This document shows positions 1 to 64,000 of a DNA stretch of 64,000 bases, in pieces. This DNA is from an uncultured virus (IMG/VR IMGVR_UViG_3300042397_001885) (lineage: Duplodnaviria > Heunggongvirae > Uroviricota > Caudoviricetes), in IMG/VR virus record IMGVR_UViG_3300042397_001885. One strand, given 5' to 3'. Within the stretch, counting starts at the first letter, position 1. The number at the start of each line of letters is the position of its first letter. The translations under genes and the position numbers were made by a program. A model generated the notes under the pieces. That model had not been told where the DNA came from, did no database searches, and saw only the letters and a program-made list of their open reading frames with translations.

Positions 1-109
1 CTATTGCTGATAGCCCAATTTCAGAAGCACGTTTTGCATACTCTTCTGGAGTTGCAACCCCATCCATTAAGGAGTAGTGGGTATGAACGTGTAGTGGAAC
101 GTAAGTCAT
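1..109 (-). CDS. dnaE: DNA polymerase III alpha subunit (DnaE-like), N-terminal fragment running off the window edge
   Basis: Manual translation from ATG at 109: MTYVPLHVHTHYSLMDGVATPEEYAKRASEIGLSAI, the PHP-domain HxHxxYSxxDG start of DnaE; absent from the ORF track because truncated. Confidence 0.93.
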   Translation of the reverse strand, partial: MTYVPLHVHTHYSLMDGVATPEEYAKRASEIGLSAI

Positions 110-130
110 TTTAACCTTTCAGTTGTATAG

Positions 131-155
131 GGTGGGGGAGTACTTCTCCCCCACC
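131..155. terminator. GC-rich hairpin between SSB and dnaE
   Basis: GGTGGGGGAG-TACTT-CTCCCCCACC, perfect 10-bp stem just after the SSB stop; no clear U-tract. Confidence 0.55.
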
Positions 156-159
156 ACAA

Positions 160-810
160 TTACCAATCTACAGAAGTAGATACAGATGGATTGTCAAAGC
201 CAAGATAGAAAGACTCTTGCTCAGCGTAAGGAACTTCCTTTACAACTACTTCAAGGTCTGGGATCTCGTACTTAGACCAATCAAACTTTTCCTCATCCTG
301 CTTAATTGGAATTAGAATATAGGTTGTCTCAGTTCCCTTACCATTTCGCTTTAGCTTCCATGTCATACTTGAAAGACTTTGCGAATCTTGAACATACTCA
401 CGAATTGTATCAAAGGTTGCAGACTTTGCAACACCCATGCTCCATACAGCAACATATGGATCATTTACACCATCATCAACTAAAACATTGATGTAGAAAC
501 GTAGACGAGATCTCCAGCCAGCCTTCATATCTTTTCTGTGCATTTCACAACCAAAGCAACGACCTTCGCTTTCAGCAGAACAAGCTGCCTTACGCTTATA
601 ATCTTTTGGATTTGTGTGCTCAGAAACGACAATGGCAAGACCATTCTTTTCGTCATAGCTTGGTGAATCTCCATCAAGTTCATTTACAAAACGAACGGAT
701 ACACTCTGATTATCTTCTAGTTTAAGCCACGTTACTCGTGGACCATTATTTTCAAATTTTGGCTTATCTAGCATTGCTTCGATATTTTTTAGCCCTTTTA
801 CAATTGCCAT
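160..810 (-). CDS. single-stranded DNA-binding protein (gp32-like)
   Basis: Zn-type C..C..GC cluster, KRNGKGTETTY motif, acidic tail ending DW; lies between primase and DnaE. Confidence 0.75.
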   Translation of the reverse strand: MAIVKGLKNIEAMLDKPKFENNGPRVTWLKLEDNQSVSVRFVNELDGDSPSYDEKNGLAIVVSEHTNPKDYKRKAACSAESEGRCFGCEMHRKDMKAGWRSRLRFYINVLVDDGVNDPYVAVWSMGVAKSATFDTIREYVQDSQSLSSMTWKLKRNGKGTETTYILIPIKQDEEKFDWSKYEIPDLEVVVKEVPYAEQESFYLGFDNPSVSTSVDW

Positions 811-850
811 TTTTTCTCCTAATATTTTGTCCTATACATGGACAGTTGTT

Positions 851-1804
851 CTATTGTAACACATTAGCCACAAGATCGTCAAATTGTGACACAAACTTTT
901 TTAATTCTTCATCTGATAATTCTGATACATCTTTTACTGATTCTGGCAGGATTGCATTTATTGCACTTGACCCAAGAATGTTTGATAGCTTTTTAGCCAT
1001 CTCTCTTCCAGCATCATCGTTATCTCCTAAAATAATTACATTATTAAAATATTGTTTCAGTAGTTCTCTTTGTTTTCCTGAAACAGAAGCACCTAGAGTT
1101 GCTACAGCGTGTGCTCCCACTTGCTCTAAACGTATTGCATCAAATGATGACTCTACAACGAATACCTTGTCAAATCTTTTTGCTCTAAATAAATTAAACA
1201 TTGTCTTTGCTTTTGGAAGTCCTGGAGTATTCTTAAACTCTTTGCCCTCTACAGACCTGCCAACAAATCCTAAACACATTCCATCTGGCGAATGTACTGG
1301 TATTGTAACCATGTCTTGAGACTCAGAGTATCCAAGCAGATACCTTTCAACACTATCTTTTGTAATTCCTCTACCAAGGTAGTAGGATGCAGCTCTTTGT
1401 GAATTGAGTGCAGAAGTGTTTAATCTTTTAATTAATTCATTATCAAATTCAACAAAGTCTGGTTTCTTATTAAGCTTTGCCTCAATGCTTTCAACAAAAT
1501 TAACATTCTCTGACTTAGAATCAATCATCCTTGCAGATTCAAAATATGATCTTTTAGTTACATGCATTATTACTTCAATAAGAGAATGAGATTCTTGACA
1601 TCCAAAGCAATAGAATAATCCGCTTTCTTTTGAAATTTCTGCAGCAGGTGATCTATAATTATTATGATATGGACAAAAGATTATAAAGTCAGATTCTACT
1701 TCATAGACTACATCAATACCTGCAGTTAGCAGACTTCTTCTGACTTGATCTTCTGAGTAGAAGTAGCCATTACTGGCTTGTTTTTGTCTATCCCTGATAT
1801 ACAC
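851..1804 (-). CDS. DNA primase (CHC2 zinc finger + TOPRIM)
   Basis: CPYH...FYCFGC zinc finger, VFVVESSFDA and GDNDDAG TOPRIM motifs, KDVSE. Confidence 0.93.
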   Translation of the reverse strand: MYIRDRQKQASNGYFYSEDQVRRSLLTAGIDVVYEVESDFIIFCPYHNNYRSPAAEISKESGLFYCFGCQESHSLIEVIMHVTKRSYFESARMIDSKSENVNFVESIEAKLNKKPDFVEFDNELIKRLNTSALNSQRAASYYLGRGITKDSVERYLLGYSESQDMVTIPVHSPDGMCLGFVGRSVEGKEFKNTPGLPKAKTMFNLFRAKRFDKVFVVESSFDAIRLEQVGAHAVATLGASVSGKQRELLKQYFNNVIILGDNDDAGREMAKKLSNILGSSAINAILPESVKDVSELSDEELKKFVSQFDDLVANVLQ

Positions 1805-2037
1805 TCTGCTGTTCTCTTTCCTACATATACGCCGTATATTGATATTTCAAAATTAAATGTCTTACCATTATAACTAATTGTAAAGTCTGTGTCAATATCA
1901 TATCTTGGAACATACCCATCAGATCTCATTCCAGCGACAATCATGCTGTAGTACTGTTCTTTAAGTCTTATGATGTGGGAATCATCATAAATTTCACCAT
2001 CTAGGCTAAATCTTTTTATTGACTTGTGAGCGTACAT
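1726..2037 (-). CDS. hypothetical protein
   Basis: 103-aa ORF in operon orientation with TGATATAAT 7 nt upstream of the ATG. Confidence 0.7.
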   Translation of the reverse strand: MYAHKSIKRFSLDGEIYDDSHIIRLKEQYYSMIVAGMRSDGYVPRYDIDTDFTISYNGKTFNFEISIYGVYVGKRTAECISGIDKNKPVMATSTQKIKSEEVC

Positions 2038-2069
2038 ACCATCAATTATATCAATGGAATTAACCAGTT

Positions 2070-3284
2070 TTATTCAAAATCCTTATAAATAAAGCGACCT
2101 GAGTCAAAGTCAATATCTACCATAAATTCTCCACAAAATCCGTGACGATTTTTTCTAAAGATACATTCAAGAATTGTACTTCCAGTCGCACGACCCAAAG
2201 CCAAAACCCAGTCAGCATCATATGCTAGCTGCTTTGACCAGGCTACTTGACCAAGTGAGGGGACACTATTCATGTCTGTAGCATCATCAGGGGTAGCGGA
2301 GGCAATTGCAACTATTGGAACTTGAGAAGAAATTGCAAGAACTTTTAATTCTCTAGAAATATTTTTAATTTTTACAACTTCGTTATCATTTCCTTGATTT
2401 GAATTCATCAACTGAATATAGTCAACAAATACAACATCTGGTGAGTACTGGTCTATCTTTCCTCTAATAACAGAAGGAGATACATCTGCAAGACCATCAT
2501 TAGAAATGATATAGAATGGTGGTCTATCTTTTAAATTTTGCTTAGCCCAATTTTCAAAGCCTTCAATATCAATCATACCTGCACTTAATTTTCTATGTGA
2601 GAAATATCCTTCAGCCATAATTGTGTAGACACGATTTCTAACTTCCTTCTCTGTCATTTCAAGAGAAACTATTAACGGTTTCTTGCCAGCTTTCCACGCT
2701 TGTACAGCCATAAAAATAGCGAGCCAAGACTTACCAATGGCAGGGTAAGCAAGAAGAATGCCAAATTGACCAGGAGCAATGCCACCAGGTAGATAGTTAT
2801 CAAAACCTGCCAAGTTCGTTCTAACGCCGTGTATACCTTTTTCACTTAACTCCTTAATGTTTATAAAGTGTGCAGAAGCATCTTCTACATCTGTTGCATC
2901 AATATCTCTTACATCAGAACTAATTCTCTTAAGATCTGATGTTTTTGAAATTATCGAATTAAGAGCTTCAATTGGTTGATGATCGTTTAATTGCTTTGCA
3001 CTAGTCATCAATGCATTTCTTAAATGGTCTTCAAGAAATTGAGTTCTTAACTCTTCTAGATGATGCTTTGTTGTACCAATTTCCCCTACTGGCTGAAAGT
3101 CTCTAAACTTTTCTACCAATAAAGACTGTGTTGGAACGGTAGAATTTTGCTCATAATAATTTTTTACAAAATCCCAAACATCTTTATGTGTTCTAAATAG
3201 GGTATCTGGATTTGCTTGAAAAAGCACATGAATCTGTTTATCATTTAAAACTGCAGATAGTACTTTTGCTTCTAAATCAGACAT
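2070..3284 (-). CDS. DnaB-like replicative helicase
   Basis: Walker A AYPAIGKS, SLEM, VFVDYIQLM, ISRELKVLA, YDADWVL, KNRHG. Confidence 0.95.
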   Translation of the reverse strand: MSDLEAKVLSAVLNDKQIHVLFQANPDTLFRTHKDVWDFVKNYYEQNSTVPTQSLLVEKFRDFQPVGEIGTTKHHLEELRTQFLEDHLRNALMTSAKQLNDHQPIEALNSIISKTSDLKRISSDVRDIDATDVEDASAHFINIKELSEKGIHGVRTNLAGFDNYLPGGIAPGQFGILLAYPAIGKSWLAIFMAVQAWKAGKKPLIVSLEMTEKEVRNRVYTIMAEGYFSHRKLSAGMIDIEGFENWAKQNLKDRPPFYIISNDGLADVSPSVIRGKIDQYSPDVVFVDYIQLMNSNQGNDNEVVKIKNISRELKVLAISSQVPIVAIASATPDDATDMNSVPSLGQVAWSKQLAYDADWVLALGRATGSTILECIFRKNRHGFCGEFMVDIDFDSGRFIYKDFE

Positions 3285-3592
3285 TACCTATTTAGCCATT
3301 CCTTTGCTTGTTCTCTGAGTAACTTTCTAGCTACGTCATCTTCTTCTTTAATTCTTTTTGCATCGTATACTTTGTCAGCATTATTAACCAACCACTTCCA
3401 AGTGGGTGATGCAGAAACGCCAACATAGTAATCAATTAGATCATAACTTTGCTCTATACCATATGATTCAATCAACGAGTCTGCAGCCCATTGCTGAATG
3501 TGGATATTTATATTTTCTTCTTTTAAGTTTTTTTCTTTTGTTAATTTCTTATATCTAGATATTAGTGCAAAGCGATCTTTCTTATCCGCCAC
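3284..3592 (-). CDS. hypothetical protein (possible helicase accessory)
   Basis: Stop overlaps the helicase start; coupled gene. Confidence 0.7.
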   Translation of the reverse strand: MADKKDRFALISRYKKLTKEKNLKEENINIHIQQWAADSLIESYGIEQSYDLIDYYVGVSASPTWKWLVNNADKVYDAKRIKEEDDVARKLLREQAKEWLNR

Positions 3593-3795
3593 TAGTCCTC
3601 TAGTTCTTTCTTAGCTTCTTCAACCTTTTGAATTACTTTATTTTCCACAAACTCATACACTCTATCAAGAGCCTGATCTGTATTTTCTCCACTACGAACA
3701 AAATCTGTAATTCCAATATCAATTCTTAGACTTTGAAAATTTCCAAGATTAAGTGTATATCCTAGTGTTACTGAAACATTTGTTGTTTCTGACAT
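3592..3795 (-). CDS. hypothetical phage protein
   Basis: VTLGYTLNLGNFQSLRID motif, GGAG RBS, coupled to next gene. Confidence 0.75.
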   Translation of the reverse strand: MSETTNVSVTLGYTLNLGNFQSLRIDIGITDFVRSGENTDQALDRVYEFVENKVIQKVEEAKKELED

Positions 3796-3804
3796 TTTGG
3801 TCTC

Positions 3805-4317
3805 CTACCATGTCTCTTCTTGCCAAGTCGGAATGAAACGCCCATCCGATGTCTTCGTATAAAGCATTATAGCATCTCCCATTCTGGAACGCAAGTCTTG
3901 CTCTGTTAGTACGTTTCTAGGGGTAATCCTACCATCTTTTCTAGGTCTACCACCATGAACTGTTGTCATAATTTCTCTAATTTCAAACACATGGTCTTCA
4001 GAATAATAAGCATTAATTTGAAAACCTCTTTCTCCACCAATACTATCACCTATAGGTTCAGGAATCAAGCCATTAGCAATAATTCTTTGAAACTGAACTC
4101 TTGATCTATTTAAAAGTCTTGCAGTATTTGCTATCGTGTAAGCCCTTTTTCTATGTTTCTTAAAATCAGAATATAGCATACTTTGTTCCTTATCCTGAGT
4201 TACATTAAAAAAGTTTACAATATTGCTACTTTTATTAATATGAAATACTTTTATTAGATCCCCATTTAAAAAGAATATTTTTTTACAAGGATTTATTTTA
4301 TCCTGTGGCTGTGACAT
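3805..4317 (-). CDS. helix-turn-helix DNA-binding protein
   Basis: AYTIANTARLLNRSRVQFQRIIANGLIPEP (MerR/excisionase-like HTH) plus a GRPRK AT-hook-like motif. Confidence 0.7.
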   Translation of the reverse strand: MSQPQDKINPCKKIFFLNGDLIKVFHINKSSNIVNFFNVTQDKEQSMLYSDFKKHRKRAYTIANTARLLNRSRVQFQRIIANGLIPEPIGDSIGGERGFQINAYYSEDHVFEIREIMTTVHGGRPRKDGRITPRNVLTEQDLRSRMGDAIMLYTKTSDGRFIPTWQEETW

Positions 4318-4326
4318 TTTATCTGC

Positions 4327-4761
4327 CTAAGAACTAATTCTTTCACCAATTACCAAGATGGAAACATCTGCAGAAAAAGCACCACTTGTTGAAGATGAGA
4401 AAACATTTACCTGGCAAGAGTTTTGTGTAACTCCACTCAAAACTGCATAAAGATTGGAAACACCAAGTACAGAGGTTACTGAACAAATAACGATTGGAGT
4501 GGTTCTAAATATTCCAGAGTAGTCAAATGAGGCTGGAGCATTTGGCTGAACAGACAGGTTAGCATCAATAATTTTTTGTGTTTCTGCATAAAAAGTTAAG
4601 CTTGATGTTGGTACGAGAGATGGAGTAGCCGTATCTCTGTACTTAATTTTTGAAATAGTTCTGCCAATTAATGAAGAAACATTGTTTATTTCATTAACTA
4701 TTCTATATAGATAAGATATGTCAAGTGGTTGACCTCTATCTGGTGTTTCAATTTGTGCCAT
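4327..4761 (-). CDS. minor tail protein (short, H-lectin/gp53-like C-terminus)
   Basis: PDRGQPLD N-terminus; F..TPIV.S.T...V..LVIG pattern; end of the tail module. Confidence 0.55.
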   Translation of the reverse strand: MAQIETPDRGQPLDISYLYRIVNEINNVSSLIGRTISKIKYRDTATPSLVPTSSLTFYAETQKIIDANLSVQPNAPASFDYSGIFRTTPIVICSVTSVLGVSNLYAVLSGVTQNSCQVNVFSSSTSGAFSADVSILVIGERISS

Positions 4762-4783
4762 TTTTTTCTCCTACTTAATTATA

Positions 4784-5398
4784 TCAGCTTAGTGACTGAA
4801 CTCCTGTATCAAAAACTTTAAACAAATCATAGACTCCTTGAGTTGATCCAGATATTCCAAGATACTCGTCAAGTCTTTCTTGATAACTAGCAGATGCTTC
4901 AAAGGTGTATGGCTGAGGTATATCTTTTAAAGCAACTACGCCAAAAACTCTTACAGAAGCAGACTCGTTTGGAATAACAATGCTAGTAGTATCAGCAGAA
5001 ACTCTGTCGTGATATTGAAAATTACCCATTGCTGATCCTCCCCACTGAACAAAAACATCTGTATCGTGCTGTTTATAGTTTTGAGAATGATTGTGAACAA
5101 CAACTGATGCAGAATTTACAAGAACGCTTTCGTCTTCCTGTATTACAACTGCATCTGAAGTTCCATCGTAATTATATATAGTTGGAGTATCCCAAGTTAA
5201 AGTAACTTCATCATCAGAAATAATTGCAACAATATCTGACTCTAAAGGTCTATATTGCCCAATACTTTTAAGAATATAAAGTTGAGACCAAGCTGACCAC
5301 TGGTTTTTATCTACAGATATTACTCTAAATTGAATTGCATGGTCTCCATTCTTATCTGGAGGAGGCAATTTTTCTACAGGAATTCTTATTTCTGCCAC
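4784..5398 (-). CDS. minor tail protein (FN3-like beta domains)
   Basis: FRVISVDKNQWSAWS and VTLTWD FN3-like motifs; tail module. Confidence 0.55.
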   Translation of the reverse strand: MAEIRIPVEKLPPPDKNGDHAIQFRVISVDKNQWSAWSQLYILKSIGQYRPLESDIVAIISDDEVTLTWDTPTIYNYDGTSDAVVIQEDESVLVNSASVVVHNHSQNYKQHDTDVFVQWGGSAMGNFQYHDRVSADTTSIVIPNESASVRVFGVVALKDIPQPYTFEASASYQERLDEYLGISGSTQGVYDLFKVFDTGVQSLS

Positions 5399-6564
5399 TA
5401 GGAAACTCCTATGCCAAACCTATACTCTATATAACTTATAGAGTTTTCTTTCTTTAAAACTGGATTTTGATCCAATGTTTTGATATATTCAGCAGCTACC
5501 AAGGAGTAAAGGGGGTTGTAACTAGAAGTATTTTCAAATCTTATACCGTCATATAAAACGTAGTGTTCTCCAGTTTCAATATTTTCATCATCATGAATAC
5601 ATGTATATATTCTTATACCAGTTATTGATGACCATGAGAAATTTTCAGTAGTAGTAAATTCGGAAAGATTTTTTGTAACAACTTGATATCTCATTTCTCT
5701 ATCTTCATCAAGAGCTTTTAAATCTTCATCTGTTAGCACAATATTTACATAAGACTTTGCTATAGAAGGTCCTAAGTTATTTAAAAATTCTAATCTAATT
5801 TTAACATTGCTTGGAGGAAGAGCTTCTACCTCTTCTCTTGCAATGCTTACTACTGAAAATGCTAATTTTATTTTATCAGTAGGAAGATTTTTTCCCAAGT
5901 TTAAGTTAATGGAATTGTTTTCAATATAATAAGAAGTACTGCTAGAAACGTTTATTAAAGAAGCTGATCCTGAAGTTCCTGTAACAGTAGAGGTGTCTCC
6001 AGAAACCATCATACTTCTATTCAGATATCTTGGCTGCTCTCCTCTATTAATTCTATCTGAGTATTCAAATATTGAAGAGTTGCTATTTATAAAAACAAAG
6101 TCATCCCAGGACTCATTAGAAACATTTATGTCTCCAATATTTACTGGATCAATGGGAACTGGTCCAATGTAAAGAATAGTTCCAGAGTCATTAACACTAT
6201 TAGAGTATGTCCATGGCTCAGTGTTGTTAAAAGTTGAAATAATTCTACTGTCAAAATTTCCTGCCACAGCATTTTTAGCTGCTGGATATAATCCAATTTC
6301 AGTAATTTGATATCTTTGCTCAATAGGAAGCTCTGCTTTAAAAACAATTTTTTCTTGTCCATCTTCTCTTAAGAGACCTTTTGACAAAATTGGAACTCTT
6401 GCAACCTCAAATTCTAAAGACTCTGCAGTTGGAGAGAAAGTAGTCTCTGTATCTGATGTAGCAATAGCATTTCCACCAACTCCTATCGCAATGTGACTTG
6501 CAAATTCTGGAGCCTGGTTTAAAAGATATTTAGCTACAATATTTTTTCCATCTGTTGTAATCAT
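5398..6564 (-). CDS. minor tail / baseplate protein
   Basis: MITTDGKNIVAKYL...HIAIGVG...ITEIGLY, a tail-fibre-attachment type N-terminus. Confidence 0.7.
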   Translation of the reverse strand: MITTDGKNIVAKYLLNQAPEFASHIAIGVGGNAIATSDTETTFSPTAESLEFEVARVPILSKGLLREDGQEKIVFKAELPIEQRYQITEIGLYPAAKNAVAGNFDSRIISTFNNTEPWTYSNSVNDSGTILYIGPVPIDPVNIGDINVSNESWDDFVFINSNSSIFEYSDRINRGEQPRYLNRSMMVSGDTSTVTGTSGSASLINVSSSTSYYIENNSINLNLGKNLPTDKIKLAFSVVSIAREEVEALPPSNVKIRLEFLNNLGPSIAKSYVNIVLTDEDLKALDEDREMRYQVVTKNLSEFTTTENFSWSSITGIRIYTCIHDDENIETGEHYVLYDGIRFENTSSYNPLYSLVAAEYIKTLDQNPVLKKENSISYIEYRFGIGVS

Positions 6565-7127
6565 GATTCCACCCTATATATTGTACCATTTGTGTCTATT
6601 AAAATTTCTACCTGTTGATTTTTTTCTAGATTTATAAGGTCTATAACAAGATCTCCATTCCTATCAAAGTAATAGTATCCTTTTTCACGAGAAACAACTA
6701 GGTTATTCTCGTCTAAATATTGATACTCTGCATTAAGATCTTGCAAAATTATATAATCTTCTTGAGGAATTTTATCTTGAATATTTATTGTATAAATTCC
6801 TGTCAATGGCTGAAACTTATCCATGATGGTAAGCTGCTTTGTTGCTTCGTACTTTTTTCTTATTTCAGATAGATTAGAAATAATTGAATATCTTTGATTA
6901 ATTCCTTCAATAGTGTCGTGTCTTTCAACTCTTGACAATTCTATAGCTGAAAGATTTTCAAAAAGTACTTGTTGTATATATTCTGCATCATATTGTGGAA
7001 CTAAGGAAGCTATGTCAGTAATATTTCTAGTTGGAGTTTTTACAGCATTTTGACCAGATGTTGAGCTTGTAGTTGTTGGCGAAGGGTTGGCTGACATAGG
7101 GGATGCAGAGTTTACAGAAGTTGACAT
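6561..7127 (-). CDS. minor tail protein
   Basis: Coupled ORF in the tail module. Confidence 0.6.
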   Translation of the reverse strand: MSTSVNSASPMSANPSPTTTSSTSGQNAVKTPTRNITDIASLVPQYDAEYIQQVLFENLSAIELSRVERHDTIEGINQRYSIISNLSEIRKKYEATKQLTIMDKFQPLTGIYTINIQDKIPQEDYIILQDLNAEYQYLDENNLVVSREKGYYYFDRNGDLVIDLINLEKNQQVEILIDTNGTIYRVES

Positions 7128-7129
7128 GT

Positions 7130-10100
7130 TTAAACCTCCATCAACCTTAATTGACTTTGAACATCCGAAGAAGATCTGTTGTATGTAGCAGATATTACTA
7201 CAAACTTCTTGTTCTCATCCACTAGCTTAACTCCTTCTGGTAAGTCAAAATCTATCTTAACGATATCTCCAAGTTGTATATGAGAAGTTCCAAAAGTATC
7301 TATTTCAAAAACCTTTCTTGGTTTAATAGTTTTATCTAGAATCCACTTCATAACATCTTTTGCAGAGTCTTCATTTTGAATATAAACAGAATCTAAAGAA
7401 AATGATTTGTTTCCATAAATAGCCCTACTGTTCTTAATGTTATCATAAATTTTTTCTGACCTTTCTGGAGAAATTATTAAATTATTTTCTGTAATAACTG
7501 GATCAGAGAAGTTCGATAGTTCCTTAAAGTAATCGTCTACAGTAAGGACATTTGATATATTTTGAGTAAAAGTTATTCCTTGAATCATAATTCTATTGGT
7601 AGAATTTTCACTCAAGTCTATTGCCTTGTCTGTTGTATTGAATAATAAAAACTCTGCTCCATATGATCCTGGCAAAAATCCAGAAATTTCATATGATTTT
7701 TCAACAGTAAATGGGGGAACTATTTTTGCAATTAATGCTGGATAAGCTTGGTCATACTTAATATTAAAATATGCACATTCTCTTAAAATTGTGCCAAACT
7801 CTTCAAAATAAAAATCTACAGTTGGTCTTGTCTCTGTTCCAATGGAAGACATGTATGTTCTTTGAATTGCTGCTGGAAGGGAATACTTTCTCAGAGATTC
7901 TGCAGAAAATGCTCCTTCAATTTTTTCAAGCAAAGGGGTGTCGTTTTCTTTTATATTCTTTAGGGCATAAATATTTTCAAACATACATCTGCTTGAACCT
8001 CTAGTAAATAGTCCAGTTTTTAATCCATCAACTGGCATTTGTAATGGAGTTTCGTCACTTACTATTCCAATTAATACATTGTTTAAGTATATGGAAAAAT
8101 CTATTCTTGATATTCTTGATCCATTTCTAGAAATTTGTACATCCAAAGATAGATCGTACACTGGAATTTCTTGAGAAGTTGCCCTGTCAGATCCTATAAA
8201 CTTTCCTTCATCTACAAGAATTCTTGCAAGAGACCCCCAAAGCTTTTTAGGAACTGCAATATTTGTTTTTCCAGTTTTCTGTCTAAGGTATGGTCTATTT
8301 TCAACTTTATAAAAAATTATGTTTTCAATAACTGGTTCATATGATACTGAGCCAGAAGATACTGAGCCAGAAGATACTGAGCCAGAAGATACTGAGCCAC
8401 TATTAGTAAACTCTTTTAAAACATCTGAAGAAAGGGATGCAATTTCAAGGTAGTATCCAGAGTTTGTTATTGGATCTAGCATGTATCCAATTCCTCCAGC
8501 TCCACCAGAAAGCTCTTTTACATTTAATCCTCCTGTGGAACTATTTTGATCAATATCAAATAGTTTTATAGAATTTAAAGCAGACTGAGTATCGTCATCT
8601 TTTTGTTTTCCAATAATTCTCATTCTAGTTCCAACATGAGTATAATCTGTATCTAAACTTTTATAAACATAGTTTACTAAATCTGTTTCAGTAGTAGCAG
8701 ATAGTTCTGTTCTGTTAAATACTGGGTTTGCTAAAGATGGTACTGGATATGGTCCTGAAAAAACTAAAGCTGAGGACTGAATTCCAGCAGTGTCTTGCTG
8801 ACTATAGCTAGAAAATCCTTCTGTTCTTGTTGATTGTTTCATAAAGTTTGCAATTTTTCCATGAACTAGGGATTGGCTTTTAGAAATTGGATCATCTCCA
8901 AGTGGCATGGCGTAGTTGTACCTTGGTGGCTCATCAGAAATTTGAGTCATATTAAATCCTGACATGTATCCAAAAACATTTTGTGTACTAGAATTAGCCC
9001 TTATTATCATTCCAGTAATTACATTTTTTCTATAAGGGCTTAAATTTCTATATACCCCTACCATTTCTGCAGCCCTTACGCTGTATGCTAATGGATCAGT
9101 GTATCCCATTGCTTTGGCAATATAGTGCTGCTCACTTCCTCTTCCATAGGATAGTCTAGGATTTAAAATACCTTGAACAAACTCACTGTCTGTATAAAAT
9201 TCATAAGGTATTATAGTTGTAATTGGCACTTCAAGTTCCAAGTTGGGAAAAAATTTTGCAGGAATAGTGCTATAAATATTTCCTGAGTCCATTCTAAAAG
9301 ACCTTCTATTGTCTGGATCTTCCCAGTAAGGATTTAGTCCTGCAAAGTGATTTACTATTCCAGTACCAAACTGACCTCTACCATGAGACCTAACATCTCC
9401 GTTTTTATATCTAACATTTTCTTCAAGGTTCTCAAAATTTGATCCAGAAGCATTCTCGTAGTAAGGTTCTGTATAGATTCTAAGCAGCCCTGTAAGAGTC
9501 ATTTTTCCATTAAATACCAAGTTTGAAAAATACTTTTGATACTCATTATTACTTGTTATCCAAACAAGACCATTTGTAGCAGAAGCAGACGGGGCATCAA
9601 CGTGATACTGTTGAGCATCATATCTTATAATTTCTCCATTTGCATACAAGTATCCTTGAAACCTTGGTAGCCAAAACGCACTTTCTCCAACATCAATTGT
9701 GTTGTTTACAATTTGATGATTTCTTACATACGGAGCAAAGTCTGGTAAGCTTGTATTTAAAGTTACAGCTCCAAGTGCATACCCTGTATTAGCGGTTGGC
9801 TGATTTATAGTTCTTAATTCTTTTTGATCTCCAAGCTCCCAAAGGATAGAGCTCTTATATCCATAGGTTCTTTCACTTAGGCTAAGACTTGCTTGCTCTA
9901 GTCTTGAAACTTCTCTTTGAATATATCTAGTAGTGTAGTTAATTTGACCATCGTTTAAAATGTTTGTTTCAAATCCTGCAATAGCCTCAATATTTGGAAC
10001 AAAGTTATCAGTTTTTTGACCATATAAGTTTGTGAGTCTTTCTGATATTGCTAAATTATTATCTCTAATAGAGATGTCTGGCATCAAATATTCTTTTGGC

Positions 10101-11986
10101 ATGATAACAAAGTTATTGTACTCGTCAAAAAACATTGCAGTTTGAGTAGACTGTGCTAGTCTTTGTAAAATTTCTGAAACTGAAGTGTCTGGTTCAACAA
10201 AGAAAAAAGGTATTACAGGATCGTTTACAGAGGTTATATTTTTAAAGACATAGTTACTAAAACCTATGTTATCAAGAAGAAGTGCTGCTGCCATGGTTAG
10301 GGTACAATTTTGTAAAAATATTGGTGCAGCTTTATTTGATTCTAGAATAAAATATGCATCTCTTAAGTCTAAAGATATATCTTCCATGCCACTGGTTGCA
10401 ATAGCTGCATTTTCTGAGTAAAATGTTTTTAGTGGAATAAATTTATCATATCCATTAACATTAAGAACTGCTTCATAAAAGTCAAATTTAATTTGTGGCT
10501 TAAGATTGTTTGCAATAATGCTCCCAGTTTTATCCTCTTCGTCAAAAACATTTAACTCTGTAAAAGATCCGTCATGGTTTGACAAGGATACGTTTCCAGT
10601 TGAAGCAACAAGACCTCCAACGGGAAGACCATAGTCTGTTGCCATAATGTTTTTAGTAATTTCATAATCTAAAACATAATCAGTTATGTTAACCTTTAGT
10701 CTTGGAGATATTTCAATTAAATCAAAAGTTTTATTTGGAGCATACATAGTTTCAACAACTAGCCTAATTCCCTTAACAAAGGCAAATTCTCTATAGATGT
10801 CAGTACCTTCAATGTTAAAGTATTCTGGATTTAATATTTTTTTAACTAGTCCAAGCCTTTTTGTATCGTCATCTTCTAATAGTGAAAATCCATATTCTAC
10901 ATCATAGTCTGCCCACTCTTCATCTTCCTGGCTCCAAACATAAAGAGTTCCTGCATTAGTTGATGAGGCTCCAACTATATATGCATCTCCATCTCTTGTA
11001 TTGTTAGAAAAATTGTACAAACTAGTGTCTGGTAATTGATCAAAAGAATCTAAATAGCTATATAGGTTAAAGTTTGTTCTAAATCTTTCTGGAATTTTTA
11101 TTCCATAATATACTTCTACATATCCATCCCAAGGAACAATTCTTGACCCATCTCTTCTAGTAGACGTTTCATCAAACTGTATTGCGTCAGCCCAGTTATT
11201 GTTTTCATCAAGGTATTGTATTTTCCATTTTTTTGGAACAGAAGATTTTGATATATCTTTCATTGGATCTGCTATTAAAGAATTGTTTCTTCTAATTTCT
11301 TCAGGAACTAGAGAGTCTCCATTAACACCAACTGCTGCTGGATCAGCTAGATTAGTTTGCATCTTTACGACTATTCTATTTGTAGCTACCTTGTTTTTGT
11401 AAGTAACAAATGGGGCACAGTCTTTTATTTTGTAAGAAGGATTATCAGTGGTAAAAAATGTAGCAACCTGACTAGATATTCCAAACTCTTGACCAGATTC
11501 TTTTCTATAAGAGTTCCAGTATTTAAAGTTGTCAAACCTTGAAGAAAAATAATACCTTGGTCTTCTTCCAGATCTAAAGCTGTCAACAAACTTGGTATTA
11601 TTAATATTAGACTCTCCAAAATACAACATCTTGTTGATTCCAGATCTAGGTCTAAAAGGCTTAATGCAATCCTTTAAAGAGTAGTAAGATTCTCTATCAC
11701 TTTCTTTTGTAATAAAAGTAACTGGCTCATCTGGGTCTTCTGTTTTATATTCAGAAATGTAGTTTGAATCCAAGGCATTGGTATAAGAATTTACAACATC
11801 TTGTGGATCATATTCTGGATAAATATTTCTATATACTACATCTGATCCATCTGGTCTAAACCTATAGTTACCATAGTTTTCAAGGTTAGTAAAATCATTT
11901 TGATTCCACTCTGCAATAACCAAGGAATCTATGGATACACTATTCTTTGTTTTAAGATGGTTAATTAAATCATTATCTGAAAACAT
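7130..11986 (-). CDS. large minor tail protein (hub/central fibre-like), 1618 aa
   Basis: Two genes after the tape measure; LQRLAQSTQTAMFFDEYNNFV and C-terminal HIQLGDIVKI hub-like motifs. Confidence 0.8.
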   Translation of the reverse strand: MFSDNDLINHLKTKNSVSIDSLVIAEWNQNDFTNLENYGNYRFRPDGSDVVYRNIYPEYDPQDVVNSYTNALDSNYISEYKTEDPDEPVTFITKESDRESYYSLKDCIKPFRPRSGINKMLYFGESNINNTKFVDSFRSGRRPRYYFSSRFDNFKYWNSYRKESGQEFGISSQVATFFTTDNPSYKIKDCAPFVTYKNKVATNRIVVKMQTNLADPAAVGVNGDSLVPEEIRRNNSLIADPMKDISKSSVPKKWKIQYLDENNNWADAIQFDETSTRRDGSRIVPWDGYVEVYYGIKIPERFRTNFNLYSYLDSFDQLPDTSLYNFSNNTRDGDAYIVGASSTNAGTLYVWSQEDEEWADYDVEYGFSLLEDDDTKRLGLVKKILNPEYFNIEGTDIYREFAFVKGIRLVVETMYAPNKTFDLIEISPRLKVNITDYVLDYEITKNIMATDYGLPVGGLVASTGNVSLSNHDGSFTELNVFDEEDKTGSIIANNLKPQIKFDFYEAVLNVNGYDKFIPLKTFYSENAAIATSGMEDISLDLRDAYFILESNKAAPIFLQNCTLTMAAALLLDNIGFSNYVFKNITSVNDPVIPFFFVEPDTSVSEILQRLAQSTQTAMFFDEYNNFVIMPKEYLMPDISIRDNNLAISERLTNLYGQKTDNFVPNIEAIAGFETNILNDGQINYTTRYIQREVSRLEQASLSLSERTYGYKSSILWELGDQKELRTINQPTANTGYALGAVTLNTSLPDFAPYVRNHQIVNNTIDVGESAFWLPRFQGYLYANGEIIRYDAQQYHVDAPSASATNGLVWITSNNEYQKYFSNLVFNGKMTLTGLLRIYTEPYYENASGSNFENLEENVRYKNGDVRSHGRGQFGTGIVNHFAGLNPYWEDPDNRRSFRMDSGNIYSTIPAKFFPNLELEVPITTIIPYEFYTDSEFVQGILNPRLSYGRGSEQHYIAKAMGYTDPLAYSVRAAEMVGVYRNLSPYRKNVITGMIIRANSSTQNVFGYMSGFNMTQISDEPPRYNYAMPLGDDPISKSQSLVHGKIANFMKQSTRTEGFSSYSQQDTAGIQSSALVFSGPYPVPSLANPVFNRTELSATTETDLVNYVYKSLDTDYTHVGTRMRIIGKQKDDDTQSALNSIKLFDIDQNSSTGGLNVKELSGGAGGIGYMLDPITNSGYYLEIASLSSDVLKEFTNSGSVSSGSVSSGSVSSGSVSYEPVIENIIFYKVENRPYLRQKTGKTNIAVPKKLWGSLARILVDEGKFIGSDRATSQEIPVYDLSLDVQISRNGSRISRIDFSIYLNNVLIGIVSDETPLQMPVDGLKTGLFTRGSSRCMFENIYALKNIKENDTPLLEKIEGAFSAESLRKYSLPAAIQRTYMSSIGTETRPTVDFYFEEFGTILRECAYFNIKYDQAYPALIAKIVPPFTVEKSYEISGFLPGSYGAEFLLFNTTDKAIDLSENSTNRIMIQGITFTQNISNVLTVDDYFKELSNFSDPVITENNLIISPERSEKIYDNIKNSRAIYGNKSFSLDSVYIQNEDSAKDVMKWILDKTIKPRKVFEIDTFGTSHIQLGDIVKIDFDLPEGVKLVDENKKFVVISATYNRSSSDVQSQLRLMEV
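8343..8399. repeat. perfect 15-bp tandem repeat x3.8 encoding (SGSVS)n
   Basis: GATACTGAGCCAGAA x3 + GATACTGAGCCA. Confidence 0.95.
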
Positions 11987-12624
11987 TATACCTCCTCAAT
12001 AGAAATAGATATGTCCCATAGATCGTGATTAGACCCACCTCTTTTGACAACGTTGTAACTAAAGTCTGAGAAAAATACTTCTAACACTTCTGAATACTTA
12101 TTTAAACTAGTATATTTTCCAACAGTAAAACTTTGAGGCTTGTCGTAAGATAAAAATGCATAAAATGATCCTGGATTTGTTTTGTACCATTCTAATAGCT
12201 CTGATCCTCCAGCACCGCCATCTGCTGTATATTCTATCAAGGTGTGCTCTGCTGGAAATAGTCTTGGATTTTTTGGAGTATCTGGAACCAAAGAGTCTGA
12301 TGTTTGAATTCCATTTTCATCAAACTCTGGATCTTTGCTGTAAGATCTTGAAGGAAGCATGTCATAAGAAAAAGATATCTCCATCTTATCTGCAATATGA
12401 TAAGAACGCATATGACCATTTACCATTCTTTTTTTACTTTCAATTCTATTAGCATTAAAAGAAATGTCACTTCTATTATGGTCAGAAAGTATTAAGAAGT
12501 CTTGTCCTTCAACTCCAGAAATTTGTGGAACACCATTTAAAATTCCTCCAGAGTTATTTGAAAAAATAATTGCTTGTGGTCTTTCCCACTTTTTTCTAGA
12601 ATTTAAATATGCACTACTAACCAT
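11986..12624 (-). CDS. distal tail-like protein
   Basis: Immediately after the tape measure; RMVNGHMRSYHIADK, ends WDISISIEEV. Confidence 0.7.
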   Translation of the reverse strand: MVSSAYLNSRKKWERPQAIIFSNNSGGILNGVPQISGVEGQDFLILSDHNRSDISFNANRIESKKRMVNGHMRSYHIADKMEISFSYDMLPSRSYSKDPEFDENGIQTSDSLVPDTPKNPRLFPAEHTLIEYTADGGAGGSELLEWYKTNPGSFYAFLSYDKPQSFTVGKYTSLNKYSEVLEVFFSDFSYNVVKRGGSNHDLWDISISIEEV

Positions 12625-15600
12625 TAGTATCTATTGCTCCTTAAATTTCCTCTATTTTGCTGTGAAAGCTTTGCCATAACTACATTTGCAATATCGTCTG
12701 GTGAGGCATCTGTTCCAGCAACATTAACATTTAAGTTATATACATTATTATACATTGTTTCAGTAACTCTTGCATCACTAATTCCAGTATCATATCTTCC
12801 AGAATCACTAAAGCTAAACTTAGGCTCCTGCATGTTTGGCATTTTAAAAGCACCCATATTTATTGCTTCAAGCAGTGACATTCCATATTTATCCACCATA
12901 GATCTTCTTACTACAAATTCTCCAGGGGTGAGCATTGCAGATATACTGTCAGTATTTCCAGGTCCTGCAACAAGACCTCCACTGTTATATCCAGAAAATG
13001 CTTTTGATGTAGAGGCTCTTGCTTCTTTTACTAACTCTGTAATCTCTTGCCTTCTTGCTTCTGAAAGAGCCCAATAAACATTGTCCATCTCGTCTGCTTT
13101 TACTGTTCTAGCAGTTGGATTCGAATAGCCCAACTTTCTGGCTATGTAATGCTGCTCACTTCCATTTCCATAAGAAACTTTTGAGTCTTTTATTCCAGCA
13201 TTGAATTGAGCTTTTGTATAATAGCTATAAACAGGTGGTGGTGGCGGTGGTGGCGGTGGAGGTGGTGGCGGTGGAGGTGGTGGAGGAGGCGGTGGTGGAG
13301 GAGGCGGTGGTGGTGGAGTTACTGGAGTTACAGCAGCTACAGGAGTTGGAGCAGCAATTACTGCAGCAGCTCCTCCTCCGCCACCAGCACCCAATGTTGT
13401 ATTTGCAGCAGCTCCAGGATTTCCAATGTCAGCTGCTGCAGCTGCTGCCTGAAGGGTATTATAGGCATCAATATAATTTTGAAAATCTATTAAAGCTTGA
13501 CCAGTTAACCCCTGTGCTCTTAAGGCTTCAATATTTTGTCTCATTTTTATTAACAAAACTTGCTGTTCTAACTTCATTCTTTGATCATCTAGTACTTTTT
13601 GTGCAAGAGAGTTAGCATAAAGTTGGTCTTGAATTAAAATCATGTCTTGTTCATTTTTGTAAATAGTCTCACCAAACTGAGATATTTGTTCTGTAATTTG
13701 CTTTCTTGTCATCATTACACCATTTACAGAAACTGTTAACGATTCAAGTTCTTTTTGTCTTTTTGCTTCAAGTGCTGCCCTTGCGTCCTCAATTCTAAAC
13801 TGTGCCTCTTCTTGTTGCATTGCACTTGCTGCACCTGCTGCAGCAGAAATATCTCCAGATGCAAGTGCTGAAGCTAGGTCTAATCTTGAACGATCTTTTT
13901 GAGCAATTCTATCATTTGCATTAGCAACCTTATCAAGAGCCTTTACTCTATCATCATAAGTTGTATTAATCTTTTCTTCTTCTTTTGCTAACAAATCAAG
14001 AGCATGGTTTCTTAAACTTATTTGACGTTGTATTAACTCATTTTCTCTTTCCATTCCAGAAAGGGAGTTTTGTAATGCAGAATTCTTAATATTTATTGCT
14101 GAAGATTCTGCATCTATTGCATCCATTGTTCTTTCTTGAGAAGTCTGTGTTAAATAATCAAGTGCTCTTTGAACATTTAGCTGAGAAGTTAGCTGTTTTA
14201 CATATTCCTCCCTTTGTGTAGTAGTCATTGCAAGATACTTTTCTGTATCTATCATTCCCAAAACTTCTGCCCCAGCAGCAGCAGCGATTGGAGAAATTGC
14301 ATTAAAGTAATTTTGCATTTCTTGAGTTTGTTGTTGCATGTCTGTAATTTCCATTGCAGCTGCTAGCTTAGCCTGTGCCAAAGTCTGCTTATTTAGCTCT
14401 GCAATATATGCTTTTCTTTGAGCAGTGTTCATAGCAAGGAATGCTTTTTGATCAATCATTCCTTCAATGTCTGAGCTTATTGCAACACCTAGTCCACCTA
14501 GTGCAGCAGAATATTTTTGCATATCGCTAGTTTGTTTTTTGGCATCTGCAAGTGCCATAGTTGCTGCTAGCTTAGCTTGTGCTACTGATTGTTTATTCAG
14601 CTCTGCAATGTATGCCTTTCTTTCTTCAGTAGTCATAGCAAGGAATGCTTTCTGGTCAATCATTCCTTCGATATCTGAAGTTATTACAACACCCAAAGAG
14701 TTAAGTGCTTTTGAATATTTTTTCATATCTGCTGTAGCTTTTTGAGTTTCTGCTAAAACTGTTACTGCATTTAATCTTTGTTGATACGCAATTTGCTTTT
14801 GCATTTCTTTAATCAATTTCTTTCTATTTTCAGTAGAAAGATTCATGTATACATCTTGAGGAATCATGCTAAGGGCTTCTATATTGTTAGCTGTTGCAGC
14901 ACCTTTAACTAGGTTTGTGTAATTTTTAAGAACTTTGTTATTCGTAGTAGCATCTTTTAAGAAAGTTTTTGCTTGAGCCTTTTTGCTAGGAGGCTTTGTT
15001 CCGCCAGAGCTACTACCGTTGTCATCAGTATTAACAACTGTCTGAGGAATTACTGACTGGATAGCTTTTTGTTGATCTGCTACAGCTTTTTTCCAAACCT
15101 CTAGTCTCTTGTAGTAGGCTGACATTTCTGCAGGAGCTCCTGACTGAGGAATAGTTGGTGCATTTCCAACTGACATAGTTGCAATGGTAAATGATGCTAA
15201 ATATGATTTTTGCTCACTTGCAGGAAGTGCACCAAAGGCATCTACTTCTGCCTGTGTCATGTCGTACCCAGTACTTTCAAATACAACGCTCTTTACTTTA
15301 GCTTCATCTCCACCTAGAGAATCAAACATTTCTTGAGCTTTTTTATTTGCAGCCTCTAACTCTTTAACTGGATCTTTTCCAGGTCCTTTGAGTGCGGTAT
15401 AGATTGCCTGAGCATCTGCTCCCTTTGGCATAAGTTCTGCAATTTTATCAATAGCATCTTTTTGTGTTTTATAGAATGCATCTACATCTTGTTCTTTATT
15501 ATCTCCAGAGAAATATTCCATTGCTAGAGATAGGTCATATCCTTCTGGAAGACTATTTAAAAGCTGTGCAAATTTTTCAACATTAGCAGTTGACTCTGTT

Positions 15601-18600
15601 ATCTTTGCTTGATCTTCTGCACTTACCCCTGAAATTCCACTTACTAGTTGAGAAGTAGTGACACCCATCTTATTTACATTAGGAAGTGCAGCACTAACAT
15701 TGCTTGCCATAGTATTTGCTCTTGCAGCCTGTTGTTCAGGAGTTAGGTTCACAAGATTAGATGCTGCAGATTCAGCAAACTTTCTAATTTGTTCCTTTTC
15801 TGCTTCAGCCCTAATTTCTTCTGAGGTTAAGCCATCTGCTGCTGCTGTAACTAGTTCATCTGCTATTTTTGCATAGATGTCTGTTATGTCTCCAATTTTT
15901 GCTCCAGCATTTTCTTCAGTTATTCCATCCAAAGTGCTTGCCATAATTCCAGTTACTACATCTTTTTGAGCTTGATCTAGCTTGTCCATATCTTTTTGGA
16001 ACAGCTTATTTGAAATACTATCAGTTGTTACATTAGATGCAACTGCCTGAGCAGTATCTCCCTTAAATCCAGAAAGCACTAACTGGTCTTTAATTCCTTG
16101 TGCCTGTGCATCTGCACTTGCTCCAATGTCTATAGCCTTCTTAACTCTTTCATACTCAACTTGTCTCATTTCATTAATTTGTTTTAAAGAAGATTCGAAC
16201 TGAGTATCTGTTATTAATCCTTTAGACCTTTCTTCATTTAATAAAGATTCGGCATTGTTTAATTCTTTTAATGTTTGAATAGTTGCTCCAAATGATTTGG
16301 ATGACTCTGCAACCTGTTTTTGTTGATTTTTTATTGCTAGATTGTAAACTGCTATACCAGCCACTAATCCAACTACAGCACCAGCTACAGCACCAACAGC
16401 AGTTCCAACAACTGGAACTACTGATCCTATTGCACCACCCATTGCTGCTAGCTTTGCAGTTGATGCAGCGATTGCAACTCCTGCACCTAAACCTGCAGCT
16501 AACCCAATTCCTCCATACTTTACATTGGAACTAGTTCCAGCAGTATTATTTCTTTTTGCCTCTTCAGCTTTTGCTTTTTCAAAATCTGAAACCGTTGAAG
16601 AGTCTGCAGCTGCCTGTCTTTTAGAAATTTCACTAATCATTGCTTGAGATCCACTTTGAAGCCTTCCAGATCTAATAAGAGCTACTGTTTTTGATTTTAA
16701 TAATGAATCGTCTAATGCAAAAGCTATTGCAGATCCAAAAGACTCTGCTTTTTTAGGATCCATTCCATCTGCTATTGCAAATGTTAGCATTGATGCAACT
16801 TTCTCATACCTTTCTTCAGAAGAAGCACCCTTTAAGTCTTCTACAAGCTTTTTACCCTCATCAGTATCAAAGAAAGGCATCATTTCAGCAGCACCTTGTG
16901 ACTGCTCTTCTGTAAATCTAAAGTCTTGTACTGAAGATCTTGTTGACGCAAATCCATAACCAGTTGCAGCACTAATTGTTTCCATTCTATTTGCTGCCCC
17001 ACCAAGGTTTGACCCAAATTCTGCAGCTGATTTAGCAGTATTATCCATATCCTTTTTAAACATTAAGAATCCTGCAGCAGCAGCTCCTACTGCTAGGGTT
17101 AGTCCTCCTAAAATTGGACCAAACTGTTGAAGCATTGGAAGAATAGCCATAGCACCTCCAGCAGCCATCATCATTTGCTGTTGCTTTGGATCTTCTACAA
17201 AACCTGAAGCCATCATTGGAATCATTGAAGCCATCATCATTCCTTGACCAGCTTTTTGCATTCTTTCTGCTCTAAGAGCCTTTGCTTCAGGAGTTCCCAT
17301 AGCTGCCCTTGTGTTTGCCACAGCCTGTTTTGCATCTTGCATTCTTGGAACAACATTCCATTTTCCATAATCTTTAATAGAATTTTTTAAATTATTTGCT
17401 CCATTTGCAACAGACTTACTTGTATCTTTAAAAGAAGTTAACATTGGTTTGGCTGCATCTGAAATTGCTTTTCCAGATTCTTTATATGCGTCTAATATAT
17501 ATTTTGGACCTGTTTTTAATGCTGCCTGGACTGGTGCAATTTTTTCAGCAGAACCCATTCCACTAAAGACATTGTATCCAGTGGCGGATCTTGATTGCTG
17601 GTATGATGCTGAAGGTCTAATTCCTTTTATTCTTTGAGCATTTGTCAATGAACCAAGAGGGTTAACATAGTCTCCAAGACCATACCTTCTTGTTTCTCCG
17701 TTATTAATTGCCTGTAGCAAAGGAAGATTTTTTGCAGTAGCATCTTTATTAATTACAAACTCTCCAGGAGTTAGCATTGCAGGAACTGTATCAGTATTTC
17801 CTACACCTGGAACAAGAGTTCCACTATTTGCCTTTAGCACTCCTTGGAATCTTGAAGCACTTGTATATATCTCTCCACTTAAACCTCTAATTGAAGTAAG
17901 GTCTCTAAGCATAATTGCAGAGTATGCTTCATCTGCATTTTTATATCCAGATGCTCTTGCTAACTCATCTAATTTTGATCTATCTCCAATTCTAGAAGGT
18001 AGTTTAAAGGAAGACACTCTTGCAATAGCTGACTCAACAGCATCATCATACATTTTTGTAAATTGTGCTTTAGTTAATTTTTCACGAGCAATAGAATCTC
18101 CAAGCATTTTAACAAAGTCTTTTGATGCCCCTGTTTTTTCAATAACCTGTGTAATTGCTTTTGCTGTATATGCTCCAGTATTTGTTGCTTCATTTCCAAA
18201 ACTAATTTCAGATCCAGTAGCTCTTCTAAATACACCTTTTGAATTTCTAATTAGCTTAACACCTGCAGCACCAGGATCAATTGTTGCAAGTCTTCCTCCA
18301 CGAGTTGAAATAATATTTCCAGCTGTTGCATCCATATCTCCAAGCATTGATGAGGCAGGAATTTGCTTGACAAGTTCTTTAGTAGAAAGAGTTGATCCTG
18401 ATTTCATTCCTGGAATCATTGGAGCAGTTGTTGCAAATATTTCTCCTTCAGGACCGTCCATTCTTACAATTCTTGATCCAGGGGTTGCAGTTCCTGCAAT
18501 TGCTCTTCTTGCCGCATTTCCAATTAATTCTGCCTGAGCTTCTTGAAGAGTTTGAAATGGCTTAACAAACATTTTTCTGCCATTAACCTCATAAACTCCA

Positions 18601-21600
18601 GCTAGGCTTCTAAACCTACTACTATGTCCTTCTGACTCTGCAATCTTTGTTCCAGAGAACTTTTCAAATTGGTTTTTTGCAACAACACGATTTGGCATCA
18701 TTCTGCCAAAATATTGCATACCTCCAACAGCTCCACCAGCATTAAAATCTTGAACTTCTGCATGTGCATTGTTATATGTGCGACCTGCATTATATCTTTG
18801 ATTTGAATACGATAATCTTCCAGGTATAGGTCGTGACTGTCCTGCATTTATTTCAACTCGTGTTCCATCACTTGCAGTATATATGTATGTACCACCTCTA
18901 GGAGCATTTGGAACAGGTTCAAACTTTGGATGTATGCCACCAGTATCACTAAATCTAATAGAATCCTTAATGTATGGTTCAAACCTTTTCATTGATCTTG
19001 AACCAATTTCTGTATTCATTATTCTTGCTGTAGACAACAATCTTTCTTGAAGAATAGTTGAAAGATTTGCTGCCCTTAATGAGTCAACAATAATTCTTCC
19101 GTATTCAGGATCTGAAAATTTATGAGATTCTGGAGACCTTTTAACAATTTCTATAGCCTTAGATCTTAGTGCTGAGTCAATTCTTGAATAATGAGCAGGA
19201 TCAAGGTTAGCTTCATCTAATATGTGTTTAAATGGAGAGACTGGAGTTGAGGTTCCATGAAGTTGAGGATTTAGTGCAAAAAGATCTTCCATTTCTTTTC
19301 TAGCAACGCCAAGATTAGGGTTGCTCACTCCACGCCTCAGACTATTATTAAAGTCAAACTCTTTTCCATAGCTGGTATCACCCTCAAGTGCTGGACCCTC
19401 TCTTTTATATCTTGGTGTTGGAGTGATAAGTCTTGCCTTTTCACCCATAACATTAGCTGGAGCTCCTAGTGCTACCAAGTCTGCCGTTAGTTCATCTATA
19501 ACACTCTGTGGTGCGTTACCAACGCTTTGAACATTTCGAATAGGTCCTTCCTGTACATCTTGTTGAGCTCTTTGTTGGTTGGGCGATGTTCGTCTTGCTG
19601 TCACATTTTTTGGTTTTAAAGCTCTTTGGTTTTTAATACGATCTTGTCTTGATAGCAGTGAAAGATTTCCAAATCTTTCTTCAAGACTTATCCCTTTAGC
19701 CTGAGCTTCAGGTCCAAACATTCTAAGATATCTTTCCTTAATAGCCTGATTTCTTGCTTGACTATTTCTTAAAACCATTGATCCAAGATTGTATCCAGGA
19801 ATCATTCCGCCCTTATTAAATTTATTTCCACTATTGATTGCATCAAGAAGTGCATAATTTTTTGCAGTTGCCTCTTTGTTTACAACAAACTCTCCTGGAG
19901 TAAGCATTGCTGGAACGGTGTCAGTATTTCCAACTCCTGGAACCTGTGTTTCTCCAGATACAAATATTGGTCCACCAGCATTTCTTCTAAGGGCTCTAAC
20001 TGTAACAGAACCAGTTTTACCTGCACCTGCTGCAGCTCCTGCCATACCTGCAGTTTTAAATGCTGGATTAAATGCTGCTGCCTGTGCCTGTGCTGATATA
20101 AGAGTTCTGTACTCTGCAGTAAGCTTTGCCACAGCTATTCTTGCAATATCTGTAGAAGTAGCCTGTTCTAGCATTGCTGCTTTAGCAATATGTGTAGCAG
20201 ATGACAATTGCTTTGCAGCAGTTGCTGCTTCTAGTTCTTCAATTGATAAATATTTGGTAGATTGCGTAAGTGTTCTTATTGCTGCTATTGGACCACCCTT
20301 AATAAGTGACTTTACGAAAATTGCAATTCCATGACTAATTTTTCCAAGTGTTCCAAGCAAGTTAATTAAAAGACCAAGAAACATTGTTCCAGCAGGAATT
20401 ACGACACCAACAAGGACTGCTGCTATTGCTGCAAATTTCTTTTGACCATCAGATAGCCCATTAAATTTTTCAACAATAGTTGTAAGAAAATTTACAAAAG
20501 GAATAGCAAGTTTAACAAATATCTCTCCAATTGGTTCAAGAGATAGCTTTAATCTTTCTACTGCTCCAATAAGCTGTGTTCCTAAAGCATTTTCTACAGC
20601 ACTAAGTTCTTTTTCTGCTGTAGTTTTTAATGCTGCAACATCATACTCCATTAATTGTAAAACTTGACTTGCTTGAGATCCATCTCTAACAATATTTTCA
20701 AACAAAGCTCCAAGTCTTGCATACTGATACTTTCCAAAAACTTTTTCTAATGCCTGTTGCTTTGAAAAATCATCCAAGCCTTTAAGTGCCTCACCAAAAG
20801 CAAATACTGTTCCCATCAAATCTCCACGATTTGTAGAAATTATCTTATCTAGATTAATTCCAAAACTTCCCAAAGTTTCTGTTGCTGCTTTTGTTGGATT
20901 AATTAAAGATGCAAGACCAGACTTTAGTGCGTTAGCACCCTGTTCTGCACTAACACCACCTTCTTGCATTGCTGCAAGGAATACTGACATGTCTCGTACA
21001 TCTCCACCAAGACCTTTAATAACTGGGGCAACTCTTGGAATTGCTGCAGACAAGTCTTGCAAAGAAACTACTGTTTGATTTTCAACCATATTTAAAAAGT
21101 TAATTGTATCTGCAAGGTCTTCTCCAGAAAGTCTAAAAGCAGATTGCAGGGCTATTGTAGTCTTTAAAGCTTCTTGCTGCTCCATCTGACCAAGAGTTGC
21201 TAGTCTTGTTGCTTGTCTTGTTGCATCTATTAAGTCTGCATTTCTTGCACCAGAAGCTGCTGCATTTGCAGCCATTCCAATAGTATCTTTTACTGCAATT
21301 CCATATTTTGTATATTCTTCAGCAAGTTGTCTAACTTGTGCAATATTTTGATTTACTTCTTCTGGAGTTGTAAAAGCATCTCCATAAACCTTTTTAAGAT
21401 TAACTAATTCTTTTTCAATATCCATAAAGGTTTTACCTGCGACTGTTCCTAAAACAGTTAAAGGTACGGTAAAGCCAACCATAAGCTGACGACCAGCCCA
21501 CTGAACATTTTTACCAAAGTTAATCATGTGGGTTGTTCCCTGTCTAAACATTGTATTTAGAAGGGCTTGTCTTTCTGCTGCAATTGCTGCTTTAGAGGCA

Positions 21601-22031
21601 TAGGCATCTAGAGGTCTAATTGCAAGAGCTTCACCCATACCTTGTGCAGAAGCACCAGTTGAAATAAATTGTGTTTGCAAGGTAGAAGCTCTTCTAGCTG
21701 CAAGAGACATTGTTTCTGCAAACGCTGCACTATTTCTATTAAATGCAGAACTAAAAAATTGACCTAAAGTTCCTCTTCCTCTTTTTAAAGTGTTGTCAAG
21801 ATTTGCAGCAGCGGAGTTTAACTTTACAAACTCTGAAGTAAAAACTCCAGTTGAATTTATTGCTTTTGAAAGATCTCTTGTATAGTCAGTAGCAAATTTA
21901 GCTTGGGCTAGATTTCCCTTGGAAAGGGCTGAATTAAAGGAGTTAATTTGTAGTTGGAGCTTTTTTAGCTCAGCAGCAGCAGACCCAGTGTTTATCTGGA
22001 TATCAATAATGCCTTTAGCTACTCCAGCCAT
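12624..22031 (-). CDS. tape measure protein with internal cargo domains, 3135 aa
   Basis: Follows the chaperone pair; TP901-type core (GANALKSGLASLINPT), Ala-rich helices, hydrophobic segments, three GNTD.(V/I).AMLTPGEFV motifs. Confidence 0.93.
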   Translation of the reverse strand: MAGVAKGIIDIQINTGSAAAELKKLQLQINSFNSALSKGNLAQAKFATDYTRDLSKAINSTGVFTSEFVKLNSAAANLDNTLKRGRGTLGQFFSSAFNRNSAAFAETMSLAARRASTLQTQFISTGASAQGMGEALAIRPLDAYASKAAIAAERQALLNTMFRQGTTHMINFGKNVQWAGRQLMVGFTVPLTVLGTVAGKTFMDIEKELVNLKKVYGDAFTTPEEVNQNIAQVRQLAEEYTKYGIAVKDTIGMAANAAASGARNADLIDATRQATRLATLGQMEQQEALKTTIALQSAFRLSGEDLADTINFLNMVENQTVVSLQDLSAAIPRVAPVIKGLGGDVRDMSVFLAAMQEGGVSAEQGANALKSGLASLINPTKAATETLGSFGINLDKIISTNRGDLMGTVFAFGEALKGLDDFSKQQALEKVFGKYQYARLGALFENIVRDGSQASQVLQLMEYDVAALKTTAEKELSAVENALGTQLIGAVERLKLSLEPIGEIFVKLAIPFVNFLTTIVEKFNGLSDGQKKFAAIAAVLVGVVIPAGTMFLGLLINLLGTLGKISHGIAIFVKSLIKGGPIAAIRTLTQSTKYLSIEELEAATAAKQLSSATHIAKAAMLEQATSTDIARIAVAKLTAEYRTLISAQAQAAAFNPAFKTAGMAGAAAGAGKTGSVTVRALRRNAGGPIFVSGETQVPGVGNTDTVPAMLTPGEFVVNKEATAKNYALLDAINSGNKFNKGGMIPGYNLGSMVLRNSQARNQAIKERYLRMFGPEAQAKGISLEERFGNLSLLSRQDRIKNQRALKPKNVTARRTSPNQQRAQQDVQEGPIRNVQSVGNAPQSVIDELTADLVALGAPANVMGEKARLITPTPRYKREGPALEGDTSYGKEFDFNNSLRRGVSNPNLGVARKEMEDLFALNPQLHGTSTPVSPFKHILDEANLDPAHYSRIDSALRSKAIEIVKRSPESHKFSDPEYGRIIVDSLRAANLSTILQERLLSTARIMNTEIGSRSMKRFEPYIKDSIRFSDTGGIHPKFEPVPNAPRGGTYIYTASDGTRVEINAGQSRPIPGRLSYSNQRYNAGRTYNNAHAEVQDFNAGGAVGGMQYFGRMMPNRVVAKNQFEKFSGTKIAESEGHSSRFRSLAGVYEVNGRKMFVKPFQTLQEAQAELIGNAARRAIAGTATPGSRIVRMDGPEGEIFATTAPMIPGMKSGSTLSTKELVKQIPASSMLGDMDATAGNIISTRGGRLATIDPGAAGVKLIRNSKGVFRRATGSEISFGNEATNTGAYTAKAITQVIEKTGASKDFVKMLGDSIAREKLTKAQFTKMYDDAVESAIARVSSFKLPSRIGDRSKLDELARASGYKNADEAYSAIMLRDLTSIRGLSGEIYTSASRFQGVLKANSGTLVPGVGNTDTVPAMLTPGEFVINKDATAKNLPLLQAINNGETRRYGLGDYVNPLGSLTNAQRIKGIRPSASYQQSRSATGYNVFSGMGSAEKIAPVQAALKTGPKYILDAYKESGKAISDAAKPMLTSFKDTSKSVANGANNLKNSIKDYGKWNVVPRMQDAKQAVANTRAAMGTPEAKALRAERMQKAGQGMMMASMIPMMASGFVEDPKQQQMMMAAGGAMAILPMLQQFGPILGGLTLAVGAAAAGFLMFKKDMDNTAKSAAEFGSNLGGAANRMETISAATGYGFASTRSSVQDFRFTEEQSQGAAEMMPFFDTDEGKKLVEDLKGASSEERYEKVASMLTFAIADGMDPKKAESFGSAIAFALDDSLLKSKTVALIRSGRLQSGSQAMISEISKRQAAADSSTVSDFEKAKAEEAKRNNTAGTSSNVKYGGIGLAAGLGAGVAIAASTAKLAAMGGAIGSVVPVVGTAVGAVAGAVVGLVAGIAVYNLAIKNQQKQVAESSKSFGATIQTLKELNNAESLLNEERSKGLITDTQFESSLKQINEMRQVEYERVKKAIDIGASADAQAQGIKDQLVLSGFKGDTAQAVASNVTTDSISNKLFQKDMDKLDQAQKDVVTGIMASTLDGITEENAGAKIGDITDIYAKIADELVTAAADGLTSEEIRAEAEKEQIRKFAESAASNLVNLTPEQQAARANTMASNVSAALPNVNKMGVTTSQLVSGISGVSAEDQAKITESTANVEKFAQLLNSLPEGYDLSLAMEYFSGDNKEQDVDAFYKTQKDAIDKIAELMPKGADAQAIYTALKGPGKDPVKELEAANKKAQEMFDSLGGDEAKVKSVVFESTGYDMTQAEVDAFGALPASEQKSYLASFTIATMSVGNAPTIPQSGAPAEMSAYYKRLEVWKKAVADQQKAIQSVIPQTVVNTDDNGSSSGGTKPPSKKAQAKTFLKDATTNNKVLKNYTNLVKGAATANNIEALSMIPQDVYMNLSTENRKKLIKEMQKQIAYQQRLNAVTVLAETQKATADMKKYSKALNSLGVVITSDIEGMIDQKAFLAMTTEERKAYIAELNKQSVAQAKLAATMALADAKKQTSDMQKYSAALGGLGVAISSDIEGMIDQKAFLAMNTAQRKAYIAELNKQTLAQAKLAAAMEITDMQQQTQEMQNYFNAISPIAAAAGAEVLGMIDTEKYLAMTTTQREEYVKQLTSQLNVQRALDYLTQTSQERTMDAIDAESSAINIKNSALQNSLSGMERENELIQRQISLRNHALDLLAKEEEKINTTYDDRVKALDKVANANDRIAQKDRSRLDLASALASGDISAAAGAASAMQQEEAQFRIEDARAALEAKRQKELESLTVSVNGVMMTRKQITEQISQFGETIYKNEQDMILIQDQLYANSLAQKVLDDQRMKLEQQVLLIKMRQNIEALRAQGLTGQALIDFQNYIDAYNTLQAAAAAADIGNPGAAANTTLGAGGGGGAAAVIAAPTPVAAVTPVTPPPPPPPPPPPPPPPPPPPPPPPPPPPPVYSYYTKAQFNAGIKDSKVSYGNGSEQHYIARKLGYSNPTARTVKADEMDNVYWALSEARRQEITELVKEARASTSKAFSGYNSGGLVAGPGNTDSISAMLTPGEFVVRRSMVDKYGMSLLEAINMGAFKMPNMQEPKFSFSDSGRYDTGISDARVTETMYNNVYNLNVNVAGTDASPDDIANVVMAKLSQQNRGNLRSNRY
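13233..13316 (-). repeat. 28 consecutive proline codons in the tape measure
   Basis: 84 nt of CCN codons with mixed third positions. Confidence 0.95.
14150..14950 (-). repeat. four copies of a 68-aa (204-bp) repeat in the tape measure
   Basis: Equivalent Leu codons at 14232/14436/14640 and Met codons at 14661/14865; core SDIEGMIDQKAFLAM.T..RKAYIAELNKQ. Confidence 0.85.
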
Positions 22032-22402
22032 TAATTAACCACCTCATAATCCAAGCCATTTCCAATTCCAAAGCCAGCACGTTGTGCAGCTTTGCCTTGA
22101 AGGGCAAGAATGTCTCTAGGATTCGATGTAGCACCTTTGCTAAAAGCTCTAGCCTTTATCTCTTCCCATTTATTCTTAGACGTATCTGAACTATCTAAAT
22201 CAACGCCCTGTAAAGCTGCCATGAATTTTCTACTTTCATATTCTTGACTATTTTTAGCTTCTAGTATTGCTACCAGTTCGGGCATTGATATAGAGTCCTC
22301 CAGTTCAGAATAGTTCTTCCAGAATCCCAGAAGAAATACTCTTGATTCTATCTCAGCAAGATCTAGTTCGTCCCAACTAGAGCCGCTGCCAGTGCGTTTG
22401 GG
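22031..22402 (-). CDS. tail assembly chaperone, C-terminal (-1 frameshift) part
   Basis: The frame of ORF 22031..22285 stays open upstream (WDELDLAEIESRVFLLGFWKNYSELEDSISMPEL) to a TGA just before the slippery site. Confidence 0.85.
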   Translation of the reverse strand, partial: PKRTGSGSSWDELDLAEIESRVFLLGFWKNYSELEDSISMPELVAILEAKNSQEYESRKFMAALQGVDLDSSDTSKNKWEEIKARAFSKGATSNPRDILALQGKAAQRAGFGIGNGLDYEVVN

Positions 22403-22698
22403 TCATTCAGCTTAATTCCTGCAGCCACTTCAATAACCTTGTACACTGTTGGCAAGTCAATGAGCTCTTCTAGCTGCTCTTTGGTTGCCAGTTCTGGGTT
22501 GTATTGCTTCATAGCAATTACAGCACAGTTTAATAAAAGATCCATAGACTTTACATTGTCTTCTGCAATTTTTGGATCACTAATTTTTTGAAACTCTTTC
22601 ATAAAATCTCTAAGTAAAGAGATTTTTAGGGGTTTCATAGAAATAGCAGAACCATCTAATAGTTCTACTTCTACAACTTCATATACGCTAGTTGCCAT
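22363..22698 (-). CDS. tail assembly chaperone (gpG-like)
   Basis: Between major tail and tape measure; AGGAGG RBS. Confidence 0.85.
   Translation of the reverse strand: MATSVYEVVEVELLDGSAISMKPLKISLLRDFMKEFQKISDPKIAEDNVKSMDLLLNCAVIAMKQYNPELATKEQLEELIDLPTVYKVIEVAAGIKLNDPNALAAALVGTN
22396..22402 (-). other. -1 ribosomal frameshift slippery heptamer C CCA AAC
   Basis: XXXYYYZ heptamer, correctly phased (GAC CCA AAC), at the first position where the -1 frame opens. Confidence 0.85.
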
Positions 22699-22746
22699 TT
22701 ATTCCTCCTATAGAATATACTCAATTATATCATAGAAGCCTTGTTA

Positions 22747-22783
22747 AAAGAAATTACCCACCCTCAAATTAATGAGAGTGGGC
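22747..22783 (-). terminator. intrinsic terminator after the major tail gene
   Basis: GCCCACTCTCA-TTAATT-TGAGGGTGGGT then AATTTCTTTT on the minus strand. Confidence 0.75.
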
Positions 22784-22802
22784 AAGATCTATTATTCAGT
22801 TA

Positions 22803-23483
22803 TTATACTGTAGTTCCTACAACACGATCAACGATCTTGCCGTATGAGCCATTACCAGCTGGAAGCAAACGGAACGATACTTCGTACATAGAAGGAGTAT
22901 CACGCTTTGCTGAAACTGTTACGCTATCAATAGATAGAGCACGGTTAGCAACGTATACACGCTCTACTGCATCTTCACCAGTTGCGTTTGGATCACCAGA
23001 ACCTGGACCTACAGCGATAAGTGCACGTTCCAAAGGAACCTCACCGATATCACCTGCAGATAGATTTAGAGTTAGCTCGTCTGCGTCATCATCATTGTAG
23101 TTAGCATCTGAAGTTGCAACTGCAACAACAAGGTTTTCAAGAGTAGCTTCAGCAAATGCTGTTACCATGTTAACCTGCATACCTTGCTTGTAAAGCTTAG
23201 CAACGTCAAGAAGCTGATCAACCTGTACCTCACCAAAATCTGGCTGGAATTGTACTTCCAGACCGTTCATGGTGTAGCCTACGTTTCTCCATCTTGCTGA
23301 GTCATTCAACTCAAGAGTGTCTGCAAACTTCTGTCCTGGAACAAAGTCAAGAACACCTGCTGAGGCACTTCCGTTAAATGCATAGTATTCTTCAGCACTG
23401 TCCCATTCTAGAGGACCTTGTGTTGAAACGAACAACTGTGCTGCACCAACGATAATTTGATTGGAATTTCCACGATTAGCCAT
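22803..23483 (-). CDS. major tail protein
   Basis: IIVGAAQLF, NVGYTMNGLE, VDQLLD, FAEATLENL; GAGGTG RBS; upstream of the chaperones. Confidence 0.88.
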   Translation of the reverse strand: MANRGNSNQIIVGAAQLFVSTQGPLEWDSAEEYYAFNGSASAGVLDFVPGQKFADTLELNDSARWRNVGYTMNGLEVQFQPDFGEVQVDQLLDVAKLYKQGMQVNMVTAFAEATLENLVVAVATSDANYNDDDADELTLNLSAGDIGEVPLERALIAVGPGSGDPNATGEDAVERVYVANRALSIDSVTVSAKRDTPSMYEVSFRLLPAGNGSYGKIVDRVVGTTV

Positions 23484-23566
23484 ATTTTTTCACCTCAATT
23501 TTAGTCTTAAATTTGTAGGGCATTGGCGTTTCCTAACTTAATTATATACTATGTTTATGAAAGTTA

Positions 23567-24166
23567 TTAAACTGACCTTTCTCCAAATTGTGGAGAATGG
23601 TAATCATACTTAATAATTAGATCTCTTGTGGGATTATATTCCATAAAGTCAGCCACATCTTGCTGATTATCTGTAAATCCAGATTGATATACATTTACAC
23701 AATGAAAATAGTATTGATTTAAGTCTTTGCCATTTTTAGACTCTGCATATCCTGGCAAAGTCTTAGCAAATTCATTAATATCTCTTCCAGCATCGTCTTC
23801 TCTATCTAAGATATTTTGTATTAAAGAAGTTAGATTGTATGTAGTCTCAAACCTGTCCTGTTCGAACTTGTTAATGCCCCACAGAGAGCCACCATGGATC
23901 GTATACCTCATCTGGTCAGTCTTTATAGGGTAGAAATATTTATAGCCTCCACGGACTCTACTAAACTTATCAAATACAATATATGGCAAATCATTTTCAA
24001 GAACTGGAGTTGGAAGATTTGATGCAGGAGATGGAAAGAAAGGAACTATTGCAAGATTTTGATTTCCAACTACAGGGGCATACATTCTGTGAAATTCTGG
24101 AGCATAAGTTTTAAACTGCTCCCACACATAAAGGTTTATAATTTGTTCTGGTCTATACACTACCAT
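23567..24166 (-). CDS. tail terminator-like protein
   Basis: Position before major tail; PYIVFD motif. Confidence 0.55.
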   Translation of the reverse strand: MVVYRPEQIINLYVWEQFKTYAPEFHRMYAPVVGNQNLAIVPFFPSPASNLPTPVLENDLPYIVFDKFSRVRGGYKYFYPIKTDQMRYTIHGGSLWGINKFEQDRFETTYNLTSLIQNILDREDDAGRDINEFAKTLPGYAESKNGKDLNQYYFHCVNVYQSGFTDNQQDVADFMEYNPTRDLIIKYDYHSPQFGERSV

Positions 24167-24849
24167 TAAATCACTTCTCCTGGGGCTCTAGAAATCCAAG
24201 AAAGTGCTGCTGCTTTTCCTAGAGGATAGCCCCCACCATTTACGCCTGAAGCAAAACCATTCTCGTATGCCTTAGCATTTGAAAAATAGTCATAAAACTT
24301 TATTGCTTGTAGATAAACATTTGTAAAGTAAGATCCATAAAATTCATTAAACGCTTCTACAAAAGATCCTCTAGTTGCTTCTCCACCAGGATTTGCAATT
24401 GTAATTGGACCAACTCTAAAGTATTCCTGTCCATCAATTGTAAAGGCTAGGGCTTGTGCATTTTTTTCATTAATAGTTACAGGGATTCCTTCTTCCATAA
24501 TAATGGCTTTATTGTAAAAAGGCTCTTGTCCATCTTCTGAAGGAATATTTGATTGTAAAAATTCTGCATCAATTACTGCTGAAGTATTATTAACTTCAAG
24601 ACTTAAGTCATACAATCTTTCCATTGGATCTCCAATGCTTCCCCACTCATACACATGATGAAGCATTCCTGGATGAGATCTTGCCAGACCATCTAGATAG
24701 TCATAAAATGCTGAAATAGATGTCATACCTACTTTTTGATTTAACAAAGACTTGTTTTTATTTAATTCAGTAACAAATCCATTAGAATATCTTACTGTAT
24801 TATTTAACTTTTTAATTAAATCATCTGCTTTTATTCTCGATCTTATCAT
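24166..24849 (-). CDS. neck / tail completion protein
   Basis: LHHVYEWG motif, FYNKAIIMEEG; position in the head-tail module. Confidence 0.55.
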   Translation of the reverse strand: MIRSRIKADDLIKKLNNTVRYSNGFVTELNKNKSLLNQKVGMTSISAFYDYLDGLARSHPGMLHHVYEWGSIGDPMERLYDLSLEVNNTSAVIDAEFLQSNIPSEDGQEPFYNKAIIMEEGIPVTINEKNAQALAFTIDGQEYFRVGPITIANPGGEATRGSFVEAFNEFYGSYFTNVYLQAIKFYDYFSNAKAYENGFASGVNGGGYPLGKAAALSWISRAPGEVI

Positions 24850-25322
24850 AACTCATCTTCCCACTTTTGGTTTGCAGATCTTGAAATAAACATTCTATAC
24901 ATTCCAACATTATGAAACATATCAAAGCTTGGAACTATTGTCTTAACTTCATATTTTGTTTTTGTAGCACCTTGTTCATACTTAAGATTGTCTCCATTAA
25001 TCCATACTGGTTCTCCTGATGGATCTTTTATGTTTGTAATAGCTATTGCAGTTATTGGAAAATACTTTCCAGAAGAGGATTTTCTTACATCTTCTTGTGT
25101 TCTAAATGCAACTCCAGAGCTATAATCAAAAGATTTATTTCTTACCTTTAATTCTGGAGCAATCATGGCATCAACTAGTTCACTAATTGCAGAACATTTT
25201 ACAGTTCTGTCAAGTGCCCATCTTCTGACCATGTTTCCATAAGATGATTGAATTTCTTCTGCATAATAAATATCTGCAGTCATAGGAAAAAGTATGTCAT
25301 CAAGTGTTGAATTGAAAAGCAT
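24846..25322 (-). CDS. head closure (stopper)-like protein
   Basis: ADIYYA...SYGNMVRRW pattern; position. Confidence 0.6.
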   Translation of the reverse strand: MLFNSTLDDILFPMTADIYYAEEIQSSYGNMVRRWALDRTVKCSAISELVDAMIAPELKVRNKSFDYSSGVAFRTQEDVRKSSSGKYFPITAIAITNIKDPSGEPVWINGDNLKYEQGATKTKYEVKTIVPSFDMFHNVGMYRMFISRSANQKWEDEL

Positions 25323-26195
25323 TTATAACACCCCAACACGGATGCTATTCTTGTACTTTGTTAGGATTCTATCAACTACAAGATTTCCAGTTGATGCATT
25401 AAAGTTCTTTGCAAACTTAATTTTAAAATCAGCATTATCAAATGATTCAATGTACTTGTTTAAGTATTTCATATTGTCACTAGATATATCTGAGCAAAGA
25501 AGTTTTGTTGCCTCTTGAATATCTTGTGGAACTACTTTATATCCAAAGTCTGCATCAATTACATAATCATATCCGTCAGCGAATGCTCTAGAAAGATATC
25601 TATCTCTCCATACTTCTGGATATTCTGTTTTATTATCTTGTCCATATACTGGAACTATTGAAGTTTTATCTTTGCTAATTGCAAAATTTGTTTCATTGTT
25701 TTCTGATTCTGAGTCATAAAGTAAAGTTCCATTTTCATATACCTTGTAAAGCTTATTAATCTTTTCATTAACCACTAGGTAGTCAGAGCCATTTCCAACA
25801 ATCTCTTTTTCTTTTCTAGTATATCCAAATCCTTCAGAAACTTCTGAATCAATAATGTACCTTGCAATTCTTTCCATCTCTGTTACTTGAGTAGAAGTCT
25901 TGTTTAAATAAGTGGCAAGACTAGATATGTCTGTGTATGGTCTAACAACGTCAATATTTGTAGAAATAACAACTTCTTCTAGATAGTCATAAACGTTTGC
26001 TTCTAGTGTTGCATCATATCCTATGTATGATTCATTTAGTAAAAAGGTTACTGACCCATTACCATCAGATTCTTGCAAAACTGTGTAATCTTGCTCTGTA
26101 TTTAAATCTGTATAAACTAAAGTATATTCTGAACTAGGTAGTAGTCCAGAGAATGTTATGTATGGTCTTTGACCATTAATTCTTAAAGCTTCCAT
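25323..26195 (-). CDS. head-to-tail adaptor
   Basis: ARYIIDS, GYKVVPQDIQEAT, TGNLVVDRILTKY. Confidence 0.75.
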   Translation of the reverse strand: MEALRINGQRPYITFSGLLPSSEYTLVYTDLNTEQDYTVLQESDGNGSVTFLLNESYIGYDATLEANVYDYLEEVVISTNIDVVRPYTDISSLATYLNKTSTQVTEMERIARYIIDSEVSEGFGYTRKEKEIVGNGSDYLVVNEKINKLYKVYENGTLLYDSESENNETNFAISKDKTSIVPVYGQDNKTEYPEVWRDRYLSRAFADGYDYVIDADFGYKVVPQDIQEATKLLCSDISSDNMKYLNKYIESFDNADFKIKFAKNFNASTGNLVVDRILTKYKNSIRVGVL

Positions 26196-26386
26196 TATTT
26201 AACACCGAATGCTTCGGCTACCTCCTCTGGAGATGCTATCTTAATTTGTGAGAACTTGCTAACCCATACATCAGCATCTTTCTTGCTTACTATATTATAA
26301 CCTCTGTTAAGTCTGCCAAGCTCTTTATTGTATGCACCTGCACCTTTAATAAATAAGCATACTAGTTCATCTTTAACTTTTTCCAT
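26195..26386 (-). CDS. hypothetical protein
   Basis: GYNIVSK..ADVW...IASPEEVA; after the capsid gene, with its own TGATATAAT. Confidence 0.7.
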   Translation of the reverse strand: MEKVKDELVCLFIKGAGAYNKELGRLNRGYNIVSKKDADVWVSKFSQIKIASPEEVAEAFGVK

Positions 26387-26422
26387 AATATATCTATCTT
26401 ATTATATCATTTATAAATAGAT

Positions 26423-26452
26423 GAAGGGGAGACAAGTTAATGCCTCCCCTCC
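26423..26452 (-). terminator. hairpin/terminator after the major capsid gene
   Basis: GGAGGGGAGGCA-TTAACT-TGTCTCCCCTTC then ATCTATTT. Confidence 0.7.
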
Positions 26453-26466
26453 AATTTTGACTATAA

Positions 26467-27462
26467 TTAGTCTTGCATGAATGCTACTGCATCGGTTTCT
26501 TCGATAGCAATACCAAAGCGTAGGAATACTGTATATTCTACAGTGTCCTTCTTCGGCTTGAATTCACGGTGTACTGTTACGTCTCTCTGGAAGCCCCAAA
26601 TGCGGTTTTCTGGGAATGTAAGTGATACATAACCAGCTGGCATCAAAGGAACTTCAACTAATGGAAGACCTAGAACACGATACTGAATTGGTGCACCAAG
26701 GGTCTGCGGAGCAGAGCCATCAATAACACGTTCAATAATACGCTCGGAATTCAAGTTACCAGAAGATCCAAGACCGTTGATAATTGAAGCAACGGTTTCG
26801 GTGTCTGCATAGAACTTCATGTTCGAACGTGAACCACGGTACTTACGAGGCATTGCAAGGATTAGACCCTGCAAGTCTTCGATAGTTGTACCATATGTTG
26901 CTGAATTACCATCAGATTCGATTGATACGAAGCCTTCAAGGATGTTAAGGAAGTTGTTTGTACCAGTTCCTGTACCATTGATTGCTAGATCTTCAAGATC
27001 GTTTGCGAATGCACGGGTCATTGTACGGACCAAGTGATCCTCAAGACCTGAACCTTCGATATTATCTTCAAGAGCTTCAGTCGAAACTTCCCAATCAAGA
27101 CGAATCTTCTTAGTGGTAAGTTGTACCTTAGTAAATTGAACATCAGCATTTGTGTAGGTTGCATCAGCCTGGGCTGCTGCACGGATTACACGCTCTCCAA
27201 CATTCATCTTTTCAAGTTCGGTTGTATTAGCTCTCATAGTAACTCTACGACCATCTTGTGCTAGTACCTGCTGTTCAAAGATATACTCAATAAACTGACG
27301 TGACTGTTCAGGCTGCAAAATACCGCCATCAGACACTAGATCACCAACTGGGTTCGTATTGTCAAGAATTCCAGCTACTGGTGTATCTACACCACCAATT
27401 CCACCAGATACGATAGAACCTGCTGCAGCCGACTTTTCTAAAATTTCATTGTTTTCTGTCAT
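26467..27462 (-). CDS. major capsid protein (HK97 fold)
   Basis: GGILQPEQSRQFI, EALEDNIEG, FANDLEDLAING; GGAGGTG RBS; follows the protease. Confidence 0.93.
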   Translation of the reverse strand: MTENNEILEKSAAAGSIVSGGIGGVDTPVAGILDNTNPVGDLVSDGGILQPEQSRQFIEYIFEQQVLAQDGRRVTMRANTTELEKMNVGERVIRAAAQADATYTNADVQFTKVQLTTKKIRLDWEVSTEALEDNIEGSGLEDHLVRTMTRAFANDLEDLAINGTGTGTNNFLNILEGFVSIESDGNSATYGTTIEDLQGLILAMPRKYRGSRSNMKFYADTETVASIINGLGSSGNLNSERIIERVIDGSAPQTLGAPIQYRVLGLPLVEVPLMPAGYVSLTFPENRIWGFQRDVTVHREFKPKKDTVEYTVFLRFGIAIEETDAVAFMQD

Positions 27463-27486
27463 TTTTTATTTCACCTCCAGTTTCTC

Positions 27487-28884
27487 TTAATGATATAGGT
27501 CAGCGGAATTTAGGAAACGTCCACCCCACATAGACCCTTTTCTTATTGTATTGCCCTGAACGACCCCGCCAAGATCGCCAGACTTACGGACAGCTGTATC
27601 GTCTTCTAGACCGTCTACACGCTTTCCAAACTCTTCAAGATTGCCTTTTACCGCAGAAATTTCTTCATTGGTTGTATCAACTGACTTTTTGATACCTGCA
27701 ATTTCTTCGTTTAGTGATTTAATTGTTGAAACAAGTTCACTCACTGCCTCTGTTACTGAAACCTTAATTTCGTCAACAGCTTTTACAAGCTCAGAATCGG
27801 TTGTATCTTCTGCAATAACAGACTTTTCAACTTCAACGTCATCAGAAGCAACTTCTTCTGCAACTTCTTCTGCAGATGCTTCTTCTGGATCAGCAGACTT
27901 AGCTACTGTTTCCTCAACAGCGTCAACTGCGTCAACTGACTTTTCTACGGTTTCTTCGGCAGGAGCTTCAGCAACAGCTTCTTCAGCTGCAACTTCTTCA
28001 ACGGTGTCTTCTACTACTGTATTTTCTTCTGACACGTTGTTCTCCTCCTTTATATTGTTTTCCGCAATTGACGCATTATTGTCAATCGCTGTTTCAGACG
28101 TTTCGCCTGAAGATTGTGGGGTTTCGGAAACTTCATCAGATTTTACTAGGTCTGTTACACCAATAAACTTATTTAAGAGTGACTTAACTGTCATAGCTTT
28201 CTCTGCATCCTTCGTCTCTACAAAACCAATATTTTTCATGCTAACTTCACATGAAGGACAGCTTGAATCTTCAACCTCTGAAAGTCTGACGAGACCGTCA
28301 TTCTCACACCAGTAGACATTTTCAAGATCTGCTTTTGCAATTATACCATCATTTTGTTCATCCTTATTAATCTTCTGAATAGACACAACATTTGCAAACT
28401 GATTTGCAGGATTGTCTACCAAGGATAGCTCATGAAGTTCATAATCTTTTACAATTCTTACTGTCTTATCAATGTTTTCATCCCAAGAATTTTCTGCATC
28501 TTTAATTACTCCGCCAATTGAAAATCCTGAAAGAGTACCATCAAGAACCTTTTCCCAAGTATCTTGAGCACCCTTAGAAATGTAAGCATCTACATATACA
28601 CCATTATATAGTTTTTCTGTAGACTTGTCAAAAAACTTTTCTTGTCTAAAATTAATTACTTTTCCAACTGCAATTGCCTGATGCATTTCTCTCAAATTAC
28701 CACGGAATGTTTCAAAGGCTTTTATACTTACATTTGTTGGAACAATGTCAGACTGCTTATCAATATTATCAAGCGTAGCAAATCCAGAGACGAGTCTACG
28801 CTCTTCATCTATCTTGGCTATTGGCATAGATAACTTTATATCATCGTTATCCGAAGTCCAGTAAGCCTTGTTTAAAGCAGTCAT
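27487..28884 (-). CDS. prohead protease fused to an acidic scaffold-like C-terminus
   Basis: LREMH, GFSIGG and ELSLVDNPAN (HK97 protease); E/A/V-rich linker and coiled coil. Confidence 0.9.
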   Translation of the reverse strand: MTALNKAYWTSDNDDIKLSMPIAKIDEERRLVSGFATLDNIDKQSDIVPTNVSIKAFETFRGNLREMHQAIAVGKVINFRQEKFFDKSTEKLYNGVYVDAYISKGAQDTWEKVLDGTLSGFSIGGVIKDAENSWDENIDKTVRIVKDYELHELSLVDNPANQFANVVSIQKINKDEQNDGIIAKADLENVYWCENDGLVRLSEVEDSSCPSCEVSMKNIGFVETKDAEKAMTVKSLLNKFIGVTDLVKSDEVSETPQSSGETSETAIDNNASIAENNIKEENNVSEENTVVEDTVEEVAAEEAVAEAPAEETVEKSVDAVDAVEETVAKSADPEEASAEEVAEEVASDDVEVEKSVIAEDTTDSELVKAVDEIKVSVTEAVSELVSTIKSLNEEIAGIKKSVDTTNEEISAVKGNLEEFGKRVDGLEDDTAVRKSGDLGGVVQGNTIRKGSMWGGRFLNSADLYH

Positions 28885-28934
28885 GTTACTTCCTATTATA
28901 TATGTATTTTTTATATATTTATAATATTGTTATA

Positions 28935-30491
28935 TTATACTACAGATCTTCCTTCACCACCAGGATTTCTTCCTGTTGTAGTTGAAGTAGAGTCAGATGC
29001 CTGATCAGTTCTTTGCTGATCTCTTTGCCTTGTTCCAGACATTTGAGCATTCTGTTCTGCACGTTGTTGAGGGGTCATAACTACTGGAATATCTCCTTGT
29101 GGAACTACTGGGAGTCCAAGTCTAGGTCTGATATCATTTGGAACAACAACTTGTGCCCTTAGATATCTTTCATCAATTTGACTTTGAGTATTTTCATCAG
29201 TCAAAGTTAGTTCATTAAACTTTAGTAAAAGGATGTCTGTCTTTTCTTTAATAAGCTTGTTTATTGTTTTCTCTAAATTCTTTTGAGATGGTCTAGCAAC
29301 CTGCTCTTTAAAAGTTCTGTCTGAAACTAAAGCAGAGGCAATTGAACTTCCAGGGTCTGACCCAACTTTAGAAATAGGAACTTGATGTGCCATCAAAATA
29401 TCATGAACGTTGGAAGTTCTGTACTTATCAAAAGATCCTTCTTGAATTCCATTTTCAACTGGCTCCATTTTAAATTCAACTTTATTATCTGCTGCATCTC
29501 CAGGGAGTGGGATATAAAGAGTTCTATGATTTTGTCCACGAAGACCAGACTGTAGGAATCTAAACAACTTGTCTTCTGCATCTGCAGAAAGTTTTGCACC
29601 CTTTAGTGTAACAATATATCTTGGAACAGCTTTGTTTTCAAAATAATCAATGTTATACCTTGCAGCAAGCTGATCTCCAACAACTGATGTTGCAGCAGAA
29701 ACTACATCTGGAACACCATAGTAAGTATTCTTTGGGCTATACTTTTTAATATGTATTAATTCATTAGGTCTTTGATCTGAAGTAACAGGGTTTGCTGTTG
29801 AACTATCTTGAAAGTTTCTAAAGTATACTACTCTTTGATTTACAATCTGAATATATCCATCACGCATACGTCTTACACGAACTGTTGTGGCAGGAATGTG
29901 ACCAATGTAGCCAATTTCTCCAGTATTTTTTCTTCCAATTTCAATATATCCGTTACCAGTTGCTTCATAGTCTGTCATTGCTTTTTCAAGAACATGAGTA
30001 AAAGTATCTTCATCATTTAGTTCTTCAAGCCAATTAGTTAATTCAGACTTTGCTCTTTCAACTTTTCTTTGTGCTCTAACTCTTTGATTAACATCTTCAA
30101 TTTCTTCAATTCTTGCCTTAACAATATCAGACATTATAAAGTTGTAACCAAGACCAACGGTATTAGCAACCTTTGCATTAATTGCAGCGTGGTTTGCAAA
30201 AGAGTTGTCAAAGAAAAAAGCCAATTCATCAAGATTGTATGGTGGCAAAACCACATCAAAAAGACCGTAAGCTGTAGTGATATCTTGTTCTGGAAATAGC
30301 TGCTTTGACTTTGCACCATCTTGACCAGTGTAAGCCTTGCTCATTCTAGTTATTCTTCTTTTAAAATTTGCATCAATACCATCAAAAGCTTTTACTACGT
30401 CTGCCTCATTCATAAAATCATCAGACTTGTTTGCTGATGGTTTATTTTTGTCTAGATTGTCCAGTCTGGCAATTGTTTCAGTCATCTCCAT
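28935..30491 (-). CDS. portal protein
   Basis: DYEATGNGYIEI, HIPATTVR, YYGVPD, YFENKAVP; start moved from 30542 to MEMTET at 30491. Confidence 0.92.
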   Translation of the reverse strand: MEMTETIARLDNLDKNKPSANKSDDFMNEADVVKAFDGIDANFKRRITRMSKAYTGQDGAKSKQLFPEQDITTAYGLFDVVLPPYNLDELAFFFDNSFANHAAINAKVANTVGLGYNFIMSDIVKARIEEIEDVNQRVRAQRKVERAKSELTNWLEELNDEDTFTHVLEKAMTDYEATGNGYIEIGRKNTGEIGYIGHIPATTVRVRRMRDGYIQIVNQRVVYFRNFQDSSTANPVTSDQRPNELIHIKKYSPKNTYYGVPDVVSAATSVVGDQLAARYNIDYFENKAVPRYIVTLKGAKLSADAEDKLFRFLQSGLRGQNHRTLYIPLPGDAADNKVEFKMEPVENGIQEGSFDKYRTSNVHDILMAHQVPISKVGSDPGSSIASALVSDRTFKEQVARPSQKNLEKTINKLIKEKTDILLLKFNELTLTDENTQSQIDERYLRAQVVVPNDIRPRLGLPVVPQGDIPVVMTPQQRAEQNAQMSGTRQRDQQRTDQASDSTSTTTGRNPGGEGRSVV

Positions 30492-30849
30492 GCTTATTAA
30501 GCCCCTTTGCTGCATCTGCAAAAGCATCAGTATCAAATTCACTAGGAATATATCCCTGTTTCATTCTATCAATCTGTACAGAATGCTCTTCGTCTGTAAT
30601 TCTTGTAACTCCTGGCATAAAAACTGCCTTACCTTCTCCAGCACCATAATGTGCTGCAGCCTGTGTAAGCCTGTTAATTGCAGTTAAGTCATATTTTCTG
30701 GCTGGGATGTTCATAAAATTTCCATCGTCATCACCAAATATTTTTCCAGTTTCTAGTTTCCAAACATACAGTCCGTAGTCAGCATTGTTCTCTACGACCT
30801 TTACTTTTGGCTTGTTTGGCAGTTTTTGTAATCCATCAATATATTCCAT
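30478..30849 (-). CDS. hypothetical protein upstream of portal
   Basis: Start MEYIDG lies 6 nt below a TGGTACAAT element; overlaps the portal start. Confidence 0.7.
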   Translation of the reverse strand: MEYIDGLQKLPNKPKVKVVENNADYGLYVWKLETGKIFGDDDGNFMNIPARKYDLTAINRLTQAAAHYGAGEGKAVFMPGVTRITDEEHSVQIDRMKQGYIPSEFDTDAFADAAKGLNKHGDD

Positions 30850-30875
30850 GACATCATTGTACCATAATTTGACGG

Positions 30876-33800
30876 TTAAACCAAATAGGTGTCCCAAGAT
30901 ATGTCATTTAATATTACAACAGAATCAAAACTGACACTAATTACGCTATTATCGTCTCCAACTCCAGAAGAAAGACCTGCATATGTGTTAAAAATTTCTT
31001 TTCCATCTAAAGACAAAACAGTAACTTCAAGAGATTCTTCATTTAATATCTGTTGCCAATTGAAAGATGTAGACCCAGATCCAGACCAGTATTCCCAAGT
31101 TCTATTGTCAACAAGATCCCATTCGTCAAAAACAATTAAGTTTTGTTTAATAGGATTTAGTTCCATAAAGCTTGCAACATTGTCAACTTTAACTCCAGAA
31201 TATATTTCAATCTGAGCAAGAATTCCATTTAAAGGTATAGAGTTTTCCTGCAAAGCTATTGCTATATAGTTCCAGGTAAGTGGCTCAATTACTATATCAT
31301 TTACAAGCTTTCCATTTAAAAATGATTTTGCATCTAAAAACTGATCTCCAGTAACAGAATCAACTATTGAAAAGAATGCTCTTTTTCCATCTTCTTCAGG
31401 AATTAGAATTATGTCGTAAGAGTTGTTTGAGCTAAATATCTTTCCAATCTTTTTTCTTTCAGTAAAAGAGCTTGCCTCATCATACATTAAAAACATTTGA
31501 ATTCCTACCATTTCTTGATTAACCTTTAAAGTTTGGTTAACTGGAATTGACAACCCTTTTATTAAATTTTCGTCAACTTCTGGCAATACCTGTATTCCAG
31601 AGTCTCCTGCTAGATACAAATATGGAGATGATTCTGTGTCAATCACTACTGGAACATTTCTTTTGTAAACATACTGATTTTCATTTTTAACTATTGGATA
31701 AAACTTACCTGCAGTAGGAGTATTTATTGAATAAAATTGTCCTTCATCAAACGATAGACCTGCAATCCCCATATTTTTAACATTAACATTTTCTGTTTTT
31801 ATACCTTTAGAGGAAATTTCAATATGAATTGTGACATAATAATTTGAAAATCCTGCAATATTTTTTGGAACATACATAACTGTTTTATCATTAATTTTAT
31901 ACTTTGTGTTATTTGGAGAAGTAATTTTTCCTAAATCTAAAATTTTATCAATTCCAATAATCTCTGTATTAGCAAACTGTGTATATGTGGTTTTTCCTAT
32001 TTTAGAAACATCCTGCAAGGTTACAAAAACTTTTGTAGATAATGATTCTTGATACAAAGAAGACAGTTCACTATGTTTTGAAAATGTTGAAGATGGTGTA
32101 TCTATATTAAACTGTAGCATATCTAAGTCATACTTTAAATCTCCATTATTTTGAGTTATATATCTTCCAAAGTAGGAAAGGGGGATGGAATTTTCCCAGT
32201 AACCAGATACTCCTATGTCTAAAACCATTGAGGTATTGGTAGCTTTAGGAAGAAGTGTATAGGATCCAATATAGTCATAAAATTTTGAATTAAAGTTTTT
32301 GATAGCAAAACCGTAAGAGTCAAACATTTCTGACCCATCTTTATCTGTAAAGAAGTCGCTATTTATTGTTAAAGAAAATATTTTTCCTAAAAACACATCT
32401 TCATCTTTTCCTGCAAAATTTAAAGACAAGGTATCTGGTCTTGAAAAGAATGATCCAACTACAGAGTTATAAGCCTGTTCTATTTTATTAAAATCAATTC
32501 CCACTGCAAAAAAAGAATTTTGAGAAATTGTTTCTGATTTTAATACAGTTTCGTTATAAGAATATTGAACACTTGCAGAATCAATGAAAACTTCAAAAAC
32601 ATCTGAGCTAGTATTATTTGATATATATAATATAGACTGTCTACTTGTAACATCCTCTGATGTTTTTAAAACTGAATATAGCGATCTTGTTTGATAGTTT
32701 GTCTGATTTAGCTTTGAAAAATATACTGTTCCAAAAGATTCATTAAATAAGTATTCATAGCTTGGAGCCATGCAGATAAAAGGATAATTTTCATCTTGAA
32801 GTTCATAATTATCTTCATAGAAATTTATACTAGCCAGTGACTTTTGATATTCTGAACCAATTCCAGTGTTAGTAAATAAAACCTGTGGAAGACTATATTC
32901 AGGCAAAGATATTCCTTTTGAATTTGCAACTATATTATTGTAAAATCCATCTTCCCACTTTGTTCTATCGGGATACCTTATTGTAGAGCTGTAGCCAGAA
33001 AATGGGAAGTCTACATAAGAAAGATTTCCGTTTGATGATGAAACTATGTTATCTTGCTCTTGAACTCCTTGTCCAAAAACGTATCTCTTTTTTGCAACCT
33101 GCTCTGCAACAGCATATGGGAATATTGAAAAAGAGTCAATCTCGTATAAATATATTTCTGCGTCTGTGTAAAATCCTAAGAAGTCTTCATCTTTTATTGG
33201 GAATGTTTCAATATTTAAAGATTCTATTGGTATAGATATAACCTTTTCTCCATTTATCATTAAAAATATTTCACTTGGACTTTGACAAAAATGCATAAGC
33301 ATTGGTCTATACCATTTTCCAATAAAATAAGACTTTGTATAATTTCCTACAACGATAGAAATAAATTCTTTATCTATGTATATGCCATCACTGGATGTTA
33401 GTGGTCCAAATATTCTATTCTTTTTAGTTTTTTCTGGATTAATTCTTAACCAAAACTCTGTTGTCAAAGTTTTATTATTTCCTGATTGATTTAAAAATCC
33501 TTTTCCAGGAAATATAAGGGAAGGAAAGTTGTAATACTGATCTTCTGTTAAATACAAAAATTCATACGAAGCTCCTCCGTCTATAGAATACATATACTCT
33601 GTTGAAGAAGATCCTCCATCTATCAATATTTCTTCTAAAGAAGATCCGTCAAGAATTTCAGTTAGGACTATAGCATCTTTATTTATTCTTATATTTCCGC
33701 TTGACCCATAAACCATTGGAACTCCTGCAAGTTTTGCAAAGAGAGAATTGCTTATTGATGTCACATATCCATTTTCTGACTCTGTACTAAGACCGTAGGG

Positions 33801-34475
33801 GTCTAAAACTGTACACTCTATAGATTCTGGAAAGTCTATAAGACTTCTAATATTTGATGGAAGAGGTTGTGGAGATATTCCAGTGCTTACTGAATTATAA
33901 GGTTCTGACCATTGCCCAACAGATACTCCATTTATATATACAGATGATTCATCTTCTAAAGCATCTACACTTGGATAAAATCCAACTCTTATAAAGGGAG
34001 TAAAAGTATCTTCCGAAAACTTAACTGTATGAGAAATTTTTTCCCAGTTATTCACCTTTAATGACAAATATCTTTTATAAACATACTCTCCATCAACAAT
34101 AAAACCAATATCTAAATAAAGAACATCGGTTTCTCCAGGAATGTAAATATAGGAAGAAACGCAAACGCTTCCTTTTCCAAGATCTAATTCTGAATAAGAA
34201 ATAGCAGAAGAAAGCGAAACTTCCATTTCTTTTGGAGAGTCTGTAGAAAGATAAATTTTATTAACATCTAAATCATCAAAAGGATACCCTGAAAGTGTGA
34301 ACGTTGCAGATGCATTTATAGTAGCATTATCAAAGTCCCAGTTGGATTCCGTAACCTCTTTTTCTGCATCTGAAATTAAAGAAACAAAATAGTTTGGCTC
34401 ATCCATTGACCACAAAGCTACAGGATGCTCAGCATATATTCTGGAAGCATAAAGATTTGAACGTGTGTAGGACAT
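30876..34475 (-). CDS. large virion-associated protein with LamG/ConA-like segments
   Basis: HPVALWSMDE start, TTEFWLRIN...WYRPM.MH...LMINGE pattern. Confidence 0.6.
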   Translation of the reverse strand: MSYTRSNLYASRIYAEHPVALWSMDEPNYFVSLISDAEKEVTESNWDFDNATINASATFTLSGYPFDDLDVNKIYLSTDSPKEMEVSLSSAISYSELDLGKGSVCVSSYIYIPGETDVLYLDIGFIVDGEYVYKRYLSLKVNNWEKISHTVKFSEDTFTPFIRVGFYPSVDALEDESSVYINGVSVGQWSEPYNSVSTGISPQPLPSNIRSLIDFPESIECTVLDPYGLSTESENGYVTSISNSLFAKLAGVPMVYGSSGNIRINKDAIVLTEILDGSSLEEILIDGGSSSTEYMYSIDGGASYEFLYLTEDQYYNFPSLIFPGKGFLNQSGNNKTLTTEFWLRINPEKTKKNRIFGPLTSSDGIYIDKEFISIVVGNYTKSYFIGKWYRPMLMHFCQSPSEIFLMINGEKVISIPIESLNIETFPIKDEDFLGFYTDAEIYLYEIDSFSIFPYAVAEQVAKKRYVFGQGVQEQDNIVSSSNGNLSYVDFPFSGYSSTIRYPDRTKWEDGFYNNIVANSKGISLPEYSLPQVLFTNTGIGSEYQKSLASINFYEDNYELQDENYPFICMAPSYEYLFNESFGTVYFSKLNQTNYQTRSLYSVLKTSEDVTSRQSILYISNNTSSDVFEVFIDSASVQYSYNETVLKSETISQNSFFAVGIDFNKIEQAYNSVVGSFFSRPDTLSLNFAGKDEDVFLGKIFSLTINSDFFTDKDGSEMFDSYGFAIKNFNSKFYDYIGSYTLLPKATNTSMVLDIGVSGYWENSIPLSYFGRYITQNNGDLKYDLDMLQFNIDTPSSTFSKHSELSSLYQESLSTKVFVTLQDVSKIGKTTYTQFANTEIIGIDKILDLGKITSPNNTKYKINDKTVMYVPKNIAGFSNYYVTIHIEISSKGIKTENVNVKNMGIAGLSFDEGQFYSINTPTAGKFYPIVKNENQYVYKRNVPVVIDTESSPYLYLAGDSGIQVLPEVDENLIKGLSIPVNQTLKVNQEMVGIQMFLMYDEASSFTERKKIGKIFSSNNSYDIILIPEEDGKRAFFSIVDSVTGDQFLDAKSFLNGKLVNDIVIEPLTWNYIAIALQENSIPLNGILAQIEIYSGVKVDNVASFMELNPIKQNLIVFDEWDLVDNRTWEYWSGSGSTSFNWQQILNEESLEVTVLSLDGKEIFNTYAGLSSGVGDDNSVISVSFDSVVILNDISWDTYLV

Positions 34476-34506
34476 AGATTACCTCTAGTCTATTTTATCA
34501 TAGAGA

Positions 34507-36447
34507 CTATCTTGTAATATCTACAATTTCACAAGCTCCAGCAACACAGGATAGTTCTTGGCTTCCAGTTGTTCCATCAGTTGTTTCATACAAAGAAAGC
34601 ATGTCCCAGCGAATTGAGTCTGGCATCTTACTTAGCCAGGAATCGTACTCTTCTTTAGATATTTCCTGATAAGGAGCTTGCTTGTAAGAGTGTTCAACTG
34701 ATGGAAGAAATGAAACTCCGCCAATTGAGTCAAAGTTGTCAAATACCCAAGCACCAACACGCATCCACTCATCTTCTTCAACATTGATAGTTACACTTGG
34801 ATTATGTTCTGTCCAGTGAGTTCTATATGTCTTCCACATTTCAAGATGATCAATTGCTGTTAAATCTTTTGTAAGTACTGCATTTTTTGGAGCCTTAATT
34901 GGGAAGTAGAATACAGTTGTAACTTCTGGCTTCATAACATCTGGCTCAAAAGGAATTCCAGAATCTTTTAAAAACTGAGTTAAAGGATCTTTGTTATCTG
35001 CTCTAACACTTCTTACATAGTATTCTGAATACCATGGGTGAATACCAGAAGACACTCCTGTAAGCTGTGAAACAGTTCCTGAAGGCTTTACACAGGTAAT
35101 TGATACTGAAGGATTAATGTTTAAAGACTTAGCCTCTTTTTCATTTACTGAAACAGATAGATCTCTCATTTCATCAAGAAGTGACTCAAGAGCTTTTCCA
35201 TTTGTAGCAGTAATTTTATTTCCATAGATACCAGTTAAGGATACTCCAAGAAGTCTTTCTTCTTCACAGTTATCTCTCCAAGTTTTTCTAATATACTTAA
35301 AATTAGTCAAAGTTGATTGCCATGTTCCAAGAATTGTTGCAAGTCTAACCTTTTCAAGCAAGGTTTCTTTTGTATCAGTTGCATCAATTACAACTTCTGT
35401 TAAATTGCAAAATTCATTTGGACGAAGAAGAATTTCTCCACAGGGATTTGTTCCACCAACTAGGCTTGAATCTCTACGACCAAACTTATCAATATGTTTA
35501 CGAACAGAATCAATGTTGTAAATTCCACGCTCACCAGACTTTGACTCGTATAGGTTTCTCCATTCACGAAGGAACTGTGCAGTGTTTGGCTTAGAATTAT
35601 AAACAGCAGAGTTATTTGCTAACGCTCTCTGACCATTACCTTCCCACCATTGACCACTCTTAGCTTTTGCCATTTCAAAATCATCTAGGTTAGATAATGA
35701 AATTAAAGCACTTCTGCGAACTCCACCAACTACAACAACTTCTCCAATCTTACACATTAAATCATGTGCCTCAATTGACTTCATTCTTCTTCCTGAAGCA
35801 ACCTTAAATGTTTCAATTGTAAAATTAAAAAGATCTACAAGTGGATCTGGACCAGATGCTCTTCCACCAAATACCTTTAGTCTTGCCCCAGCAGGACGAA
35901 CCTTTGAAACATCCCAGTTTGGAATTTGACCCTGATAGAGAAGTGCAATCAATTCCTTGTAAGCCTTTGCCCATCCTAGTTTTGAGTCGTCAACAACAAT
36001 TGTAGTATCTGTTTGAAAAAATGATTCTGAAATAACTGGGAGTTGATTAATATATTTTTGCTCAACACTAAATCCAACACCAGTTCCATTCATTAAAATA
36101 TACATAGCCTCATCAAAGGCTCTAGGGCTGTCTACGGCAATAAAAGAGCAATTGTATGCTGCGATATGGTCTCTTTCTAAAGCAGGTCCAGCGGTCATCA
36201 GTGCCCTCATAGATGGCATTATGTGGTGGTTCAGGATTGCTTCTCTAACTTCAGTAAACACTTTTGCATTTGGACTGTATCCATGATTAAGTACGAGATG
36301 ATCTCTCATGAAGTTACAATATCTGTCAACGGTTTCCTCCCAAGTTTCTCTACGATTTTCGTTTTCAATCCAGCGAGCATACCTTGAGATATGAATAAAA
36401 TTGCGGTATGGATCTGTTATAGATCCGTTGGAGTCAATAAATGACAT
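34507..36447 (-). CDS. nrdJ: class II (adenosylcobalamin-dependent) ribonucleotide reductase
   Basis: RRETWEETVDR, AAYNCSF, GTGVGFS, GGVRRSA, TNPCGEI, TCVKPSGT, C-terminal CVAGACE; no beta-subunit gene alongside; start MSFIDS at 36447. Confidence 0.9.
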   Translation of the reverse strand: MSFIDSNGSITDPYRNFIHISRYARWIENENRRETWEETVDRYCNFMRDHLVLNHGYSPNAKVFTEVREAILNHHIMPSMRALMTAGPALERDHIAAYNCSFIAVDSPRAFDEAMYILMNGTGVGFSVEQKYINQLPVISESFFQTDTTIVVDDSKLGWAKAYKELIALLYQGQIPNWDVSKVRPAGARLKVFGGRASGPDPLVDLFNFTIETFKVASGRRMKSIEAHDLMCKIGEVVVVGGVRRSALISLSNLDDFEMAKAKSGQWWEGNGQRALANNSAVYNSKPNTAQFLREWRNLYESKSGERGIYNIDSVRKHIDKFGRRDSSLVGGTNPCGEILLRPNEFCNLTEVVIDATDTKETLLEKVRLATILGTWQSTLTNFKYIRKTWRDNCEEERLLGVSLTGIYGNKITATNGKALESLLDEMRDLSVSVNEKEAKSLNINPSVSITCVKPSGTVSQLTGVSSGIHPWYSEYYVRSVRADNKDPLTQFLKDSGIPFEPDVMKPEVTTVFYFPIKAPKNAVLTKDLTAIDHLEMWKTYRTHWTEHNPSVTINVEEDEWMRVGAWVFDNFDSIGGVSFLPSVEHSYKQAPYQEISKEEYDSWLSKMPDSIRWDMLSLYETTDGTTGSQELSCVAGACEIVDITR

Positions 36448-36514
36448 TGTGTAACACGTCCTTCTGATAAAATGGGAATAGTTATATTCTACACTAATAT
36501 TCAAGGAGAATCAA

Positions 36515-36748
36515 ATGAACGTTACCATACAAGAGGTAAACCTATATAACGAACTAGTTAAAGTTAACAAAGCAGTAGAAATTATTTGTCCATTTAATGA
36601 AAACGAAGAATTTCCAGATCTTGTTATCTCACAAGTTGATAGTAGTGACAAGGTATATTTTTATTGTTTATCTTGCCAAACTTCTTTTTACCCAGGAATT
36701 GACATGATTGAAAAAATTAAAGGATATATATCTTTAGCTACTTCTTAA
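36515..36748 (+). CDS. small hypothetical protein, possible Zn ribbon
   Basis: AAGGAG RBS, TGATAAAAT at 36465-36473, CP...YCLSC. Confidence 0.7.
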   Translation: MNVTIQEVNLYNELVKVNKAVEIICPFNENEEFPDLVISQVDSSDKVYFYCLSCQTSFYPGIDMIEKIKGYISLATS

Positions 36749-37268
36749 AAAGAAGCTTTGTGTTGTTGGTAGGCTGTTGAATAAATTGTCTATTAACAAA
36801 ACTTTTATCCCCTGGCTTTTTAATTTTATCTTTTACTGAAAATGTATCAAACACAGTTCCAGGATTTAAATAAGAAACTATTCCTTGACCAACTACAAGT
36901 GCATAAACCTCTTCATCAATTTCTATTGAATCATTTGTTAAATTTATTGTTAGTGTAGGACATTTAAAATCTATGTCATATTGATCTTTTGGCATAGACT
37001 TTTTCTTTAATTCTCTAACCTTGATGTCTGCTTTTGAACATTGATAATATATTTTAGAAGCAAGCTCTTCCATATTCTCAACATTGTTATAGATATAAGC
37101 ATTTAGTTTTGAATCCGATGGAAATTCTGGTATCTTTAAACTAATGCAAAAGTCAGCATTAGACTCATGAACAGATAGATTATGAACAGTTTCTTGTCTA
37201 ATATATTTTTTTAATAGATCTGCAACTAATTCAGAATTACTGTCATTTTTTATATATATTTTAGCCAT
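36738..37268 (-). CDS. hypothetical protein, possibly a degenerate Amidase_3 fold
   Basis: Start MAKIYI; NADFCISLK, EELASKIY and KCPTLTIN resemble amidase_3 elements without the catalytic His/Glu. Confidence 0.45.
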   Translation of the reverse strand: MAKIYIKNDSNSELVADLLKKYIRQETVHNLSVHESNADFCISLKIPEFPSDSKLNAYIYNNVENMEELASKIYYQCSKADIKVRELKKKSMPKDQYDIDFKCPTLTINLTNDSIEIDEEVYALVVGQGIVSYLNPGTVFDTFSVKDKIKKPGDKSFVNRQFIQQPTNNTKLLFKK

Positions 37269-37275
37269 ACATATA

Positions 37276-38370
37276 TTATAACGCAAGAATTTCTTTGCAA
37301 ACTCTATCCCAGTCATACCCTGTTTGTTTCATTGAAAACTTTTCAGATATAATTTGAAAATTCTTATCTCTTTCTTCAAGCCTTACTTTTGGATCTAACA
37401 ACTCTTCCATATGACTAGTCCATTCATCTGGAGTATTTGCAATTCTTCCAACACCAGCATCTGAGAATAATTGATACTCTGGAAGTCCTCCAGAAGCAAT
37501 GAATGGAACTCCTGCTGCTGCATTCTCAAGACCTTTTAAATAAGACTTTGCGTGATTAAATGGAACGTTTCTTAACGGGACAATGCCAACATCCATTTTT
37601 CTAAATAGTTCTGGAACATGAAGCATTGTTTTCATTGGTTCAACTGAGCAATATTTTTTATCAATACCAATTTGCTGAGCTGCTGTTGGGGCATTAATAA
37701 TGTTTCCTGCATGATGAAACTTCAGATGTTTCTTTTTTAAGAACTCTCCAAAGAAAGGCTTTAAAGTTTCAAGGTCTCCAGATCTCCAAGGAGTTGCACC
37801 AACCCATCCAAACGTTGGAAGACGACCAGAAAAATCTTTTCTTTTTATACCCCAGCGTTCAATGTCTATTCCATTTCTAACTAAATATACTGGCTTTTCT
37901 GGATACTTGTTTTGGTAGAAGTCTTTTAAAAATGGAGTAGAAGTTATTAATGCATCTGCTTGATTAATAATTGCAATGTAGTGATCCCTATTGTTATTTG
38001 GATTTGAATCTGGATGAGTAGTTTTGTATGCAAGATTTGTTTCTTCAAGACCTTCCATATGGTCATCAATATCAACTACAATTTTTTGACCAAGCTCTTT
38101 AGCCTGTCTTACTTGATCAACAACTCTTTCAAGCATAATAAGTTTTAAAACAATAATGTCCCAGCCATGTATTGCTTTTTCATCTGGAATTAAAATACCA
38201 AATCCATGATCTGGATTAAAACCTGGAAGACCTATTCCAGTTTCCCAGCCATGCTCCTTCAATTGCTTCATTGGAAGATATGCTCTATACCAACCACACC
38301 CATTTGGCTGTAATGGTTTTATACCAAAAGTCCAGTCATAAGTTAAAAAAGCAATTGTTGGAGATGGCAT
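37276..38370 (-). CDS. glycosyltransferase (GT-B, GT4-like)
   Basis: GCGWYRAYLP, VVDIDD, NGID, GWVG, DVGIVPL..FNHAKSYLK.LE..AAGVPFIAS. Confidence 0.9.
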   Translation of the reverse strand: MPSPTIAFLTYDWTFGIKPLQPNGCGWYRAYLPMKQLKEHGWETGIGLPGFNPDHGFGILIPDEKAIHGWDIIVLKLIMLERVVDQVRQAKELGQKIVVDIDDHMEGLEETNLAYKTTHPDSNPNNNRDHYIAIINQADALITSTPFLKDFYQNKYPEKPVYLVRNGIDIERWGIKRKDFSGRLPTFGWVGATPWRSGDLETLKPFFGEFLKKKHLKFHHAGNIINAPTAAQQIGIDKKYCSVEPMKTMLHVPELFRKMDVGIVPLRNVPFNHAKSYLKGLENAAAGVPFIASGGLPEYQLFSDAGVGRIANTPDEWTSHMEELLDPKVRLEERDKNFQIISEKFSMKQTGYDWDRVCKEILAL

Positions 38371-38376
38371 TGGGTC

Positions 38377-38655
38377 TTACTTCTTTGTTGTCTTCTTTGC
38401 AGCAACCTTTTTTGCTGCCTTAACTACTTCTGTAGCGACTTCTTCAGAAGTTGAACTTCCAGAAATTTTTCCAAATGCAATGTCATTCTTATTAAAGTAA
38501 CGAATTGCAACTGGTGCAAATGCAGCTACAAAAGCATATAGATATGTATAAGCATCAGTATTACCTGCCATATATAGTGCGAGTGCTGCACCTAGAAATG
38601 AGCGACCATAAGATTGCAAAATTTCTGTTTGTGATTTTGTTAACTTGAGTACCAT
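38377..38655 (-). CDS. small membrane protein, holin-like
   Basis: Two hydrophobic segments (SYGRSFLGAALALYMAG; YLYAFVAAFAPVAI), basic KKVAAKKTTKK tail. Confidence 0.6.
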   Translation of the reverse strand: MVLKLTKSQTEILQSYGRSFLGAALALYMAGNTDAYTYLYAFVAAFAPVAIRYFNKNDIAFGKISGSSTSEEVATEVVKAAKKVAAKKTTKK

Positions 38656-38719
38656 GTTAATTCTCCTGTCTATAGTACTTGGTAAAAGTATATACTAAAA
38701 ATGGAATAATGTCAATGCT

Positions 38720-40093
38720 TTATATTCCATACTTCCATTCTGTGCCATTCCAAACTCTTGCCTGAGCATTTACCCAAGATGTTCCATTCCAAACTTTAGG
38801 AAGTGCTGTCACATAAGAAGTTCCATTCCAAACTTTAAATATTCCTCCAAGACTTCTTATATTACTACTAAATGAGGTTCCTTGACCATTAATATTATTA
38901 GCTGTTATTGAATATGTATAAAGAGTGTATGGAGAAAGACCAGTATCTACAAATGAAAGCTGATTTATATTATTTAAAATAGTTACGCCATCTCTTTTTA
39001 AAGTGTATCCAGTAATACTGGAGCCTCCAGTATTTGTTGGTGCACCCCAAGATACAGTTATTTGTCCAAAAGTTGAATTATCAAATACTATTGAAGAAAC
39101 TTGACCTGGAGTAGTACTTGGGGTCTTAGTAGTATTAGATGAAGCTCCTCCACCAACAGCATTAACAGCACGAACATACACTGTTATAGGGGTTCCATTA
39201 GTGCCATTAATATTAAATGGATTAGAAGGAGTTGTTACCCAAGTGCTATTATCTAAAGAGTACTGGTAAGAAGTTATAGTGCTTCCTCCATTACTTGATG
39301 GAGTTGAATAACTTACAGTTATAAATCCATTCCCATAAGTTGAAGAAATTCCTGGGGCTGATGGAAAATTTGGTGTAGTAGCACTAGCAGTATTAGATAC
39401 AGCAGACCATCCAGCAGAGTTATTTGCATATACTGCATATGAAGCAGTTACTCCATTTCCAACATTATCTCGTAAAGAAAATACATTTGAAGCATATTGA
39501 TTAAAGTATGCACCATTTTTATAAACATGGAAATAATTAATTCCAGCTCCACCGTTATTTGAAACTGACCATCCAACATCAATAAATCCAACACCAGCTG
39601 CGGCAGTTGTAGTTCCCATAGTAGGAACAAATATTGGTGGCGGAGGTGGTGGTGGTGGTGGCGGAGGAGGAGGTGGTGGAGGAGGAGCTGGTCGTGCTGG
39701 AATAGCAGCACTTATAGATACAGTAGGATTGGTTCCATCATCCCAATAATGAAGAGTTAATTCTGCTGTAAATGTTAGGCTTCCAGGACTAGTACCATAA
39801 GAACCAGCTGGATATGTGTATGTAGCAGTTTTAGTAGCACGTTTTGTTGTGGTTCTAGTACCTTGATTATTTGTATAGTCTGTAGTTCCAGAAAAGGAAC
39901 CTCCATAAGTTAGTCTTTGAGTATCTCCACTATGAGCAAATTCATTTTCAGTCCAAACATCAACTGTAGCAGTTACAGTTGTTGAGCCAGTAGTAACGGC
40001 AGACCAAGAAATAAAGTCCATGCCAACACGCATTCCGTTTTTGCTGGATTGACCAATATTACCATATCTCCAAGTACCCCAAGTAATAGCCAT
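38720..40093 (-). CDS. virion appendage protein with 17-Pro linker and three fibronectin type III domains
   Basis: NGG..I..Y and YxV.A.N..G FN3 motifs x3; C-terminal (K/R)VWNGTxW repeats. Confidence 0.8.
   Translation of the reverse strand: MAITWGTWRYGNIGQSSKNGMRVGMDFISWSAVTTGSTTVTATVDVWTENEFAHSGDTQRLTYGGSFSGTTDYTNNQGTRTTTKRATKTATYTYPAGSYGTSPGSLTFTAELTLHYWDDGTNPTVSISAAIPARPAPPPPPPPPPPPPPPPPPIFVPTMGTTTAAAGVGFIDVGWSVSNNGGAGINYFHVYKNGAYFNQYASNVFSLRDNVGNGVTASYAVYANNSAGWSAVSNTASATTPNFPSAPGISSTYGNGFITVSYSTPSSNGGSTITSYQYSLDNSTWVTTPSNPFNINGTNGTPITVYVRAVNAVGGGASSNTTKTPSTTPGQVSSIVFDNSTFGQITVSWGAPTNTGGSSITGYTLKRDGVTILNNINQLSFVDTGLSPYTLYTYSITANNINGQGTSFSSNIRSLGGIFKVWNGTSYVTALPKVWNGTSWVNAQARVWNGTEWKYGI
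39635..39685 (-). repeat. 17 consecutive proline codons
   Basis: 51 nt of CCN codons. Confidence 0.95.
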
Positions 40094-40101
40094 TTTATGT
40101 C

Positions 40102-40843
40102 CTAAAAGTCAAGCCAAATATCACCAATGTTAGCAGCTGTAGGCTGTGCTGCTTGAACAAAAATATTTCTTCCCACAGCAACTCCTTCATAGGTTAATGT
40201 TGGCTTTAGGTTAATTTGTGTTTGAATAGAAGATGTAACTCCATCAACGTATCCAATCTCAGTAGCAGACACTGTGCCAATAGAGGTATTAGATGGAAGA
40301 ACTACTGTTCCAGTAAAGGTAGGACTAGCACTAGGAGACTTAGAATCTAGCTGTGTCTGAATTGCAGAAGTAACACCATCAACATAGTTAAGCTCAGTTG
40401 CAGTGGCAGTTAAAGCCACATTTTCATTTATCTTTGGAGAAGTCAAAGTTTTATTTGTTAAGGTTTCAGTTCCAGCTATTGTAGAAAAATCAGCGTCTGA
40501 CAAAGCTATATTAAATTGAGCAACTGTTCCAGAAAGAGTGTTGTTTAAAAGATTTATAGTTTTATTAGTCAGTGTTTGAGATGTTCCAGTTCCAACAACT
40601 GAGTTTCCTGTACCAATAGTTGACAGCAGTCCATTAATTGTAGAATCACTTGCATCAATTCTTGAATCAAAATTCAACAAGTGTGCATAAATACTATCTA
40701 CTTCATCGTAGGAACTTCCAGCTGAAGAATCTCCAAAATAAAAAATTTCAAAAGCATTTTGAATATTAGCATCATCTTCTAGCTCTGGAACGTGTGTATT
40801 AAACTGTGGTACAAATCCTTTAGTTATACTAATTAAGTCTGAC
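40102..40843 (-). CDS. fibre-like structural protein
   Basis: TLTNKT repeats, ELNYVDGVTSAIQTQL x2, C-terminal PTAANIGDIW; likely start MSDLIS. Confidence 0.7.
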
Positions 40844-40846
40844 ATT

Positions 40847-41434
40847 TTATTCAACCCCTCCAACGCTTATAAAAAAACTTATAGGAGTAGCAGAAGAAGA
40901 TATTGAAGAAACTGATCCTGAAACAAACTTTGCACCTTTTAACTCTACAATAAACGTTCTAGATCCAGAGACATCTTGAATATCTTTATTAGATATAGAA
41001 ATAAAAGCTGGATCATCTATTTCTGGAGTTGCTTGAACTAAAATAGTTTCTGGATTTAAACTTTCTGGAGCATTGTTATAAAAATCTGCTAAAGGTATGG
41101 ATATAGATCCAGAACCAGATACAAAGTCTACATTTTTTCTAGCAGCATAAGATGTTGGTTGAAATCTTAAAATTTCTGTCCAGATGCTACCTCCAGGAGT
41201 TGCATCTAGTTTGTAAATTACTCCGTACTTTGAACCAATTCTATTATTAATATATAAATCATTAATTTTTGCATTTGTTAATATAGAAGCGTTATCAGGA
41301 AGTGGTGGACCTACCCCAGAAAAGAACTGAGAGCCTCTTTCTCCTTGTGGACCAATGTCAACACTTACAGATACTGAAGCAGGTGGTCCAACTACAACTA
41401 ATTCATCATTAGATATGATTGTATCTATTGCCAT
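40847..41434 (-). CDS. structural protein with collagen-like stub
   Basis: GPQGERGS...G.GPP...NDLYIN. Confidence 0.65.
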   Translation of the reverse strand: MAIDTIISNDELVVVGPPASVSVSVDIGPQGERGSQFFSGVGPPLPDNASILTNAKINDLYINNRIGSKYGVIYKLDATPGGSIWTEILRFQPTSYAARKNVDFVSGSGSISIPLADFYNNAPESLNPETILVQATPEIDDPAFISISNKDIQDVSGSRTFIVELKGAKFVSGSVSSISSSATPISFFISVGGVE

Positions 41435-41435
41435 A

Positions 41436-41816
41436 CTACGTTACCGCCACATCTTGAGTTACAGTTATGGTTCCAGTTAAAAGAGTAAACACCTTTCCAA
41501 AAGATTCGGATTCTTCGTCAGTATTTTTAATTTCTAAATCATAAAAGTATCTAGCCCCAGACAGCTGTCTTCCACCCTCTGGCTTAATTGTGCAAGAGAC
41601 GGTATCTCCACCTTGAATTGTCGCAACAAGTTCTGAACTATCAGCAGAAGTTAATACTGATGCAGATGCGGAACCTCTAGCTGTTGCAACTATAAAAGTT
41701 GGTGTGTAGTCAGAAAGGTCGTCAAAAGCTTCACCAGTTGAACCTTTAGGCTTTACAAGAAACTCAAAAGTATCACCTGCATAGTAGTTAAAATTGTATG
41801 TACCTGGAAATGCCAT
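41436..41816 (-). CDS. BppU-like fibre adaptor protein
   Basis: YNF.YYAGDTF...YFYDLEI...LLTGTITV..DV. Confidence 0.65.
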   Translation of the reverse strand: MAFPGTYNFNYYAGDTFEFLVKPKGSTGEAFDDLSDYTPTFIVATARGSASASVLTSADSSELVATIQGGDTVSCTIKPEGGRQLSGARYFYDLEIKNTDEESESFGKVFTLLTGTITVTQDVAVT

Positions 41817-41876
41817 AGTTAATCACCTTTCAATATTATACCATGTTTAGTATATTTGCCACAAAACATTAAGATT

Positions 41877-42587
41877 TTACCACTTGGTTACAAACTGGTC
41901 TTCGTGCTCTATGAGATTATTTATAGGATGAAAGTCATATGCTGACTTATTATGTAACTTTATTTTTGCTATCCAAAATTCAGCATCTTGCCTATACTCG
42001 TTTTTACAAGGATCTAGAGTTTTTATTGCATCTGTTGTTGTCCACCAAAAGTTTCCTAAATAAAAGCCATCATATTTTTTCACATATTCATACTTAGTTT
42101 CCCCTGGAAGATCTAGCTCATTTCCATAGGCATCTTTAAGAAGGTACATTTGACAATAGTGAACCCCAGCTAAATCGTGACCCTCATCTATTTTTTCTAA
42201 GCATTTTTTCCAGTTTACAACATTAAAGTATGTCATTGACCTTCTATGCTTTACTCCATAAAGGTTGTGATTATTTGAAGCTTTTGTATGAGCATAAAAT
42301 ATATATCCGTCATTTTTTAAAGAAAACTCATATAATGGCTTAAGGGTAACTTGTTCCCATCCTTCATCAGCCTCTGCAACAATATTAAATTCTTTAAGCT
42401 CTTTAGACAAATATTCTTTTACAGCTTTTCTATTTTCATATAATCCAATAATTCCAAAATTTAAACTATAAAGCTCATCTAAAAGACCGTATCTTTTTAA
42501 AGCATGAATGTGCTCAGATAGAGGTTGAAGCCATTGTCCTGAAGATCCTATATGATAAAAATGATGTATTTTTTTTACATCATTCAT
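41877..42587 (-). CDS. putative glycosyltransferase-like protein
   Basis: WEQVTL, YIFYAHTKA, FYLGNFWW, R.DAEFWI; a family I associate with viral glycosylation clusters. Confidence 0.5.
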   Translation of the reverse strand: MNDVKKIHHFYHIGSSGQWLQPLSEHIHALKRYGLLDELYSLNFGIIGLYENRKAVKEYLSKELKEFNIVAEADEGWEQVTLKPLYEFSLKNDGYIFYAHTKASNNHNLYGVKHRRSMTYFNVVNWKKCLEKIDEGHDLAGVHYCQMYLLKDAYGNELDLPGETKYEYVKKYDGFYLGNFWWTTTDAIKTLDPCKNEYRQDAEFWIAKIKLHNKSAYDFHPINNLIEHEDQFVTKW

Positions 42588-42997
42588 TAAAAATCTCCGT
42601 AGTTAACTTGAAGACATTTAAGACCAAGATCTCTCCACATATCAACTACTGACTGACGATCATCTAATACACATAAAACATTAAACTTATCCTTAATATA
42701 ATTTTCATATATTTCTTTTTTTACTTCTGAATCTTTGCGATAGTCACCAGTTTTACGCATATATAATTTGGAAAATGGTGGACAGTTTTCTACCAACCAT
42801 TTATAAGTTTCTTCGTAACAAGAGTCTTCACGACCAGTTATATATATTATAGTTTTGCTGGACTTCCACAAACAGTTAACAATTTCAATAACAGCACTGT
42901 CTGGAAAATCTGTTCCAACCTTGTCATATTCGTAAGGTCCTCTGTCACACCTATGTGCAACAGTGCCATCAATATCTACCAACACTACTTCGTTCAC
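42587..42997 (-). CDS. HAD phosphatase (polynucleotide kinase 3'-phosphatase-like)
   Basis: DIDGT, ITGR, LYMRKTGDYRKDSEVK, LDDRQSVVDMWR; probable GTG start at 42997. Confidence 0.9.
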   Translation of the reverse strand: MNEVVLVDIDGTVAHRCDRGPYEYDKVGTDFPDSAVIEIVNCLWKSSKTIIYITGREDSCYEETYKWLVENCPPFSKLYMRKTGDYRKDSEVKKEIYENYIKDKFNVLCVLDDRQSVVDMWRDLGLKCLQVNYGDF

Positions 42998-43022
42998 AAA
43001 AATCATTCCTTTATACAAACTA

Positions 43023-43160
43023 TTATCTAAAACACTTGCAATTGTTGCACTTGCAGTTTGGATTATTTTTTTCAACCTTTTTTGCTTTTTTAAAAAACTT
43101 TGAAATAGAATCTATACATAAGTTGCAAGTACTTACCACTGAAAACTTTTTACTAACCAT
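43023..43160 (-). CDS. 45-aa Cys/Lys-rich peptide
   Basis: AGGAGG RBS before ATG at 43160; CNLC and CKCNNCKC. Confidence 0.6.
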   Translation of the reverse strand: MVSKKFSVVSTCNLCIDSISKFFKKAKKVEKNNPNCKCNNCKCFR

Positions 43161-43174
43161 TATTCCTCCTGTAT

Positions 43175-44080
43175 TTAAAAAAATCCATTTATTTCTTCTC
43201 CAGAGTACCATTGTTTATTGTTACTACTGTTGTAAGAAAATCCGCTACTTGCATTATCATTATTTAATATATAGAATTCCCCCATATCCTCAACAGATCC
43301 TAGTTCTAAATTAGATAAAATATCTTCATCAAGTTTTTCACCAGGTCTAGTTCCAGTAATATCTATTCTAGACTCATCTATAAATGACTTAGCTATGTCG
43401 TAGATATTTGCACTTTTCATTTTTGGAACAAATACTTCTTTGCCGTTCATAATTTGCATAAATTTAATTGACCAAAAAGCAGCCTCGGAGCTTCTGATAA
43501 AAAACCTAGTCATTTTTTTATGGGTAACAGATATCTTGTCACTATCGTTTTTCATAATTTTCCATTTTTGAAATATTGACCCATTGCTGCCAATTAAATT
43601 ACCAAATCTTACTACAGAAAATTTTGTATCAGAAATATCATTAGAAAGAATAGCATTCTTTTCAGAAAGTAGCTTGCTAACCCCATAAATGCTTGTTGGA
43701 ATACATGCTTTGTCTGTAGATATTAATAAAACCTTTTTTACATTATTTTGAATTGCAGCATTAATAACATTGCTAGTTCCTAAAACATTTACTTTAATTG
43801 TTTCATCAGGAGACTTTTCTGCCAGATCTATGTGCTTTAAGGCTGCAGCGTGAAATACATAGTCTACACCCTTCATTATGCCAAATAGCGAGTCATAGTT
43901 TTTTATATCTCCAACTACATACCTAACTCTTTTGTCATTGATAGACATAGATGCCTCAAACTGCTTTGTTTCATTTCTAGAAAACATAATAATCTCTTTA
44001 GTGTCACAAAGGCTCAGAAGGCTATTGCAAATTTCTTTTCCTAAAGATCCTGGACCACCTGTTATAAGGTACTTTGACAT
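43175..44080 (-). CDS. UDP-GlcNAc 4,6-dehydratase (PseB/CapD family)
   Basis: ITGGPGSLG, FHAAALKH, ISTDKA..P..YG.SK, VRFGN..GS.GS, MTRFF, RPGEKL. Confidence 0.9.
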   Translation of the reverse strand: MSKYLITGGPGSLGKEICNSLLSLCDTKEIIMFSRNETKQFEASMSINDKRVRYVVGDIKNYDSLFGIMKGVDYVFHAAALKHIDLAEKSPDETIKVNVLGTSNVINAAIQNNVKKVLLISTDKACIPTSIYGVSKLLSEKNAILSNDISDTKFSVVRFGNLIGSNGSIFQKWKIMKNDSDKISVTHKKMTRFFIRSSEAAFWSIKFMQIMNGKEVFVPKMKSANIYDIAKSFIDESRIDITGTRPGEKLDEDILSNLELGSVEDMGEFYILNNDNASSGFSYNSSNNKQWYSGEEINGFF

Positions 44081-44805
44081 TATTCCTCTTCTTTCTTAAA
44101 TACTGGAAGGATTACTTTCTTGGTATGATTAAGTATATCAAATTCTTTTTCATATAGCTTTCCTTTTAAATATGCCCCAGAGTCTTTTGTTTCTTTTCCA
44201 GACTGCTGGTATTCTCTTAAATCTGAGTATTTTAAATAATCTTCATAAAATTCTTTATCTTTATATAGCAACCCTTCTCTTGTTTCAAAGCTTTCTATAT
44301 AACCTCTTTCTATTGGAAAAAAAGTAAAAAGTGGCTGATCTTTATTTATTGTTAACCTTCCAGGTTTTAAAAACTTATAGTTAAATGTAAAGGTAAACGG
44401 AAGCCAGTCTGTCTCTACGATTCCATCAAATGGCTGAAGACCCATTGCTATTTGATTTGGAATTCCTCTAACATAAAGTGAAACATTTTTTGATGTTCTT
44501 ACTATAAAATCTGGAACTATAGAAAGTATGCCATGACCAAACTCCGATGCTGCAAATTGAAATGCGGTATCTTTTCCAAATTCTACTCTAAGGGAATTTT
44601 TTGATTCACCACCATCCCAAGTTGCAGAAAATTCACCTGGAGACAAAACTGTCCATCCGTATGAGTTTGCAACGTTCATAGGGACACACCGATAGGCATT
44701 CCCTTCTGTTTTATCCATCCATTTTCTTTTAACTTTGTTTGGAACAATTTCAAATATGTTTTTTTCTGAAACTCTACTTATTTCTATGTATTTTTTATTA
44801 AACAT
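44080..44805 (-). CDS. DUF6065-like protein
   Basis: RKWMDKT...AYRCVPMNVANSYGW, GIVETDWLPFTFTFN. Confidence 0.75.
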   Translation of the reverse strand: MFNKKYIEISRVSEKNIFEIVPNKVKRKWMDKTEGNAYRCVPMNVANSYGWTVLSPGEFSATWDGGESKNSLRVEFGKDTAFQFAASEFGHGILSIVPDFIVRTSKNVSLYVRGIPNQIAMGLQPFDGIVETDWLPFTFTFNYKFLKPGRLTINKDQPLFTFFPIERGYIESFETREGLLYKDKEFYEDYLKYSDLREYQQSGKETKDSGAYLKGKLYEKEFDILNHTKKVILPVFKKEEE

Positions 44806-45541
44806 TGTTAATACTTCTCATTATCTCTATTCTTTTATTTGATATATCTGTTTGCTCTTGCGAAATATCAACACTTATTCCGTTTCTATTTAATTGATAG
44901 GCTATACATGCAACGGTTCCACTTCCTCCAAATGGGTCTAACACTGTAAAACCTTCTTTTGTGTACATCTCTATAAATCTTTCTGGTATATCTTTTACAA
45001 CTGCATAATGAATAATTTTAGGATAATTAAAGCTTAAAGCTTTGTCTATCATGTCATCCTTATTTGAAAGGGGAAGTTGCCACAAAGGATCTTTAAACTT
45101 TTTTACCTTAAAAGGATTTTGGTAGTAATGATTAGGATCTTTTACTAGATGAAACCATAAATACCAGTCCTTATAGATAGCCTCGTCCTTGTTTGACTTA
45201 TTTTCATCATCTACAACCTTATGGATAATTGTGTTTGGGTGATGCAACTTAGTTTTTTTTAAAACTTGGTTAATATACTTGTGCATTAAATCTTCTTCTG
45301 GAGAAATTTCAATCCATATACTTCCTGTAGGCTTTAAAACCCTTTCCATCTCTTTTGTACTTTTTACTAATAGCTTTAGCATTTTTTTAGAATTAAAATG
45401 TATTTGTTTTTTAGGATTACCACCGTATCCACTAGCATCTCTATTGATAAATGGTGGAGCTGCAATTATTAAGTCTACTGAATTACTCTCAATAAAAGAT
45501 AAATTTGTTGCATCTCCCGTTATAAACTCTACTTTAGTCAC
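44798..45541 (-). CDS. N4/N6 DNA methyltransferase-like protein (beta order) with atypical motif IV
   Basis: SVDLIIAAPPF, RVLKPTGSIW, VLDPFGGSGT. Confidence 0.75.
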   Translation of the reverse strand: MTKVEFITGDATNLSFIESNSVDLIIAAPPFINRDASGYGGNPKKQIHFNSKKMLKLLVKSTKEMERVLKPTGSIWIEISPEEDLMHKYINQVLKKTKLHHPNTIIHKVVDDENKSNKDEAIYKDWYLWFHLVKDPNHYYQNPFKVKKFKDPLWQLPLSNKDDMIDKALSFNYPKIIHYAVVKDIPERFIEMYTKEGFTVLDPFGGSGTVACIAYQLNRNGISVDISQEQTDISNKRIEIMRSINNV

Positions 45542-45858
45542 TATTGATCTTTCTTGTAGTCAAATTTGTTTTCGTCTAGATCTATTCTATCCCATTTTGA
45601 AAGTGGGCACTCTGCTTCAAAAAGTCTGGTCTTTGCATCCATAAAGCAGCCACACTCTTTGCATTGACGAGTTGATTTAATTAGTCTAGGACATTTCAAG
45701 CAAATGCTCATTCTTTCTTTCTGAACCCTATCTGTAACCTTTTCAATATTTTTATTGAATATGTCCCACGGTCTAACGGGTCTGCTTGAGTCTTTACTTG
45801 TTTTTTCTGGATTAGGATAAATTAAATCTGGAACTTCAGGTAAGTCACTCATATTCAT
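45541..45858 (-). CDS. Cys-rich small protein (DUF6171-like)
   Basis: RMSICLKC...QCKECGCFM.AKT.L..AECPL.KW. Confidence 0.7.
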   Translation of the reverse strand: MNMSDLPEVPDLIYPNPEKTSKDSSRPVRPWDIFNKNIEKVTDRVQKERMSICLKCPRLIKSTRQCKECGCFMDAKTRLFEAECPLSKWDRIDLDENKFDYKKDQ

Positions 45859-46825
45859 CTCCTACAATAAAATTTTTTGGAACATATCTTTTTAAAAGAG
45901 GTCCTTTTCTAACGTCCATTTTAGCATATTTTTCATACTTTTTAATTTTTTCACTGTTTTCTGGGTCTAGAATAAAATTTAAATAATTAGATACAGCCTT
46001 GTCTGCAACAACCATTTGTTTTTTTGAACTTAAAAGATCTCCAAAGTAAGTTCTTTCTCCACCAAATTCATTAATGTCGTCCCCATATAAATGAGCTATT
46101 GGAAAATCTTTTACGTTTAAAAATACCAAGGAAAATCCGTCTCCTATTAAGTTAATCCCCTGTATAAGCTCTTCGTCATAAAATATAGCATCTTTAAAAA
46201 CACCAGTATTTTTTATAAAATTTTTATCTCCAAACGCAAAGGCTCCATTAAACTTTACGCATGGCACAAATTTTTGTGAATCAAAGTCTTTTGAAATTAG
46301 TCTATCTTCCCACTTTGGAAGGTACTGTAAGAAAAACTCATCAACAACAAAGTATGGGTATCTTGGTAGAGAGGAGTCTCCCTCATGTCTTTTTCTTTTT
46401 CCTTCTGGACTATATGAGTAATAAGGTATATATGAAGTTAGTACAAATTTTTCTATATTAGTTTCTTTTTTAAATTCTTTAAATGATTTTATTAGATAAG
46501 AATCCCAGTTTTTATCAAAATATGTATGTGAGTCTACTTGAAGCATATAGTCTTCACCAGAGTACATCTGCTGGGCTCTATGTCTACCGTCTCCAGTTCC
46601 GTATTCAGAAACTTTTCTTTTTTTAAGTTTAATAAACTCTACAGAAATATTTGGATATTTCTCCTTAAGATCTAAAACTTTTTTGTATTCTTTTTTATTT
46701 AAATCTTTAAAGGATACTCCAATAAACACTCTGTCTGAAAACTCTGCAGACTCAATTGCATTTTTTATAGTGGCACTTGTTTCAGTATCAGCCATTGAAG
46801 GTATGGCAAGGTAAATACTTTCCAT
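45845..46825 (-). CDS. glycosyltransferase, Skp1-hydroxyproline GlcNAc-transferase-like (GT60-like)
   Basis: IYLAIPS..D.E...TI..A...A....RVFIGV, G...GR..AQ.MY.GEDY.LQVDSHT.F..NWD, IF..EE, HLY. Confidence 0.8.
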   Translation of the reverse strand: MESIYLAIPSMADTETSATIKNAIESAEFSDRVFIGVSFKDLNKKEYKKVLDLKEKYPNISVEFIKLKKRKVSEYGTGDGRHRAQQMYSGEDYMLQVDSHTYFDKNWDSYLIKSFKEFKKETNIEKFVLTSYIPYYSYSPEGKRKRHEGDSSLPRYPYFVVDEFFLQYLPKWEDRLISKDFDSQKFVPCVKFNGAFAFGDKNFIKNTGVFKDAIFYDEELIQGINLIGDGFSLVFLNVKDFPIAHLYGDDINEFGGERTYFGDLLSSKKQMVVADKAVSNYLNFILDPENSEKIKKYEKYAKMDVRKGPLLKRYVPKNFIVGDEYE

Positions 46826-47490
46826 TAAGAATATACCTTTCTAGTCCACCATCTTCTTTTATACCAATTAAATGGAGGATTCTCTACTTCATGAGCTTCT
46901 GGATGCTCTTTAAATGGTTTATCGTCAACTACGTTCATAGACCAATTATCTCTTTTAAATGGAATAACTTGAATTATAGGAGTTCCTGCTGGGATAATTC
47001 CAGAAAAATCTTTTTTCATAACAAAGGGGAAGTTGATTACGATTGGATGCTTGTCTGTGTCAACCACTCCAGTAAAAGACCTAAATGGCAAGTCCATCCT
47101 ATTTAATGGATGAACAAATAGACAGCTGTAACCTTTTGGAGTTTCAATAAGCCATTGATTAATCCATTTATGAGGCTGTTCGTCAAACTCATCTCCAATG
47201 TTAACCCCTTGAGTTTGTGATAAATAGTGATCTGAATTTATTTCAAAAGGGCAGTCGTACCAAAAAGAGTTTTCATCTTTATTAAAATATACATCAACTG
47301 GTAAAGTTATCATATATCCAGAAGTTAATGCATCTAAAACGGGTACACATTTTTTAACCGTTTCAACCTTATCTACCGCCCCCAGTAATTTTCTATACCA
47401 CTCTGGAACAGCCTTAGATGAGGGAATTGGATGAGGAACTTCAAAGTCTGGAATAGAGGATATAAATGTAATAGATTTACTTTTCATCAT
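46825..47490 (-). CDS. dUTPase-fold / DUF6065-related protein
   Basis: PEWYRK, TVKKCVPVLDALTSGY, TPKGYSCLFVHPLNR, GVVDTD, GTPIIQVIPFKR. Confidence 0.65.
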   Translation of the reverse strand: MMKSKSITFISSIPDFEVPHPIPSSKAVPEWYRKLLGAVDKVETVKKCVPVLDALTSGYMITLPVDVYFNKDENSFWYDCPFEINSDHYLSQTQGVNIGDEFDEQPHKWINQWLIETPKGYSCLFVHPLNRMDLPFRSFTGVVDTDKHPIVINFPFVMKKDFSGIIPAGTPIIQVIPFKRDNWSMNVVDDKPFKEHPEAHEVENPPFNWYKRRWWTRKVYS

Positions 47491-47801
47491 TCTCCGTTGA
47501 TGAATTCTTTATCTATGTAAACCCACCCAATATCTGGTCTAACTTTATCTGGATCAAATTCTACTATTAGTGGTTGGCTAAGTAGTAATGCAGCAAGTCT
47601 ATTTTCAGCTCTCATAATTTCTTGCACCTCTCCATCTAAAATAATAGCCAGATGATTAATTTTAGACCCAGGAGGCATCGGTGGGATAGCGTTAGAATTT
47701 AAAGAAATTTTGCTTTTATATTTTCTAGTAAAAAAGTCTCTAACAATTTCTCTAGTAGTTAAAACTCTTATATTTTCACCATGATCGTGACTACCTGACA
47801 T
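47487..47801 (-). CDS. small protein, fibre-chaperone-like; paralog of 48521..48781
   Basis: LAIILDGEVQEIM...LLSQP...IGWVYID; likely start MSGSHD at 47801. Confidence 0.6.
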   Translation of the reverse strand: MSGSHDHGENIRVLTTREIVRDFFTRKYKSKISLNSNAIPPMPPGSKINHLAIILDGEVQEIMRAENRLAALLLSQPLIVEFDPDKVRPDIGWVYIDKEFINGE

Positions 47802-48508
47802 TAAAAATATTCCTTTCTGTGCCAATATTTTTTCTTATAGGTTCCTTCTTTTTTTCTAACATCGTGTCCATGTTTTTGAATAGCATCTTTTAAAGCAGGG
47901 TTATAAATCATTTTCCATCTCTTTCTTTTGATTGGAATAATTTGAGCAAAAGGAGTTCCTTTTTCTATAACTCCTACAAAGTCTTCTTTTATAAAAAACG
48001 GTATGTTTCCATTTCCAAAGAACTTATCACTATCCATTATTGCAGAAGATGTTGTAAAAGGCAAATCTTGTCTATTTAAAGGATGTGTTACCAATACACT
48101 GTATCCTCTTGGAGCTTTAATACCCCACCTACCTGACCAAACCATATGATTAGGGGCATGTCCTGCTGGTCTTGGCATTGTAGCCCCAGACTGTCTTGGT
48201 CTTTCTTCAACAAAATTTTCCCAACCTTGTGGAGCATTCCACTTAATGTCAAGATCTCCATTTTCAGTCTTTCCAACATATATATCAAATGGAACTACTA
48301 ATGCATATCCAGATACCATTGCATCTAAAAATGGAACACATGTCTTTAATCCAGCACTTGTTTTCTGAGTTCCTTCTTCAATGGCTAAATCTTCTTCTGA
48401 AGAAAAATGTGTTTCTGCTTTCTTGTACCATTCGGGAATAAATTTTTTAATTAAATCTGGTTTACCAATTTCCATTGATTCTGAGCATATAAAATGTATT
48501 AGTTTCAA
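47801..48508 (-). CDS. dUTPase-fold / DUF6065-related protein; paralog of 46825..47490
   Basis: PEWYKK, LKTCVPFLDAMVSGY, APRGYSVLVTHPLNR, GTPFAQIIPIKR. Confidence 0.65.
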   Translation of the reverse strand: MKLIHFICSESMEIGKPDLIKKFIPEWYKKAETHFSSEEDLAIEEGTQKTSAGLKTCVPFLDAMVSGYALVVPFDIYVGKTENGDLDIKWNAPQGWENFVEERPRQSGATMPRPAGHAPNHMVWSGRWGIKAPRGYSVLVTHPLNRQDLPFTTSSAIMDSDKFFGNGNIPFFIKEDFVGVIEKGTPFAQIIPIKRKRWKMIYNPALKDAIQKHGHDVRKKEGTYKKKYWHRKEYF

Positions 48509-48520
48509 AATACGCCCCTA

Positions 48521-48781
48521 CTAGAATCCTTCTATATTAGATTCACCTGGATAAGAAAATTTTCCGTCAATATATTTCCAACCAATTTTAGCAAGATCTC
48601 CAGGAAGAACTCTTACAAATCTTGGCTGAGATAAAAACTGTGCAGCCTGTTGACCGTCAACGTTCATTATTTGAAAAACAGTGTCATCAACAATTAAGGC
48701 AATATCATAAGGAAATGCAGTTACATCATGCTTTGGTGCAACTAAATCTGGAACATCTGGTAGATCATTTTGCTCTGTCAT
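48521..48781 (-). CDS. small protein, fibre-chaperone-like
   Basis: IALIVDDTVFQIM...FLSQP...IGWKYIDGKF. Confidence 0.6.
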   Translation of the reverse strand: MTEQNDLPDVPDLVAPKHDVTAFPYDIALIVDDTVFQIMNVDGQQAAQFLSQPRFVRVLPGDLAKIGWKYIDGKFSYPGESNIEGF

Positions 48782-48793
48782 AACAAGCTTCTC

Positions 48794-49837
48794 CTAGTTG
48801 GTCTCTATAGTTATTTCATCAATGGTTGTTCCCTGAGAATAACTTGAAGGCTTAACCATTATACCATATTTTGCATTAATTGCAACTCCAGTTGGTGTAT
48901 AAGTTAGGTCTGCCCCAATTTGTGAAGAAAGATTTGCATCTGAATACGGCTTTATTGTAGCTGTTGCAGAAGTTTTTGCTGGATTTACAGAAGATATAAT
49001 TACTCTAAAAGACTGAATAACACTTGCCACTGTCCAACTTGTTAACTGTGTAACGGTATTTGCAACAGATCTTATAAATCTAATATATTGTGGATAACAT
49101 GTTTGACAGTTGCAAGTAAAAAAAGTTGTGGCATTAAATGATGCACATGGATATGAGGCTGAGTTGCACACAGTGGACCATGTAGAGCATGGGGTATTTC
49201 CTGCATTACAAGGACTACTCCATGTTGTACACATAAAACTTGAGTTTGAACCATTGCAGTTTCCAGTATTATATCCACCATTACATACTCTAGACCAAGC
49301 AGTGCATGGACTAAATGGCGTACTCATCATATTGCAAGGGCTAGTGTAGGATCTACAAAATCTATTTCCTACAACATCGCAGAAATAATTACCTCCATTA
49401 CAAGGACGGCTCCATGTAGTGCATGAAAAAAATGTAGCATTGCAAGGATAGTTTGCCGCATTGCAAACATAGTTAGTAGAAGCACAGTTTCCTGGGGTTG
49501 AGCAAGTTTGACAATTACAAGTTACACTCTCCTGGTCAATTCCAACTCCAAACCAGTTTCCACTATCTGTAACCCACAGAGCTGCAGTAGATCCTTGAGT
49601 TACACCACTTAAACTAATGGTAACGGTGTCTTTTGGCATATCAACTGAAGCCAATGGATAATTTGAAGGAGTTTGTCCATCTGCTTTATTGGAAGTAATA
49701 TTAAAAGATCCTCGAATTATGCTCCAAGTAGAACCATCAGAGGAAGTACCAAGACCAGTCTGATTAGCTCTATTAAAGGTATCTCTAAATATTTTTCTTG
49801 CTGCAGATGCTATTGAGCCAAAATTAACTAATCTCAT
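48794..49837 (-). CDS. putative fibre-tip/adhesin with 22-Cys insert
   Basis: DTFNRAN...W...G.F beta-sandwich start; central Cys-rich segment bounded by TCNCQTC; directly after a long fibre gene. Confidence 0.6.
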   Translation of the reverse strand: MRLVNFGSIASAARKIFRDTFNRANQTGLGTSSDGSTWSIIRGSFNITSNKADGQTPSNYPLASVDMPKDTVTISLSGVTQGSTAALWVTDSGNWFGVGIDQESVTCNCQTCSTPGNCASTNYVCNAANYPCNATFFSCTTWSRPCNGGNYFCDVVGNRFCRSYTSPCNMMSTPFSPCTAWSRVCNGGYNTGNCNGSNSSFMCTTWSSPCNAGNTPCSTWSTVCNSASYPCASFNATTFFTCNCQTCYPQYIRFIRSVANTVTQLTSWTVASVIQSFRVIISSVNPAKTSATATIKPYSDANLSSQIGADLTYTPTGVAINAKYGIMVKPSSYSQGTTIDEITIETN

Positions 49838-49844
49838 AATTTTA

Positions 49845-52800
49845 TTATACCGTAAGGTCTCCCATCAACAACCAGGTATTTGCTGCAGTTTTTACAAGTA
49901 CTGCAGAAGACCACTGTGCCCTAAGCTTTCTTCCAGGAGTAGCATTTACTGTAGTTGTAGCTGGAGTTACTGCTGCTACGGTAATCAAACCAGTTCCTGC
50001 CTGAACAATATTAATTTGTGTTCCAATAGGAAAGTTTAATGAAGCATCTGTTGGAATTAAAAGATTTCCAGCAGTAGTTGAGTTATTTAGCATTAACAAG
50101 TCTCCATCATCTCCAATTGTCAAAGTATAAGAATTTGTTACAAATGTAGGATTTAAAATATCAATATGGCTAATTACATTTCCAGTTGTATTTAAAGAAG
50201 TTCCAGTTGCTGCCCCAATATTTGGAGTAGTTAAAGATGGACTAGTTATTGTTGCATATGTAGTAGAAGCATTAGATTGTGTTAGATACGTTGAAGAAGC
50301 AGAAGACTGTGTTAGATATGTGCTAAAAGCAATTGATTGTTCTAAATATGTACTGGAAGCACTTGACTGTGTTAAGTATAAAGATAAGTCTAAAGTTTCC
50401 CAAGAAGCGGTAGATCCATCAGTTGAAAGATACTTTCCATTATTTCCAGACTGGGATGGTAGTGCATCAATTGTTCCCCATTCAAGACCATCTTCTAGTG
50501 AATTAATTTTAAGTACTTGTCCAGCACTTCCTAAAGTTGAAAGACCAGTTCCACCATATTGATATCCAATTGTGGAGGCATTCCATTCTCCAGAAATTAA
50601 AGCTCCTACAGAAACGCTTCCAGAAAATGATCCATTATTTAATGTAACATCGTTTGCATAAACATCTGCTAAAGAAAAAGATATATGACCTGTATCAATA
50701 TTAACTGCCTCATCTGGTTCTGGAGTATAACCCTTAAAGAATTTAAAGATACCATCAGATGCATCTCTAAACAAACCTGCGTGAGCATATCCTGCATCAT
50801 AATATCCACCTGCAAAACCTAAGTCTGGATTAGCTTCTTCCTTTGCATGAGAAGTACCACCAGATATGTAAGTGTCTGTAGTAGTACTTTCTACAACGAA
50901 AGATGAAGCTGTAGCAGAATAAACTGTTTTTAAATCTCCTGTTGAAATATTAAAACTTGAAGGGTCTACTCCAGTAACTCTAATATCCATTCCAACTGTA
51001 TATAAATTGTCTGCAATATATGTTACATATGTTCCATCTCCAGAAGCCCCTGTGATTTCTGAATCAAGAGCAGCATTTAAATAAATTAAATTATCATGAG
51101 TTGCAACTGTTCTAGTATTTTCAGTTGTTGTAGTTCCAGCTACATGTAGATTTCCATCTACCCAAAGATCTTTTGCTACCCCCACTCCACCAGATACGAT
51201 CAAAGCACCTGTAGTAGAGTCTGTGGCTTCTGTTGTATTACTAATTGTAATGGCATTTGATGAAGTTGCTCCACGACCAGTCACTGTTTCAAGTGTGTCT
51301 GATTCTGAAGATAAGTATGTCAAAGATGCAGACGATTGAGTTAGATAAGTTGAAGATGCAGAAGCTATTGTAAGATAGGAAGAAAGATCTACTGCCCCAC
51401 CACCAGAAACTTCAATCCAATATAAAGAATCGAATATGAATAGCTCTAAAGTATCTGAGTCAAACCACAAGTCTCCTTCTGACGGAGAAGTTGGTGCACT
51501 AGAAGAAATGGTAACACTAGAACCACCTCCACCTTCTATGATCTGATTTATCCATTTAGAAGATGCTGAATTCCAAACTATAGAATCACCATCAGAGAGT
51601 GATGATATTTCAACATTTGAAAGACTATCTATAGTATGATTATGATCTATTTGAGAATATAAAGCAGATGCACTTGATACTGTTAAATAATCTTGAAATT
51701 CTACCCATTCTTGTGTAGCAACAAGTTCATCATATATTTTTACAAATTCGTCTGGTTGAAGAATTATACTTCCATTATTTGTATGAATATATAAATCATC
51801 AAATACGTCTATAAATAAACTGTTTGCACTTGCAGAAAAAGTATGATATTCAAGATCCCCATTAAATGTCAAATTTCCATGAATAATAGGGGAGCTAATG
51901 GTTTTATTTGTTAAAGTTTCTATTCCATCAATTGTTGCATAATCTCCAACTGGCTGATATATTTCACCAGCATCAAAAGTAGTTAGGTATGTATTGCTAT
52001 CTATTACCCATTCATTAAAAATATTCTTCTTTAAGAATCCTGGAGATCCTGAAGATAGTTCTACAATTGCAGTTAAATTTCCATCTAATGGTTGATAAGC
52101 AGAAGCACTTGCAAGACTTTCAAAAGTTAGAAAAGTATTTAATGCATCTATTTGAGTTAAATATTCTTCTTGTGCATCTACTTGAGTTAAATAAGTTGAA
52201 GATGCACTGCTAGTTGTTAAATACGTTGCAGTGTCTACGCCCCATCCAAGACCCCCATCTGTTCTTAAAAATCCTTCTACATTTTCTAAACCAGTTAAAT
52301 TAAAAAGTCTTACACTTATTGGCTGATATAGCAAAGTTGCATCACCAGTTGTTAAGTAATCATATAAGTCTTCTGTTGTTGCAATACCTGACTCTGATGC
52401 TGTTTGGTTAAGCCAAAGTCCAGAGGCACTATTATATGCCAATAGTTCATTATTTTGAACAGATCCAGAAATTAAAACATCGTGCATCCATTCTAAATGA
52501 TTATTTCCTGGAACAATTCTTACTGCAATTTGTCCAGTGGATGCGTGACGAACGGTAATAAAAGCAACAGCCAGGTCGTGCTGTGGTCTTACCTTAGTAA
52601 GTTTTCCAGCAACAGTTGGATGAGCAAAAAGAATATCTCCTGCAGCCCATGTTTCATCGCCAACAGCTATACTACTAGCAACGTTACCTCTAGTATCTAG
52701 TCCAGTTAAAGTTCCAAAACTTATCACTTCTCCATTAACACCGTTAGAAATATTTGCAGTAGCCATACCCATAACAGTTAGTTCTGAGTTAATTCCACCA

Positions 52801-53084
52801 ACTGCTGCAAAAGGCTCTACGTCTATTCTTCCACTAGGCTCTGCTCCTGAAGCAGAAACCAAAGTTCCCTTTAATATTGTTGATCCAGTATTATTTCTAA
52901 CTAAATAAACAGAACTAGTTGACTTAGAATCAACGTCACCTGCACCAAGGACTGACCAAGCTCCTGCTTGGTAAATCTTTGCAACAGATGCTGAAGAATT
53001 AAAATATAGCTCGCCTTCAGAGCCAGTAGCTGGATCTGTATCCAACACTACTAAATTTAATCCTGTTAAAAATTTCTTTGCCAT
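49845..53084 (-). CDS. long tail fibre / appendage protein
   Basis: YLTQSSASST repeats, PTSPSEGDLWFDS, LPSQSGNNGKYLSTDG, C-terminal FPIGTQI...LRAQWSSAVLVK...W.L.GDL. Confidence 0.8.
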   Translation of the reverse strand: MAKKFLTGLNLVVLDTDPATGSEGELYFNSSASVAKIYQAGAWSVLGAGDVDSKSTSSVYLVRNNTGSTILKGTLVSASGAEPSGRIDVEPFAAVGGINSELTVMGMATANISNGVNGEVISFGTLTGLDTRGNVASSIAVGDETWAAGDILFAHPTVAGKLTKVRPQHDLAVAFITVRHASTGQIAVRIVPGNNHLEWMHDVLISGSVQNNELLAYNSASGLWLNQTASESGIATTEDLYDYLTTGDATLLYQPISVRLFNLTGLENVEGFLRTDGGLGWGVDTATYLTTSSASSTYLTQVDAQEEYLTQIDALNTFLTFESLASASAYQPLDGNLTAIVELSSGSPGFLKKNIFNEWVIDSNTYLTTFDAGEIYQPVGDYATIDGIETLTNKTISSPIIHGNLTFNGDLEYHTFSASANSLFIDVFDDLYIHTNNGSIILQPDEFVKIYDELVATQEWVEFQDYLTVSSASALYSQIDHNHTIDSLSNVEISSLSDGDSIVWNSASSKWINQIIEGGGGSSVTISSSAPTSPSEGDLWFDSDTLELFIFDSLYWIEVSGGGAVDLSSYLTIASASSTYLTQSSASLTYLSSESDTLETVTGRGATSSNAITISNTTEATDSTTGALIVSGGVGVAKDLWVDGNLHVAGTTTTENTRTVATHDNLIYLNAALDSEITGASGDGTYVTYIADNLYTVGMDIRVTGVDPSSFNISTGDLKTVYSATASSFVVESTTTDTYISGGTSHAKEEANPDLGFAGGYYDAGYAHAGLFRDASDGIFKFFKGYTPEPDEAVNIDTGHISFSLADVYANDVTLNNGSFSGSVSVGALISGEWNASTIGYQYGGTGLSTLGSAGQVLKINSLEDGLEWGTIDALPSQSGNNGKYLSTDGSTASWETLDLSLYLTQSSASSTYLEQSIAFSTYLTQSSASSTYLTQSNASTTYATITSPSLTTPNIGAATGTSLNTTGNVISHIDILNPTFVTNSYTLTIGDDGDLLMLNNSTTAGNLLIPTDASLNFPIGTQINIVQAGTGLITVAAVTPATTTVNATPGRKLRAQWSSAVLVKTAANTWLLMGDLTV

Positions 53085-53100
53085 TTTTTCCTTCTAATAT

Positions 53101-53128
53101 GAGGGGCTAGGGTTTAATCTAGCCCCCC
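53101..53128 (-). terminator. hairpin after 53146..54573
   Basis: GGGGCTAG...CTAGCCCC stem. Confidence 0.6.
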
Positions 53129-53145
53129 ACATATTATATTATATT

Positions 53146-54573
53146 TTATCCAATTACTACAACACGGTAAGTATCAGCAGTGATTGTTGAACCACTGTTA
53201 ATTTTTACTGTTACAGCAGATGTTGATGTATGTTGTACATCTACTTCTACCTGTGCATAATCAGCAGCAACTTCATATACTTGAACTGTTACATCCTTGG
53301 TTCCAAGGTTATGTGTTACAGTCCATGTGCATAATCCGCCAGTTGATGTTAGAGATCCATTACCTTCTGCATACTTTCTTGGGAATCCATCAGAAACAAG
53401 AGCTGTTTCTAAATCAGACTTGTTTACTGCTAGACCACCTGTAGTTGTAAGGTATGAACTTGAACCTGATAGTAATGTGATATCAATTGATCCTGAAGAA
53501 ACAGAAATTGAATCGCTACCATTTAGGTATGCATCAATCTCATCATCTACAGCACTATTAAAATCAGTAATATCAGTTGCAACATGTGAATGACCTTCCA
53601 AAGAAATAGTTGTTACACTACCCGATACTCCAGCCTTCCATGCATCAATATTCTCATCCCAAACAAGTTCTGCGTTAGTTAGATCACCACGCTCAATCTC
53701 AATACCTGCATTGACTGTAGGAGTTCCAGTTACGTTGCTGTTAAGAGTAATTTGATTATCCTCAACTAGCAAAGTTTCTGTATTTAGCGTTGTTACGCTA
53801 CCACTTACGGTCAAATCTCCAGTTACAATAAGGTCTCCTCCGATTGTTACATCGTCTGGAAGACCAATTGTTACTAGACCTGTTGATGCTGATACAGTTA
53901 CCTGATTTGCAGTACCTGACACAGATGTAACACCAGTGTTTTCAATTGTTACAGACGCACCTTCTCCAGTTCCAGTAACACTAATACCGTCACCAGATCC
54001 AGAAACACTTGCAACATAATCACCAGTTGTATCCGATCCAAGAGCTACTGCATCCGCTACGATATCTGCAGTAATAGTTACATCAGAAGATCCATCAAAG
54101 CTTACGCTTCCACTTAAAGATCCTCCTAAACTAATTGTTCTGCTAGTTTCAAGAGCAGTTGCAGTATCTGCATTACCAGTTAAATCACCAGTAACGTCTA
54201 CTGTTATTGACTCTGGAAGGCTAATTGTTACTGCACCAGCAGAGGCACTTACTGAAACTTCGTTTTCTGTTCCAGCAACGCTTGTTACTCCAGTATTTTC
54301 AATTGTAAGAGTTCCTTCTTCATCATCATAAGACAATGAAATTCCAGTTCCACTTTCAAGCAAATCACTTACTGCATCTCCAATAGCTTCGATAGAGCCA
54401 ACAGCTTCCCACTGACTTGTCGTTCCATTGTAGAATTTTAGTACTTGATCAACAGTATTGAAATAAAGTTGACCAGCAGCTCCAGTTAATGGATCTGTAG
54501 CCAAATTGTGGATTACACCATTGCGTAATTCATTTGAATTTAAATCAATATTTGTTAAAAATTTTCTAGACAT
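53146..54573 (-). CDS. fibre/appendage protein
   Basis: GVTSV.GT.N repeats, GNADTATALETSRTI, GDLTVSGSVTTLNT, VTHNLGTKDV. Confidence 0.75.
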   Translation of the reverse strand: MSRKFLTNIDLNSNELRNGVIHNLATDPLTGAAGQLYFNTVDQVLKFYNGTTSQWEAVGSIEAIGDAVSDLLESGTGISLSYDDEEGTLTIENTGVTSVAGTENEVSVSASAGAVTISLPESITVDVTGDLTGNADTATALETSRTISLGGSLSGSVSFDGSSDVTITADIVADAVALGSDTTGDYVASVSGSGDGISVTGTGEGASVTIENTGVTSVSGTANQVTVSASTGLVTIGLPDDVTIGGDLIVTGDLTVSGSVTTLNTETLLVEDNQITLNSNVTGTPTVNAGIEIERGDLTNAELVWDENIDAWKAGVSGSVTTISLEGHSHVATDITDFNSAVDDEIDAYLNGSDSISVSSGSIDITLLSGSSSYLTTTGGLAVNKSDLETALVSDGFPRKYAEGNGSLTSTGGLCTWTVTHNLGTKDVTVQVYEVAADYAQVEVDVQHTSTSAVTVKINSGSTITADTYRVVVIG

Positions 54574-54591
54574 ATATATTCACCTCCTTCA

Positions 54592-55038
54592 TTATGATAA
54601 ATACGCCCTTCCCGAAAATGCTCCGATAAAGGACAAAACTACAGTATTTGAATTTGGATAGTTATATGACCCCTCAACAACTGTTCCTGCTGTGTCAACT
54701 ACTGTAATATTAGGGGTAAACCCTAATCCATGTGTAATGGTCCAAGTTGCAGAAGATACTTCTTGAATATGAACATACCCAAGCTCCTGATTTCCAACAA
54801 GGTCTGTAGGATTTCCCCAACCAGACAATGTTTTTGGACCATACAAATTCATGTTTGTTGTATTTAAGAAAAAGTCTCCAACAATGCCAACATTGCTACT
54901 TGGAGCACTTGTACCATTAAGAATACCAGTTCCTCTAGCACCTTGTGGACCAGAAGTTCCTAATTCAATTACAACATTTTCTTCATCAATTGTTACATTG
55001 TTTACAATTTGATCAATTTCTACTTTTAATTCTGCCAT
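54592..55038 (-). CDS. structural protein with collagen-like stub
   Basis: GPQGARGT..LNG..AP....G..GDFFLN; WTITHGLG. Confidence 0.7.
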   Translation of the reverse strand: MAELKVEIDQIVNNVTIDEENVVIELGTSGPQGARGTGILNGTSAPSSNVGIVGDFFLNTTNMNLYGPKTLSGWGNPTDLVGNQELGYVHIQEVSSATWTITHGLGFTPNITVVDTAGTVVEGSYNYPNSNTVVLSFIGAFSGRAYLS

Positions 55039-55382
55039 TATCTTGTTACCTCTGGTGTAACAATAAATGTTCCTTCAATAAGTCTATCAACATCAAATGA
55101 TGGACTAATAATTTCTAAATCATAAACATGACTACCTGGAGGTAAATCAGATGTATCACTATTTGATATATAGATATCAATAGTTCCTGCTGATCCACTA
55201 ATTGTAATTCCAGATCCTGATACTAGTGAAATAAGTGGCTCTGTAGAATAATATGCCTGTCTTACTTGTAATCTTGAAGAATATCCTGATAAATCAATAG
55301 GTAGGTCATCCAGAGTGTATGTTAAAGTCCTTCTAAAGGTACTACCTTGAGGACAAACAAAGTTTACAAGCCCTGGGGTCAT
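55038..55382 (-). CDS. BppU-like fibre adaptor protein
   Basis: QGSTFRR, IDLSGYSSRLQVR, YDLEI, RLIEGTFIVTPEVTR; start MTPGLV. Confidence 0.7.
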   Translation of the reverse strand: MTPGLVNFVCPQGSTFRRTLTYTLDDLPIDLSGYSSRLQVRQAYYSTEPLISLVSGSGITISGSAGTIDIYISNSDTSDLPPGSHVYDLEIISPSFDVDRLIEGTFIVTPEVTR

Positions 55383-55430
55383 GTTGGGCACTCCTATTTA
55401 TTTCTTACTTTCCTATTATACCAAACTATT

Positions 55431-55760
55431 TTATTTCTTATCTGCAATATATGCTACTAAAACATCGTGAATTACTTTTACTTCTCCAGTTAATTGCTTA
55501 ACATCTGCTTTAATTTCACTTTGATTATCTCCTAGACAATTTACCTTGTCTGCCATGCTTGATCCACCATTTGGAAATATTTGATGCTCTACACGGTCTA
55601 GCCTATCTGCAATAGTTCTACCCTGAGCATCTTTACCAAGAATTCTTTCAAACTTTCTTACTGTTGCATATCCAACGCCAAATATGGCGGTAAGTGATAA
55701 AAACATTTGCCAGTTTTCGACAAACATAGATATTGAATTATTCACGATTTTATGGTACAA
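55431..55760 (-). CDS. membrane protein with NGGSS motif (lysis-cassette-type in actinophages); start uncertain
   Basis: One TM segment then RLDRVEHQIFPNGGSSMADKV and a coiled coil. Confidence 0.6.
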   Translation of the reverse strand: MYHKIVNNSISMFVENWQMFLSLTAIFGVGYATVRKFERILGKDAQGRTIADRLDRVEHQIFPNGGSSMADKVNCLGDNQSEIKADVKQLTGEVKVIHDVLVAYIADKK

Positions 55761-55815
55761 TCTCCTATAAGACTTAATGACAATTATAACATATGAATAA
55801 CATAAGGAGTAATAT

Positions 55816-56028
55816 ATGACTGAAACAAAAGAAAAAGTATTAAAAATTGCAGATCGTTGTGACAGATGTGGTGCTCAAGCTTTCATACTTGCTACTGGAG
55901 TTTCAGGGGATTTAATGTTTTGTGGTCATCATTATCACAAATATGAATATGCAATTACTCAATGGGCTTATAAGATTATTAATGAATTAGATACTATTAA
56001 TGAAAAGTCTGCAAGTAGTCCTATTTAA
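55816..56028 (+). CDS. small Zn-binding protein of an actinobacterial family
   Basis: ADRCDRCGAQA...LMFCGHH; AAGGAG RBS; TGGTACAAT at 55753-55761. Confidence 0.75.
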   Translation: MTETKEKVLKIADRCDRCGAQAFILATGVSGDLMFCGHHYHKYEYAITQWAYKIINELDTINEKSASSPI

Positions 56029-56996
56029 GTTTTAATTATATAGTTAATAGTTATATATGGTTGTAAGTTTCCAGAAGATGCAGAAGCACTAGACTGACCA
56101 GATGTGCCAGTAAGATTAGGAACGTCAATTGCTGTAGTGTGTGTATGTGCAGCACTGCGACCACCAGTTCCATCTATATATCTACTAACACCACCTCCGT
56201 AATAAATTCCAACATTTAAAATTTCTCCAGTAACTGGAGTTCCATCACTATGAACAATGTTTAAATCAAATCCGTGACCGTGATCAGCACTCTCAGTTCC
56301 AGATGTGGCGTTAAATGAGCCATGATCGTGTGAAATAGAGTGATCATGGGGGGCTGTAGATGTCTTACTTCCACCAGACTCACCAAGTAAATCAAATTCA
56401 GTTTGTGAAGAATCTTTTCCTACTGGAACTCTTCCTTTAAAATTTGGAATTCTAAAGTGTGTTGATCCAGCTCCCCCAGATCCATTTGTATTTGCTCCAT
56501 ATGGAAAAATGGTTCCATTTGAAGTTAAAGAATTATAAAGATTTTGATAAGTTGTAATTAAAACTTCTTGACCATCACAAAATAACCATCCAGTTGGTGA
56601 TACAGATGAAGATCCAGCATATTGATTAATGACTCCTGGAACTATAGTGAGTTTAGTTGAAATTAAATTTGTAATAGTGGTAGCAAAATTTGGATCATCT
56701 GATAGTGCTGCTGCAAGTTCATTTAAAGTATTTAGTGTTGATGGTGCAGAATCAACAATTGCTGAAACTGCTGCTGCAGAAGCGGAACTTAAATCAATAT
56801 TGTTTAACTCTATTTTTGTTGCATATGTTGTAGAGGCAGAAGCTTGAGTTAGATAATTTGTTGATGCTGAAATTTGAGTTAAATAAGTTGTTGAAGCGGA
56901 TGCTTTAGATAAATATGTGGCAGATGCAGAAGATTGACTAAGAAGAGATCCAATTTGAGAAGATGAAGCTGTTCTAAATACTGTTACTTGTGCCAT
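56025..56996 (-). CDS. short tail fibre with tail-collar domain
   Basis: APSTLNTLNELAAAL.DDPNF, PTGWLFCDGQ, FRIPNFKGRVPVG, HxH motifs, NLQPYITINYIIK. Confidence 0.88.
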   Translation of the reverse strand: MAQVTVFRTASSSQIGSLLSQSSASATYLSKASASTTYLTQISASTNYLTQASASTTYATKIELNNIDLSSASAAAVSAIVDSAPSTLNTLNELAAALSDDPNFATTITNLISTKLTIVPGVINQYAGSSSVSPTGWLFCDGQEVLITTYQNLYNSLTSNGTIFPYGANTNGSGGAGSTHFRIPNFKGRVPVGKDSSQTEFDLLGESGGSKTSTAPHDHSISHDHGSFNATSGTESADHGHGFDLNIVHSDGTPVTGEILNVGIYYGGGVSRYIDGTGGRSAAHTHTTAIDVPNLTGTSGQSSASASSGNLQPYITINYIIKT

Positions 56997-57023
56997 AATA
57001 TTTAATTATATCACTTATGATAT

Positions 57024-57242
57024 TTAAGAAATTCCGCCATCAATAGTTAATACAACTTCTGCAAAAGCAGTTCCTCCATCAAGGACGGTATCAATTCCTA
57101 AAATTGCAGTAGGAAGATTATCTATTGTAACAAAGTCTTCTATATCTATATCTTGACCTTGTTTTTTCCAAAATTCTCCATCCCAAAAATATCCTTGAAA
57201 GGTATCATTTACTTCTGGATCTAAAGGGAATATAGTAGACAT
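57024..57242 (-). CDS. small structural protein
   Basis: FP..P..ND.F..Y.WDG..W fibre-type N-terminus; LDGG/IDGG C-terminus. Confidence 0.6.
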   Translation of the reverse strand: MSTIFPLDPEVNDTFQGYFWDGEFWKKQGQDIDIEDFVTIDNLPTAILGIDTVLDGGTAFAEVVLTIDGGIS

Positions 57243-57754
57243 TATGCAGCACCATATTCTGTTATAGTCATATTTCCAGATTGTGATGCTGAGAGTGTTC
57301 CTTCAATATTTCCATCAAAAATTGCTACAATGTTGTCTCCATTTAAATAAGGAATCCATTGTGGTGGATTAAATGTTTTACTTATTTGACCATTAGAGTC
57401 AGTAATCATTGTTGAGCTACTTGGGGGATCTTCAGATAAAGAGGATTGTCCAAAAATAGTTCCTCCAATATTAAAATATACAGACTGTCCAACAACTGGA
57501 TTTGAATAATAATCTTCATCTAATCCAGATGTTAGTGTTGCTGTTAATGTAACTGAGAATAATTCATATGGGGAATTAATTGAAATGTTGTTATTATCAC
57601 CTGGAAATGCTGAATAGTTAGAAACTACAGGAGTTCCATAGGCATCAAGAGATGGATAATATTCATAACTAGTTACCTGAGAAGATAAAACTATCTTTGT
57701 TGGAACTGCTGTTACACCTGCACCAGCAGCTGATACAATGCCTAGAGGGATCAA
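57242..57754 (-). CDS. putative fibre-tip protein, Ig-like
   Basis: MIPLGIVSAA N-terminus; VTLTATL...PVVGQSVYF...TDSNGQ Ig-like pattern. Confidence 0.55.
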   Translation of the reverse strand: MIPLGIVSAAGAGVTAVPTKIVLSSQVTSYEYYPSLDAYGTPVVSNYSAFPGDNNNISINSPYELFSVTLTATLTSGLDEDYYSNPVVGQSVYFNIGGTIFGQSSLSEDPPSSSTMITDSNGQISKTFNPPQWIPYLNGDNIVAIFDGNIEGTLSASQSGNMTITEYGAA

Positions 57755-57756
57755 TT

Positions 57757-59997
57757 TTAACCCCCTCCTCCACCAATGGATGCTACTGCACTAGAAAACT
57801 TTCCAACAATTACCCATCCAAAGCCTGTCCTGACAAGTGTTGCTGCTGCATACTGATCTATTGTAACATAGCCACTTGTAATTGTATCAGTTTCAGTAAA
57901 GTATGCAGGACCAATAGTTAATGGATTTCCTGCTATTGAAAGAACCGTTATCTGAGTTCCAACTGGAACCTGCATACCACCATCTACTATTATGTATGCC
58001 TGACCACCTTGATTTCCAAGAATAGTTCTTCCAGCATCTTCTTCTGATAGACTGTATGTATATGAATTACCAGAATCAAAAACTGGAGTGATTGTTTCTG
58101 GAGTAGCAAGTTGATATTCTACTGGCTTTTGTCCTAAAGATAATTGCCAATCATTGTAAGTGTTTTCAGCAGCAACTGTCCATTCAGATACATCTGATAC
58201 TTCAATTGAATTAACAAAAGAGTTAGATGCAGATCCTATTTCAGTTATCTCACCGTAAAAAGCTGCAGTTGGTTCTGACTTAGAAACTGCCCTTACAAGA
58301 TTTCCAACTTCAAACAATCCTGGGTCTCCAACAATTGATACAACATCTAATATAGCTGGTTTTGCAAAAGCTGTTGTAGGTGAAAGTGGTGCAGGTGGAA
58401 TATCTACTGCATCCCAAGGTAGTGGTAGTGGATTAGTTAACTTATATTCTTTTTTAGGAGGGGAAGCAATAGATAGTGTCCAATCATTAAATGTATCTTC
58501 TTCACTAGCATCCCAAGTTAATACTTCAAGGGGGTAGATATAGAATTGATCTGCAAAGTTTGCATATCCAATAGATCCAATATAAGCAAATACTTTAATT
58601 CCTGGATTTGATCTAGATGAAATAACTACATAGTCTCCAGGATTATAAGATCCACGATGGTATCCTTCAAAACTTCTTGAAGTTCCATATTGAATATCAG
58701 AAAGGAATGTTGAATAACTAATGTTGGTAAATGGAGCTTGAACCATTCCATCAGATACACTTATTCTCCTATCAAAATTATATCCAGGCTCAAAATGTGC
58801 TGAAAATATTGGAACTATTGCAGCAGCACTTGCAACTGTAGTAGACCAGTCACTATTATTTGACCATCTTTGAACAACTATTCTTGCAAATGTTGGATCT
58901 AATTGATAAATCCATCCTTCAATATAAGGACTGGCTGGTAGAGAAGGATCTTCAAAATGGAATTTTACATAATCTCCAACTCTATAGGAACTGTTTGAAA
59001 AATCTCCTGGAACTGTATACTGCATTCCTTCTGCCCAAGATGTGACACTATAAGCATTCCATACATAGCTTACATCGTCATAAAGCATATGAACATTTGA
59101 ATCATATGTTACTTCATATCCTGGACCTTGTGGTCCATCTGAGGCATGAAGGCTAAATGATAAAAAATAAGGAATGCTATTAATATCAACATAAACTTCT
59201 AAGCATTTTACCTCAAGACCGTCTGTTTGAGTTCCTTCTATATATTTTTGAATACCAAGAACTTCAAGTATTGCATAATCTTCAGGAATTGCTACACCAA
59301 ATTCGTCTAAGGATTGCATTCTAATTTTTTGTCCAACTTGATAAAGTCCAGGCTGCCCTTCAATTACATACTCTTCTCCTACACTTGCTGGTTTTGCAGG
59401 AGGTGCTGTCCTCACACCTGCTAAAGAATCTCCAACAGGATATATAAAAGGTGGAAATTCATATGTTGCCTTTGGTTCTGGTAAAAGTCCAGTAGTCCAT
59501 TCACCCAGGGTATTGCCTTCTTGAGACCCACCATTTATTCTTGTAGCAGTAAATCTATACTCGTTGTAATTATATTCAGGGTATTTTGTAATATCCCAGA
59601 TATATCCTTCAACAAAAACATCTGGATATATGGTATTTGCTGTTCCTATTGATCCACCACGATCAACATATACTGCTTTTATCCAGTCTCCAGCTTTAAA
59701 TAATGTATCTGCTCCAAAGATATAATATGAAGCACCAATAGAAGTATTGTTCATAGTTATTCCAGAGTTGATTGGGGGTAAATTTCCTTGGCTGTCAACA
59801 GTTGGATATATATCGTAGCTTAGACCGTCATCTCCTGCAACCTGTGCATATTGAAGAGAGATCCAAGAGGTATTTGATTTACCTATTTTAAATTTTCCAG
59901 TATCTGTTTCAAATCCAATTTCACCATCTGAAAGGGTGGGATCGTTTGCTGTCCAATTTGCAGCAGTATCTCTTCTAACTTGGATTCTTGTTGCCAT
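57757..59997 (-). CDS. tail fibre with Mtd/hyaluronidase-type N-terminus and five repeated beta domains
   Basis: True start MATRIQVRRDTAANW..NDPTL.DGEIGFETDTGKFKIG at 59997; C-terminal VPVGTQI...QYAAATLV. Confidence 0.8.
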   Translation of the reverse strand: MATRIQVRRDTAANWTANDPTLSDGEIGFETDTGKFKIGKSNTSWISLQYAQVAGDDGLSYDIYPTVDSQGNLPPINSGITMNNTSIGASYYIFGADTLFKAGDWIKAVYVDRGGSIGTANTIYPDVFVEGYIWDITKYPEYNYNEYRFTATRINGGSQEGNTLGEWTTGLLPEPKATYEFPPFIYPVGDSLAGVRTAPPAKPASVGEEYVIEGQPGLYQVGQKIRMQSLDEFGVAIPEDYAILEVLGIQKYIEGTQTDGLEVKCLEVYVDINSIPYFLSFSLHASDGPQGPGYEVTYDSNVHMLYDDVSYVWNAYSVTSWAEGMQYTVPGDFSNSSYRVGDYVKFHFEDPSLPASPYIEGWIYQLDPTFARIVVQRWSNNSDWSTTVASAAAIVPIFSAHFEPGYNFDRRISVSDGMVQAPFTNISYSTFLSDIQYGTSRSFEGYHRGSYNPGDYVVISSRSNPGIKVFAYIGSIGYANFADQFYIYPLEVLTWDASEEDTFNDWTLSIASPPKKEYKLTNPLPLPWDAVDIPPAPLSPTTAFAKPAILDVVSIVGDPGLFEVGNLVRAVSKSEPTAAFYGEITEIGSASNSFVNSIEVSDVSEWTVAAENTYNDWQLSLGQKPVEYQLATPETITPVFDSGNSYTYSLSEEDAGRTILGNQGGQAYIIVDGGMQVPVGTQITVLSIAGNPLTIGPAYFTETDTITSGYVTIDQYAAATLVRTGFGWVIVGKFSSAVASIGGGGG

Positions 59998-60211
59998 AAT
60001 AAAACTATTATAACATATATTCTTTACTATATCTTTACCATTGAAAAATTCCGCAAAAAATAAAAACGCAAAAAATCGGCGGAAATAGTACACATTTCAT
60101 CACTTTATAACTACGTTATTCTATGATAGATAAAAAGTTTTTTTAAACATTTACTATTTATTAAAATAATACGGGGTAAACATTATATGCAGATAGTCCC
60201 TAATGTGAAGA

Positions 60212-60970
60212 CTACAATCTCTTTTGATGATCTTTAAACTTTTCTCCGAAGGCATGTATTCCATTAAAATATCTTCTACCTGCAAGATGTGCTTTTTCTC
60301 TATCTTCATTTAATCTTTGACGACCAAATTCGTGGGAATCATTTCTTTCATTATTAATAAGTTCTTCTGAAAAATATTTATTAGCAGCAAGTAATTCAAA
60401 TTTATCTACAAAGTATCTTTGAATAGGAATAAAGGCAGCTAGGGCATCACCTTTTTTAACTTTAACTACCCTGCCTGGATCTGTAAGCTTTAGATTAAAG
60501 GAAAAGTCTCTTCTCATTTGATCTGCCTCAATTACTGCTGTCATTGCAACCATTCCTGGAATAAACATATTTGGTGGCTGAATTGTCATTAGGTTTATGC
60601 CTATTGGGGTTTTTAACTGAAAGTTGTTTTGTATAGTTAGGACACCCTCAGCAAATCCTGGATGAATGTTTTGCATATTTAAGTTATCATCACTATATGT
60701 TTTTACTTCTATGTCTTTTGGATTTCCAGATGAACCATCCCAAGTTGCATCAAAGTCGTATGCTGCCTTTAGGATAAAACCGTATTGATTACCTATGTTA
60801 AGGGGTAGACAATAATAGGCATGGTTATTAAACCAGTCTCTTTTAATATTACCCTTTAAAGATTCTATAATTTCTGGATATCTTTCATACTGTTCATCTC
60901 TACCAGTAAAAGGAATAACTACAATTTTATTTCTAGGAACTTCAAATCCATAATCATTTATGTAATTCAA
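60212..60970 (-). CDS. DUF6065-like protein
   Basis: KRDWFNNHAYYCLPLNIGNQYGF, PPN, VIEAD..R.DFSFN. Confidence 0.75.
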   Translation of the reverse strand: MNYINDYGFEVPRNKIVVIPFTGRDEQYERYPEIIESLKGNIKRDWFNNHAYYCLPLNIGNQYGFILKAAYDFDATWDGSSGNPKDIEVKTYSDDNLNMQNIHPGFAEGVLTIQNNFQLKTPIGINLMTIQPPNMFIPGMVAMTAVIEADQMRRDFSFNLKLTDPGRVVKVKKGDALAAFIPIQRYFVDKFELLAANKYFSEELINNERNDSHEFGRQRLNEDREKAHLAGRRYFNGIHAFGEKFKDHQKRL

Positions 60971-61549
60971 TTACAGAGTCCAACCATCAAAGTATTGCTT
61001 ATCCTTAGTCCAGAATGAAGCTAGGGTATATCTGATACCATCTTCTATTTTAGAGACTCCATGGAGGTGCTCTGGGTCTCCTGGGTGCACTGCAAGTTTT
61101 CCAGCAGCTGGGGCAATGTCAAAATTATAATTTGGATAATATGTATGTCCACCAGAGTAATCATCATTTAAATATATGATTGCTCCATAGTGTCTATGAT
61201 TAAACCATTCTAATGATTCTTTATGATCTTCATGAGCATCTGTCATATCGTCACAATGTGGATGTTGTTCCATACCAGGAAACCATCTAACTACTTGGAA
61301 TAAGTCTGGATATACCTCAGATAGGTTATACATATCCTTTATTTCTTTTTCCACTCTTTGACGAATTTTATATAGCATTCCCCCGATTTCTTTGCTATGT
61401 AAGTTGTATATGTTTATAGCATTAAGACTTCTATTATCCCAAAAGTCTGATCCGCCAGATTCCCATGGCTCTATTGCCTTAACAAAATTAATAATAGTTT
61501 GTGATTCTTCTTTAGTTAAGAAATTATCTACTGTTTTTGCTTTAAACAT
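60971..61549 (-). CDS. 2OG-Fe(II) oxygenase, prolyl 4-hydroxylase-like
   Basis: HCD (HxD), IIYLNDDYSGGHTY, HGVSKIEDGIRYT. Confidence 0.9.
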   Translation of the reverse strand: MFKAKTVDNFLTKEESQTIINFVKAIEPWESGGSDFWDNRSLNAINIYNLHSKEIGGMLYKIRQRVEKEIKDMYNLSEVYPDLFQVVRWFPGMEQHPHCDDMTDAHEDHKESLEWFNHRHYGAIIYLNDDYSGGHTYYPNYNFDIAPAAGKLAVHPGDPEHLHGVSKIEDGIRYTLASFWTKDKQYFDGWTL

Positions 61550-61573
61550 TTTTATCCTTTCAAAAATAAAAAA

Positions 61574-61654
61574 TTAGCTACCAGATAGTGTTGACAATAA
61601 GATTACTGTTATTGTAATCCAAAAGATGTATCTAGCATATTCTTTGTTACTCAT
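61574..61654 (-). CDS. possible 26-aa membrane peptide
   Basis: MSNKEYARYIFWITITVILLSTLSGS with AAGGA upstream. Confidence 0.35.
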   Translation of the reverse strand: MSNKEYARYIFWITITVILLSTLSGS

Positions 61655-61858
61655 TTTCCTTAATCCTTGTTTTTTCAATAATTTCATCCCCCTGCCCCCT
61701 GCAAATTTTTACACTTTTTTGATTCATTGCATTCATAGTATAAGAGTGTTTTTAATGCTTGTCAAATTGAGTTCCACCAAACATTGAACTATTAAATTAT
61801 TTGTAACACAATTGTAACATATCATCTCACATATTGAGATATATATTTATATACCCGC

Positions 61859-61919
61859 AAAATCTGAATATTTTTATATTTGCAGCTAGATCCCATTTTG
61901 AAGAAAATCTGAATATTTT
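61859..61919. repeat. 16-bp direct repeat AAAATCTGAATATTTT x2
   Basis: Exact copies at 61859-61874 and 61904-61919. Confidence 0.85.
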
Positions 61920-61944
61920 GTTAAAGTGTATGATGCGTAAAAAT

Positions 61945-61973
61945 AGAAAAAGCTCACTTTTTTATTAGTGAGC
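61945..61973 (-). terminator. intrinsic terminator of the leftward early genes
   Basis: GCTCACT-AATAAAAA-AGTGAGC then TTTTTCTATTTTT on the minus strand. Confidence 0.75.
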
Positions 61974-61991
61974 CCATCCTATTAGATAATA

Positions 61992-62177
61992 CTAGATGAA
62001 TTCGAATTCTGCAACCTCTTCACAGTTCAAACAATTGTCTAAATCTTCACAATAACAACCGTGAAACTCTCCAGCACAATCTTGACAATAGAGAACACTC
62101 TTTGACTTTGAATTTCTAGAATTGAAAGCCTTTCCAATTCGATGTCCTTGATGTTCTAAAATTATAGAATTAATCAT
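61992..62177 (-). CDS. small Cys-rich hypothetical protein
   Basis: CQDC, CYC, CLNC; part of a leftward three-gene unit. Confidence 0.65.
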   Translation of the reverse strand: MINSIILEHQGHRIGKAFNSRNSKSKSVLYCQDCAGEFHGCYCEDLDNCLNCEEVAEFEFI

Positions 62178-62180
62178 TTC

Positions 62181-62369
62181 TTACCCCTCTAACATTTCAC
62201 AGATAACAGCACCTATGGCAGATGCTAAGCCAATAATAAAAGTAACTAGCATAACTGTTGGAGTCATCCAACTAAAGCCAATCACTAAAAGTTGTAGTTG
62301 TAGTAGTAGTGCAGGTAGTGAGAACACTGCAATGAATACTAATGGTGCAATTAGATTGTAAACAAACAT
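62181..62369 (-). CDS. small membrane protein
   Basis: Two hydrophobic helices; GAGGT RBS. Confidence 0.65.
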   Translation of the reverse strand: MFVYNLIAPLVFIAVFSLPALLLQLQLLVIGFSWMTPTVMLVTFIIGLASAIGAVICEMLEG

Positions 62370-62495
62370 TTAGAATACCTCGTATTCGTCAGGCTCACAG
62401 ATGATACAGTAACCGTTAGTTTCCCAATCGGTTAGTTTGTCACCACACTCTACACACTTTGTAGTAGTGATGTTCTCGTATGCTAGTTCAGTCAT
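62370..62495 (-). CDS. 41-aa Zn-finger peptide (not in ORF track)
   Basis: MTELAYENITTTKCVECGDKLTDWETNGYCIICEPDEYEVF; AAACGAAAGGAAG RBS. Confidence 0.7.
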   Translation of the reverse strand: MTELAYENITTTKCVECGDKLTDWETNGYCIICEPDEYEVF

Positions 62496-62529
62496 TTTGT
62501 GACTTCCTTTCGTTTGTTTCTATGTTCTA

Positions 62530-62555
62530 AACTTAGCAGATACCACTGACAAAAT
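62530..62555 (-). promoter_or_regulatory. early-type promoter TGTCAG-N7-TGCTAAGTT
   Basis: Same geometry as the three plus-strand copies. Confidence 0.65.
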
Positions 62556-62597
62556 CAAGCCAGAATCGCCTTTTTTAGGTTAACATTGGGTGAACAA

Positions 62598-62743
62598 TAA
62601 TTCACAGGTTATCCACAGGATCCAGGCTGCGCCCCGTTTTCCACAGGTTATCCACACCCTGTTAAGAAGGTGTTAATGAGTCCCCATTTTCTGTGTATAA
62701 GTATGGTAGTTATGTGTATAAGTTGTTAATAAGATGTGTATAA
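62598..62743. promoter_or_regulatory. cluster of DnaA boxes
   Basis: TTATCCACA at 62609 and 62648, TTTTCCACA at 62637, TGTGTATAA at 62692, 62713, 62735; one-mismatch boxes at 62598 and 62724. Confidence 0.8.
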
Positions 62744-62747
62744 CTAA

Positions 62748-62763
62748 TGTGATGAGGGTCACA
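62748..62763. promoter_or_regulatory. CRP/GlxR-type site TGTGA-N6-TCACA
   Basis: TGTGATGAGGGTCACA, perfect consensus, upstream of the first rightward promoter. Confidence 0.6.
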
Positions 62764-62796
62764 AAAATAATTCTAAAACACCCCCCAAAAAGGGGC

Positions 62797-62823
62797 AAAA
62801 CTGTCAGACCCCTCTGCTAAGAT
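62797..62823 (+). promoter_or_regulatory. early-type promoter repeat, copy 1
   Basis: AAAACTGTCAGACCCCTCTGCTAAGAT. Confidence 0.75.
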
Positions 62824-62839
62824 GAAATCATAAAGCAGT

Positions 62840-62894
62840 TGAGAGTGAGCCTAGCAAATAATCCCGAAAGGGTGAGCCTAGCAAATAAATCTCA
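62840..62894 (+). ncRNA. candidate structured leader RNA with twin 17-nt repeats
   Basis: TGAGA/TCTCA outer stem; GTGAGCCTAGCAAATAA at 62845 and 62872 flanking a CCC-GAAA-GGG tetraloop hairpin. Confidence 0.55.
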
Positions 62895-62916
62895 CACAAA
62901 CGAAAGGTAAACCAAA

Positions 62917-63066
62917 ATGGCTTACACTAAAATAAAAAATGCAAGACTGCTAGTAGATGCAGTCAATGGCTTAGAGTTAATACTCAAGCACGACCCAACC
63001 AATCAACGAATGATTGACTACTACAATCTACAAATAAAACTTTTGACTAGACGTGTCTACCGTTAA
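62917..63066 (+). CDS. 49-aa hypothetical protein (not in ORF track)
   Basis: MAYTKIKNARLLVDAVNGLELILKHDPTNQRMIDYYNLQIKLLTRRVYR; AAACGAAAGGT RBS. Confidence 0.7.
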   Translation: MAYTKIKNARLLVDAVNGLELILKHDPTNQRMIDYYNLQIKLLTRRVYR

Positions 63067-63091
63067 AACTGTCAGACCTCTATGCTAAGAT
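63065..63091 (+). promoter_or_regulatory. early-type promoter repeat, copy 2
   Basis: AAAACTGTCAGACCTCTATGCTAAGAT. Confidence 0.75.
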
Positions 63092-63123
63092 AAAACTAAT
63101 AAACGAAAGAAAGGTAAGACAAA

Positions 63124-63333
63124 ATGACTTACACTGAAATAATGGAAGAGGTAGTTACCCCAGCAGGTAACACTTTCTACAATACCATTCGCTACTATGA
63201 CGAATGCGAGATTTGCCAATCTGCTATGGCTAAAGGTGAGATGCCTTTCATCTCTCACGATAACTGCCTATACAAGGGTAAGCGTATCATTGGTCACTCA
63301 CTAGGTCACTGTACCGCAGGGAGTTGCTACTAA
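63124..63333 (+). CDS. small Cys/His-rich hypothetical protein
   Basis: CEIC, SHDNC, GHSLGHCTAGSCY; GAAAGGT RBS. Confidence 0.75.
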   Translation: MTYTEIMEEVVTPAGNTFYNTIRYYDECEICQSAMAKGEMPFISHDNCLYKGKRIIGHSLGHCTAGSCY

Positions 63334-63464
63334 TGAATAGATGCGAAAACTGTGATGAGTGGTCAGAGTGGAAATCCTGCCCTGCCTGTGATGAATCTAT
63401 CTGTGGCTATTGTGTCTACTATGTAGAGCAAGACCTAACTAGTTGCGACAGATTAGGTCACTAA
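63333..63464 (+). CDS. 43-aa Zn-finger peptide (not in ORF track)
   Basis: MNRCENCDEWSEWKSCPACDESICGYCVYYVEQDLTSCDRLGH; TAATG coupling to the previous gene. Confidence 0.7.
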   Translation: MNRCENCDEWSEWKSCPACDESICGYCVYYVEQDLTSCDRLGH

Positions 63465-63490
63465 AAACTGTCAGACCTCTCTGATAGTAT
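63464..63490 (+). promoter_or_regulatory. early-type promoter repeat, copy 3
   Basis: AAAACTGTCAGACCTCTCTGATAGTAT. Confidence 0.75.
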
Positions 63491-63525
63491 CAACTTAACA
63501 AACAAACAAACGAAAGGTGGTCACA

Positions 63526-63750
63526 ATGACTACACTAAACACCAAAGACTTTCTAGAGTCTTACAAGGCTTTGCACAATGCAAAGTATTCAACACTAAAT
63601 GCAAATGAGCATCTTGTTCTTGCAACAATTCTAACCGTTTCTATTGAGTGGTCAAAGTCACTTGATGAGGTTCAGAAATTACTAGACAAGAAAACTCAAG
63701 AACAAAATCTTGAACTACAATTCTTCCAAAATGCAAAGGCAGGAAAATAA
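63526..63750 (+). CDS. hypothetical protein
   Basis: AAACGAAAGGTG RBS before ATG at 63526. Confidence 0.7.
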   Translation: MTTLNTKDFLESYKALHNAKYSTLNANEHLVLATILTVSIEWSKSLDEVQKLLDKKTQEQNLELQFFQNAKAGK

Positions 63751-63751
63751 A

Positions 63752-63934
63752 ATGATGACACGCAAAGACTACATAGCAACTGCAAAGATTTTTAATTCTT
63801 ATGCAGAAGCAGGACAAGACAACCTTTTGATTTCTTCACTTGTAAAAAGTATGGTAGAAGATTTTGCAGACTTATTCGCAAATGATAATCCAAACTTTGA
63901 TGAGCAAAGATTTCTAGATGCGGTAGGTGTGTAA
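63752..63934 (+). CDS. small phage protein (MTRKDY...DNPNFD..RF type)
   Basis: MMTRKDYIATAKI...FANDNPNFDEQRFLDA; AGGA RBS. Confidence 0.75.
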   Translation: MMTRKDYIATAKIFNSYAEAGQDNLLISSLVKSMVEDFADLFANDNPNFDEQRFLDAVGV

Positions 63935-64000
63935 TGAGATTTGCACATAGCAAAATTGACGGTACTTTCGTAATTGGAATTAGTTTTTCAAATTACTACA
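63934..64000 (+). CDS. hypothetical protein, truncated by the window end
   Basis: TAATG coupling; MRFAHSKIDGTFVIGISFSNYY open to the edge. Confidence 0.55.
   Translation, partial: MRFAHSKIDGTFVIGISFSNYY

Follow-up and report, generated by a model that had tools for sequence, protein, structure and literature searches.

A narrowly distributed, predicted five-helix module in the tape measure protein and a large tail protein of an uncultured freshwater phage

Why should one phage carry the same small domain in two different proteins of its tail? The question is raised by a 64,000-nucleotide stretch of DNA from an uncultured freshwater phage (IMG/VR IMGVR_UViG_3300042397_001885; referred to here as the window, G+C 32–38%), in which both carriers of the domain are encoded on the minus strand. 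One is an ORF of 3135 amino acids (12624..22031, minus strand) which is assigned as the tape measure protein (TMP) by its matches to Pfam (PhageMin_Tail, 1.3e-27) and to the tape measure families of PHROGs (best 5.4e-96). The other, two genes downstream, is a large tail protein of 1618 amino acids (7130..11986, minus strand) in the tail-associated or hub (Tal) position, with a match of 2.6e-59 to PHROG 10359, a 'minor tail protein' family. The gene between them (11986..12624, minus strand) encodes a protein of 212 amino acids that occupies the distal-tail-protein position by gene order only; it has no match in Pfam and a weak match to PHROG 1194, a family of unknown function.

The large tail protein has 2731 homologs (E<=1e-5), and its closest cultured relatives are actinophages, with residues 394–861 being ~25% identical to minor tail proteins of Streptomyces and Rhodococcus phages. 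Megablast of the region's DNA against cultured phages gave no match, and the MAG bins holding homologs of the tail protein belong to seven unrelated taxa. The clade of the window is one of uncultured freshwater siphophages.

The TMP copy of the module, termed module A (TMP residues 2935–3016; 12984..13229, minus strand), and the tail-protein copy (residues 928–1012; 8951..9205, minus strand) were delimited by translation, BLASTP and MAFFT and are ~82–85 amino acids in length. The initial annotation, made by inspection of the window, had described a gapless likeness of ~80 amino acids with 36 of 78 residues identical; both peptides that it quoted are exact minus-strand translations, and the MAFFT alignment returned the same 36 identities in the first 78 residues and 39 overall. 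By BLASTP, 39 of 85 residues are identical (46%, E 2e-26), and an HMM of the module matches P0003 at residues 928–1011. The common 14-mer TGCTGCTCACTTCC, which codes for the conserved G-S-E-Q-H, was likewise confirmed at 9126 and 13150, with no further occurrence in the window and none expected from 100 shuffles; the translations also bear out that SG[YF]N directly follows both copies. Of the 246 nucleotides in the TMP copy, 135 (55%) are the same in both copies, indicating that the copies represent an old duplication and not a recent repeat. A six-frame scan of the window located the module in its two carriers and in no other ORF, which argues against a general cell-wall-binding domain, since this would be expected in a lysin too.

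Relatives of the module were then sought in sequence and structure libraries. Nothing was recognised in Pfam, PHROGs, PDB sequences, Foldseek searches (PDB and BFVD) or the ESM Atlas, in keeping with its original description as an unknown domain. When nine module members were compared with Pfam at E<=10, using HMMER filters that discard most weak matches, no family was matched, carbohydrate-binding ones included; the best E from a PDB sequence profile was only 0.35, no usable match came from the ESM Atlas, and none from a tblastn search of cultured phages with the module. A profile built from the two copies found 10 matches at E<=0.001 among 1.84 billion representatives: five are TMP C-termini (P0005–P0008 and P0010) and the remaining five are spurious, being repeat proteins in which several short stretches each match in part. 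No cellular homolog was found among these representatives, and the profile search that had been suggested as a check on the module led only to phage TMP clusters and to no well-known domain. Eight matches were obtained from a word-indexed collection of 5.8 billion proteins (150–2000 amino acids), six of them TMP fragments and two tail proteins, and a metagenome contig scan with the nine-sequence alignment produced 45 pattern matches, none of which was confirmed. A match to the core of the module that lies out of frame within the TMP gene of G002 (i-E 0.002) was taken as chance because neither the window nor L079 has it. The module could be placed in no described family and its distribution is very narrow.

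In TMPs the module lies near the C-terminus in a constant order of coiled coil, stiff linker, module and last TPGEF motif. The linker of the window TMP is a run of 28 prolines (residues 2906–2933; 13233..13316, minus strand) that ends one residue ahead of the module, in agreement with the initial placement of the module right after a proline rod. Relatives have PA, PT or TPV repeats or an Ala/Lys/Glu-rich stretch at this position, and the module in TMPs is always preceded by a stiff linker. Right after the module come the third 'PG.GNTD..AMLTPGEFV' motif (residues 3025–3040) and the sequence that follows it (12822..12983, minus strand), with PHROG 35029 matching in three stretches. Motifs similar to this one are present in the TMPs of cultured phages.

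The module is carried by seven of the 120 TMP homologs listed, and comparison of related backbones showed that it is exchanged as a unit. P0140 has module A, while P0143 and P0146, which have near-identical flanks, have a different module B, and L019 does likewise; P0010 has module A on an L039-like backbone, with its alignment to L039 ending at the site; and some near-identical TMP backbones have no module at the site at all. The site is a fixed cassette position for at least two alternative modules. Homology between modules A and B was considered and not upheld, the comparison giving only a 22-column local match with a probability of 38.7%. The segment ahead of the second TPGEF motif was considered as a degenerate copy of the module and rejected (hhalign probability 2.2%). 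Precomputed Pfam labels on related TMPs comprise a 'B domain' and one other; in those TMPs that were re-scanned, the former lies in upstream repeats, outside the module.

In the large tail protein the module forms part of an insertion by comparison with the closest homolog, P0019, which has no module. The inserted segment (residues ~918–1027; 8906..9235, minus strand), as defined by alignment, consists of a short linker, the module and a second short linker. Outside the insert P0019 is 83–97% identical to the window protein over stretches of 100 residues, and in the stretch 901–1000 the identity is 81% across the 21 residues aligned. The insert, of ~100 amino acids, falls within a spacer that is itself little conserved and separates two conserved blocks; among 91 homologs that span the site this spacer is 142 amino acids long and contains the module in two, and is 37–46 amino acids long in the remaining 89. 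In a further 53 viral loci where the tail protein is complete, it never carries the module, and L079 has a module in its TMP and none in its 1508-amino-acid tail protein. Copies from tail proteins group as a single clade (support 98/100), and the module was probably acquired as a single copy in one sublineage that includes the window. An AlphaFold2 model of tail-protein residues 600–1300 (54-sequence alignment) had a mean pLDDT of 60.9, with means of 35–49 for blocks of the insert, and gave no Foldseek match at E<=0.001. Relatives of the two proteins omit or replace the module, a point on which the initial annotation had called for comparison; its proposal that a mobile module has been put to use twice at the tip of the tail is supported by TMP backbones that swap or omit the module and by its presence/absence as an insertion in the tail protein.

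A mobile segment could in principle be a filler or spacer with no specific ligand, hitch-hiking by recombination into two regions that tolerate insertions. The module is indeed dispensable in close relatives, and other inserts are tolerated at both host sites. This explanation is very unlikely, however, when the residues that have been retained are considered: the paralogs are only 46–51% identical, yet residues 19–30 are identical at 11 of 12 positions between the window copies and E-Q is invariant; and the tail-protein modules of the window and G002 are 96% identical compared with 67–92% for 100-residue stretches in the rest of the protein. Taken together, the conserved 19–30 block and the 96% identity point to selection on a surface site.

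The structure prediction that had been asked for was carried out with AlphaFold2 and gave a confident five-helix bundle (pLDDT 84.6, pTM 0.76), with helices at module residues 6–13, 25–32, 37–40, 45–54 and 57–72. The 12 copies that were compared have a pI of 8.2–9.5 and a net charge of +2 to +5, and the module is predicted to be an independently folding, mildly basic five-helix unit of ~80 residues. The fold has no recognised match, with none at E<=0.001 when the model was compared by Foldseek with PDB and BFVD. In VIA-align, where helical bundles below Z ~13 may share merely a common arrangement, the best structural neighbours were SAP domains at Z 5–7; these fill four of the best nine rows and derive from three proteins, namely FAN1 (Z 7.0 over 61 residues, rmsd 3.0, with a second entry at Z 5.8), PIAS1 (Z 5.8 over 62 of 65 residues, rmsd 2.5) and rice SIZ1 (Z 5.0). 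ET domains (Z 5.1–5.2) and CARD/PYD domains (Z ~4–4.6) were other weak neighbours, all below the noise level. Helical domains that bind DNA or protein, and not known wall-binding folds, are the best neighbours. CW_7 and PG_binding_1 are small helical wall-binding repeats; neither was matched in Pfam (E<=10) or appeared among the best 50 structural rows.

The place of SAP domains in this ranking and the basic pI of all copies would fit a nucleic-acid-binding role like that of SAP/HeH domains, in which the module handles the end of the phage DNA at ejection. The predicted fold shares with FAN1, PIAS1 and SIZ1 a four- to five-helix arrangement, with 61–65 residues superposed at an rmsd of 2.5–3.0. 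We nevertheless consider this function very unlikely: sequence identity to the SAP domains is 9–12%, the Z scores of 5.0–7.0 are under the level of ~13 for helical bundles, the corresponding Foldseek E values exceed 1 and there is no Pfam SAP/HeH match even at E<=10. Furthermore, a net charge of +2 to +5 is small, and DNA binding would give no reason for a copy midway along the tail-tip protein.

Sequence comparison of the 12 copies showed E25 and Q26 to be invariant; H27 and Y28 vary, with A/Q in P0010, a Y to K change in P0017 and the order E-Q-Y-H in P0139. The remaining invariant positions are hydrophobic or glycine; apart from E25, no acidic or nucleophilic residue is conserved. The initial suggestion that E-Q-H-Y could be a catalytic core did not withstand this comparison, in which only E and Q are invariant, and no hydrolase fold or family was matched; catalysis is without support because the H and Y of this tetrad are not conserved. 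A small muralytic or envelope-cutting enzyme with E25 as its catalytic residue would account for the invariant E25-Q26 behind a Gly-rich loop, and wall-degrading motifs have precedents in TMPs and tail-tip proteins as described in PMC1796659 and PMC10038345. Such an enzyme is nonetheless most improbable given a helical bundle of this composition, the variation at H27 and Y28 and the failure to find any lysozyme-like or lytic transglycosylase match in Pfam, PDB sequences or the listed structural matches; the invariant Glu stands in no context that is recognised. Neither does the module have host homologs among the 1.84 billion representatives, by contrast with the mycobacteriophage motifs.

The latter, numbered 1–3, are small motifs embedded in mycobacteriophage TMPs that act on the cell wall; according to PMC1796659 they resemble the host proteins Rpf, Rv1115 and Rv0320/Rv1728c, and motif 3 of TM4 is a peptidoglycan hydrolase. 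Like these motifs, the window module is a small accessory embedded in the TMP (residues 2935–3016 of 3135) that is dispensable for tail assembly in relatives, and for it, as for them in that account (PMC1796659), an action on the host envelope at the time of injection is presumed. It differs from them in having no likeness to host proteins (profile search and Pfam at E<=10) and no hydrolase signature, and in that the phage encodes a further copy of it in another of its tail proteins.

The modules inserted into the Dit/Tal proteins of Streptococcus thermophilus phages are beta-sandwich folds. In these 'evolved' proteins, as PMC7533335 describes them, the inserted modules are carbohydrate-binding, and the window module resembles them in being an addition, missing from plain homologs and carried by some relatives only. 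It differs in that it is predicted to be all-helical, matched no carbohydrate-binding family or fold, and is also found in a TMP.

Work on other phages suggests where the two copies would sit in the virion. In T5 the TMP C-terminus is seated in a cup of the hub protein and expelled into the envelope, and the C-terminal unit of the T5 TMP, pb2, is a metallopeptidase that is separated by proteolytic cleavage, as set out in PMC10038345. By analogy the window module may, like this unit of pb2, be a functional unit near the TMP C-terminus that has its place at the tail tip before being expelled into the envelope (PMC10038345); unlike pb2 it has no peptidase motif and there is no sign of cleavage.

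Both carriers would come together at the tip of the tail if the arrangement in T5 applies (PMC10038345), and the module could instead serve as a latch within the virion, binding a tail component or its own paralog and holding the TMP C-terminus until a trigger is received. The confinement of the module to two structural proteins and the presence of protein–protein interaction bundles (ET, CARD/PYD) among its weak structural neighbours are consistent with such docking, although every structural match is under the noise level of the tool. We regard it as rather unlikely. L079, with a module in the TMP alone, indicates that pairing with a tail-protein copy is not required, and a contact used in assembly should co-vary with the backbone, whereas near-identical TMPs swap or omit the module and the P0019 tail protein has none.

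The most plausible reading, one of the two roles raised in the initial annotation, is that the module binds a component of the host envelope. We propose that it may be a non-catalytic ligand-binding unit at the host-facing end of the tail, for which the near-invariant aromatic-G-x-G-x-E-Q loop and helix cap are a candidate binding site. The tail-protein copy would sit exposed at the tip and the TMP copy would enter the envelope as the TMP leaves C-terminus first, with both binding one common envelope component, be it a polymer of the wall or a protein of the envelope. The results above show that the copies are homologous, what class of fold is predicted for them, that the module behaves as a cassette in the TMP and that the tail-protein insertion is polymorphic; location in the virion, ligand and role are inferred, and the account as a whole is offered tentatively. 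If the module does bind a host component, the cassette site would provide a handle on how uncultured freshwater phages are matched to their hosts after adsorption.

An extension of envelope binding, which we consider quite unlikely, is that the module is a new class of host-specificity determinant acting in two stages, with the tip copy reading the ligand outside and the TMP copy, on its rigid polyproline rod, reading it again inside the envelope once ejected. Were this the case, a swap of module A for module B would retarget a step after adsorption, and a TMP domain stored in the tail lumen would be a host-range cassette.

The module is new and very narrowly distributed, with a confident predicted fold and no relative in any library searched. 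Its behaviour also bears on the evolution of phage host-interaction proteins, for which a signal of fragment mosaicism in TMPs is described in PMC10684548, a large survey that was unable to confirm genuine recent cases. As in that report, the shuffling seen here is at fragment level and affects tape measure and minor tail proteins; by comparison with its TMP cases, the presence of alternative modules on near-identical TMP backbones, one of them copied into the neighbouring tail-tip protein, makes this locus an unusually clean example.

The module occurs in two genes of the minus strand, on which every gene of this region lies. One copy (12984–13229) forms residues 2935–3016 of the 3135-aa tape measure protein (TMP; 12624–22031), which matches Pfam PhageMin_Tail (1.3e-27) and PHROG tape measure families (down to 5.4e-96); the other (8951–9205) forms residues 928–1012 of a 1618-aa tail protein (7130–11986; PHROG 10359 'minor tail protein', 2.6e-59), encoded two genes downstream of the TMP gene, where the tail-associated or hub protein (Tal) is usually found. 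The peptides quoted in the initial annotation match the translations exactly and the similarity reported there is real: BLASTP gave 39/85 identities (E 2e-26), the same 36 identities were counted in the first 78 residues, the shared 14-mer was seen twice with none expected, and the 28-proline run preceding the TMP copy ends one residue before the module. DNA of the TMP copy is identical to that of the tail-protein copy at 135 of 246 positions, and the duplication is therefore old. The genes around both carriers (portal, protease, major capsid protein, an Ig-domain protein in the spot expected for the tail tube gene, TMP and minor tail proteins) make up the structural gene block of a siphophage; the nearest record to the window is an IMG/VR viral contig that contains 93% of the sampled words of the window.

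Neither copy matched Pfam or PHROGs, and nine members scanned one by one against Pfam at E ≤ 10 gave no relevant match. No match was obtained by tblastn against cultured phages and no usable one in the ESM Atlas; a PDB sequence profile search reached a best E of only 0.35. Searched against 1.84 billion representative proteins, the two-copy profile gave ten matches at E ≤ 0.001, five of them C-terminal parts of TMPs (P0005–P0008 and P0010); P0009 and P0011–P0014 were discounted as long repeat proteins scoring by several short partial matches. Eight proteins matched in a 5.8-billion-protein collection searched for proteins of 150–2000 aa: six TMP fragments and two tail proteins (P0015, 99% identical to that of the window, and P0016, 80% identical). 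The profile thus leads to no described family, in keeping with the earlier description of the domain as unknown; all members come from metagenomes, and literature searched by concept rather than by sequence yielded no description of the module. The module family has no earlier entry in the libraries searched. TMPs with embedded accessory modules and tail-tip proteins with module insertions are already known kinds; new here is that a single phage has one module in both of these proteins, and at a defined cassette site.

The tail-protein family comprises 2731 proteins at E ≤ 1e-5 (7999 candidates scored). Among the 91 of 120 listed homologs that were anchorable on both flanking motifs, the spacer is 37–46 aa in 89 and 142 aa in the two with the module (P0015 and P0016). 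The module is carried by the tail proteins of L008 (a locus of the related viral record G002) and L009 (a window-like locus), and is missing from all 53 other viral loci in which that protein is complete. The closest homolog, P0019, is 83–97% identical to the window protein per 100-residue segment outside the insert and 81% identical over 21 aligned residues in the segment holding it; its 'TNMA...YTSST' stands in place of linker, module and second linker (residues about 918–1027). The proposed mobility of the module is thus borne out in the tail protein, most homologs including the closest being without it. The G002 and P0016 tail proteins, which carry the module, are 67–92% identical to the window protein elsewhere, with a peak of 85–93% in residues 601–900 just upstream of the insert, and in the module itself the window and G002 agree at 96% of residues. 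The module has therefore undergone either precise loss or transfer by recombination between related genes. In an AlphaFold2 model of residues 600–1300 the insert, itself of low confidence, sits between moderately well folded beta-rich blocks. A run of SGSVS repeats lies at residues about 1196–1216 (window about 8339–8401), and near it two distant homologs (L053 and L060) have an 80-aa insert after about residue 1202; this region is a second insertion-tolerant site.

Every TMP carrier has the same order of elements: coiled coil, Gly-rich stretch, stiff linker, module, the last 'PG.G..D....TPGEF' motif and a conserved C-terminal end. The linker is 28 prolines in the window, PAPAP in G002, TPV repeats in viral locus L079, PAAST repeats in P0138 and an Ala/Lys/Glu-rich stretch in P0005, P0008 and P0137. 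The module (module A) is present in 7 of the best 120 TMP homologs that are at least 1724 aa long. With near-identical flanks, the same site is filled in P0141–P0146 and L019 (8740–9099) by module B, of 85–95 aa, with the invariant pattern GD.LFN.M..Y.KL...F..I....PG and no match in Pfam or in cultured phages; hhalign aligned 22 columns of modules A and B at a probability of 38.7%, and a relationship is not demonstrable at this level. Further relatives have other inserts at the site or none, so that module A behaves as mobile in the TMP as well. P0010 carries it on a different backbone, 65% identical to the L039 TMP; the two are near-identical just before the site, where the alignment ends and the L039 sequence differs. 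Among fetched viral loci the module HMM matched the TMP in three distinct contigs (L009, G002 through L008 and L078, and L079), or 3 of the 33 whose TMP C-terminal end could be identified by a strict pattern; with a looser motif, TMP ORFs were recognised in 55 of 74 loci.

In a tree of 12 module copies the three tail-protein copies form one clade (support 98/100) without a resolved place among the TMP copies, and the divergent P0010 copy occupies a long branch. The tree does not settle direction; because in L079 the TMP contains the module and the 1508-aa tail protein does not, and the TMP copy is more widely spread, the evidence suggests that the TMP copy is older and that the tail protein gained the module once.

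AlphaFold2 (nine-sequence alignment; pLDDT 84.6, pTM 0.76) predicts helices at module positions 6–13, 25–32, 37–40, 45–54 and 57–72. Foldseek searches of PDB and BFVD with this model returned nothing at E ≤ 0.001. Against 48,161 chains VIA-align placed SAP domains at the top (FAN1, Z 7.0; PIAS1, Z 5.8; rice SIZ1, Z 5.0), with ET domains (Z 5.1–5.2) and CARD/PYD domains (Z about 4–4.6) below. Since these values fall under about 13, where for helical bundles Z may mean a mere common arrangement, the SAP-likeness of the model is a lead and not a result, and a SAP-like DNA-binding domain would be a decidedly improbable reading. All copies are mildly basic (pI 8.2–9.5). F9, G21, E25, Q26, I29, A30, G34, M48, Y52 and I63 are invariant in the 12 copies, with Y or F at position 20; that the module is a tolerated filler seems rather improbable. 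The E-Q-H-Y core, put forward as possibly catalytic, is not maintained, H27 and Y28 being variable (A-Q in P0010, H-K in P0017, Y-H in P0139), and an enzyme is highly improbable.

In other siphophages the TMP C-terminus is placed in the hub-protein cup at the tail tip, from which it is then expelled into the envelope, and a C-terminal TMP fragment of T5 is proposed to act on peptidoglycan (PMC10038345). Small motifs are also embedded in mycobacteriophage TMPs, and one of these is a peptidoglycan hydrolase that helps infect stationary cells (PMC1796659). We tentatively favour a module that would bind a host envelope component non-catalytically, because of its position in both carriers and the stiff linker, its exchange for another module on constant backbones, its dispensability in close relatives and the strong conservation of loop and helix cap. 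An intra-virion docking element appears unlikely: for these features a host-interaction module under diversifying selection is a better fit than an assembly contact.

The TMP has three copies of a 'PG.GNTD..(P/S)AMLTPGEFV' motif matching PHROG 35029 (function unknown), at residues 701–716 (19884–19931), 1411–1426 (17754–17801) and 3025–3040 (12912–12959), all on the minus strand. The C-terminal copy resembles TMPs of Mycobacterium, Burkholderia, Ralstonia, Stenotrophomonas and Synechococcus phages (46.6% identity over 56 residues, among the Mycobacterium matches listed), and the motif is therefore widespread in TMPs; we know of no described role for it. Tandem units of about 55–60 aa ('...IEGMIDQKAFLAMT..(E/Q)RKAYIAELNKQ...') span TMP residues about 2310–2680 (window about 14000–15100), and P0008 and similar relatives have more copies, which would alter tail length; by the usual rule of 1.5 angstrom of tail per TMP residue, 3135 residues imply a tail length of about 470 nm. 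Within the G002 TMP gene, an out-of-frame ORF of 33 codons (L008:3916–4014) shows weak similarity to the module core (i-E 0.002); neither the window nor L079 has it, and the similarity is probably due to chance.

Among cultured phages, the closest relatives of the tail protein come from phages of Streptomyces and Rhodococcus (about 25% identity, residues 394–861); window G+C is 32–38%. Contigs with tail-protein homologs (L082–L089) are assigned to MAGs from seven unrelated taxa (Methylococcus, Flavobacterium, Aquiluna, Beijerinckiaceae, Chitinophagaceae, Acidimicrobiaceae and Acetobacteraceae) and look like mis-binned phage contigs rather than host evidence. Two very large ORFs, at 30876–34475 and 49845–53084 (1199 and 1079 aa), have no Pfam match, and the 1199-aa ORF, between the portal and ribonucleotide reductase genes, has no PHROG match either. 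Fibre-type genes with phage tail Collar and Mtd_N (major tropism determinant N-terminal) domains lie far from the tail module (56025–56996 and 57757–60093). Auxiliary genes of sugar chemistry (37276–38370, 43175–44080, 44080–44805, 45845–46825, 60212–60970 and 60971–61549) include a Polysacc_synt_2 dehydratase/epimerase, a GlcNAc transferase, two DUF6065 genes and a 2OG-Fe(II) oxygenase, with a weak, below-cutoff match to group 1 glycosyltransferases; these genes may modify DNA, virion or host surface.

Follow-up and report, generated by a model that had tools for sequence, protein, structure and literature searches.

A modular tape measure protein of an uncultured siphophage with conserved joints, exchangeable segments and a predicted kinase-like cargo domain

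Judged from its sequence, the 3,135-aa protein encoded in the window (the whole stretch of 64,000 nucleotides analysed, IMG/VR record IMGVR_UViG_3300042397_001885) is a TP901-type tape measure of an uncultured siphophage, it is composed of conserved parts and exchangeable inserts linked by a short conserved peptide, and this peptide is the core of an uncatalogued joint module of 55-75 aa. Three joints (J1, J2 and J3) and two inserts, cassettes A and B, were recognised (Table 1), and cassette B probably adopts the fold of an atypical protein kinase. The explanation that, on balance, we tend to prefer is a modular tape measure with joints and a kinase-fold cargo.

The ORF matched PF10145 (PhageMin_Tail) with 97.4 bits against a cut-off of 33.2 (E 1.3e-27) and phrog_10030 with E 5.4e-96, in agreement with the original prediction of a tape measure protein, while an NCBIfam search with the whole protein gave no match. 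The gene belongs to a siphophage structural module that also encodes a portal, a protease, a capsid, a tail protein with an Ig domain and minor tail proteins. On its upstream side are small ORFs and the Ig-domain tail protein; an ORF of 212 aa and a minor tail protein of 1,618 aa follow downstream. This fits the position of a tape measure gene between tail chaperone-like and distal or minor tail genes. The protease in the window (27487-28884) is annotated for head maturation. The GC content is even along the tape measure segments (0.373-0.384). Megablast of the gene against a phage collection found no close relative, with matches of 57-68 bases only.

Table 1. Segments of the tape measure gene and their positions in the window
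Feature	Residues (aa)	Position (nt)	Strand	Remarks
Tape measure gene		12624-22031	minus	one intact ORF, 3,135 aa, without Cys
N-terminal core	1-669	20025-22031	minus	PF10145 at aa 235-433; hydrophobic membrane-like segment at aa 531-562
Joint J1	670-744	19800-20024	minus	core R1, aa 697-735, nt 19827-19943; 81.7 bits
Cassette A	745-1094	18750-19799	minus	Arg/Pro-rich; mostly low-confidence model; helical subdomain at about aa 903-1015
Half-joint	1095-1118	18678-18749	minus	DFNAGG..QYF..NRVV; C-terminal joint flank without core
Cassette B	1119-1385	17877-18677	minus	atypical protein-kinase-like fold (predicted)
Joint J2	1382-1453	17673-17888	minus	core R2, aa 1407-1445, nt 17697-17813; 80.5 bits
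Ruler segment	1454-2991	13059-17672	minus	between J2 and J3
Joint J3	2992-3069	12825-13058	minus	core R3, aa 3021-3060, nt 12852-12971; 61.4 bits
C-terminal tail	3070-3135	12627-12824	minus	common to 25 relatives

Two near-identical repeats of 39 aa (R1 and R2) and a third copy near the C-terminus (R3) had been noticed in the original prediction. Translation of the minus strand at their coordinates gave exactly the quoted peptides, and all three copies lie inside one uninterrupted ORF. R1 and R2 are identical at 33 of 39 residues, as claimed, and at 92 of 117 bases. The same codon is used for 20 of the 33 identical residues and a different one for 13, which shows conservation at the protein level and rules out that gene conversion or a recent duplication produced them. 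The third repeat, R3, has diverged further: it is 36% identical to the extended R1, and the three copies have 23 invariant columns in common. All three joints fit the core D-T-V-P-A-M-L-T-P-G-E-F-V ... L-L-x-A-I-N-x-G with Gly-rich flanks, and a profile of the family instances scored them far above chance (Table 1).

The consensus of the joint family is GG-x-[IV]-[YF]-A-x-x-G ... P-G-x-G-x-T-D-T-V-P-A-M-L-T-P-G-E-F-V-[VI]-N-K ... L-L-x-A-I-N-x-G, followed by a Gly-rich linker, and Gly-rich linkers flank the joints throughout the family. It is covered in part by phrog_35029, which matches three stretches of the tape measure. A joint HMM detected 615 copies in 124 related tape measures, from one to eight per protein. 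In 585 unique copies, the conservation of each of D, P, A, L, G, E, F, V, L and N in the core lies at 95-100%, figures that are partly circular given that the HMM was seeded from a regular expression, which 44 of the 615 copies do not contain. Of 8,000 scored candidates, 2,151 were tape measures (1,724-5,487 aa long) that matched this region at E<=0.001. By tblastn against 50,697 phage records, 425, from cultured phages, contain the joint, almost always inside features annotated as tape measure. Ordinary tape measures, such as those of lambda (gpH), Solent and SBP9, carry one joint about 70-120 aa from the C-terminus, actinophage ones two or three, and giant ones three to eight. The model of the joint is, tentatively, a beta-hairpin and a helix (pLDDT 30-51), the conserved Asn-x-Gly ending the predicted helix, and we infer that the module may act as a neutral hinge or docking unit. 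In full-text searches of the available literature, neither the joint nor an exchange of cassettes in tape measures nor a tape-measure kinase was found to be described.

Eight short strings, said in the original prediction to recur at domain borders, are all present (aa 682, 737, 746, 1079, 1095, 1400, 3014 and 1448), six of them in joint flanks and two at the border between cassettes A and B. Their enrichment is modest: eight [FYRA]-N-x-G motifs were seen against 3.25 expected (at least eight in 18 of 1000 shuffles), and five N-x-G-G motifs against about one expected (at least five in 3 of 1000 shuffles). The further idea that N-x-G forms a cleavage code of its own did not hold, since the strings belong to the sequences that flank the joint on its N- and C-terminal sides. 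An Asn-based self-cleavage signal was not adopted for the same reason, and the lambda copy of the joint has no Asn.

The original prediction also expected the content between the repeats to vary among relatives with conserved flanks, and this was found in the alignments. The N-terminal core is common to 102 relatives, while the slot after J1 holds 57 unrelated segment clusters. Clustering of 702 inter-joint segments gave 228 clusters, of which 145 are singletons, and segment types recur with different neighbours. Similarity is lost at aa 730-769 in 32 of the 38 relatives collinear with the N-terminus. In close relatives, which carry another segment in place of cassette A, DNA similarity ends with R1 and restarts at the DFNAGG half-joint (blastn alignments cover aa 1-736 and then 1094-1445 for L009 and L010, and aa 1-749 and then 1095-1432 for L011). 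For distant contigs, alignments are confined to the joints (74-88% DNA identity), the rest being unalignable, and tblastn of the 749-aa R1-insert-R2 stretch against the phage collection returned three Ralstonia records, matching in the joint only. The same architecture recurs in independent contigs, with one uninterrupted ORF of 2,022-3,455 aa in all ten related contigs examined. The joint is constant in protein and largely in DNA, and it thereby forms a boundary at which, judged from the comparison, related phages exchange whole segments by recombination. The proposed role of the repeats as recombination points is plausible, as they are islands of DNA identity in unalignable surroundings, and these alignments make modular exchange at the joints very probable.

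The 671-aa stretch between R1 and R2 is of non-ruler type, in line with the predicted cargo. Its description as Arg/Pro-rich applies strongly to cassette A (Arg 9.7%, Pro 6.9%; the N-terminal core has 3.9% and 1.7%), and less so to cassette B (Arg 6.9%, Pro 2.8%). Searches with the whole insert gave nothing usable in Pfam (only DUF7863 at E 0.16) and one chance match among PDB sequences (E 0.52). Only six relatives were found among 1.84 billion representatives, all matching the second half of the insert, and cassette A is thus without detectable kin beyond the close relatives. An Atlas search with cassette A peaked at 0.85, a recognition below the useful level. Structure prediction of the separate segments, suggested together with the original prediction, gave a model of middling quality for cassette B, no reliable fold for cassette A (pLDDT 46, mostly of low confidence) and a low-confidence model of the joint. 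The subdomain of cassette A has a weak ATP-cone likeness: five of the six top VIA rows were ATP-cone regions of RNR or NrdR (Z 5.8-7.7, 80-89 residues aligned), from a poor model and with no Pfam match.

The AF2 model of cassette B (mean pLDDT 58, pTM 0.61, with the catalytic-loop region, model residues 146-201, below pLDDT 50) contains a kinase-type N-lobe, with beta strands on both sides of a helix (77-94), and a helical C-lobe. In VIA-align against 48,161 chains, each of the first 32 rows was a kinase-fold protein, the best being CtkA (3akj; Z 6.4, rmsd 5.0, 166 residues aligned), CotH (5jda; Z 6.3) and PI4KII-alpha (4hnd; Z 6.0), all below the tool's own caution line of 8. MavQ (7m7a) and HipA were also among the best fold matches, the top Foldseek rows were kinases (best E-value 0.02), and BFVD rows included phage proteins with PI3K/PI4K domains. 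Cassette B shares with these atypical kinases the order of motifs, namely a beta-strand Lys (K1157), a Glu in the next helix, helix C (E1168), a D-x4-N loop (D1232-x-D1234-x4-N1239) and a metal-binding Asp in Asp-x-Gly (D1252-P-G). In contrast, no sequence similarity to them was found, Z values are only 5-6.4, and D-P-G replaces D-F-G. No kinase was found in Pfam, NCBIfam or PDB sequence searches (in Pfam, none at E<=10 for the insert or at E<=0.01 in P0125-P0128), and the profile of alignment A2 against PDB returned only Douge gp16 and coiled-coil noise. The sole family-level hint is an Atlas cluster of which 16% of the members carry PF00454, and cassette B is not assigned to CotH PF08757, PI3_PI4_kinase PF00454, HipA_C or Pkinase. 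A kinase fold is quite probable. The distant relatives P0126, P0127, P0128 and P0075 retain the Lys, Glu, D-x4-N and D-P-G motifs, and one relative, P0113, has lost the catalytic motifs. Catalytic activity appears about as probable as its absence.

The proposed plan runs from the TP901-type core through J1, a cargo slot (cassette A, half-joint, cassette B), J2, a helical ruler and J3 to the C-terminal tail. The joints would let foreign folding units join the ruler without disturbing tail assembly, and related phages would swap whole segments at them by recombination. The cargo, still joined to the tape measure, would leave the virion when that protein is expelled before the DNA, and it would act while tethered, as proposed for the tape-measure-fused RNA polymerase of P23-45. 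Cassette B, in which all catalytic residues are retained, would probably phosphorylate a host target, either at the cytoplasmic membrane or inside it. Against this stand the dependence of kinases on ATP, available only from the cytoplasm, and the size of a folded domain of 30 kDa, three or six copies of which could hardly be accommodated in the lumen of the tail tube. By analogy, delivery of the cargo into the host seems somewhat probable, and general tape measure biology and the P23-45 precedent suggest that it might precede phage gene expression.

Thermus phage P23-45 has a 5,002-aa tape measure (gp96) fused to a working virion RNA polymerase, for which a role at the entry pore, in the fused state, has been proposed (PMC10770324). 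It resembles our protein as a giant tape measure with enzyme cargo, but its cargo is N-terminal rather than between joints, and its activity is proven whereas the kinase here is predicted. Two tape measures of cultured actinophages are shorter, with no kinase cassette known in either: gp16 of mycobacteriophage Douge (1,699 aa) has joints at aa 962-1012 and 1413-1461, and gp17 of Gordonia phage BatStarr (2,142 aa) has them at aa 952-998, 1627-1675 and 1968-2013. In the Douge gp16 structure (PDB 8ZDO), only residues 1,658-1,699 are resolved, the joints lying outside (PMC13033339).

Another possibility is that the protein is an injected polyprotein, with joints or their Gly-rich flanks serving as processing sites cut at tail maturation or ejection, and cassettes A and B released as free effectors. 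Lambda gpH offers the main support for this. It is matured to gpH* and gpHC (about 14 kDa) by a cut in a Gly-rich stretch close to the C-terminus (PMC12617516). Residues 727-789 of its 853 aa align by BLASTP to the Solent joint copy; against the joint profile lambda gpH alone is weak (7.6 bits), the assignment resting on the Solent bridge. Lambda gpH has one diverged joint directly after a Gly-rich stretch, in the same relative place as J3, and J3 with the C-terminal tail (144 aa) is near the size of gpHC; it differs in having a single joint without inserted cassettes. Gly-rich linkers stand beside joints family-wide, and three of 22 shorter proteins inspected start within 10 aa of a joint, although such starts may be contig ends or miscalls. 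On the other hand, the exact site and catalyst of the lambda cut are not known, and, according to that source, only the tape measures of T5 and lambda are known to be cut. T5 pb2, reportedly cut into pb2* and pb2C, whose C-terminal piece is said to degrade the cell wall, has no joint by the profile. The Pfam search of the tape measure found no protease domain (a host protease might do the cutting), the ORF is uninterrupted in all ten related contigs, and the conserved residues are in the predicted hairpin and helix and not in the linkers, suggesting a folded unit rather than a simple cleavage signal. Release of free effectors is considered unlikely. A lambda-like cut near J3 is possible, at somewhat less than even chances; cuts at J1 and J2 are doubtful, and self-processing or protease-recognised joints, which would make such tape measures true injected polyproteins, are less probable still. 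If the joints were processed, exchangeable ready-made effectors, here an Arg/Pro-rich module and an active atypical kinase, would be loaded in the tail and released in the host ahead of the DNA, before any expression of phage genes, and the same chemistry would explain the unsolved conversion of lambda gpH to gpH*. Literature searches on the processing of multi-joint tape measures gave nothing relevant.

The joints might also be assembly nodes (for oligomer register or docking of tube or chaperone), with inserts tuning tail length or packing and the kinase-like domain a non-catalytic relic. This would suit the 57 unrelated types in the slot, the many singleton clusters, the few segments with a recognisable domain, the low-confidence cassette A and the loss of catalytic motifs in P0113. 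It is, however, quite improbable, as these motifs are retained in proteins that share no more than 25-34% identity with cassette B, which points to selection on catalysis, and enzymes are proven or annotated in other tape measures (P23-45 RNA polymerase, Gurke lysozyme domain). Chance similarity or an assembly artefact is refuted by the intact ORF, scores of 61-82 bits against the family profile, recurrence in independent contigs and even GC.

The usual view of a tape measure is that of a passive ruler in which a wall-degrading motif occurs now and then. A family-wide, recombination-ready joint for swapping folded modules, a kinase fold among them, would turn the lumen of the tail into a hold for host-directed proteins made beforehand, and with the predicted kinase fold of one insert a finished enzyme may reach the host by way of the tail. 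The sole published parallel found is the P23-45 fusion. The joint is also a concrete, mutable element beside the long-unsolved cutting region of lambda gpH, and the cultured phages with two or three joints (Douge, BatStarr) make the cleavage question directly testable.

The ruler segment contains hydrophobic segments at aa 1638-1658 and aa 1861-1901, a 68-aa unit present three times in tandem (aa 2440-2643), a region at about aa 2650-2800 that is conserved in 37-38 relatives, and 28 consecutive prolines (aa 2906-2933). The C-terminal tail, by analogy with lambda and Douge, may be the part that docks in the tail tip.

The uninterrupted 3,135-aa ORF (window 12624-22031, minus strand) encodes a tape measure protein: the PF10145 profile scores 97.4 bits across aa 235-433, and aa 1-690 match tape measure PHROGs. 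The gene belongs to a siphophage structural module that also encodes portal, protease, capsid, an Ig-domain tail protein and a minor tail protein of 1,618 aa, together with small chaperone-like ORFs and an ORF of 212 aa. Two small ORFs immediately upstream (window 22031-22285 and 22363-22698, minus strand) occupy the customary position of the tail assembly chaperone pair. Between the portal and ribonucleotide reductase genes lies a 1,199-aa ORF (window 30876-34475, minus strand), for which no PHROG match at E<=1e-5 was found. The tape measure contains no cysteine and only four tryptophans.

The original prediction described two near-identical 39-aa repeats (R1 and R2), with a third copy (R3) near the C-terminus, and this was borne out on translation, the peptides being exact and within a single open frame. 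R1 and R2 are identical at 33 of 39 residues and at 92 of 117 bases, but the codon is also the same for only 20 of those 33 residues; their likeness is therefore due to selection on the protein, and a remnant of recent duplication is ruled out. R3 has diverged further, leaving 23 columns invariant across the three copies. The composition of the 671-residue stretch enclosed by R1 and R2 departs from that of the rest of the protein: its first half is Arg/Pro-rich (9.7% Arg and 6.9% Pro), the N-terminal core (aa 1-669) having 3.9% and 1.7%.

The 39-aa repeat forms the core of a longer unit, here termed the joint (J1, J2 and J3 around R1, R2 and R3). Among 8,000 scored candidates, 2,151 proteins of 1,724-5,487 aa matched aa 690-1450 at E<=0.001, nearly all of them carrying PF10145. 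A simple joint pattern occurs in 1-8 copies in each of 120 listed proteins, and an HMM built from instances gathered with this seeding pattern detected 615 copies in 124 proteins (most commonly five per protein), 44 of which lack the pattern itself. The consensus of 569 instances reads GG-x-[IV]-Y-A-x-N-G-G ... P-G-x-G-x-T-D-T-V-P-A-M-L-T-P-G-E-F-V-V-N-K-x-A-T ... L-L-x-A-I-N-x-G, after which comes a Gly-rich stretch; core residues are 95-100% conserved in 585 unique copies. In the proteins examined the first copy always follows the N-terminal core, and the final one lies about 65-140 aa before the C-terminus. No model for the joint was found in Pfam or NCBIfam; phrog_35029, whose function is annotated as unknown, hits it at three places in the 3,135-aa protein.

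The short N-x-G strings, proposed as marks of cleavage or recombination at domain borders, are all eight present; six belong to the flanks of the joint, and two lie where cassettes A and B, introduced below, meet. The motif [FYRA]-N-x-G occurs eight times against 3.25 expected, a count of at least eight being reached in 18 of 1000 shuffles. KANSGT and GYNSGG are the Y-A-x-N-G-G portion, RRNAGG is the upstream G-G, and KFNKGG, GYNLGS and RRYGLG occupy linker positions C-terminal to the core. At aa 1095-1118 the post-core flank is repeated with the core absent (DFNAGG..QYF..NRVV), hence the name half-joint; it separates cassette A (aa 745-1094) from cassette B (aa 1119-1385), the cargo between J1 and J2.

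Comparison of relatives shows the joint to be a conserved unit where related phages exchange segments. Three proteins (P0005, P0007, P0008) are collinear over the full length at 54-56% identity; three others (P0034, P0113, P0118) are 61-63% identical across aa 1-746 and lose similarity thereafter. The collinear N-terminal alignment ends at aa 730-769 in 32 of 38 relatives, and in the other six at about aa 800, 840, 1100 (three) and 2880. When all 124 proteins were split at the joints, the 702 resulting segments fell into 228 clusters (145 singletons). The content between repeats varies as anticipated: the 102 proteins that have the N-terminal core in common carry segments of 57 different clusters after the first joint. 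Recurring segment types occur beside different neighbours, and the insert type of the 3,135-aa protein is present in five proteins. In DNA comparisons, contigs L009 and L010 are similar to the stretch encoding aa 1-736 and again from aa 1094 on, and L011 to that encoding aa 1-749 and again from aa 1095 on; L007 retains cassette A (74-79% identity), and in distant contigs the joints are islands of 74-88% identity. All ten related contigs examined keep a single open frame (2,022-3,455 aa). The original observation was confirmed and its interpretation supported in part. Of 22 shorter joint-bearing proteins inspected, three (P0135, P0180, P0231) start within 10 aa of a joint, which could reflect genes naturally split there, or contig ends or miscalled starts.

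A tblastn search with extended R2 gave joint matches in 425 of the 50,697 phage records searched, mainly of Mycobacterium (246), Gordonia (99), Brevundimonas (9), Nodularia (9) and Salmonella (9); almost every match falls within an annotated tape measure.

Repeats of the 3,135-aa tape measure and joints in tape measures of cultured phages
Feature	Position or length	Strand	Remark
R1	aa 697-735	-	translated from the original prediction, peptide exact
R2	aa 1407-1445	-	translated from the original prediction, peptide exact
R3	aa 3021-3060	-	translated from the original prediction, peptide exact
Mycobacteriophage Douge gp16 (PDB 8ZDO)	1,699 aa		two joints: 962-1012, 1413-1461
Gordonia phage BatStarr gp17	2,142 aa		three joints
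Brevundimonas phage Gurke tape measure	2,358 aa		one joint and lysozyme domain
Solent tape measure	971 aa		one joint: 851-902
SBP9 tape measure	940 aa		one joint: 807-863

The Douge structure, as described in PMC13033339, resolves only residues 1,658-1,699 of gp16, so that the joint is without a solved structure. The profile did not find the joint in T5 pb2 (1,219 aa). Lambda gpH matches the profile weakly when compared directly (7.6 bits), and its residues 727-789 align by BLASTP to the Solent copy, indicating a single diverged joint, with the G-E-F-V core around aa 753-757. According to PMC12617516, gpH is cut into gpH* and gpHC (residue ~690 onward) in a stretch rich in glycine close to the C-terminus, the site and catalyst are described as unknown, and lambda and T5 are named as the only tape measures known to be cut. 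By analogy with lambda, cleavage of the present protein is possible, most plausibly near J3.

Cassette B has few relatives: a search of 1.84 billion representatives gave six matches to the insert, all in its second half, and a kinase-cassette HMM detects it in 19 proteins of the related set. Its AF2 model is middling (mean pLDDT 58, pTM 0.61), with an N-lobe in the order strand-strand-helix-strand-strand and a C-lobe made of helices. Sequence searches of cassette B found no link to a kinase family. Foldseek against PDB returned only weak rows (best E 0.02), the majority kinases, and in an independent structure search of 48,161 chains the first 32 rows were all kinase-fold proteins, led by CtkA (Z 6.4), CotH (6.3) and PI4KII-alpha (6.0), then MavQ, Vps34, ATM, Fam20C and HipA. 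Weak BFVD rows included phage PI3K/PI4K-domain proteins, and 16% of members of one matched Atlas cluster carry PF00454. K1157 (on a strand, within F-V-K-P), E1168 (in the helix right after), D1232-x-D1234-x4-N1239 and D1252-P-G are kept in P0126, P0127, P0128 and P0075; P0113 has lost these motifs. Cassette B may be a catalytically active kinase.

P0127 (2,221 aa, from the 1.84-billion search) combines a kinase-like domain (aa 530-784) with one joint near the C-terminus (aa 2090-2165), and no PF10145 match was found in it; thus, joint and kinase may also exist outside classical tape measures. Its N-terminus has a weak cytidylyltransferase-like match (21.1 bits, cut-off 21).

Cassette A was modelled poorly (pLDDT 46), the confident part being a helical unit at about aa 903-1015. 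Its top matches are ATP-cone regions (Z 5.8-7.7), a model-based likeness taken as a lead only.

Tape measures with embedded enzymes, the kind to which this finding belongs, were known before. The joint might act as a neutral hinge or docking unit letting the ruler, the long helical segment at aa 1454-2991, accept foreign modules. The cargo would exit together with the tape measure, preceding the DNA, and may work without detaching from it, in the way proposed in PMC10770324 for gp96 of P23-45. Flanking the cargo are hydrophobic segments (aa 531-562 and aa 1638-1658), an arrangement that would suit a loop on one side of the membrane.

Within the ruler segment, the L009 and L010 tape measures show a second, partial kinase-profile match (ORF aa 2003-2119). 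The present ruler carries a 68-aa unit three times in tandem at aa 2440-2643 (window 14103-14714, minus strand; shared residues ..GMIDQKAFLAM..R.AYIAELNKQ..), which looks like a length-adding duplication. At aa 2906-2933 (window 13233-13316, minus strand), 28 consecutive prolines are followed by a Tyr-rich stretch and, shortly after, by J3.

Follow-up and report, generated by a model that had tools for sequence, protein, structure and literature searches.

A predicted protein-kinase-like domain in an optional cassette of a phage tail tape measure protein

The window, a stretch of 64,000 nucleotides from an uncultured virus of the Caudoviricetes (IMG/VR IMGVR_UViG_3300042397_001885), raises the question of what a segment with kinase-like motifs might be doing inside a gene for the tape measure protein (TMP) of a tail. 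A first-pass annotation had read positions 17836-18731, which correspond to TMP residues ~1101-1399, as a HipA/PI3K-like atypical kinase fold embedded in the tape measure. We examined the gene, the predicted fold of the segment, its conservation among viral relatives, and its distribution.

The tape measure gene and its kinase motifs

The open reading frame list and translation place the TMP gene at 12624-22031 on the minus strand, the strand on which all features described below lie, with a product of 3,135 aa. A Pfam scan of this protein matched the TMP core domain (PhageMin_Tail, PF10145) at residues 235-433 (20733-21329; E 1.3e-27; 97.4 bits, cut-off 33.2), a region 82-98% identical among close relatives, and a PHROG search returned ten TMP families, with a best E of 5.4e-96. 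Upstream are capsid, protease, and portal genes and an Ig-domain protein, with two small ORFs directly upstream, while minor tail proteins are encoded downstream. Altogether, to judge from these matches, the product of 12624-22031 is a phage tail TMP of a siphovirus-type tail module, and the earlier claim that the segment is embedded in a tape measure holds, as the TMP matches fall in the same ORF. A Kyte-Doolittle scan located three hydrophobic segments, at residues 531-562 (20346-20441), 1638-1658 (17058-17120), and 1861-1901 (16329-16451), the last being glycine-zipper-like. Nearly all kinase-bearing TMPs with a complete 5' end have the first segment too, at ~530-585 and in every case upstream of their kinase domain. 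Weak Pfam matches to DUF1269 and Pam17 were seen across the third.

The kinase-like domain occupies 17832-18734 (TMP residues 1100-1400; HMM envelope 1100-1394); adding 1099 to the domain numbering gives TMP numbering. The motifs quoted in the first-pass annotation (GHS, a beta3 lysine, AQAELIG, TPGSRIV, a D-x-x-x-x-N loop, and LATIDPG) were all recovered from the translation in kinase order: GHSSRF (residues 1135-1140); GVYEVNGRKMFVKP (1145-1158), containing the beta3-type lysine Lys1157 of VFVKP (18561-18563); AQAELIG (1165-1171), containing the helix-C-type glutamate Glu1168 (18528-18530); TPGSRIV (1183-1189); LGDMDATAGNII (1230-1241; 18309-18344), with the catalytic-loop-like stretch D1232-M-D1234-A-T-A-G-N1239; and LATIDPG (1248-1254; 18270-18290), with the DFG-equivalent D1252-P-G1254 (18270-18278). 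The catalytic loop that had been proposed at 18315-18338 is exactly D1232 to N1239, with an Asp-to-Asn spacing of 5 (D1234 to N1239) that follows the kinase D-x4-N rule, and the DFG-equivalent proposed at 18270-18281 is the IDPG of LATIDPG. The usual Arg and His are indeed missing from the loop, which reads D-A-T-A-G-N here versus DRHxxN. In the AlphaFold model (domain numbering), the K/E/D/N/D residues sit on the expected elements, with the lysine on strand 53-60, the glutamate on helix 63-80, the loop at 132-140 between helix 124-131 and strand 141-143, and the last aspartate after strand 149-151.

Conservation was followed in two alignments derived with HMMER, one of 10 and one of 21 TMP relatives, which are 23-29% identical to the window copy except for two close ones; K58, E69, D133, D135, N140, D153, and G155 (domain numbering) were invariant in both. 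Lys1157, Glu1168, Asp1234, Asn1239, and Asp1252 were retained in 21/21 relatives and in all 57 distinct domain sequences drawn from 80 viral loci (median identity to the window copy, 26%), as were the G, S, and G of the glycine loop, and D1232 and G1254 were likewise invariant in 57/57. The invariance of D1232 and D1234 is partly by construction because both belong to the peptide pattern used for collecting the loci; K1157, E1168, N1239, and D1252 lie outside that pattern. The loop of the relatives is mostly D-L-x-x-G-N, and the catalytic-loop motif contains no invariant or near-invariant His. Identity in the kinase block amounts to 82-91% among four close relatives, and to 60-81% in P0003, compared with 16-20% over the 300 residues before it in three of the four and 25-59% over the 200 residues after it. 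As far as alignments can tell, the shared motif set is more than chance, and the kinase-like domain is far better conserved than the adjoining sequence.

Predicted fold and family relationships

AlphaFold model 1, of the window copy, had a pLDDT of 69.4 and a pTM of 0.73, with pLDDT below 50 at domain residues 154-195, the activation-segment region; model 2, of a relative 25% identical to the window copy (L057:9971-10834), had a pLDDT of 90.6 and a pTM of 0.88. Both contain a helical C-lobe, whose helices span ~179-300 in model 1 and ~177-287 in model 2. When each model was searched against 48,161 chains with VIA-align and the best 50 matches were considered, only kinase-fold entries were found for both. 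Model 1 matched CtkA best (Z 11.2, rmsd 5.7, 214 aligned), with PI4KIIalpha (Z 10.6 and 10.3), CotH (Z 10.1), and MavQ (Z 9.9) further down; model 2 matched CotH (Z 12.1, rmsd 3.8 Å, 214 residues aligned), then PI4KIIalpha (Z 10.1), MavQ (Z 10.1), and CtkA (Z 9.8). These Z values of 10-12 are above the stated background of the tool, 7-8, but not far above it. With Foldseek against the PDB, the best 50 matches of each model were also all kinase entries, at weak best E values of 1.2e-4 (model 1, to LepB, 4jw1) and 3.1e-3 (model 2, to CtkA) and TM of 0.2-0.4. Among the BFVD neighbours of model 2 are large phage proteins named ADP-ribosyltransferase, portal, and head morphogenesis (E 3e-5 to 9e-4). 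Altogether, the models predict a two-lobed protein-kinase-like (PKL) fold of the atypical kinase type. The kinase part of the earlier HipA/PI3K-like reading is borne out, with PI4KIIalpha among the best matches, but HipA is not nearest (Z 8.1-8.7); similarly, the comparison with CtkA, HipA_C, and PI3_PI4_kinase that the annotation had proposed matched the folds, but yielded no HipA_C or PI3_PI4_kinase profile match.

No significant match to the domain was obtained from Pfam, NCBIfam, PHROGs, PDB sequences, or INPHARED phages, and tblastn and megablast gave zero matches in 50,697 phage records. Membership in HipA_C (PF07804) was rejected: neither the domain nor 21 relatives matched the profile with E allowed up to 1, nor did the nearest virus record with E allowed up to 10, while four control genomes matched, three of them above the cut-off; aligning the domain family's own profile with E. 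coli HipA by hhalign returned a probability of 0.1%. Nor does the domain belong to the PI3K/PI4K family (PF00454), for which no profile match was found in the domain, its relatives, or the nearest virus record, and whose loop Arg and His it lacks despite a similar fold (Z 8-10.6), or to CotH (PF08757), for which the Pfam scans, with E allowed up to 1, gave no match although its fold similarity is the highest. By sequence, the domain is a new kinase-fold family.

Such a fold might serve without the usual phosphotransfer, as a pseudokinase, a nucleotide-binding scaffold, or an enzyme of other chemistry (AMPylation, glutamylation), since kinase folds with other chemistry exist, as in SelO and SidJ. 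The loop without His/Arg and the lack of a sequence match to an active kinase family speak for this reading. Set against it, the K/E/D/N/D residues, kept in 57/57 sequences at so low a median identity, form the pattern of an active ATP/Mg site, and pseudokinases usually lose at least one of them; we consider loss of phosphotransfer improbable.

A second alternative concerns the substrate: a delivered, active enzyme could act on something other than a protein, the candidates being lipids, sugars or envelope precursors, and small molecules resembling nucleotides. Lipid kinases are among the best folds (PI4KIIalpha, Z 10.1-10.6; MavQ, Z 9.9-10.1; PI4KIIIbeta, Z 8.3-8.8), the LPS kinase WaaP reaches Z 6.6-8.3, the nearest named ESM-Atlas clusters, which are leads only, are LepB_N and PI3_PI4_kinase (both 0.89), and a faint NCBIfam match to RisK1 PI3-kinase covers the catalytic loop in 2/21 members (E 0.13). 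The domain lies between hydrophobic segments, and a HAD class IIIB (class-B acid-phosphatase-type) domain is present in 4/12 full-length relatives (Pfam) and at 12/80 loci (jackhmmer), which would fit membrane work that builds a DNA channel or rewires a metabolite pool, possibly together with the HAD and nucleotidyltransferase modules of relatives. Both this role and a non-protein substrate as such seem unlikely to us: the top matches CotH and CtkA are protein kinases, the Pfam scan of the window's own TMP revealed no HAD or nucleotidyltransferase module, and phosphoinositides are, to our knowledge, missing from most bacteria; substrate is not fixed by fold similarity.

An optional cassette between fence peptides

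The kinase-like domain forms part of a cassette at residues ~740-1400 that lies between two ~40-residue "fence" peptides and between the first and second hydrophobic segments. The fence peptide (…VPGVGNTDTVPAMLTPGEFVVNK…LLDAINSGN) occurs at residues 690-740 (19812-19964), at residues 1400-1450 (17682-17834), and, near the C-terminus, at residues 3015-3065 (12837-12989), this third copy being spanned by a phrog_35029 match at residues 2993-3065. As DNA, copies 1 and 2 form a 124-nt direct repeat (19827-19950 and 17697-17820) that is 77% identical. The variable part of the cassette (residues ~760-1095; 18747-19754) belongs to no recognised family and is 16-20% identical in three of the four close relatives, with flanks 82-98% identical; it gave no alignment with P0003 and no phmmer match among 28 collected proteins.

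Across 58 complete TMPs whose N-terminal core is 57-100% identical, the kinase was present in 5 and absent from 53, homology to the kinase-less TMPs ends just past fence peptide 1, and the same fenced position holds other cassettes in relatives. All 80 viral loci have the domain embedded in a giant ORF (2,637-4,062 aa where complete), with the TMP core present at 76 and the remaining 4 cut at the 5' end. By these comparisons, the cassette is optional and the kinase-like domain is its conserved part. The HAD domain directly follows the kinase in P0009, L014, and L016. Nucleotidyltransferase-like modules were also seen in relatives' TMPs. Absence of the cassette from 53/58 complete relatives argues against a structural need for the TMP, and the variant in which the domain serves the ejected TMP as an anchor or folding plug is as improbable to us as the other readings without phosphotransfer.

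The timing of action could also differ. A kinase acting late in the producing cell, before or during tail assembly, would find ATP at hand, given that the TMP is made in the cytoplasm, and could then be cut off at the fence peptides, which are candidate processing sites, or be inert in the virion; lambda gpH, for comparison, is trimmed during assembly. The Pfam scan detected no peptidase domain in the 3,135-aa TMP, however, and a late kinase would gain nothing from fusion inside a structural protein of this size. Other cassettes at the same fenced position in relatives mean that cargo fits better than an assembly factor, and the TMP-fused enzyme of phage P23-45, according to the portion of the source available to us, is present in virions and acts early (PMC10770324). 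We regard late action, in which the kinase might phosphorylate proteins of the phage, proteins of the host, or its own TMP, as very improbable.

A possible virion-borne kinase and its known counterparts

The predicted kinase fold, together with the retention of every catalytic residue, means that the host may receive a ready-made kinase from the virion. We give about an even chance to the reading in which TMP residues ~1100-1400 are an active atypical phosphotransferase that the TMP carries and that leaves the virion at infection. In the proposed active site, Lys1157 and Glu1168 would position ATP, Asp1234 would be the base, and Asn1239 and Asp1252 would hold Mg2+. The cassette would ride in the tail lumen of the mature virion as part of the TMP, be expelled together with it when the tail opens, and regain its fold next to the DNA conduit, at the cytoplasmic membrane or inside it; if it reached an ATP-containing compartment in this way, it would draw on host ATP and, before any expression of phage genes, phosphorylate something in the host, a protein being the likeliest target. 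Several points count against this virion-borne kinase: a globular 300-aa domain must pass the tail lumen unfolded or extended, the catalytic loop lacks the His/Arg of HRD and DRH, and searches of Pfam, NCBIfam, PHROGs, and PDB sequences gave no significant link to any known kinase family. The closest folds, CotH and Fam20, are kinases active outside the cytosol, and the class-B acid-phosphatase HAD family present in some relatives is typically periplasmic, so the domain may act in a compartment other than the cytosol.

More tentatively, the TMPs of this phage group may hold a "cargo bay" set off by fence peptides in which enzymes are swapped, the kinase entering the host by way of the tail, either together with the DNA or before it, and phosphorylating a host target in defence or housekeeping before phage genes act. 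In this TMP the bay might contain the kinase; in relatives it might hold modules of HAD phosphatase, nucleotidyltransferase-like, and unknown type. The fence peptide might be a recombination and perhaps processing joint. If true, the cargo bay would make the tail a route for delivering effectors, comparable to the effectors of secretion systems.

Known kinases resemble the domain in fold. CotH of the Bacillus spore coat (5jda) shares the two-lobed kinase-like fold with a helical C-lobe (Z 12.1 with model 2 and 10.1 with the window copy), but identity in the structural alignment is 7-12%, and CotH is a free bacterial protein, not part of a phage tail module. Helicobacter pylori CtkA (3akj/3akk/3akl), the best VIA-align match of the window copy, is a small atypical Ser/Thr kinase that is secreted and passes from a bacterium into another cell; here identity is 9-14%, with no sequence-level relation detected. 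PI4KIIalpha (4hnd, 4pla), Legionella MavQ (7m7a), and LepB score Z 9.8-10.6 over both searches, and we take the G-x-x-D-x4-N catalytic loop and DxG motif to be common to the domain and PI3K/PI4K-type kinases, from which it differs by the missing Arg/His of DRHxxN and the absent PF00454 match. HipA/HipT toxin kinases also share the kinase-like fold (Z 7.6-8.8), but rank below CotH, CtkA, and PI4KII and bring no HipA_C match.

Closer in concept are the polyvalent proteins of phages and plasmids, large multidomain proteins with kinase domains that are proposed to be co-injected with DNA and, like the T7 kinase, to modify host proteins (Iyer et al. 2017, PMC5512222, in the portion available to us). 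Both cases would involve an injected kinase domain in a large phage protein, but the published description of that family, as far as this portion goes, sets it apart and excludes membership: its kinases have lost the whole C-terminal subdomain and kept a His...Asp pair and an insert, whereas the window domain keeps a helical C-lobe and has no conserved loop His. The main text of PMC5512222, in the form available to us, nowhere uses the phrase "tape measure". For an enzyme in a TMP there is one proven precedent, again going by the available portion of its source: gp96 of Thermus phage P23-45, a 5,002-aa TMP with a fused virion RNA polymerase that has a cytoplasmic substrate, acts in the cytoplasm, is carried in virions, and is the first to act in infection (PMC10770324). 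As described there, the polymerase of gp96 is N-terminal, in contrast to the internal, fenced kinase cassette of the TMP described here.

Kinase motifs in the tape measure protein

The first-pass annotation had placed a set of kinase motifs at 17836-18731, and this span does lie inside the gene for the tape measure protein (TMP; 12624-22031, minus strand; 3,135 residues by ORF list and translation), where it corresponds to residues ~1101-1399. TMP residues 235-433 match PF10145 in Pfam (E 1.3e-27; 97.4 bits versus a cut-off of 33.2), and the first ~680 residues match ten PHROG TMP families (best E 5.4e-96). Upon translation of the minus strand, every motif that had been listed was found in the order claimed: GHSSRF (residues 1135-1140), GVYEVNGRKMFVKP (1145-1158, including Lys1157), AQAELIG (1165-1171, including Glu1168), TPGSRIV (1183-1189), LGDMDATAGNII (1230-1241, including Asp1232, Asp1234, and Asn1239), and LATIDPG (1248-1254, including Asp1252), with the positions originally assigned to LGDMDATAGNII and LATIDPG marking their cores. 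The observation of kinase motifs in the TMP is thus confirmed.

Conservation of these motifs was followed in alignments of the domain, taken as TMP residues 1100-1400 (17832-18734, minus strand; domain numbering plus 1099 gives TMP numbering). Alignment A2 comprised 21 of 27 collected proteins that bear the domain, leaving out the partial P0004 and the near-duplicate or truncated P0016, P0019, P0022, P0027, and P0029; its invariant columns include G36, G46, Y48, K58, E69, Q124, D133, D135, N140, D153, and G155 in domain numbering. The domain sequences from 80 viral loci comprised 57 distinct ones with a median identity to the window copy of 26%, and all 57 retain G1135, G1145, K1157, E1168, Q1223, D1232, D1234, N1239, D1252, and G1254; 34 representatives sharing less than 80% pairwise identity formed alignment A3. 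Because D1232 and D1234 belonged to the peptide pattern used for collecting the 80 loci, the HMMER-derived alignments are the fair test for these two residues, and both are invariant there too.

Predicted fold and sequence-library tests

The window copy was modeled with AlphaFold2 using alignment A2 (model 1; pLDDT of 69.4 and pTM of 0.73, with domain residues 154-195 below a pLDDT of 50). In this model, Lys58 is placed in a strand (53-60) and Glu69 in a helix (63-80); helix 124-131 and strand 141-143 enclose the D-x-D-x4-N loop, and Asp153 comes after strand 149-151, so that the predicted elements are arranged as is canonical for kinases. Model 2, of a relative with 25% identity to the window copy and built with a 34-sequence alignment, reached a pLDDT of 90.6 and pTM of 0.88, with the order of elements identical to that in model 1. 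When compared with 48,161 PDB representatives by VIA-align, each model returned kinase-fold entries only among the 50 matches listed. Model 1 matched CtkA (Z 11.2), PI4KIIalpha (Z 10.6 and 10.3), CotH (Z 10.1), MavQ (Z 9.9), Fam20 (Z 8.9), and HipA (Z 8.1-8.2); model 2 matched CotH (Z 12.1; rmsd 3.8 A over 214 aligned residues), PI4KIIalpha and MavQ (both Z 10.1), CtkA (Z 9.8), HipT (Z 8.8), and HipA (Z 8.7). Foldseek gave weak matches of the same kind, with TM-scores of 0.2-0.4 for both models: the best match of model 1 was LepB (E 1.2e-4), while model 2 had none in the PDB at E <= 0.001, the best being CtkA (3.1e-3) and the matches listed all being kinases. Given this fold and the invariance of the residues, we rejected a chance motif match, and it is nearly certain that the TMP contains a kinase-fold domain.

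Sequence libraries returned no such assignment. Pfam searches with the full-length TMP, with the domain, and with 21 relatives yielded PF10145 and noise only; NCBIfam and PHROGs gave nothing significant for the 21 relatives (best, RisK1 PI3-kinase, E 0.13); and phmmer and profile searches of PDB sequences found no kinase, the best matches (E 0.26-0.39) being unrelated proteins. Neither the HipA_C nor the PI3_PI4_kinase profile matched G001, the nearest virus record; the family profile, when aligned to Escherichia coli HipA with hhalign, gave a probability of 0.1%; and the CotH profile test also failed for the domain. In the ESM Atlas, the nearest clusters were unnamed, and the named ones, LepB_N, PI3_PI4_kinase (16% of members), and HipA_2 at 0.89, are leads only. 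Since the profile tests failed, membership of HipA or PI3K/PI4K was rejected. The original proposal of a HipA/PI3K-like kinase fold therefore holds as to a predicted kinase-like fold but not as to its named families, as the HipA_C and PI3_PI4_kinase profiles are unmatched and the HipA Z scores fall below those of CotH and CtkA. This strictly conserved module with a kinase fold is not recognized by the family libraries.

Among the BFVD neighbors of model 2 are phage proteins of large size annotated as PI3/4-kinase-domain, ADP-ribosyltransferase, portal, or head-morphogenesis proteins (E 3e-5 to 9e-4). Kinase folds of a similar type may thus also travel in head-borne cargo proteins.

Distribution and cassette organization

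Searched exhaustively with HMMER, 1.84 billion representatives yielded 12 proteins at E <= 0.001, of which three were close, seven were distant (24-36% identity; all long and TMP-like), and two were discarded as repeat-driven matches. Searching with a profile contributed another 17 longer proteins along with 2 short ones (308-318 aa); these two, the candidates for a stand-alone version, are probably fragments, since both lie on contigs of 1.6-2.8 kb. Scanning IMG/VR gave 331 pattern matches, 233 of which encode a relative, and at least 233 uncultured viral contigs carry the domain. In the best 80 of these 233 loci, the domain invariably falls within a giant ORF (2,637-4,062 aa when complete), and a TMP core is present in 76 of the ORFs, the remaining 4 being cut at the 5' end. 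In a set of 185,579 prokaryote species represented by a single genome each, only two loci were found, both on MAG contigs titled Actinomycetota, and 50,697 deposited phage genome records contained no match to the TMP region at the DNA or protein level (megablast, tblastn). A kinase-fold module restricted to TMPs (80 loci examined) and found on at least 233 contigs suggests that long-tailed phages are able to bear signaling or modifying enzymes within the tail.

Genes around the TMP are all on the minus strand, with major-head, protease, and portal genes, an Ig-domain protein, and two small ORFs located 5' and minor tail proteins encoded downstream. Directly upstream, in the position of the tail assembly chaperone pair, are minus-strand ORFs 22031-22285 (84 aa), whose end coincides with the TMP start, and 22363-22698 (111 aa), both labeled 'unknown function' in PHROGs. 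Close to the C-terminal end of the TMP, residues 2906-2933 (13233-13316) are 28 prolines in an unbroken run, read as GGT/GGC/GGA repeats on the plus strand and preceded by an Ala/Gly-rich stretch. GC content is ~0.32-0.46 over the TMP region, peaking at the proline-repeat stretch, and a GC scan of the region detected no compositional break at the cassette that holds the kinase. Elsewhere, the product of a minus-strand ORF (57757-60093; 778 aa) contains an Mtd_N domain (the N-terminal domain of the major tropism determinant; E 1.6e-12), a family representing the variable receptor-binding protein of phages with diversity-generating retroelements. Two large ORFs, 30876-34475 (minus strand; 1,199 aa) and 49845-53084 (1,079 aa), are without a Pfam match; the former, also without a PHROG match and flanked by the genes for the portal and for a ribonucleotide reductase (34507-36504), could encode a head-borne cargo protein. 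As 93% of the window's sampled 31-letter words are common to a 60-kb viral record with an estimated completeness of 56%, the genome is probably around 100 kb in size.

A peptide of ~40 residues, which we call the fence peptide (…GNTD[TS][VI][PS]AMLTPGEFV…L[LE]AIN…, or GNTDTVPAMLTPGEFV…LLxAIN), occurs three times in the TMP by translation and repeat search, at residues 690-740 (19812-19964), 1400-1450 (17682-17834), and 3015-3065 (12837-12989), all minus strand. The PHROG that matches it, phrog_35029, is annotated as 'unknown function'. At the DNA level, copies 1 and 2 form a direct repeat of 124 nt (77% identity, spacing of 2,130 nt), and the cassette between them (residues ~740-1400) consists of a variable stretch followed by the kinase. 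Because related TMPs contain two to three copies enclosing different sequence, the peptide looks, on sequence grounds, like a joint for cassette exchange. The optionality of the kinase is evident from 80 TMPs with an N-terminal core 57-100% identical (best 80 of 143 loci; 58 complete): the kinase is present in 5 of the 58 complete TMPs, all with a core at least 92% identical, and absent from 53, many of which are ~900-1,100 residues shorter. In five kinase-less relatives, homology continues through fence peptide 1 and ends there, with other sequence between their own copies. Where present, the kinase always follows the first hydrophobic segment (~530-585) and precedes the second where this is detected.

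In alignments with four close relatives of the TMP, the block holding the kinase is an island of conservation: identity is 82-91% in three of them and 60-81% in P0003, whereas the 200 residues following it are 25-59% identical, and the 300 residues preceding it are 16-20% identical in three of the four. The hypervariable stretch upstream (residues ~760-1095; 18747-19754, minus strand) does not align with P0003 and is 16-20% identical in three of the four relatives, with flanks 82-98% identical; it matches no family, and residues 740-1100 had no match among 28 collected proteins. This stretch might serve the cassette in target recognition. Pfam placed a HAD class IIIB acid-phosphatase domain (PF03767; E 1e-10 to 4e-17) in 4 of 12 kinase-bearing relatives and jackhmmer in 12 of 80 loci; it directly follows the kinase in P0009, L014, and L016, with L018 and L060 among the other carriers. 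A borderline match to a cytidylyltransferase-like domain (PF01467; E 3.7e-4) lies at the N terminus of P0006. Pfam detected neither domain in the window's TMP. Class-B acid phosphatases are typically periplasmic.

Proposed delivery and comparison with known systems

Altogether, the domain is TMP-borne, optional, and strongly conserved; its predicted fold is that of a kinase, and its set of ATP, Mg, and catalytic-base residues is complete and invariant. We consider it likely to be catalytically active as a predicted phosphotransferase. The closest folds span protein kinases (CotH, CtkA) and lipid kinases (PI4KII, MavQ); CotH and Fam20 act outside the cytosol. A function as a putative delivered kinase is plausible: an active phosphotransferase, as a segment of the TMP, would be carried in the lumen of the tail, would exit the virion together with the TMP at infection, would refold at or inside the cytoplasmic membrane beside the DNA conduit, and would phosphorylate a host target ahead of phage gene expression. 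Enzymes known within TMPs are mostly cell-wall hydrolases, and, to our knowledge, the RNA polymerase of phage P23-45 is the one shown TMP-fused enzyme with a cytoplasmic substrate. Delivery is supported by this phage, since its 5,002-residue TMP carries the virion RNA polymerase that transcribes pre-early genes, as summarized in PMC10770324, and by the multidomain 'polyvalent' phage proteins with kinase domains, for which injection with the DNA is proposed in PMC5512222. For the full mechanism of a delivered protein kinase, we regard the chances as even.

If active and delivered, the domain would represent a new phage effector family and, within the kinase-like superfamily, a new branch whose D-x4-N loop is minimal, and would provide a modular system of a fence peptide and swappable cassettes; such cassettes could account for some TMPs far exceeding their relatives in length. 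The literature searched, whose coverage mostly excludes subscription journals, contained no description of a kinase inside a TMP.

The predicted fold places the TMP domain in the protein-kinase-like superfamily, in the vicinity of CotH, CtkA, and PI4KII. The domain differs from the kinase family of polyvalent proteins, as set out verbally in PMC5512222, and falls outside that definition because it keeps the C-lobe and has no His. Given this mismatch and the failed HipA, PI3K/PI4K, and CotH profile tests, the domain is a new family within a known superfamily. Its setting as a TMP-fused enzyme has one proven precedent, the P23-45 TMP, which carries another enzyme class, an RNA polymerase as opposed to the kinase fold described here.
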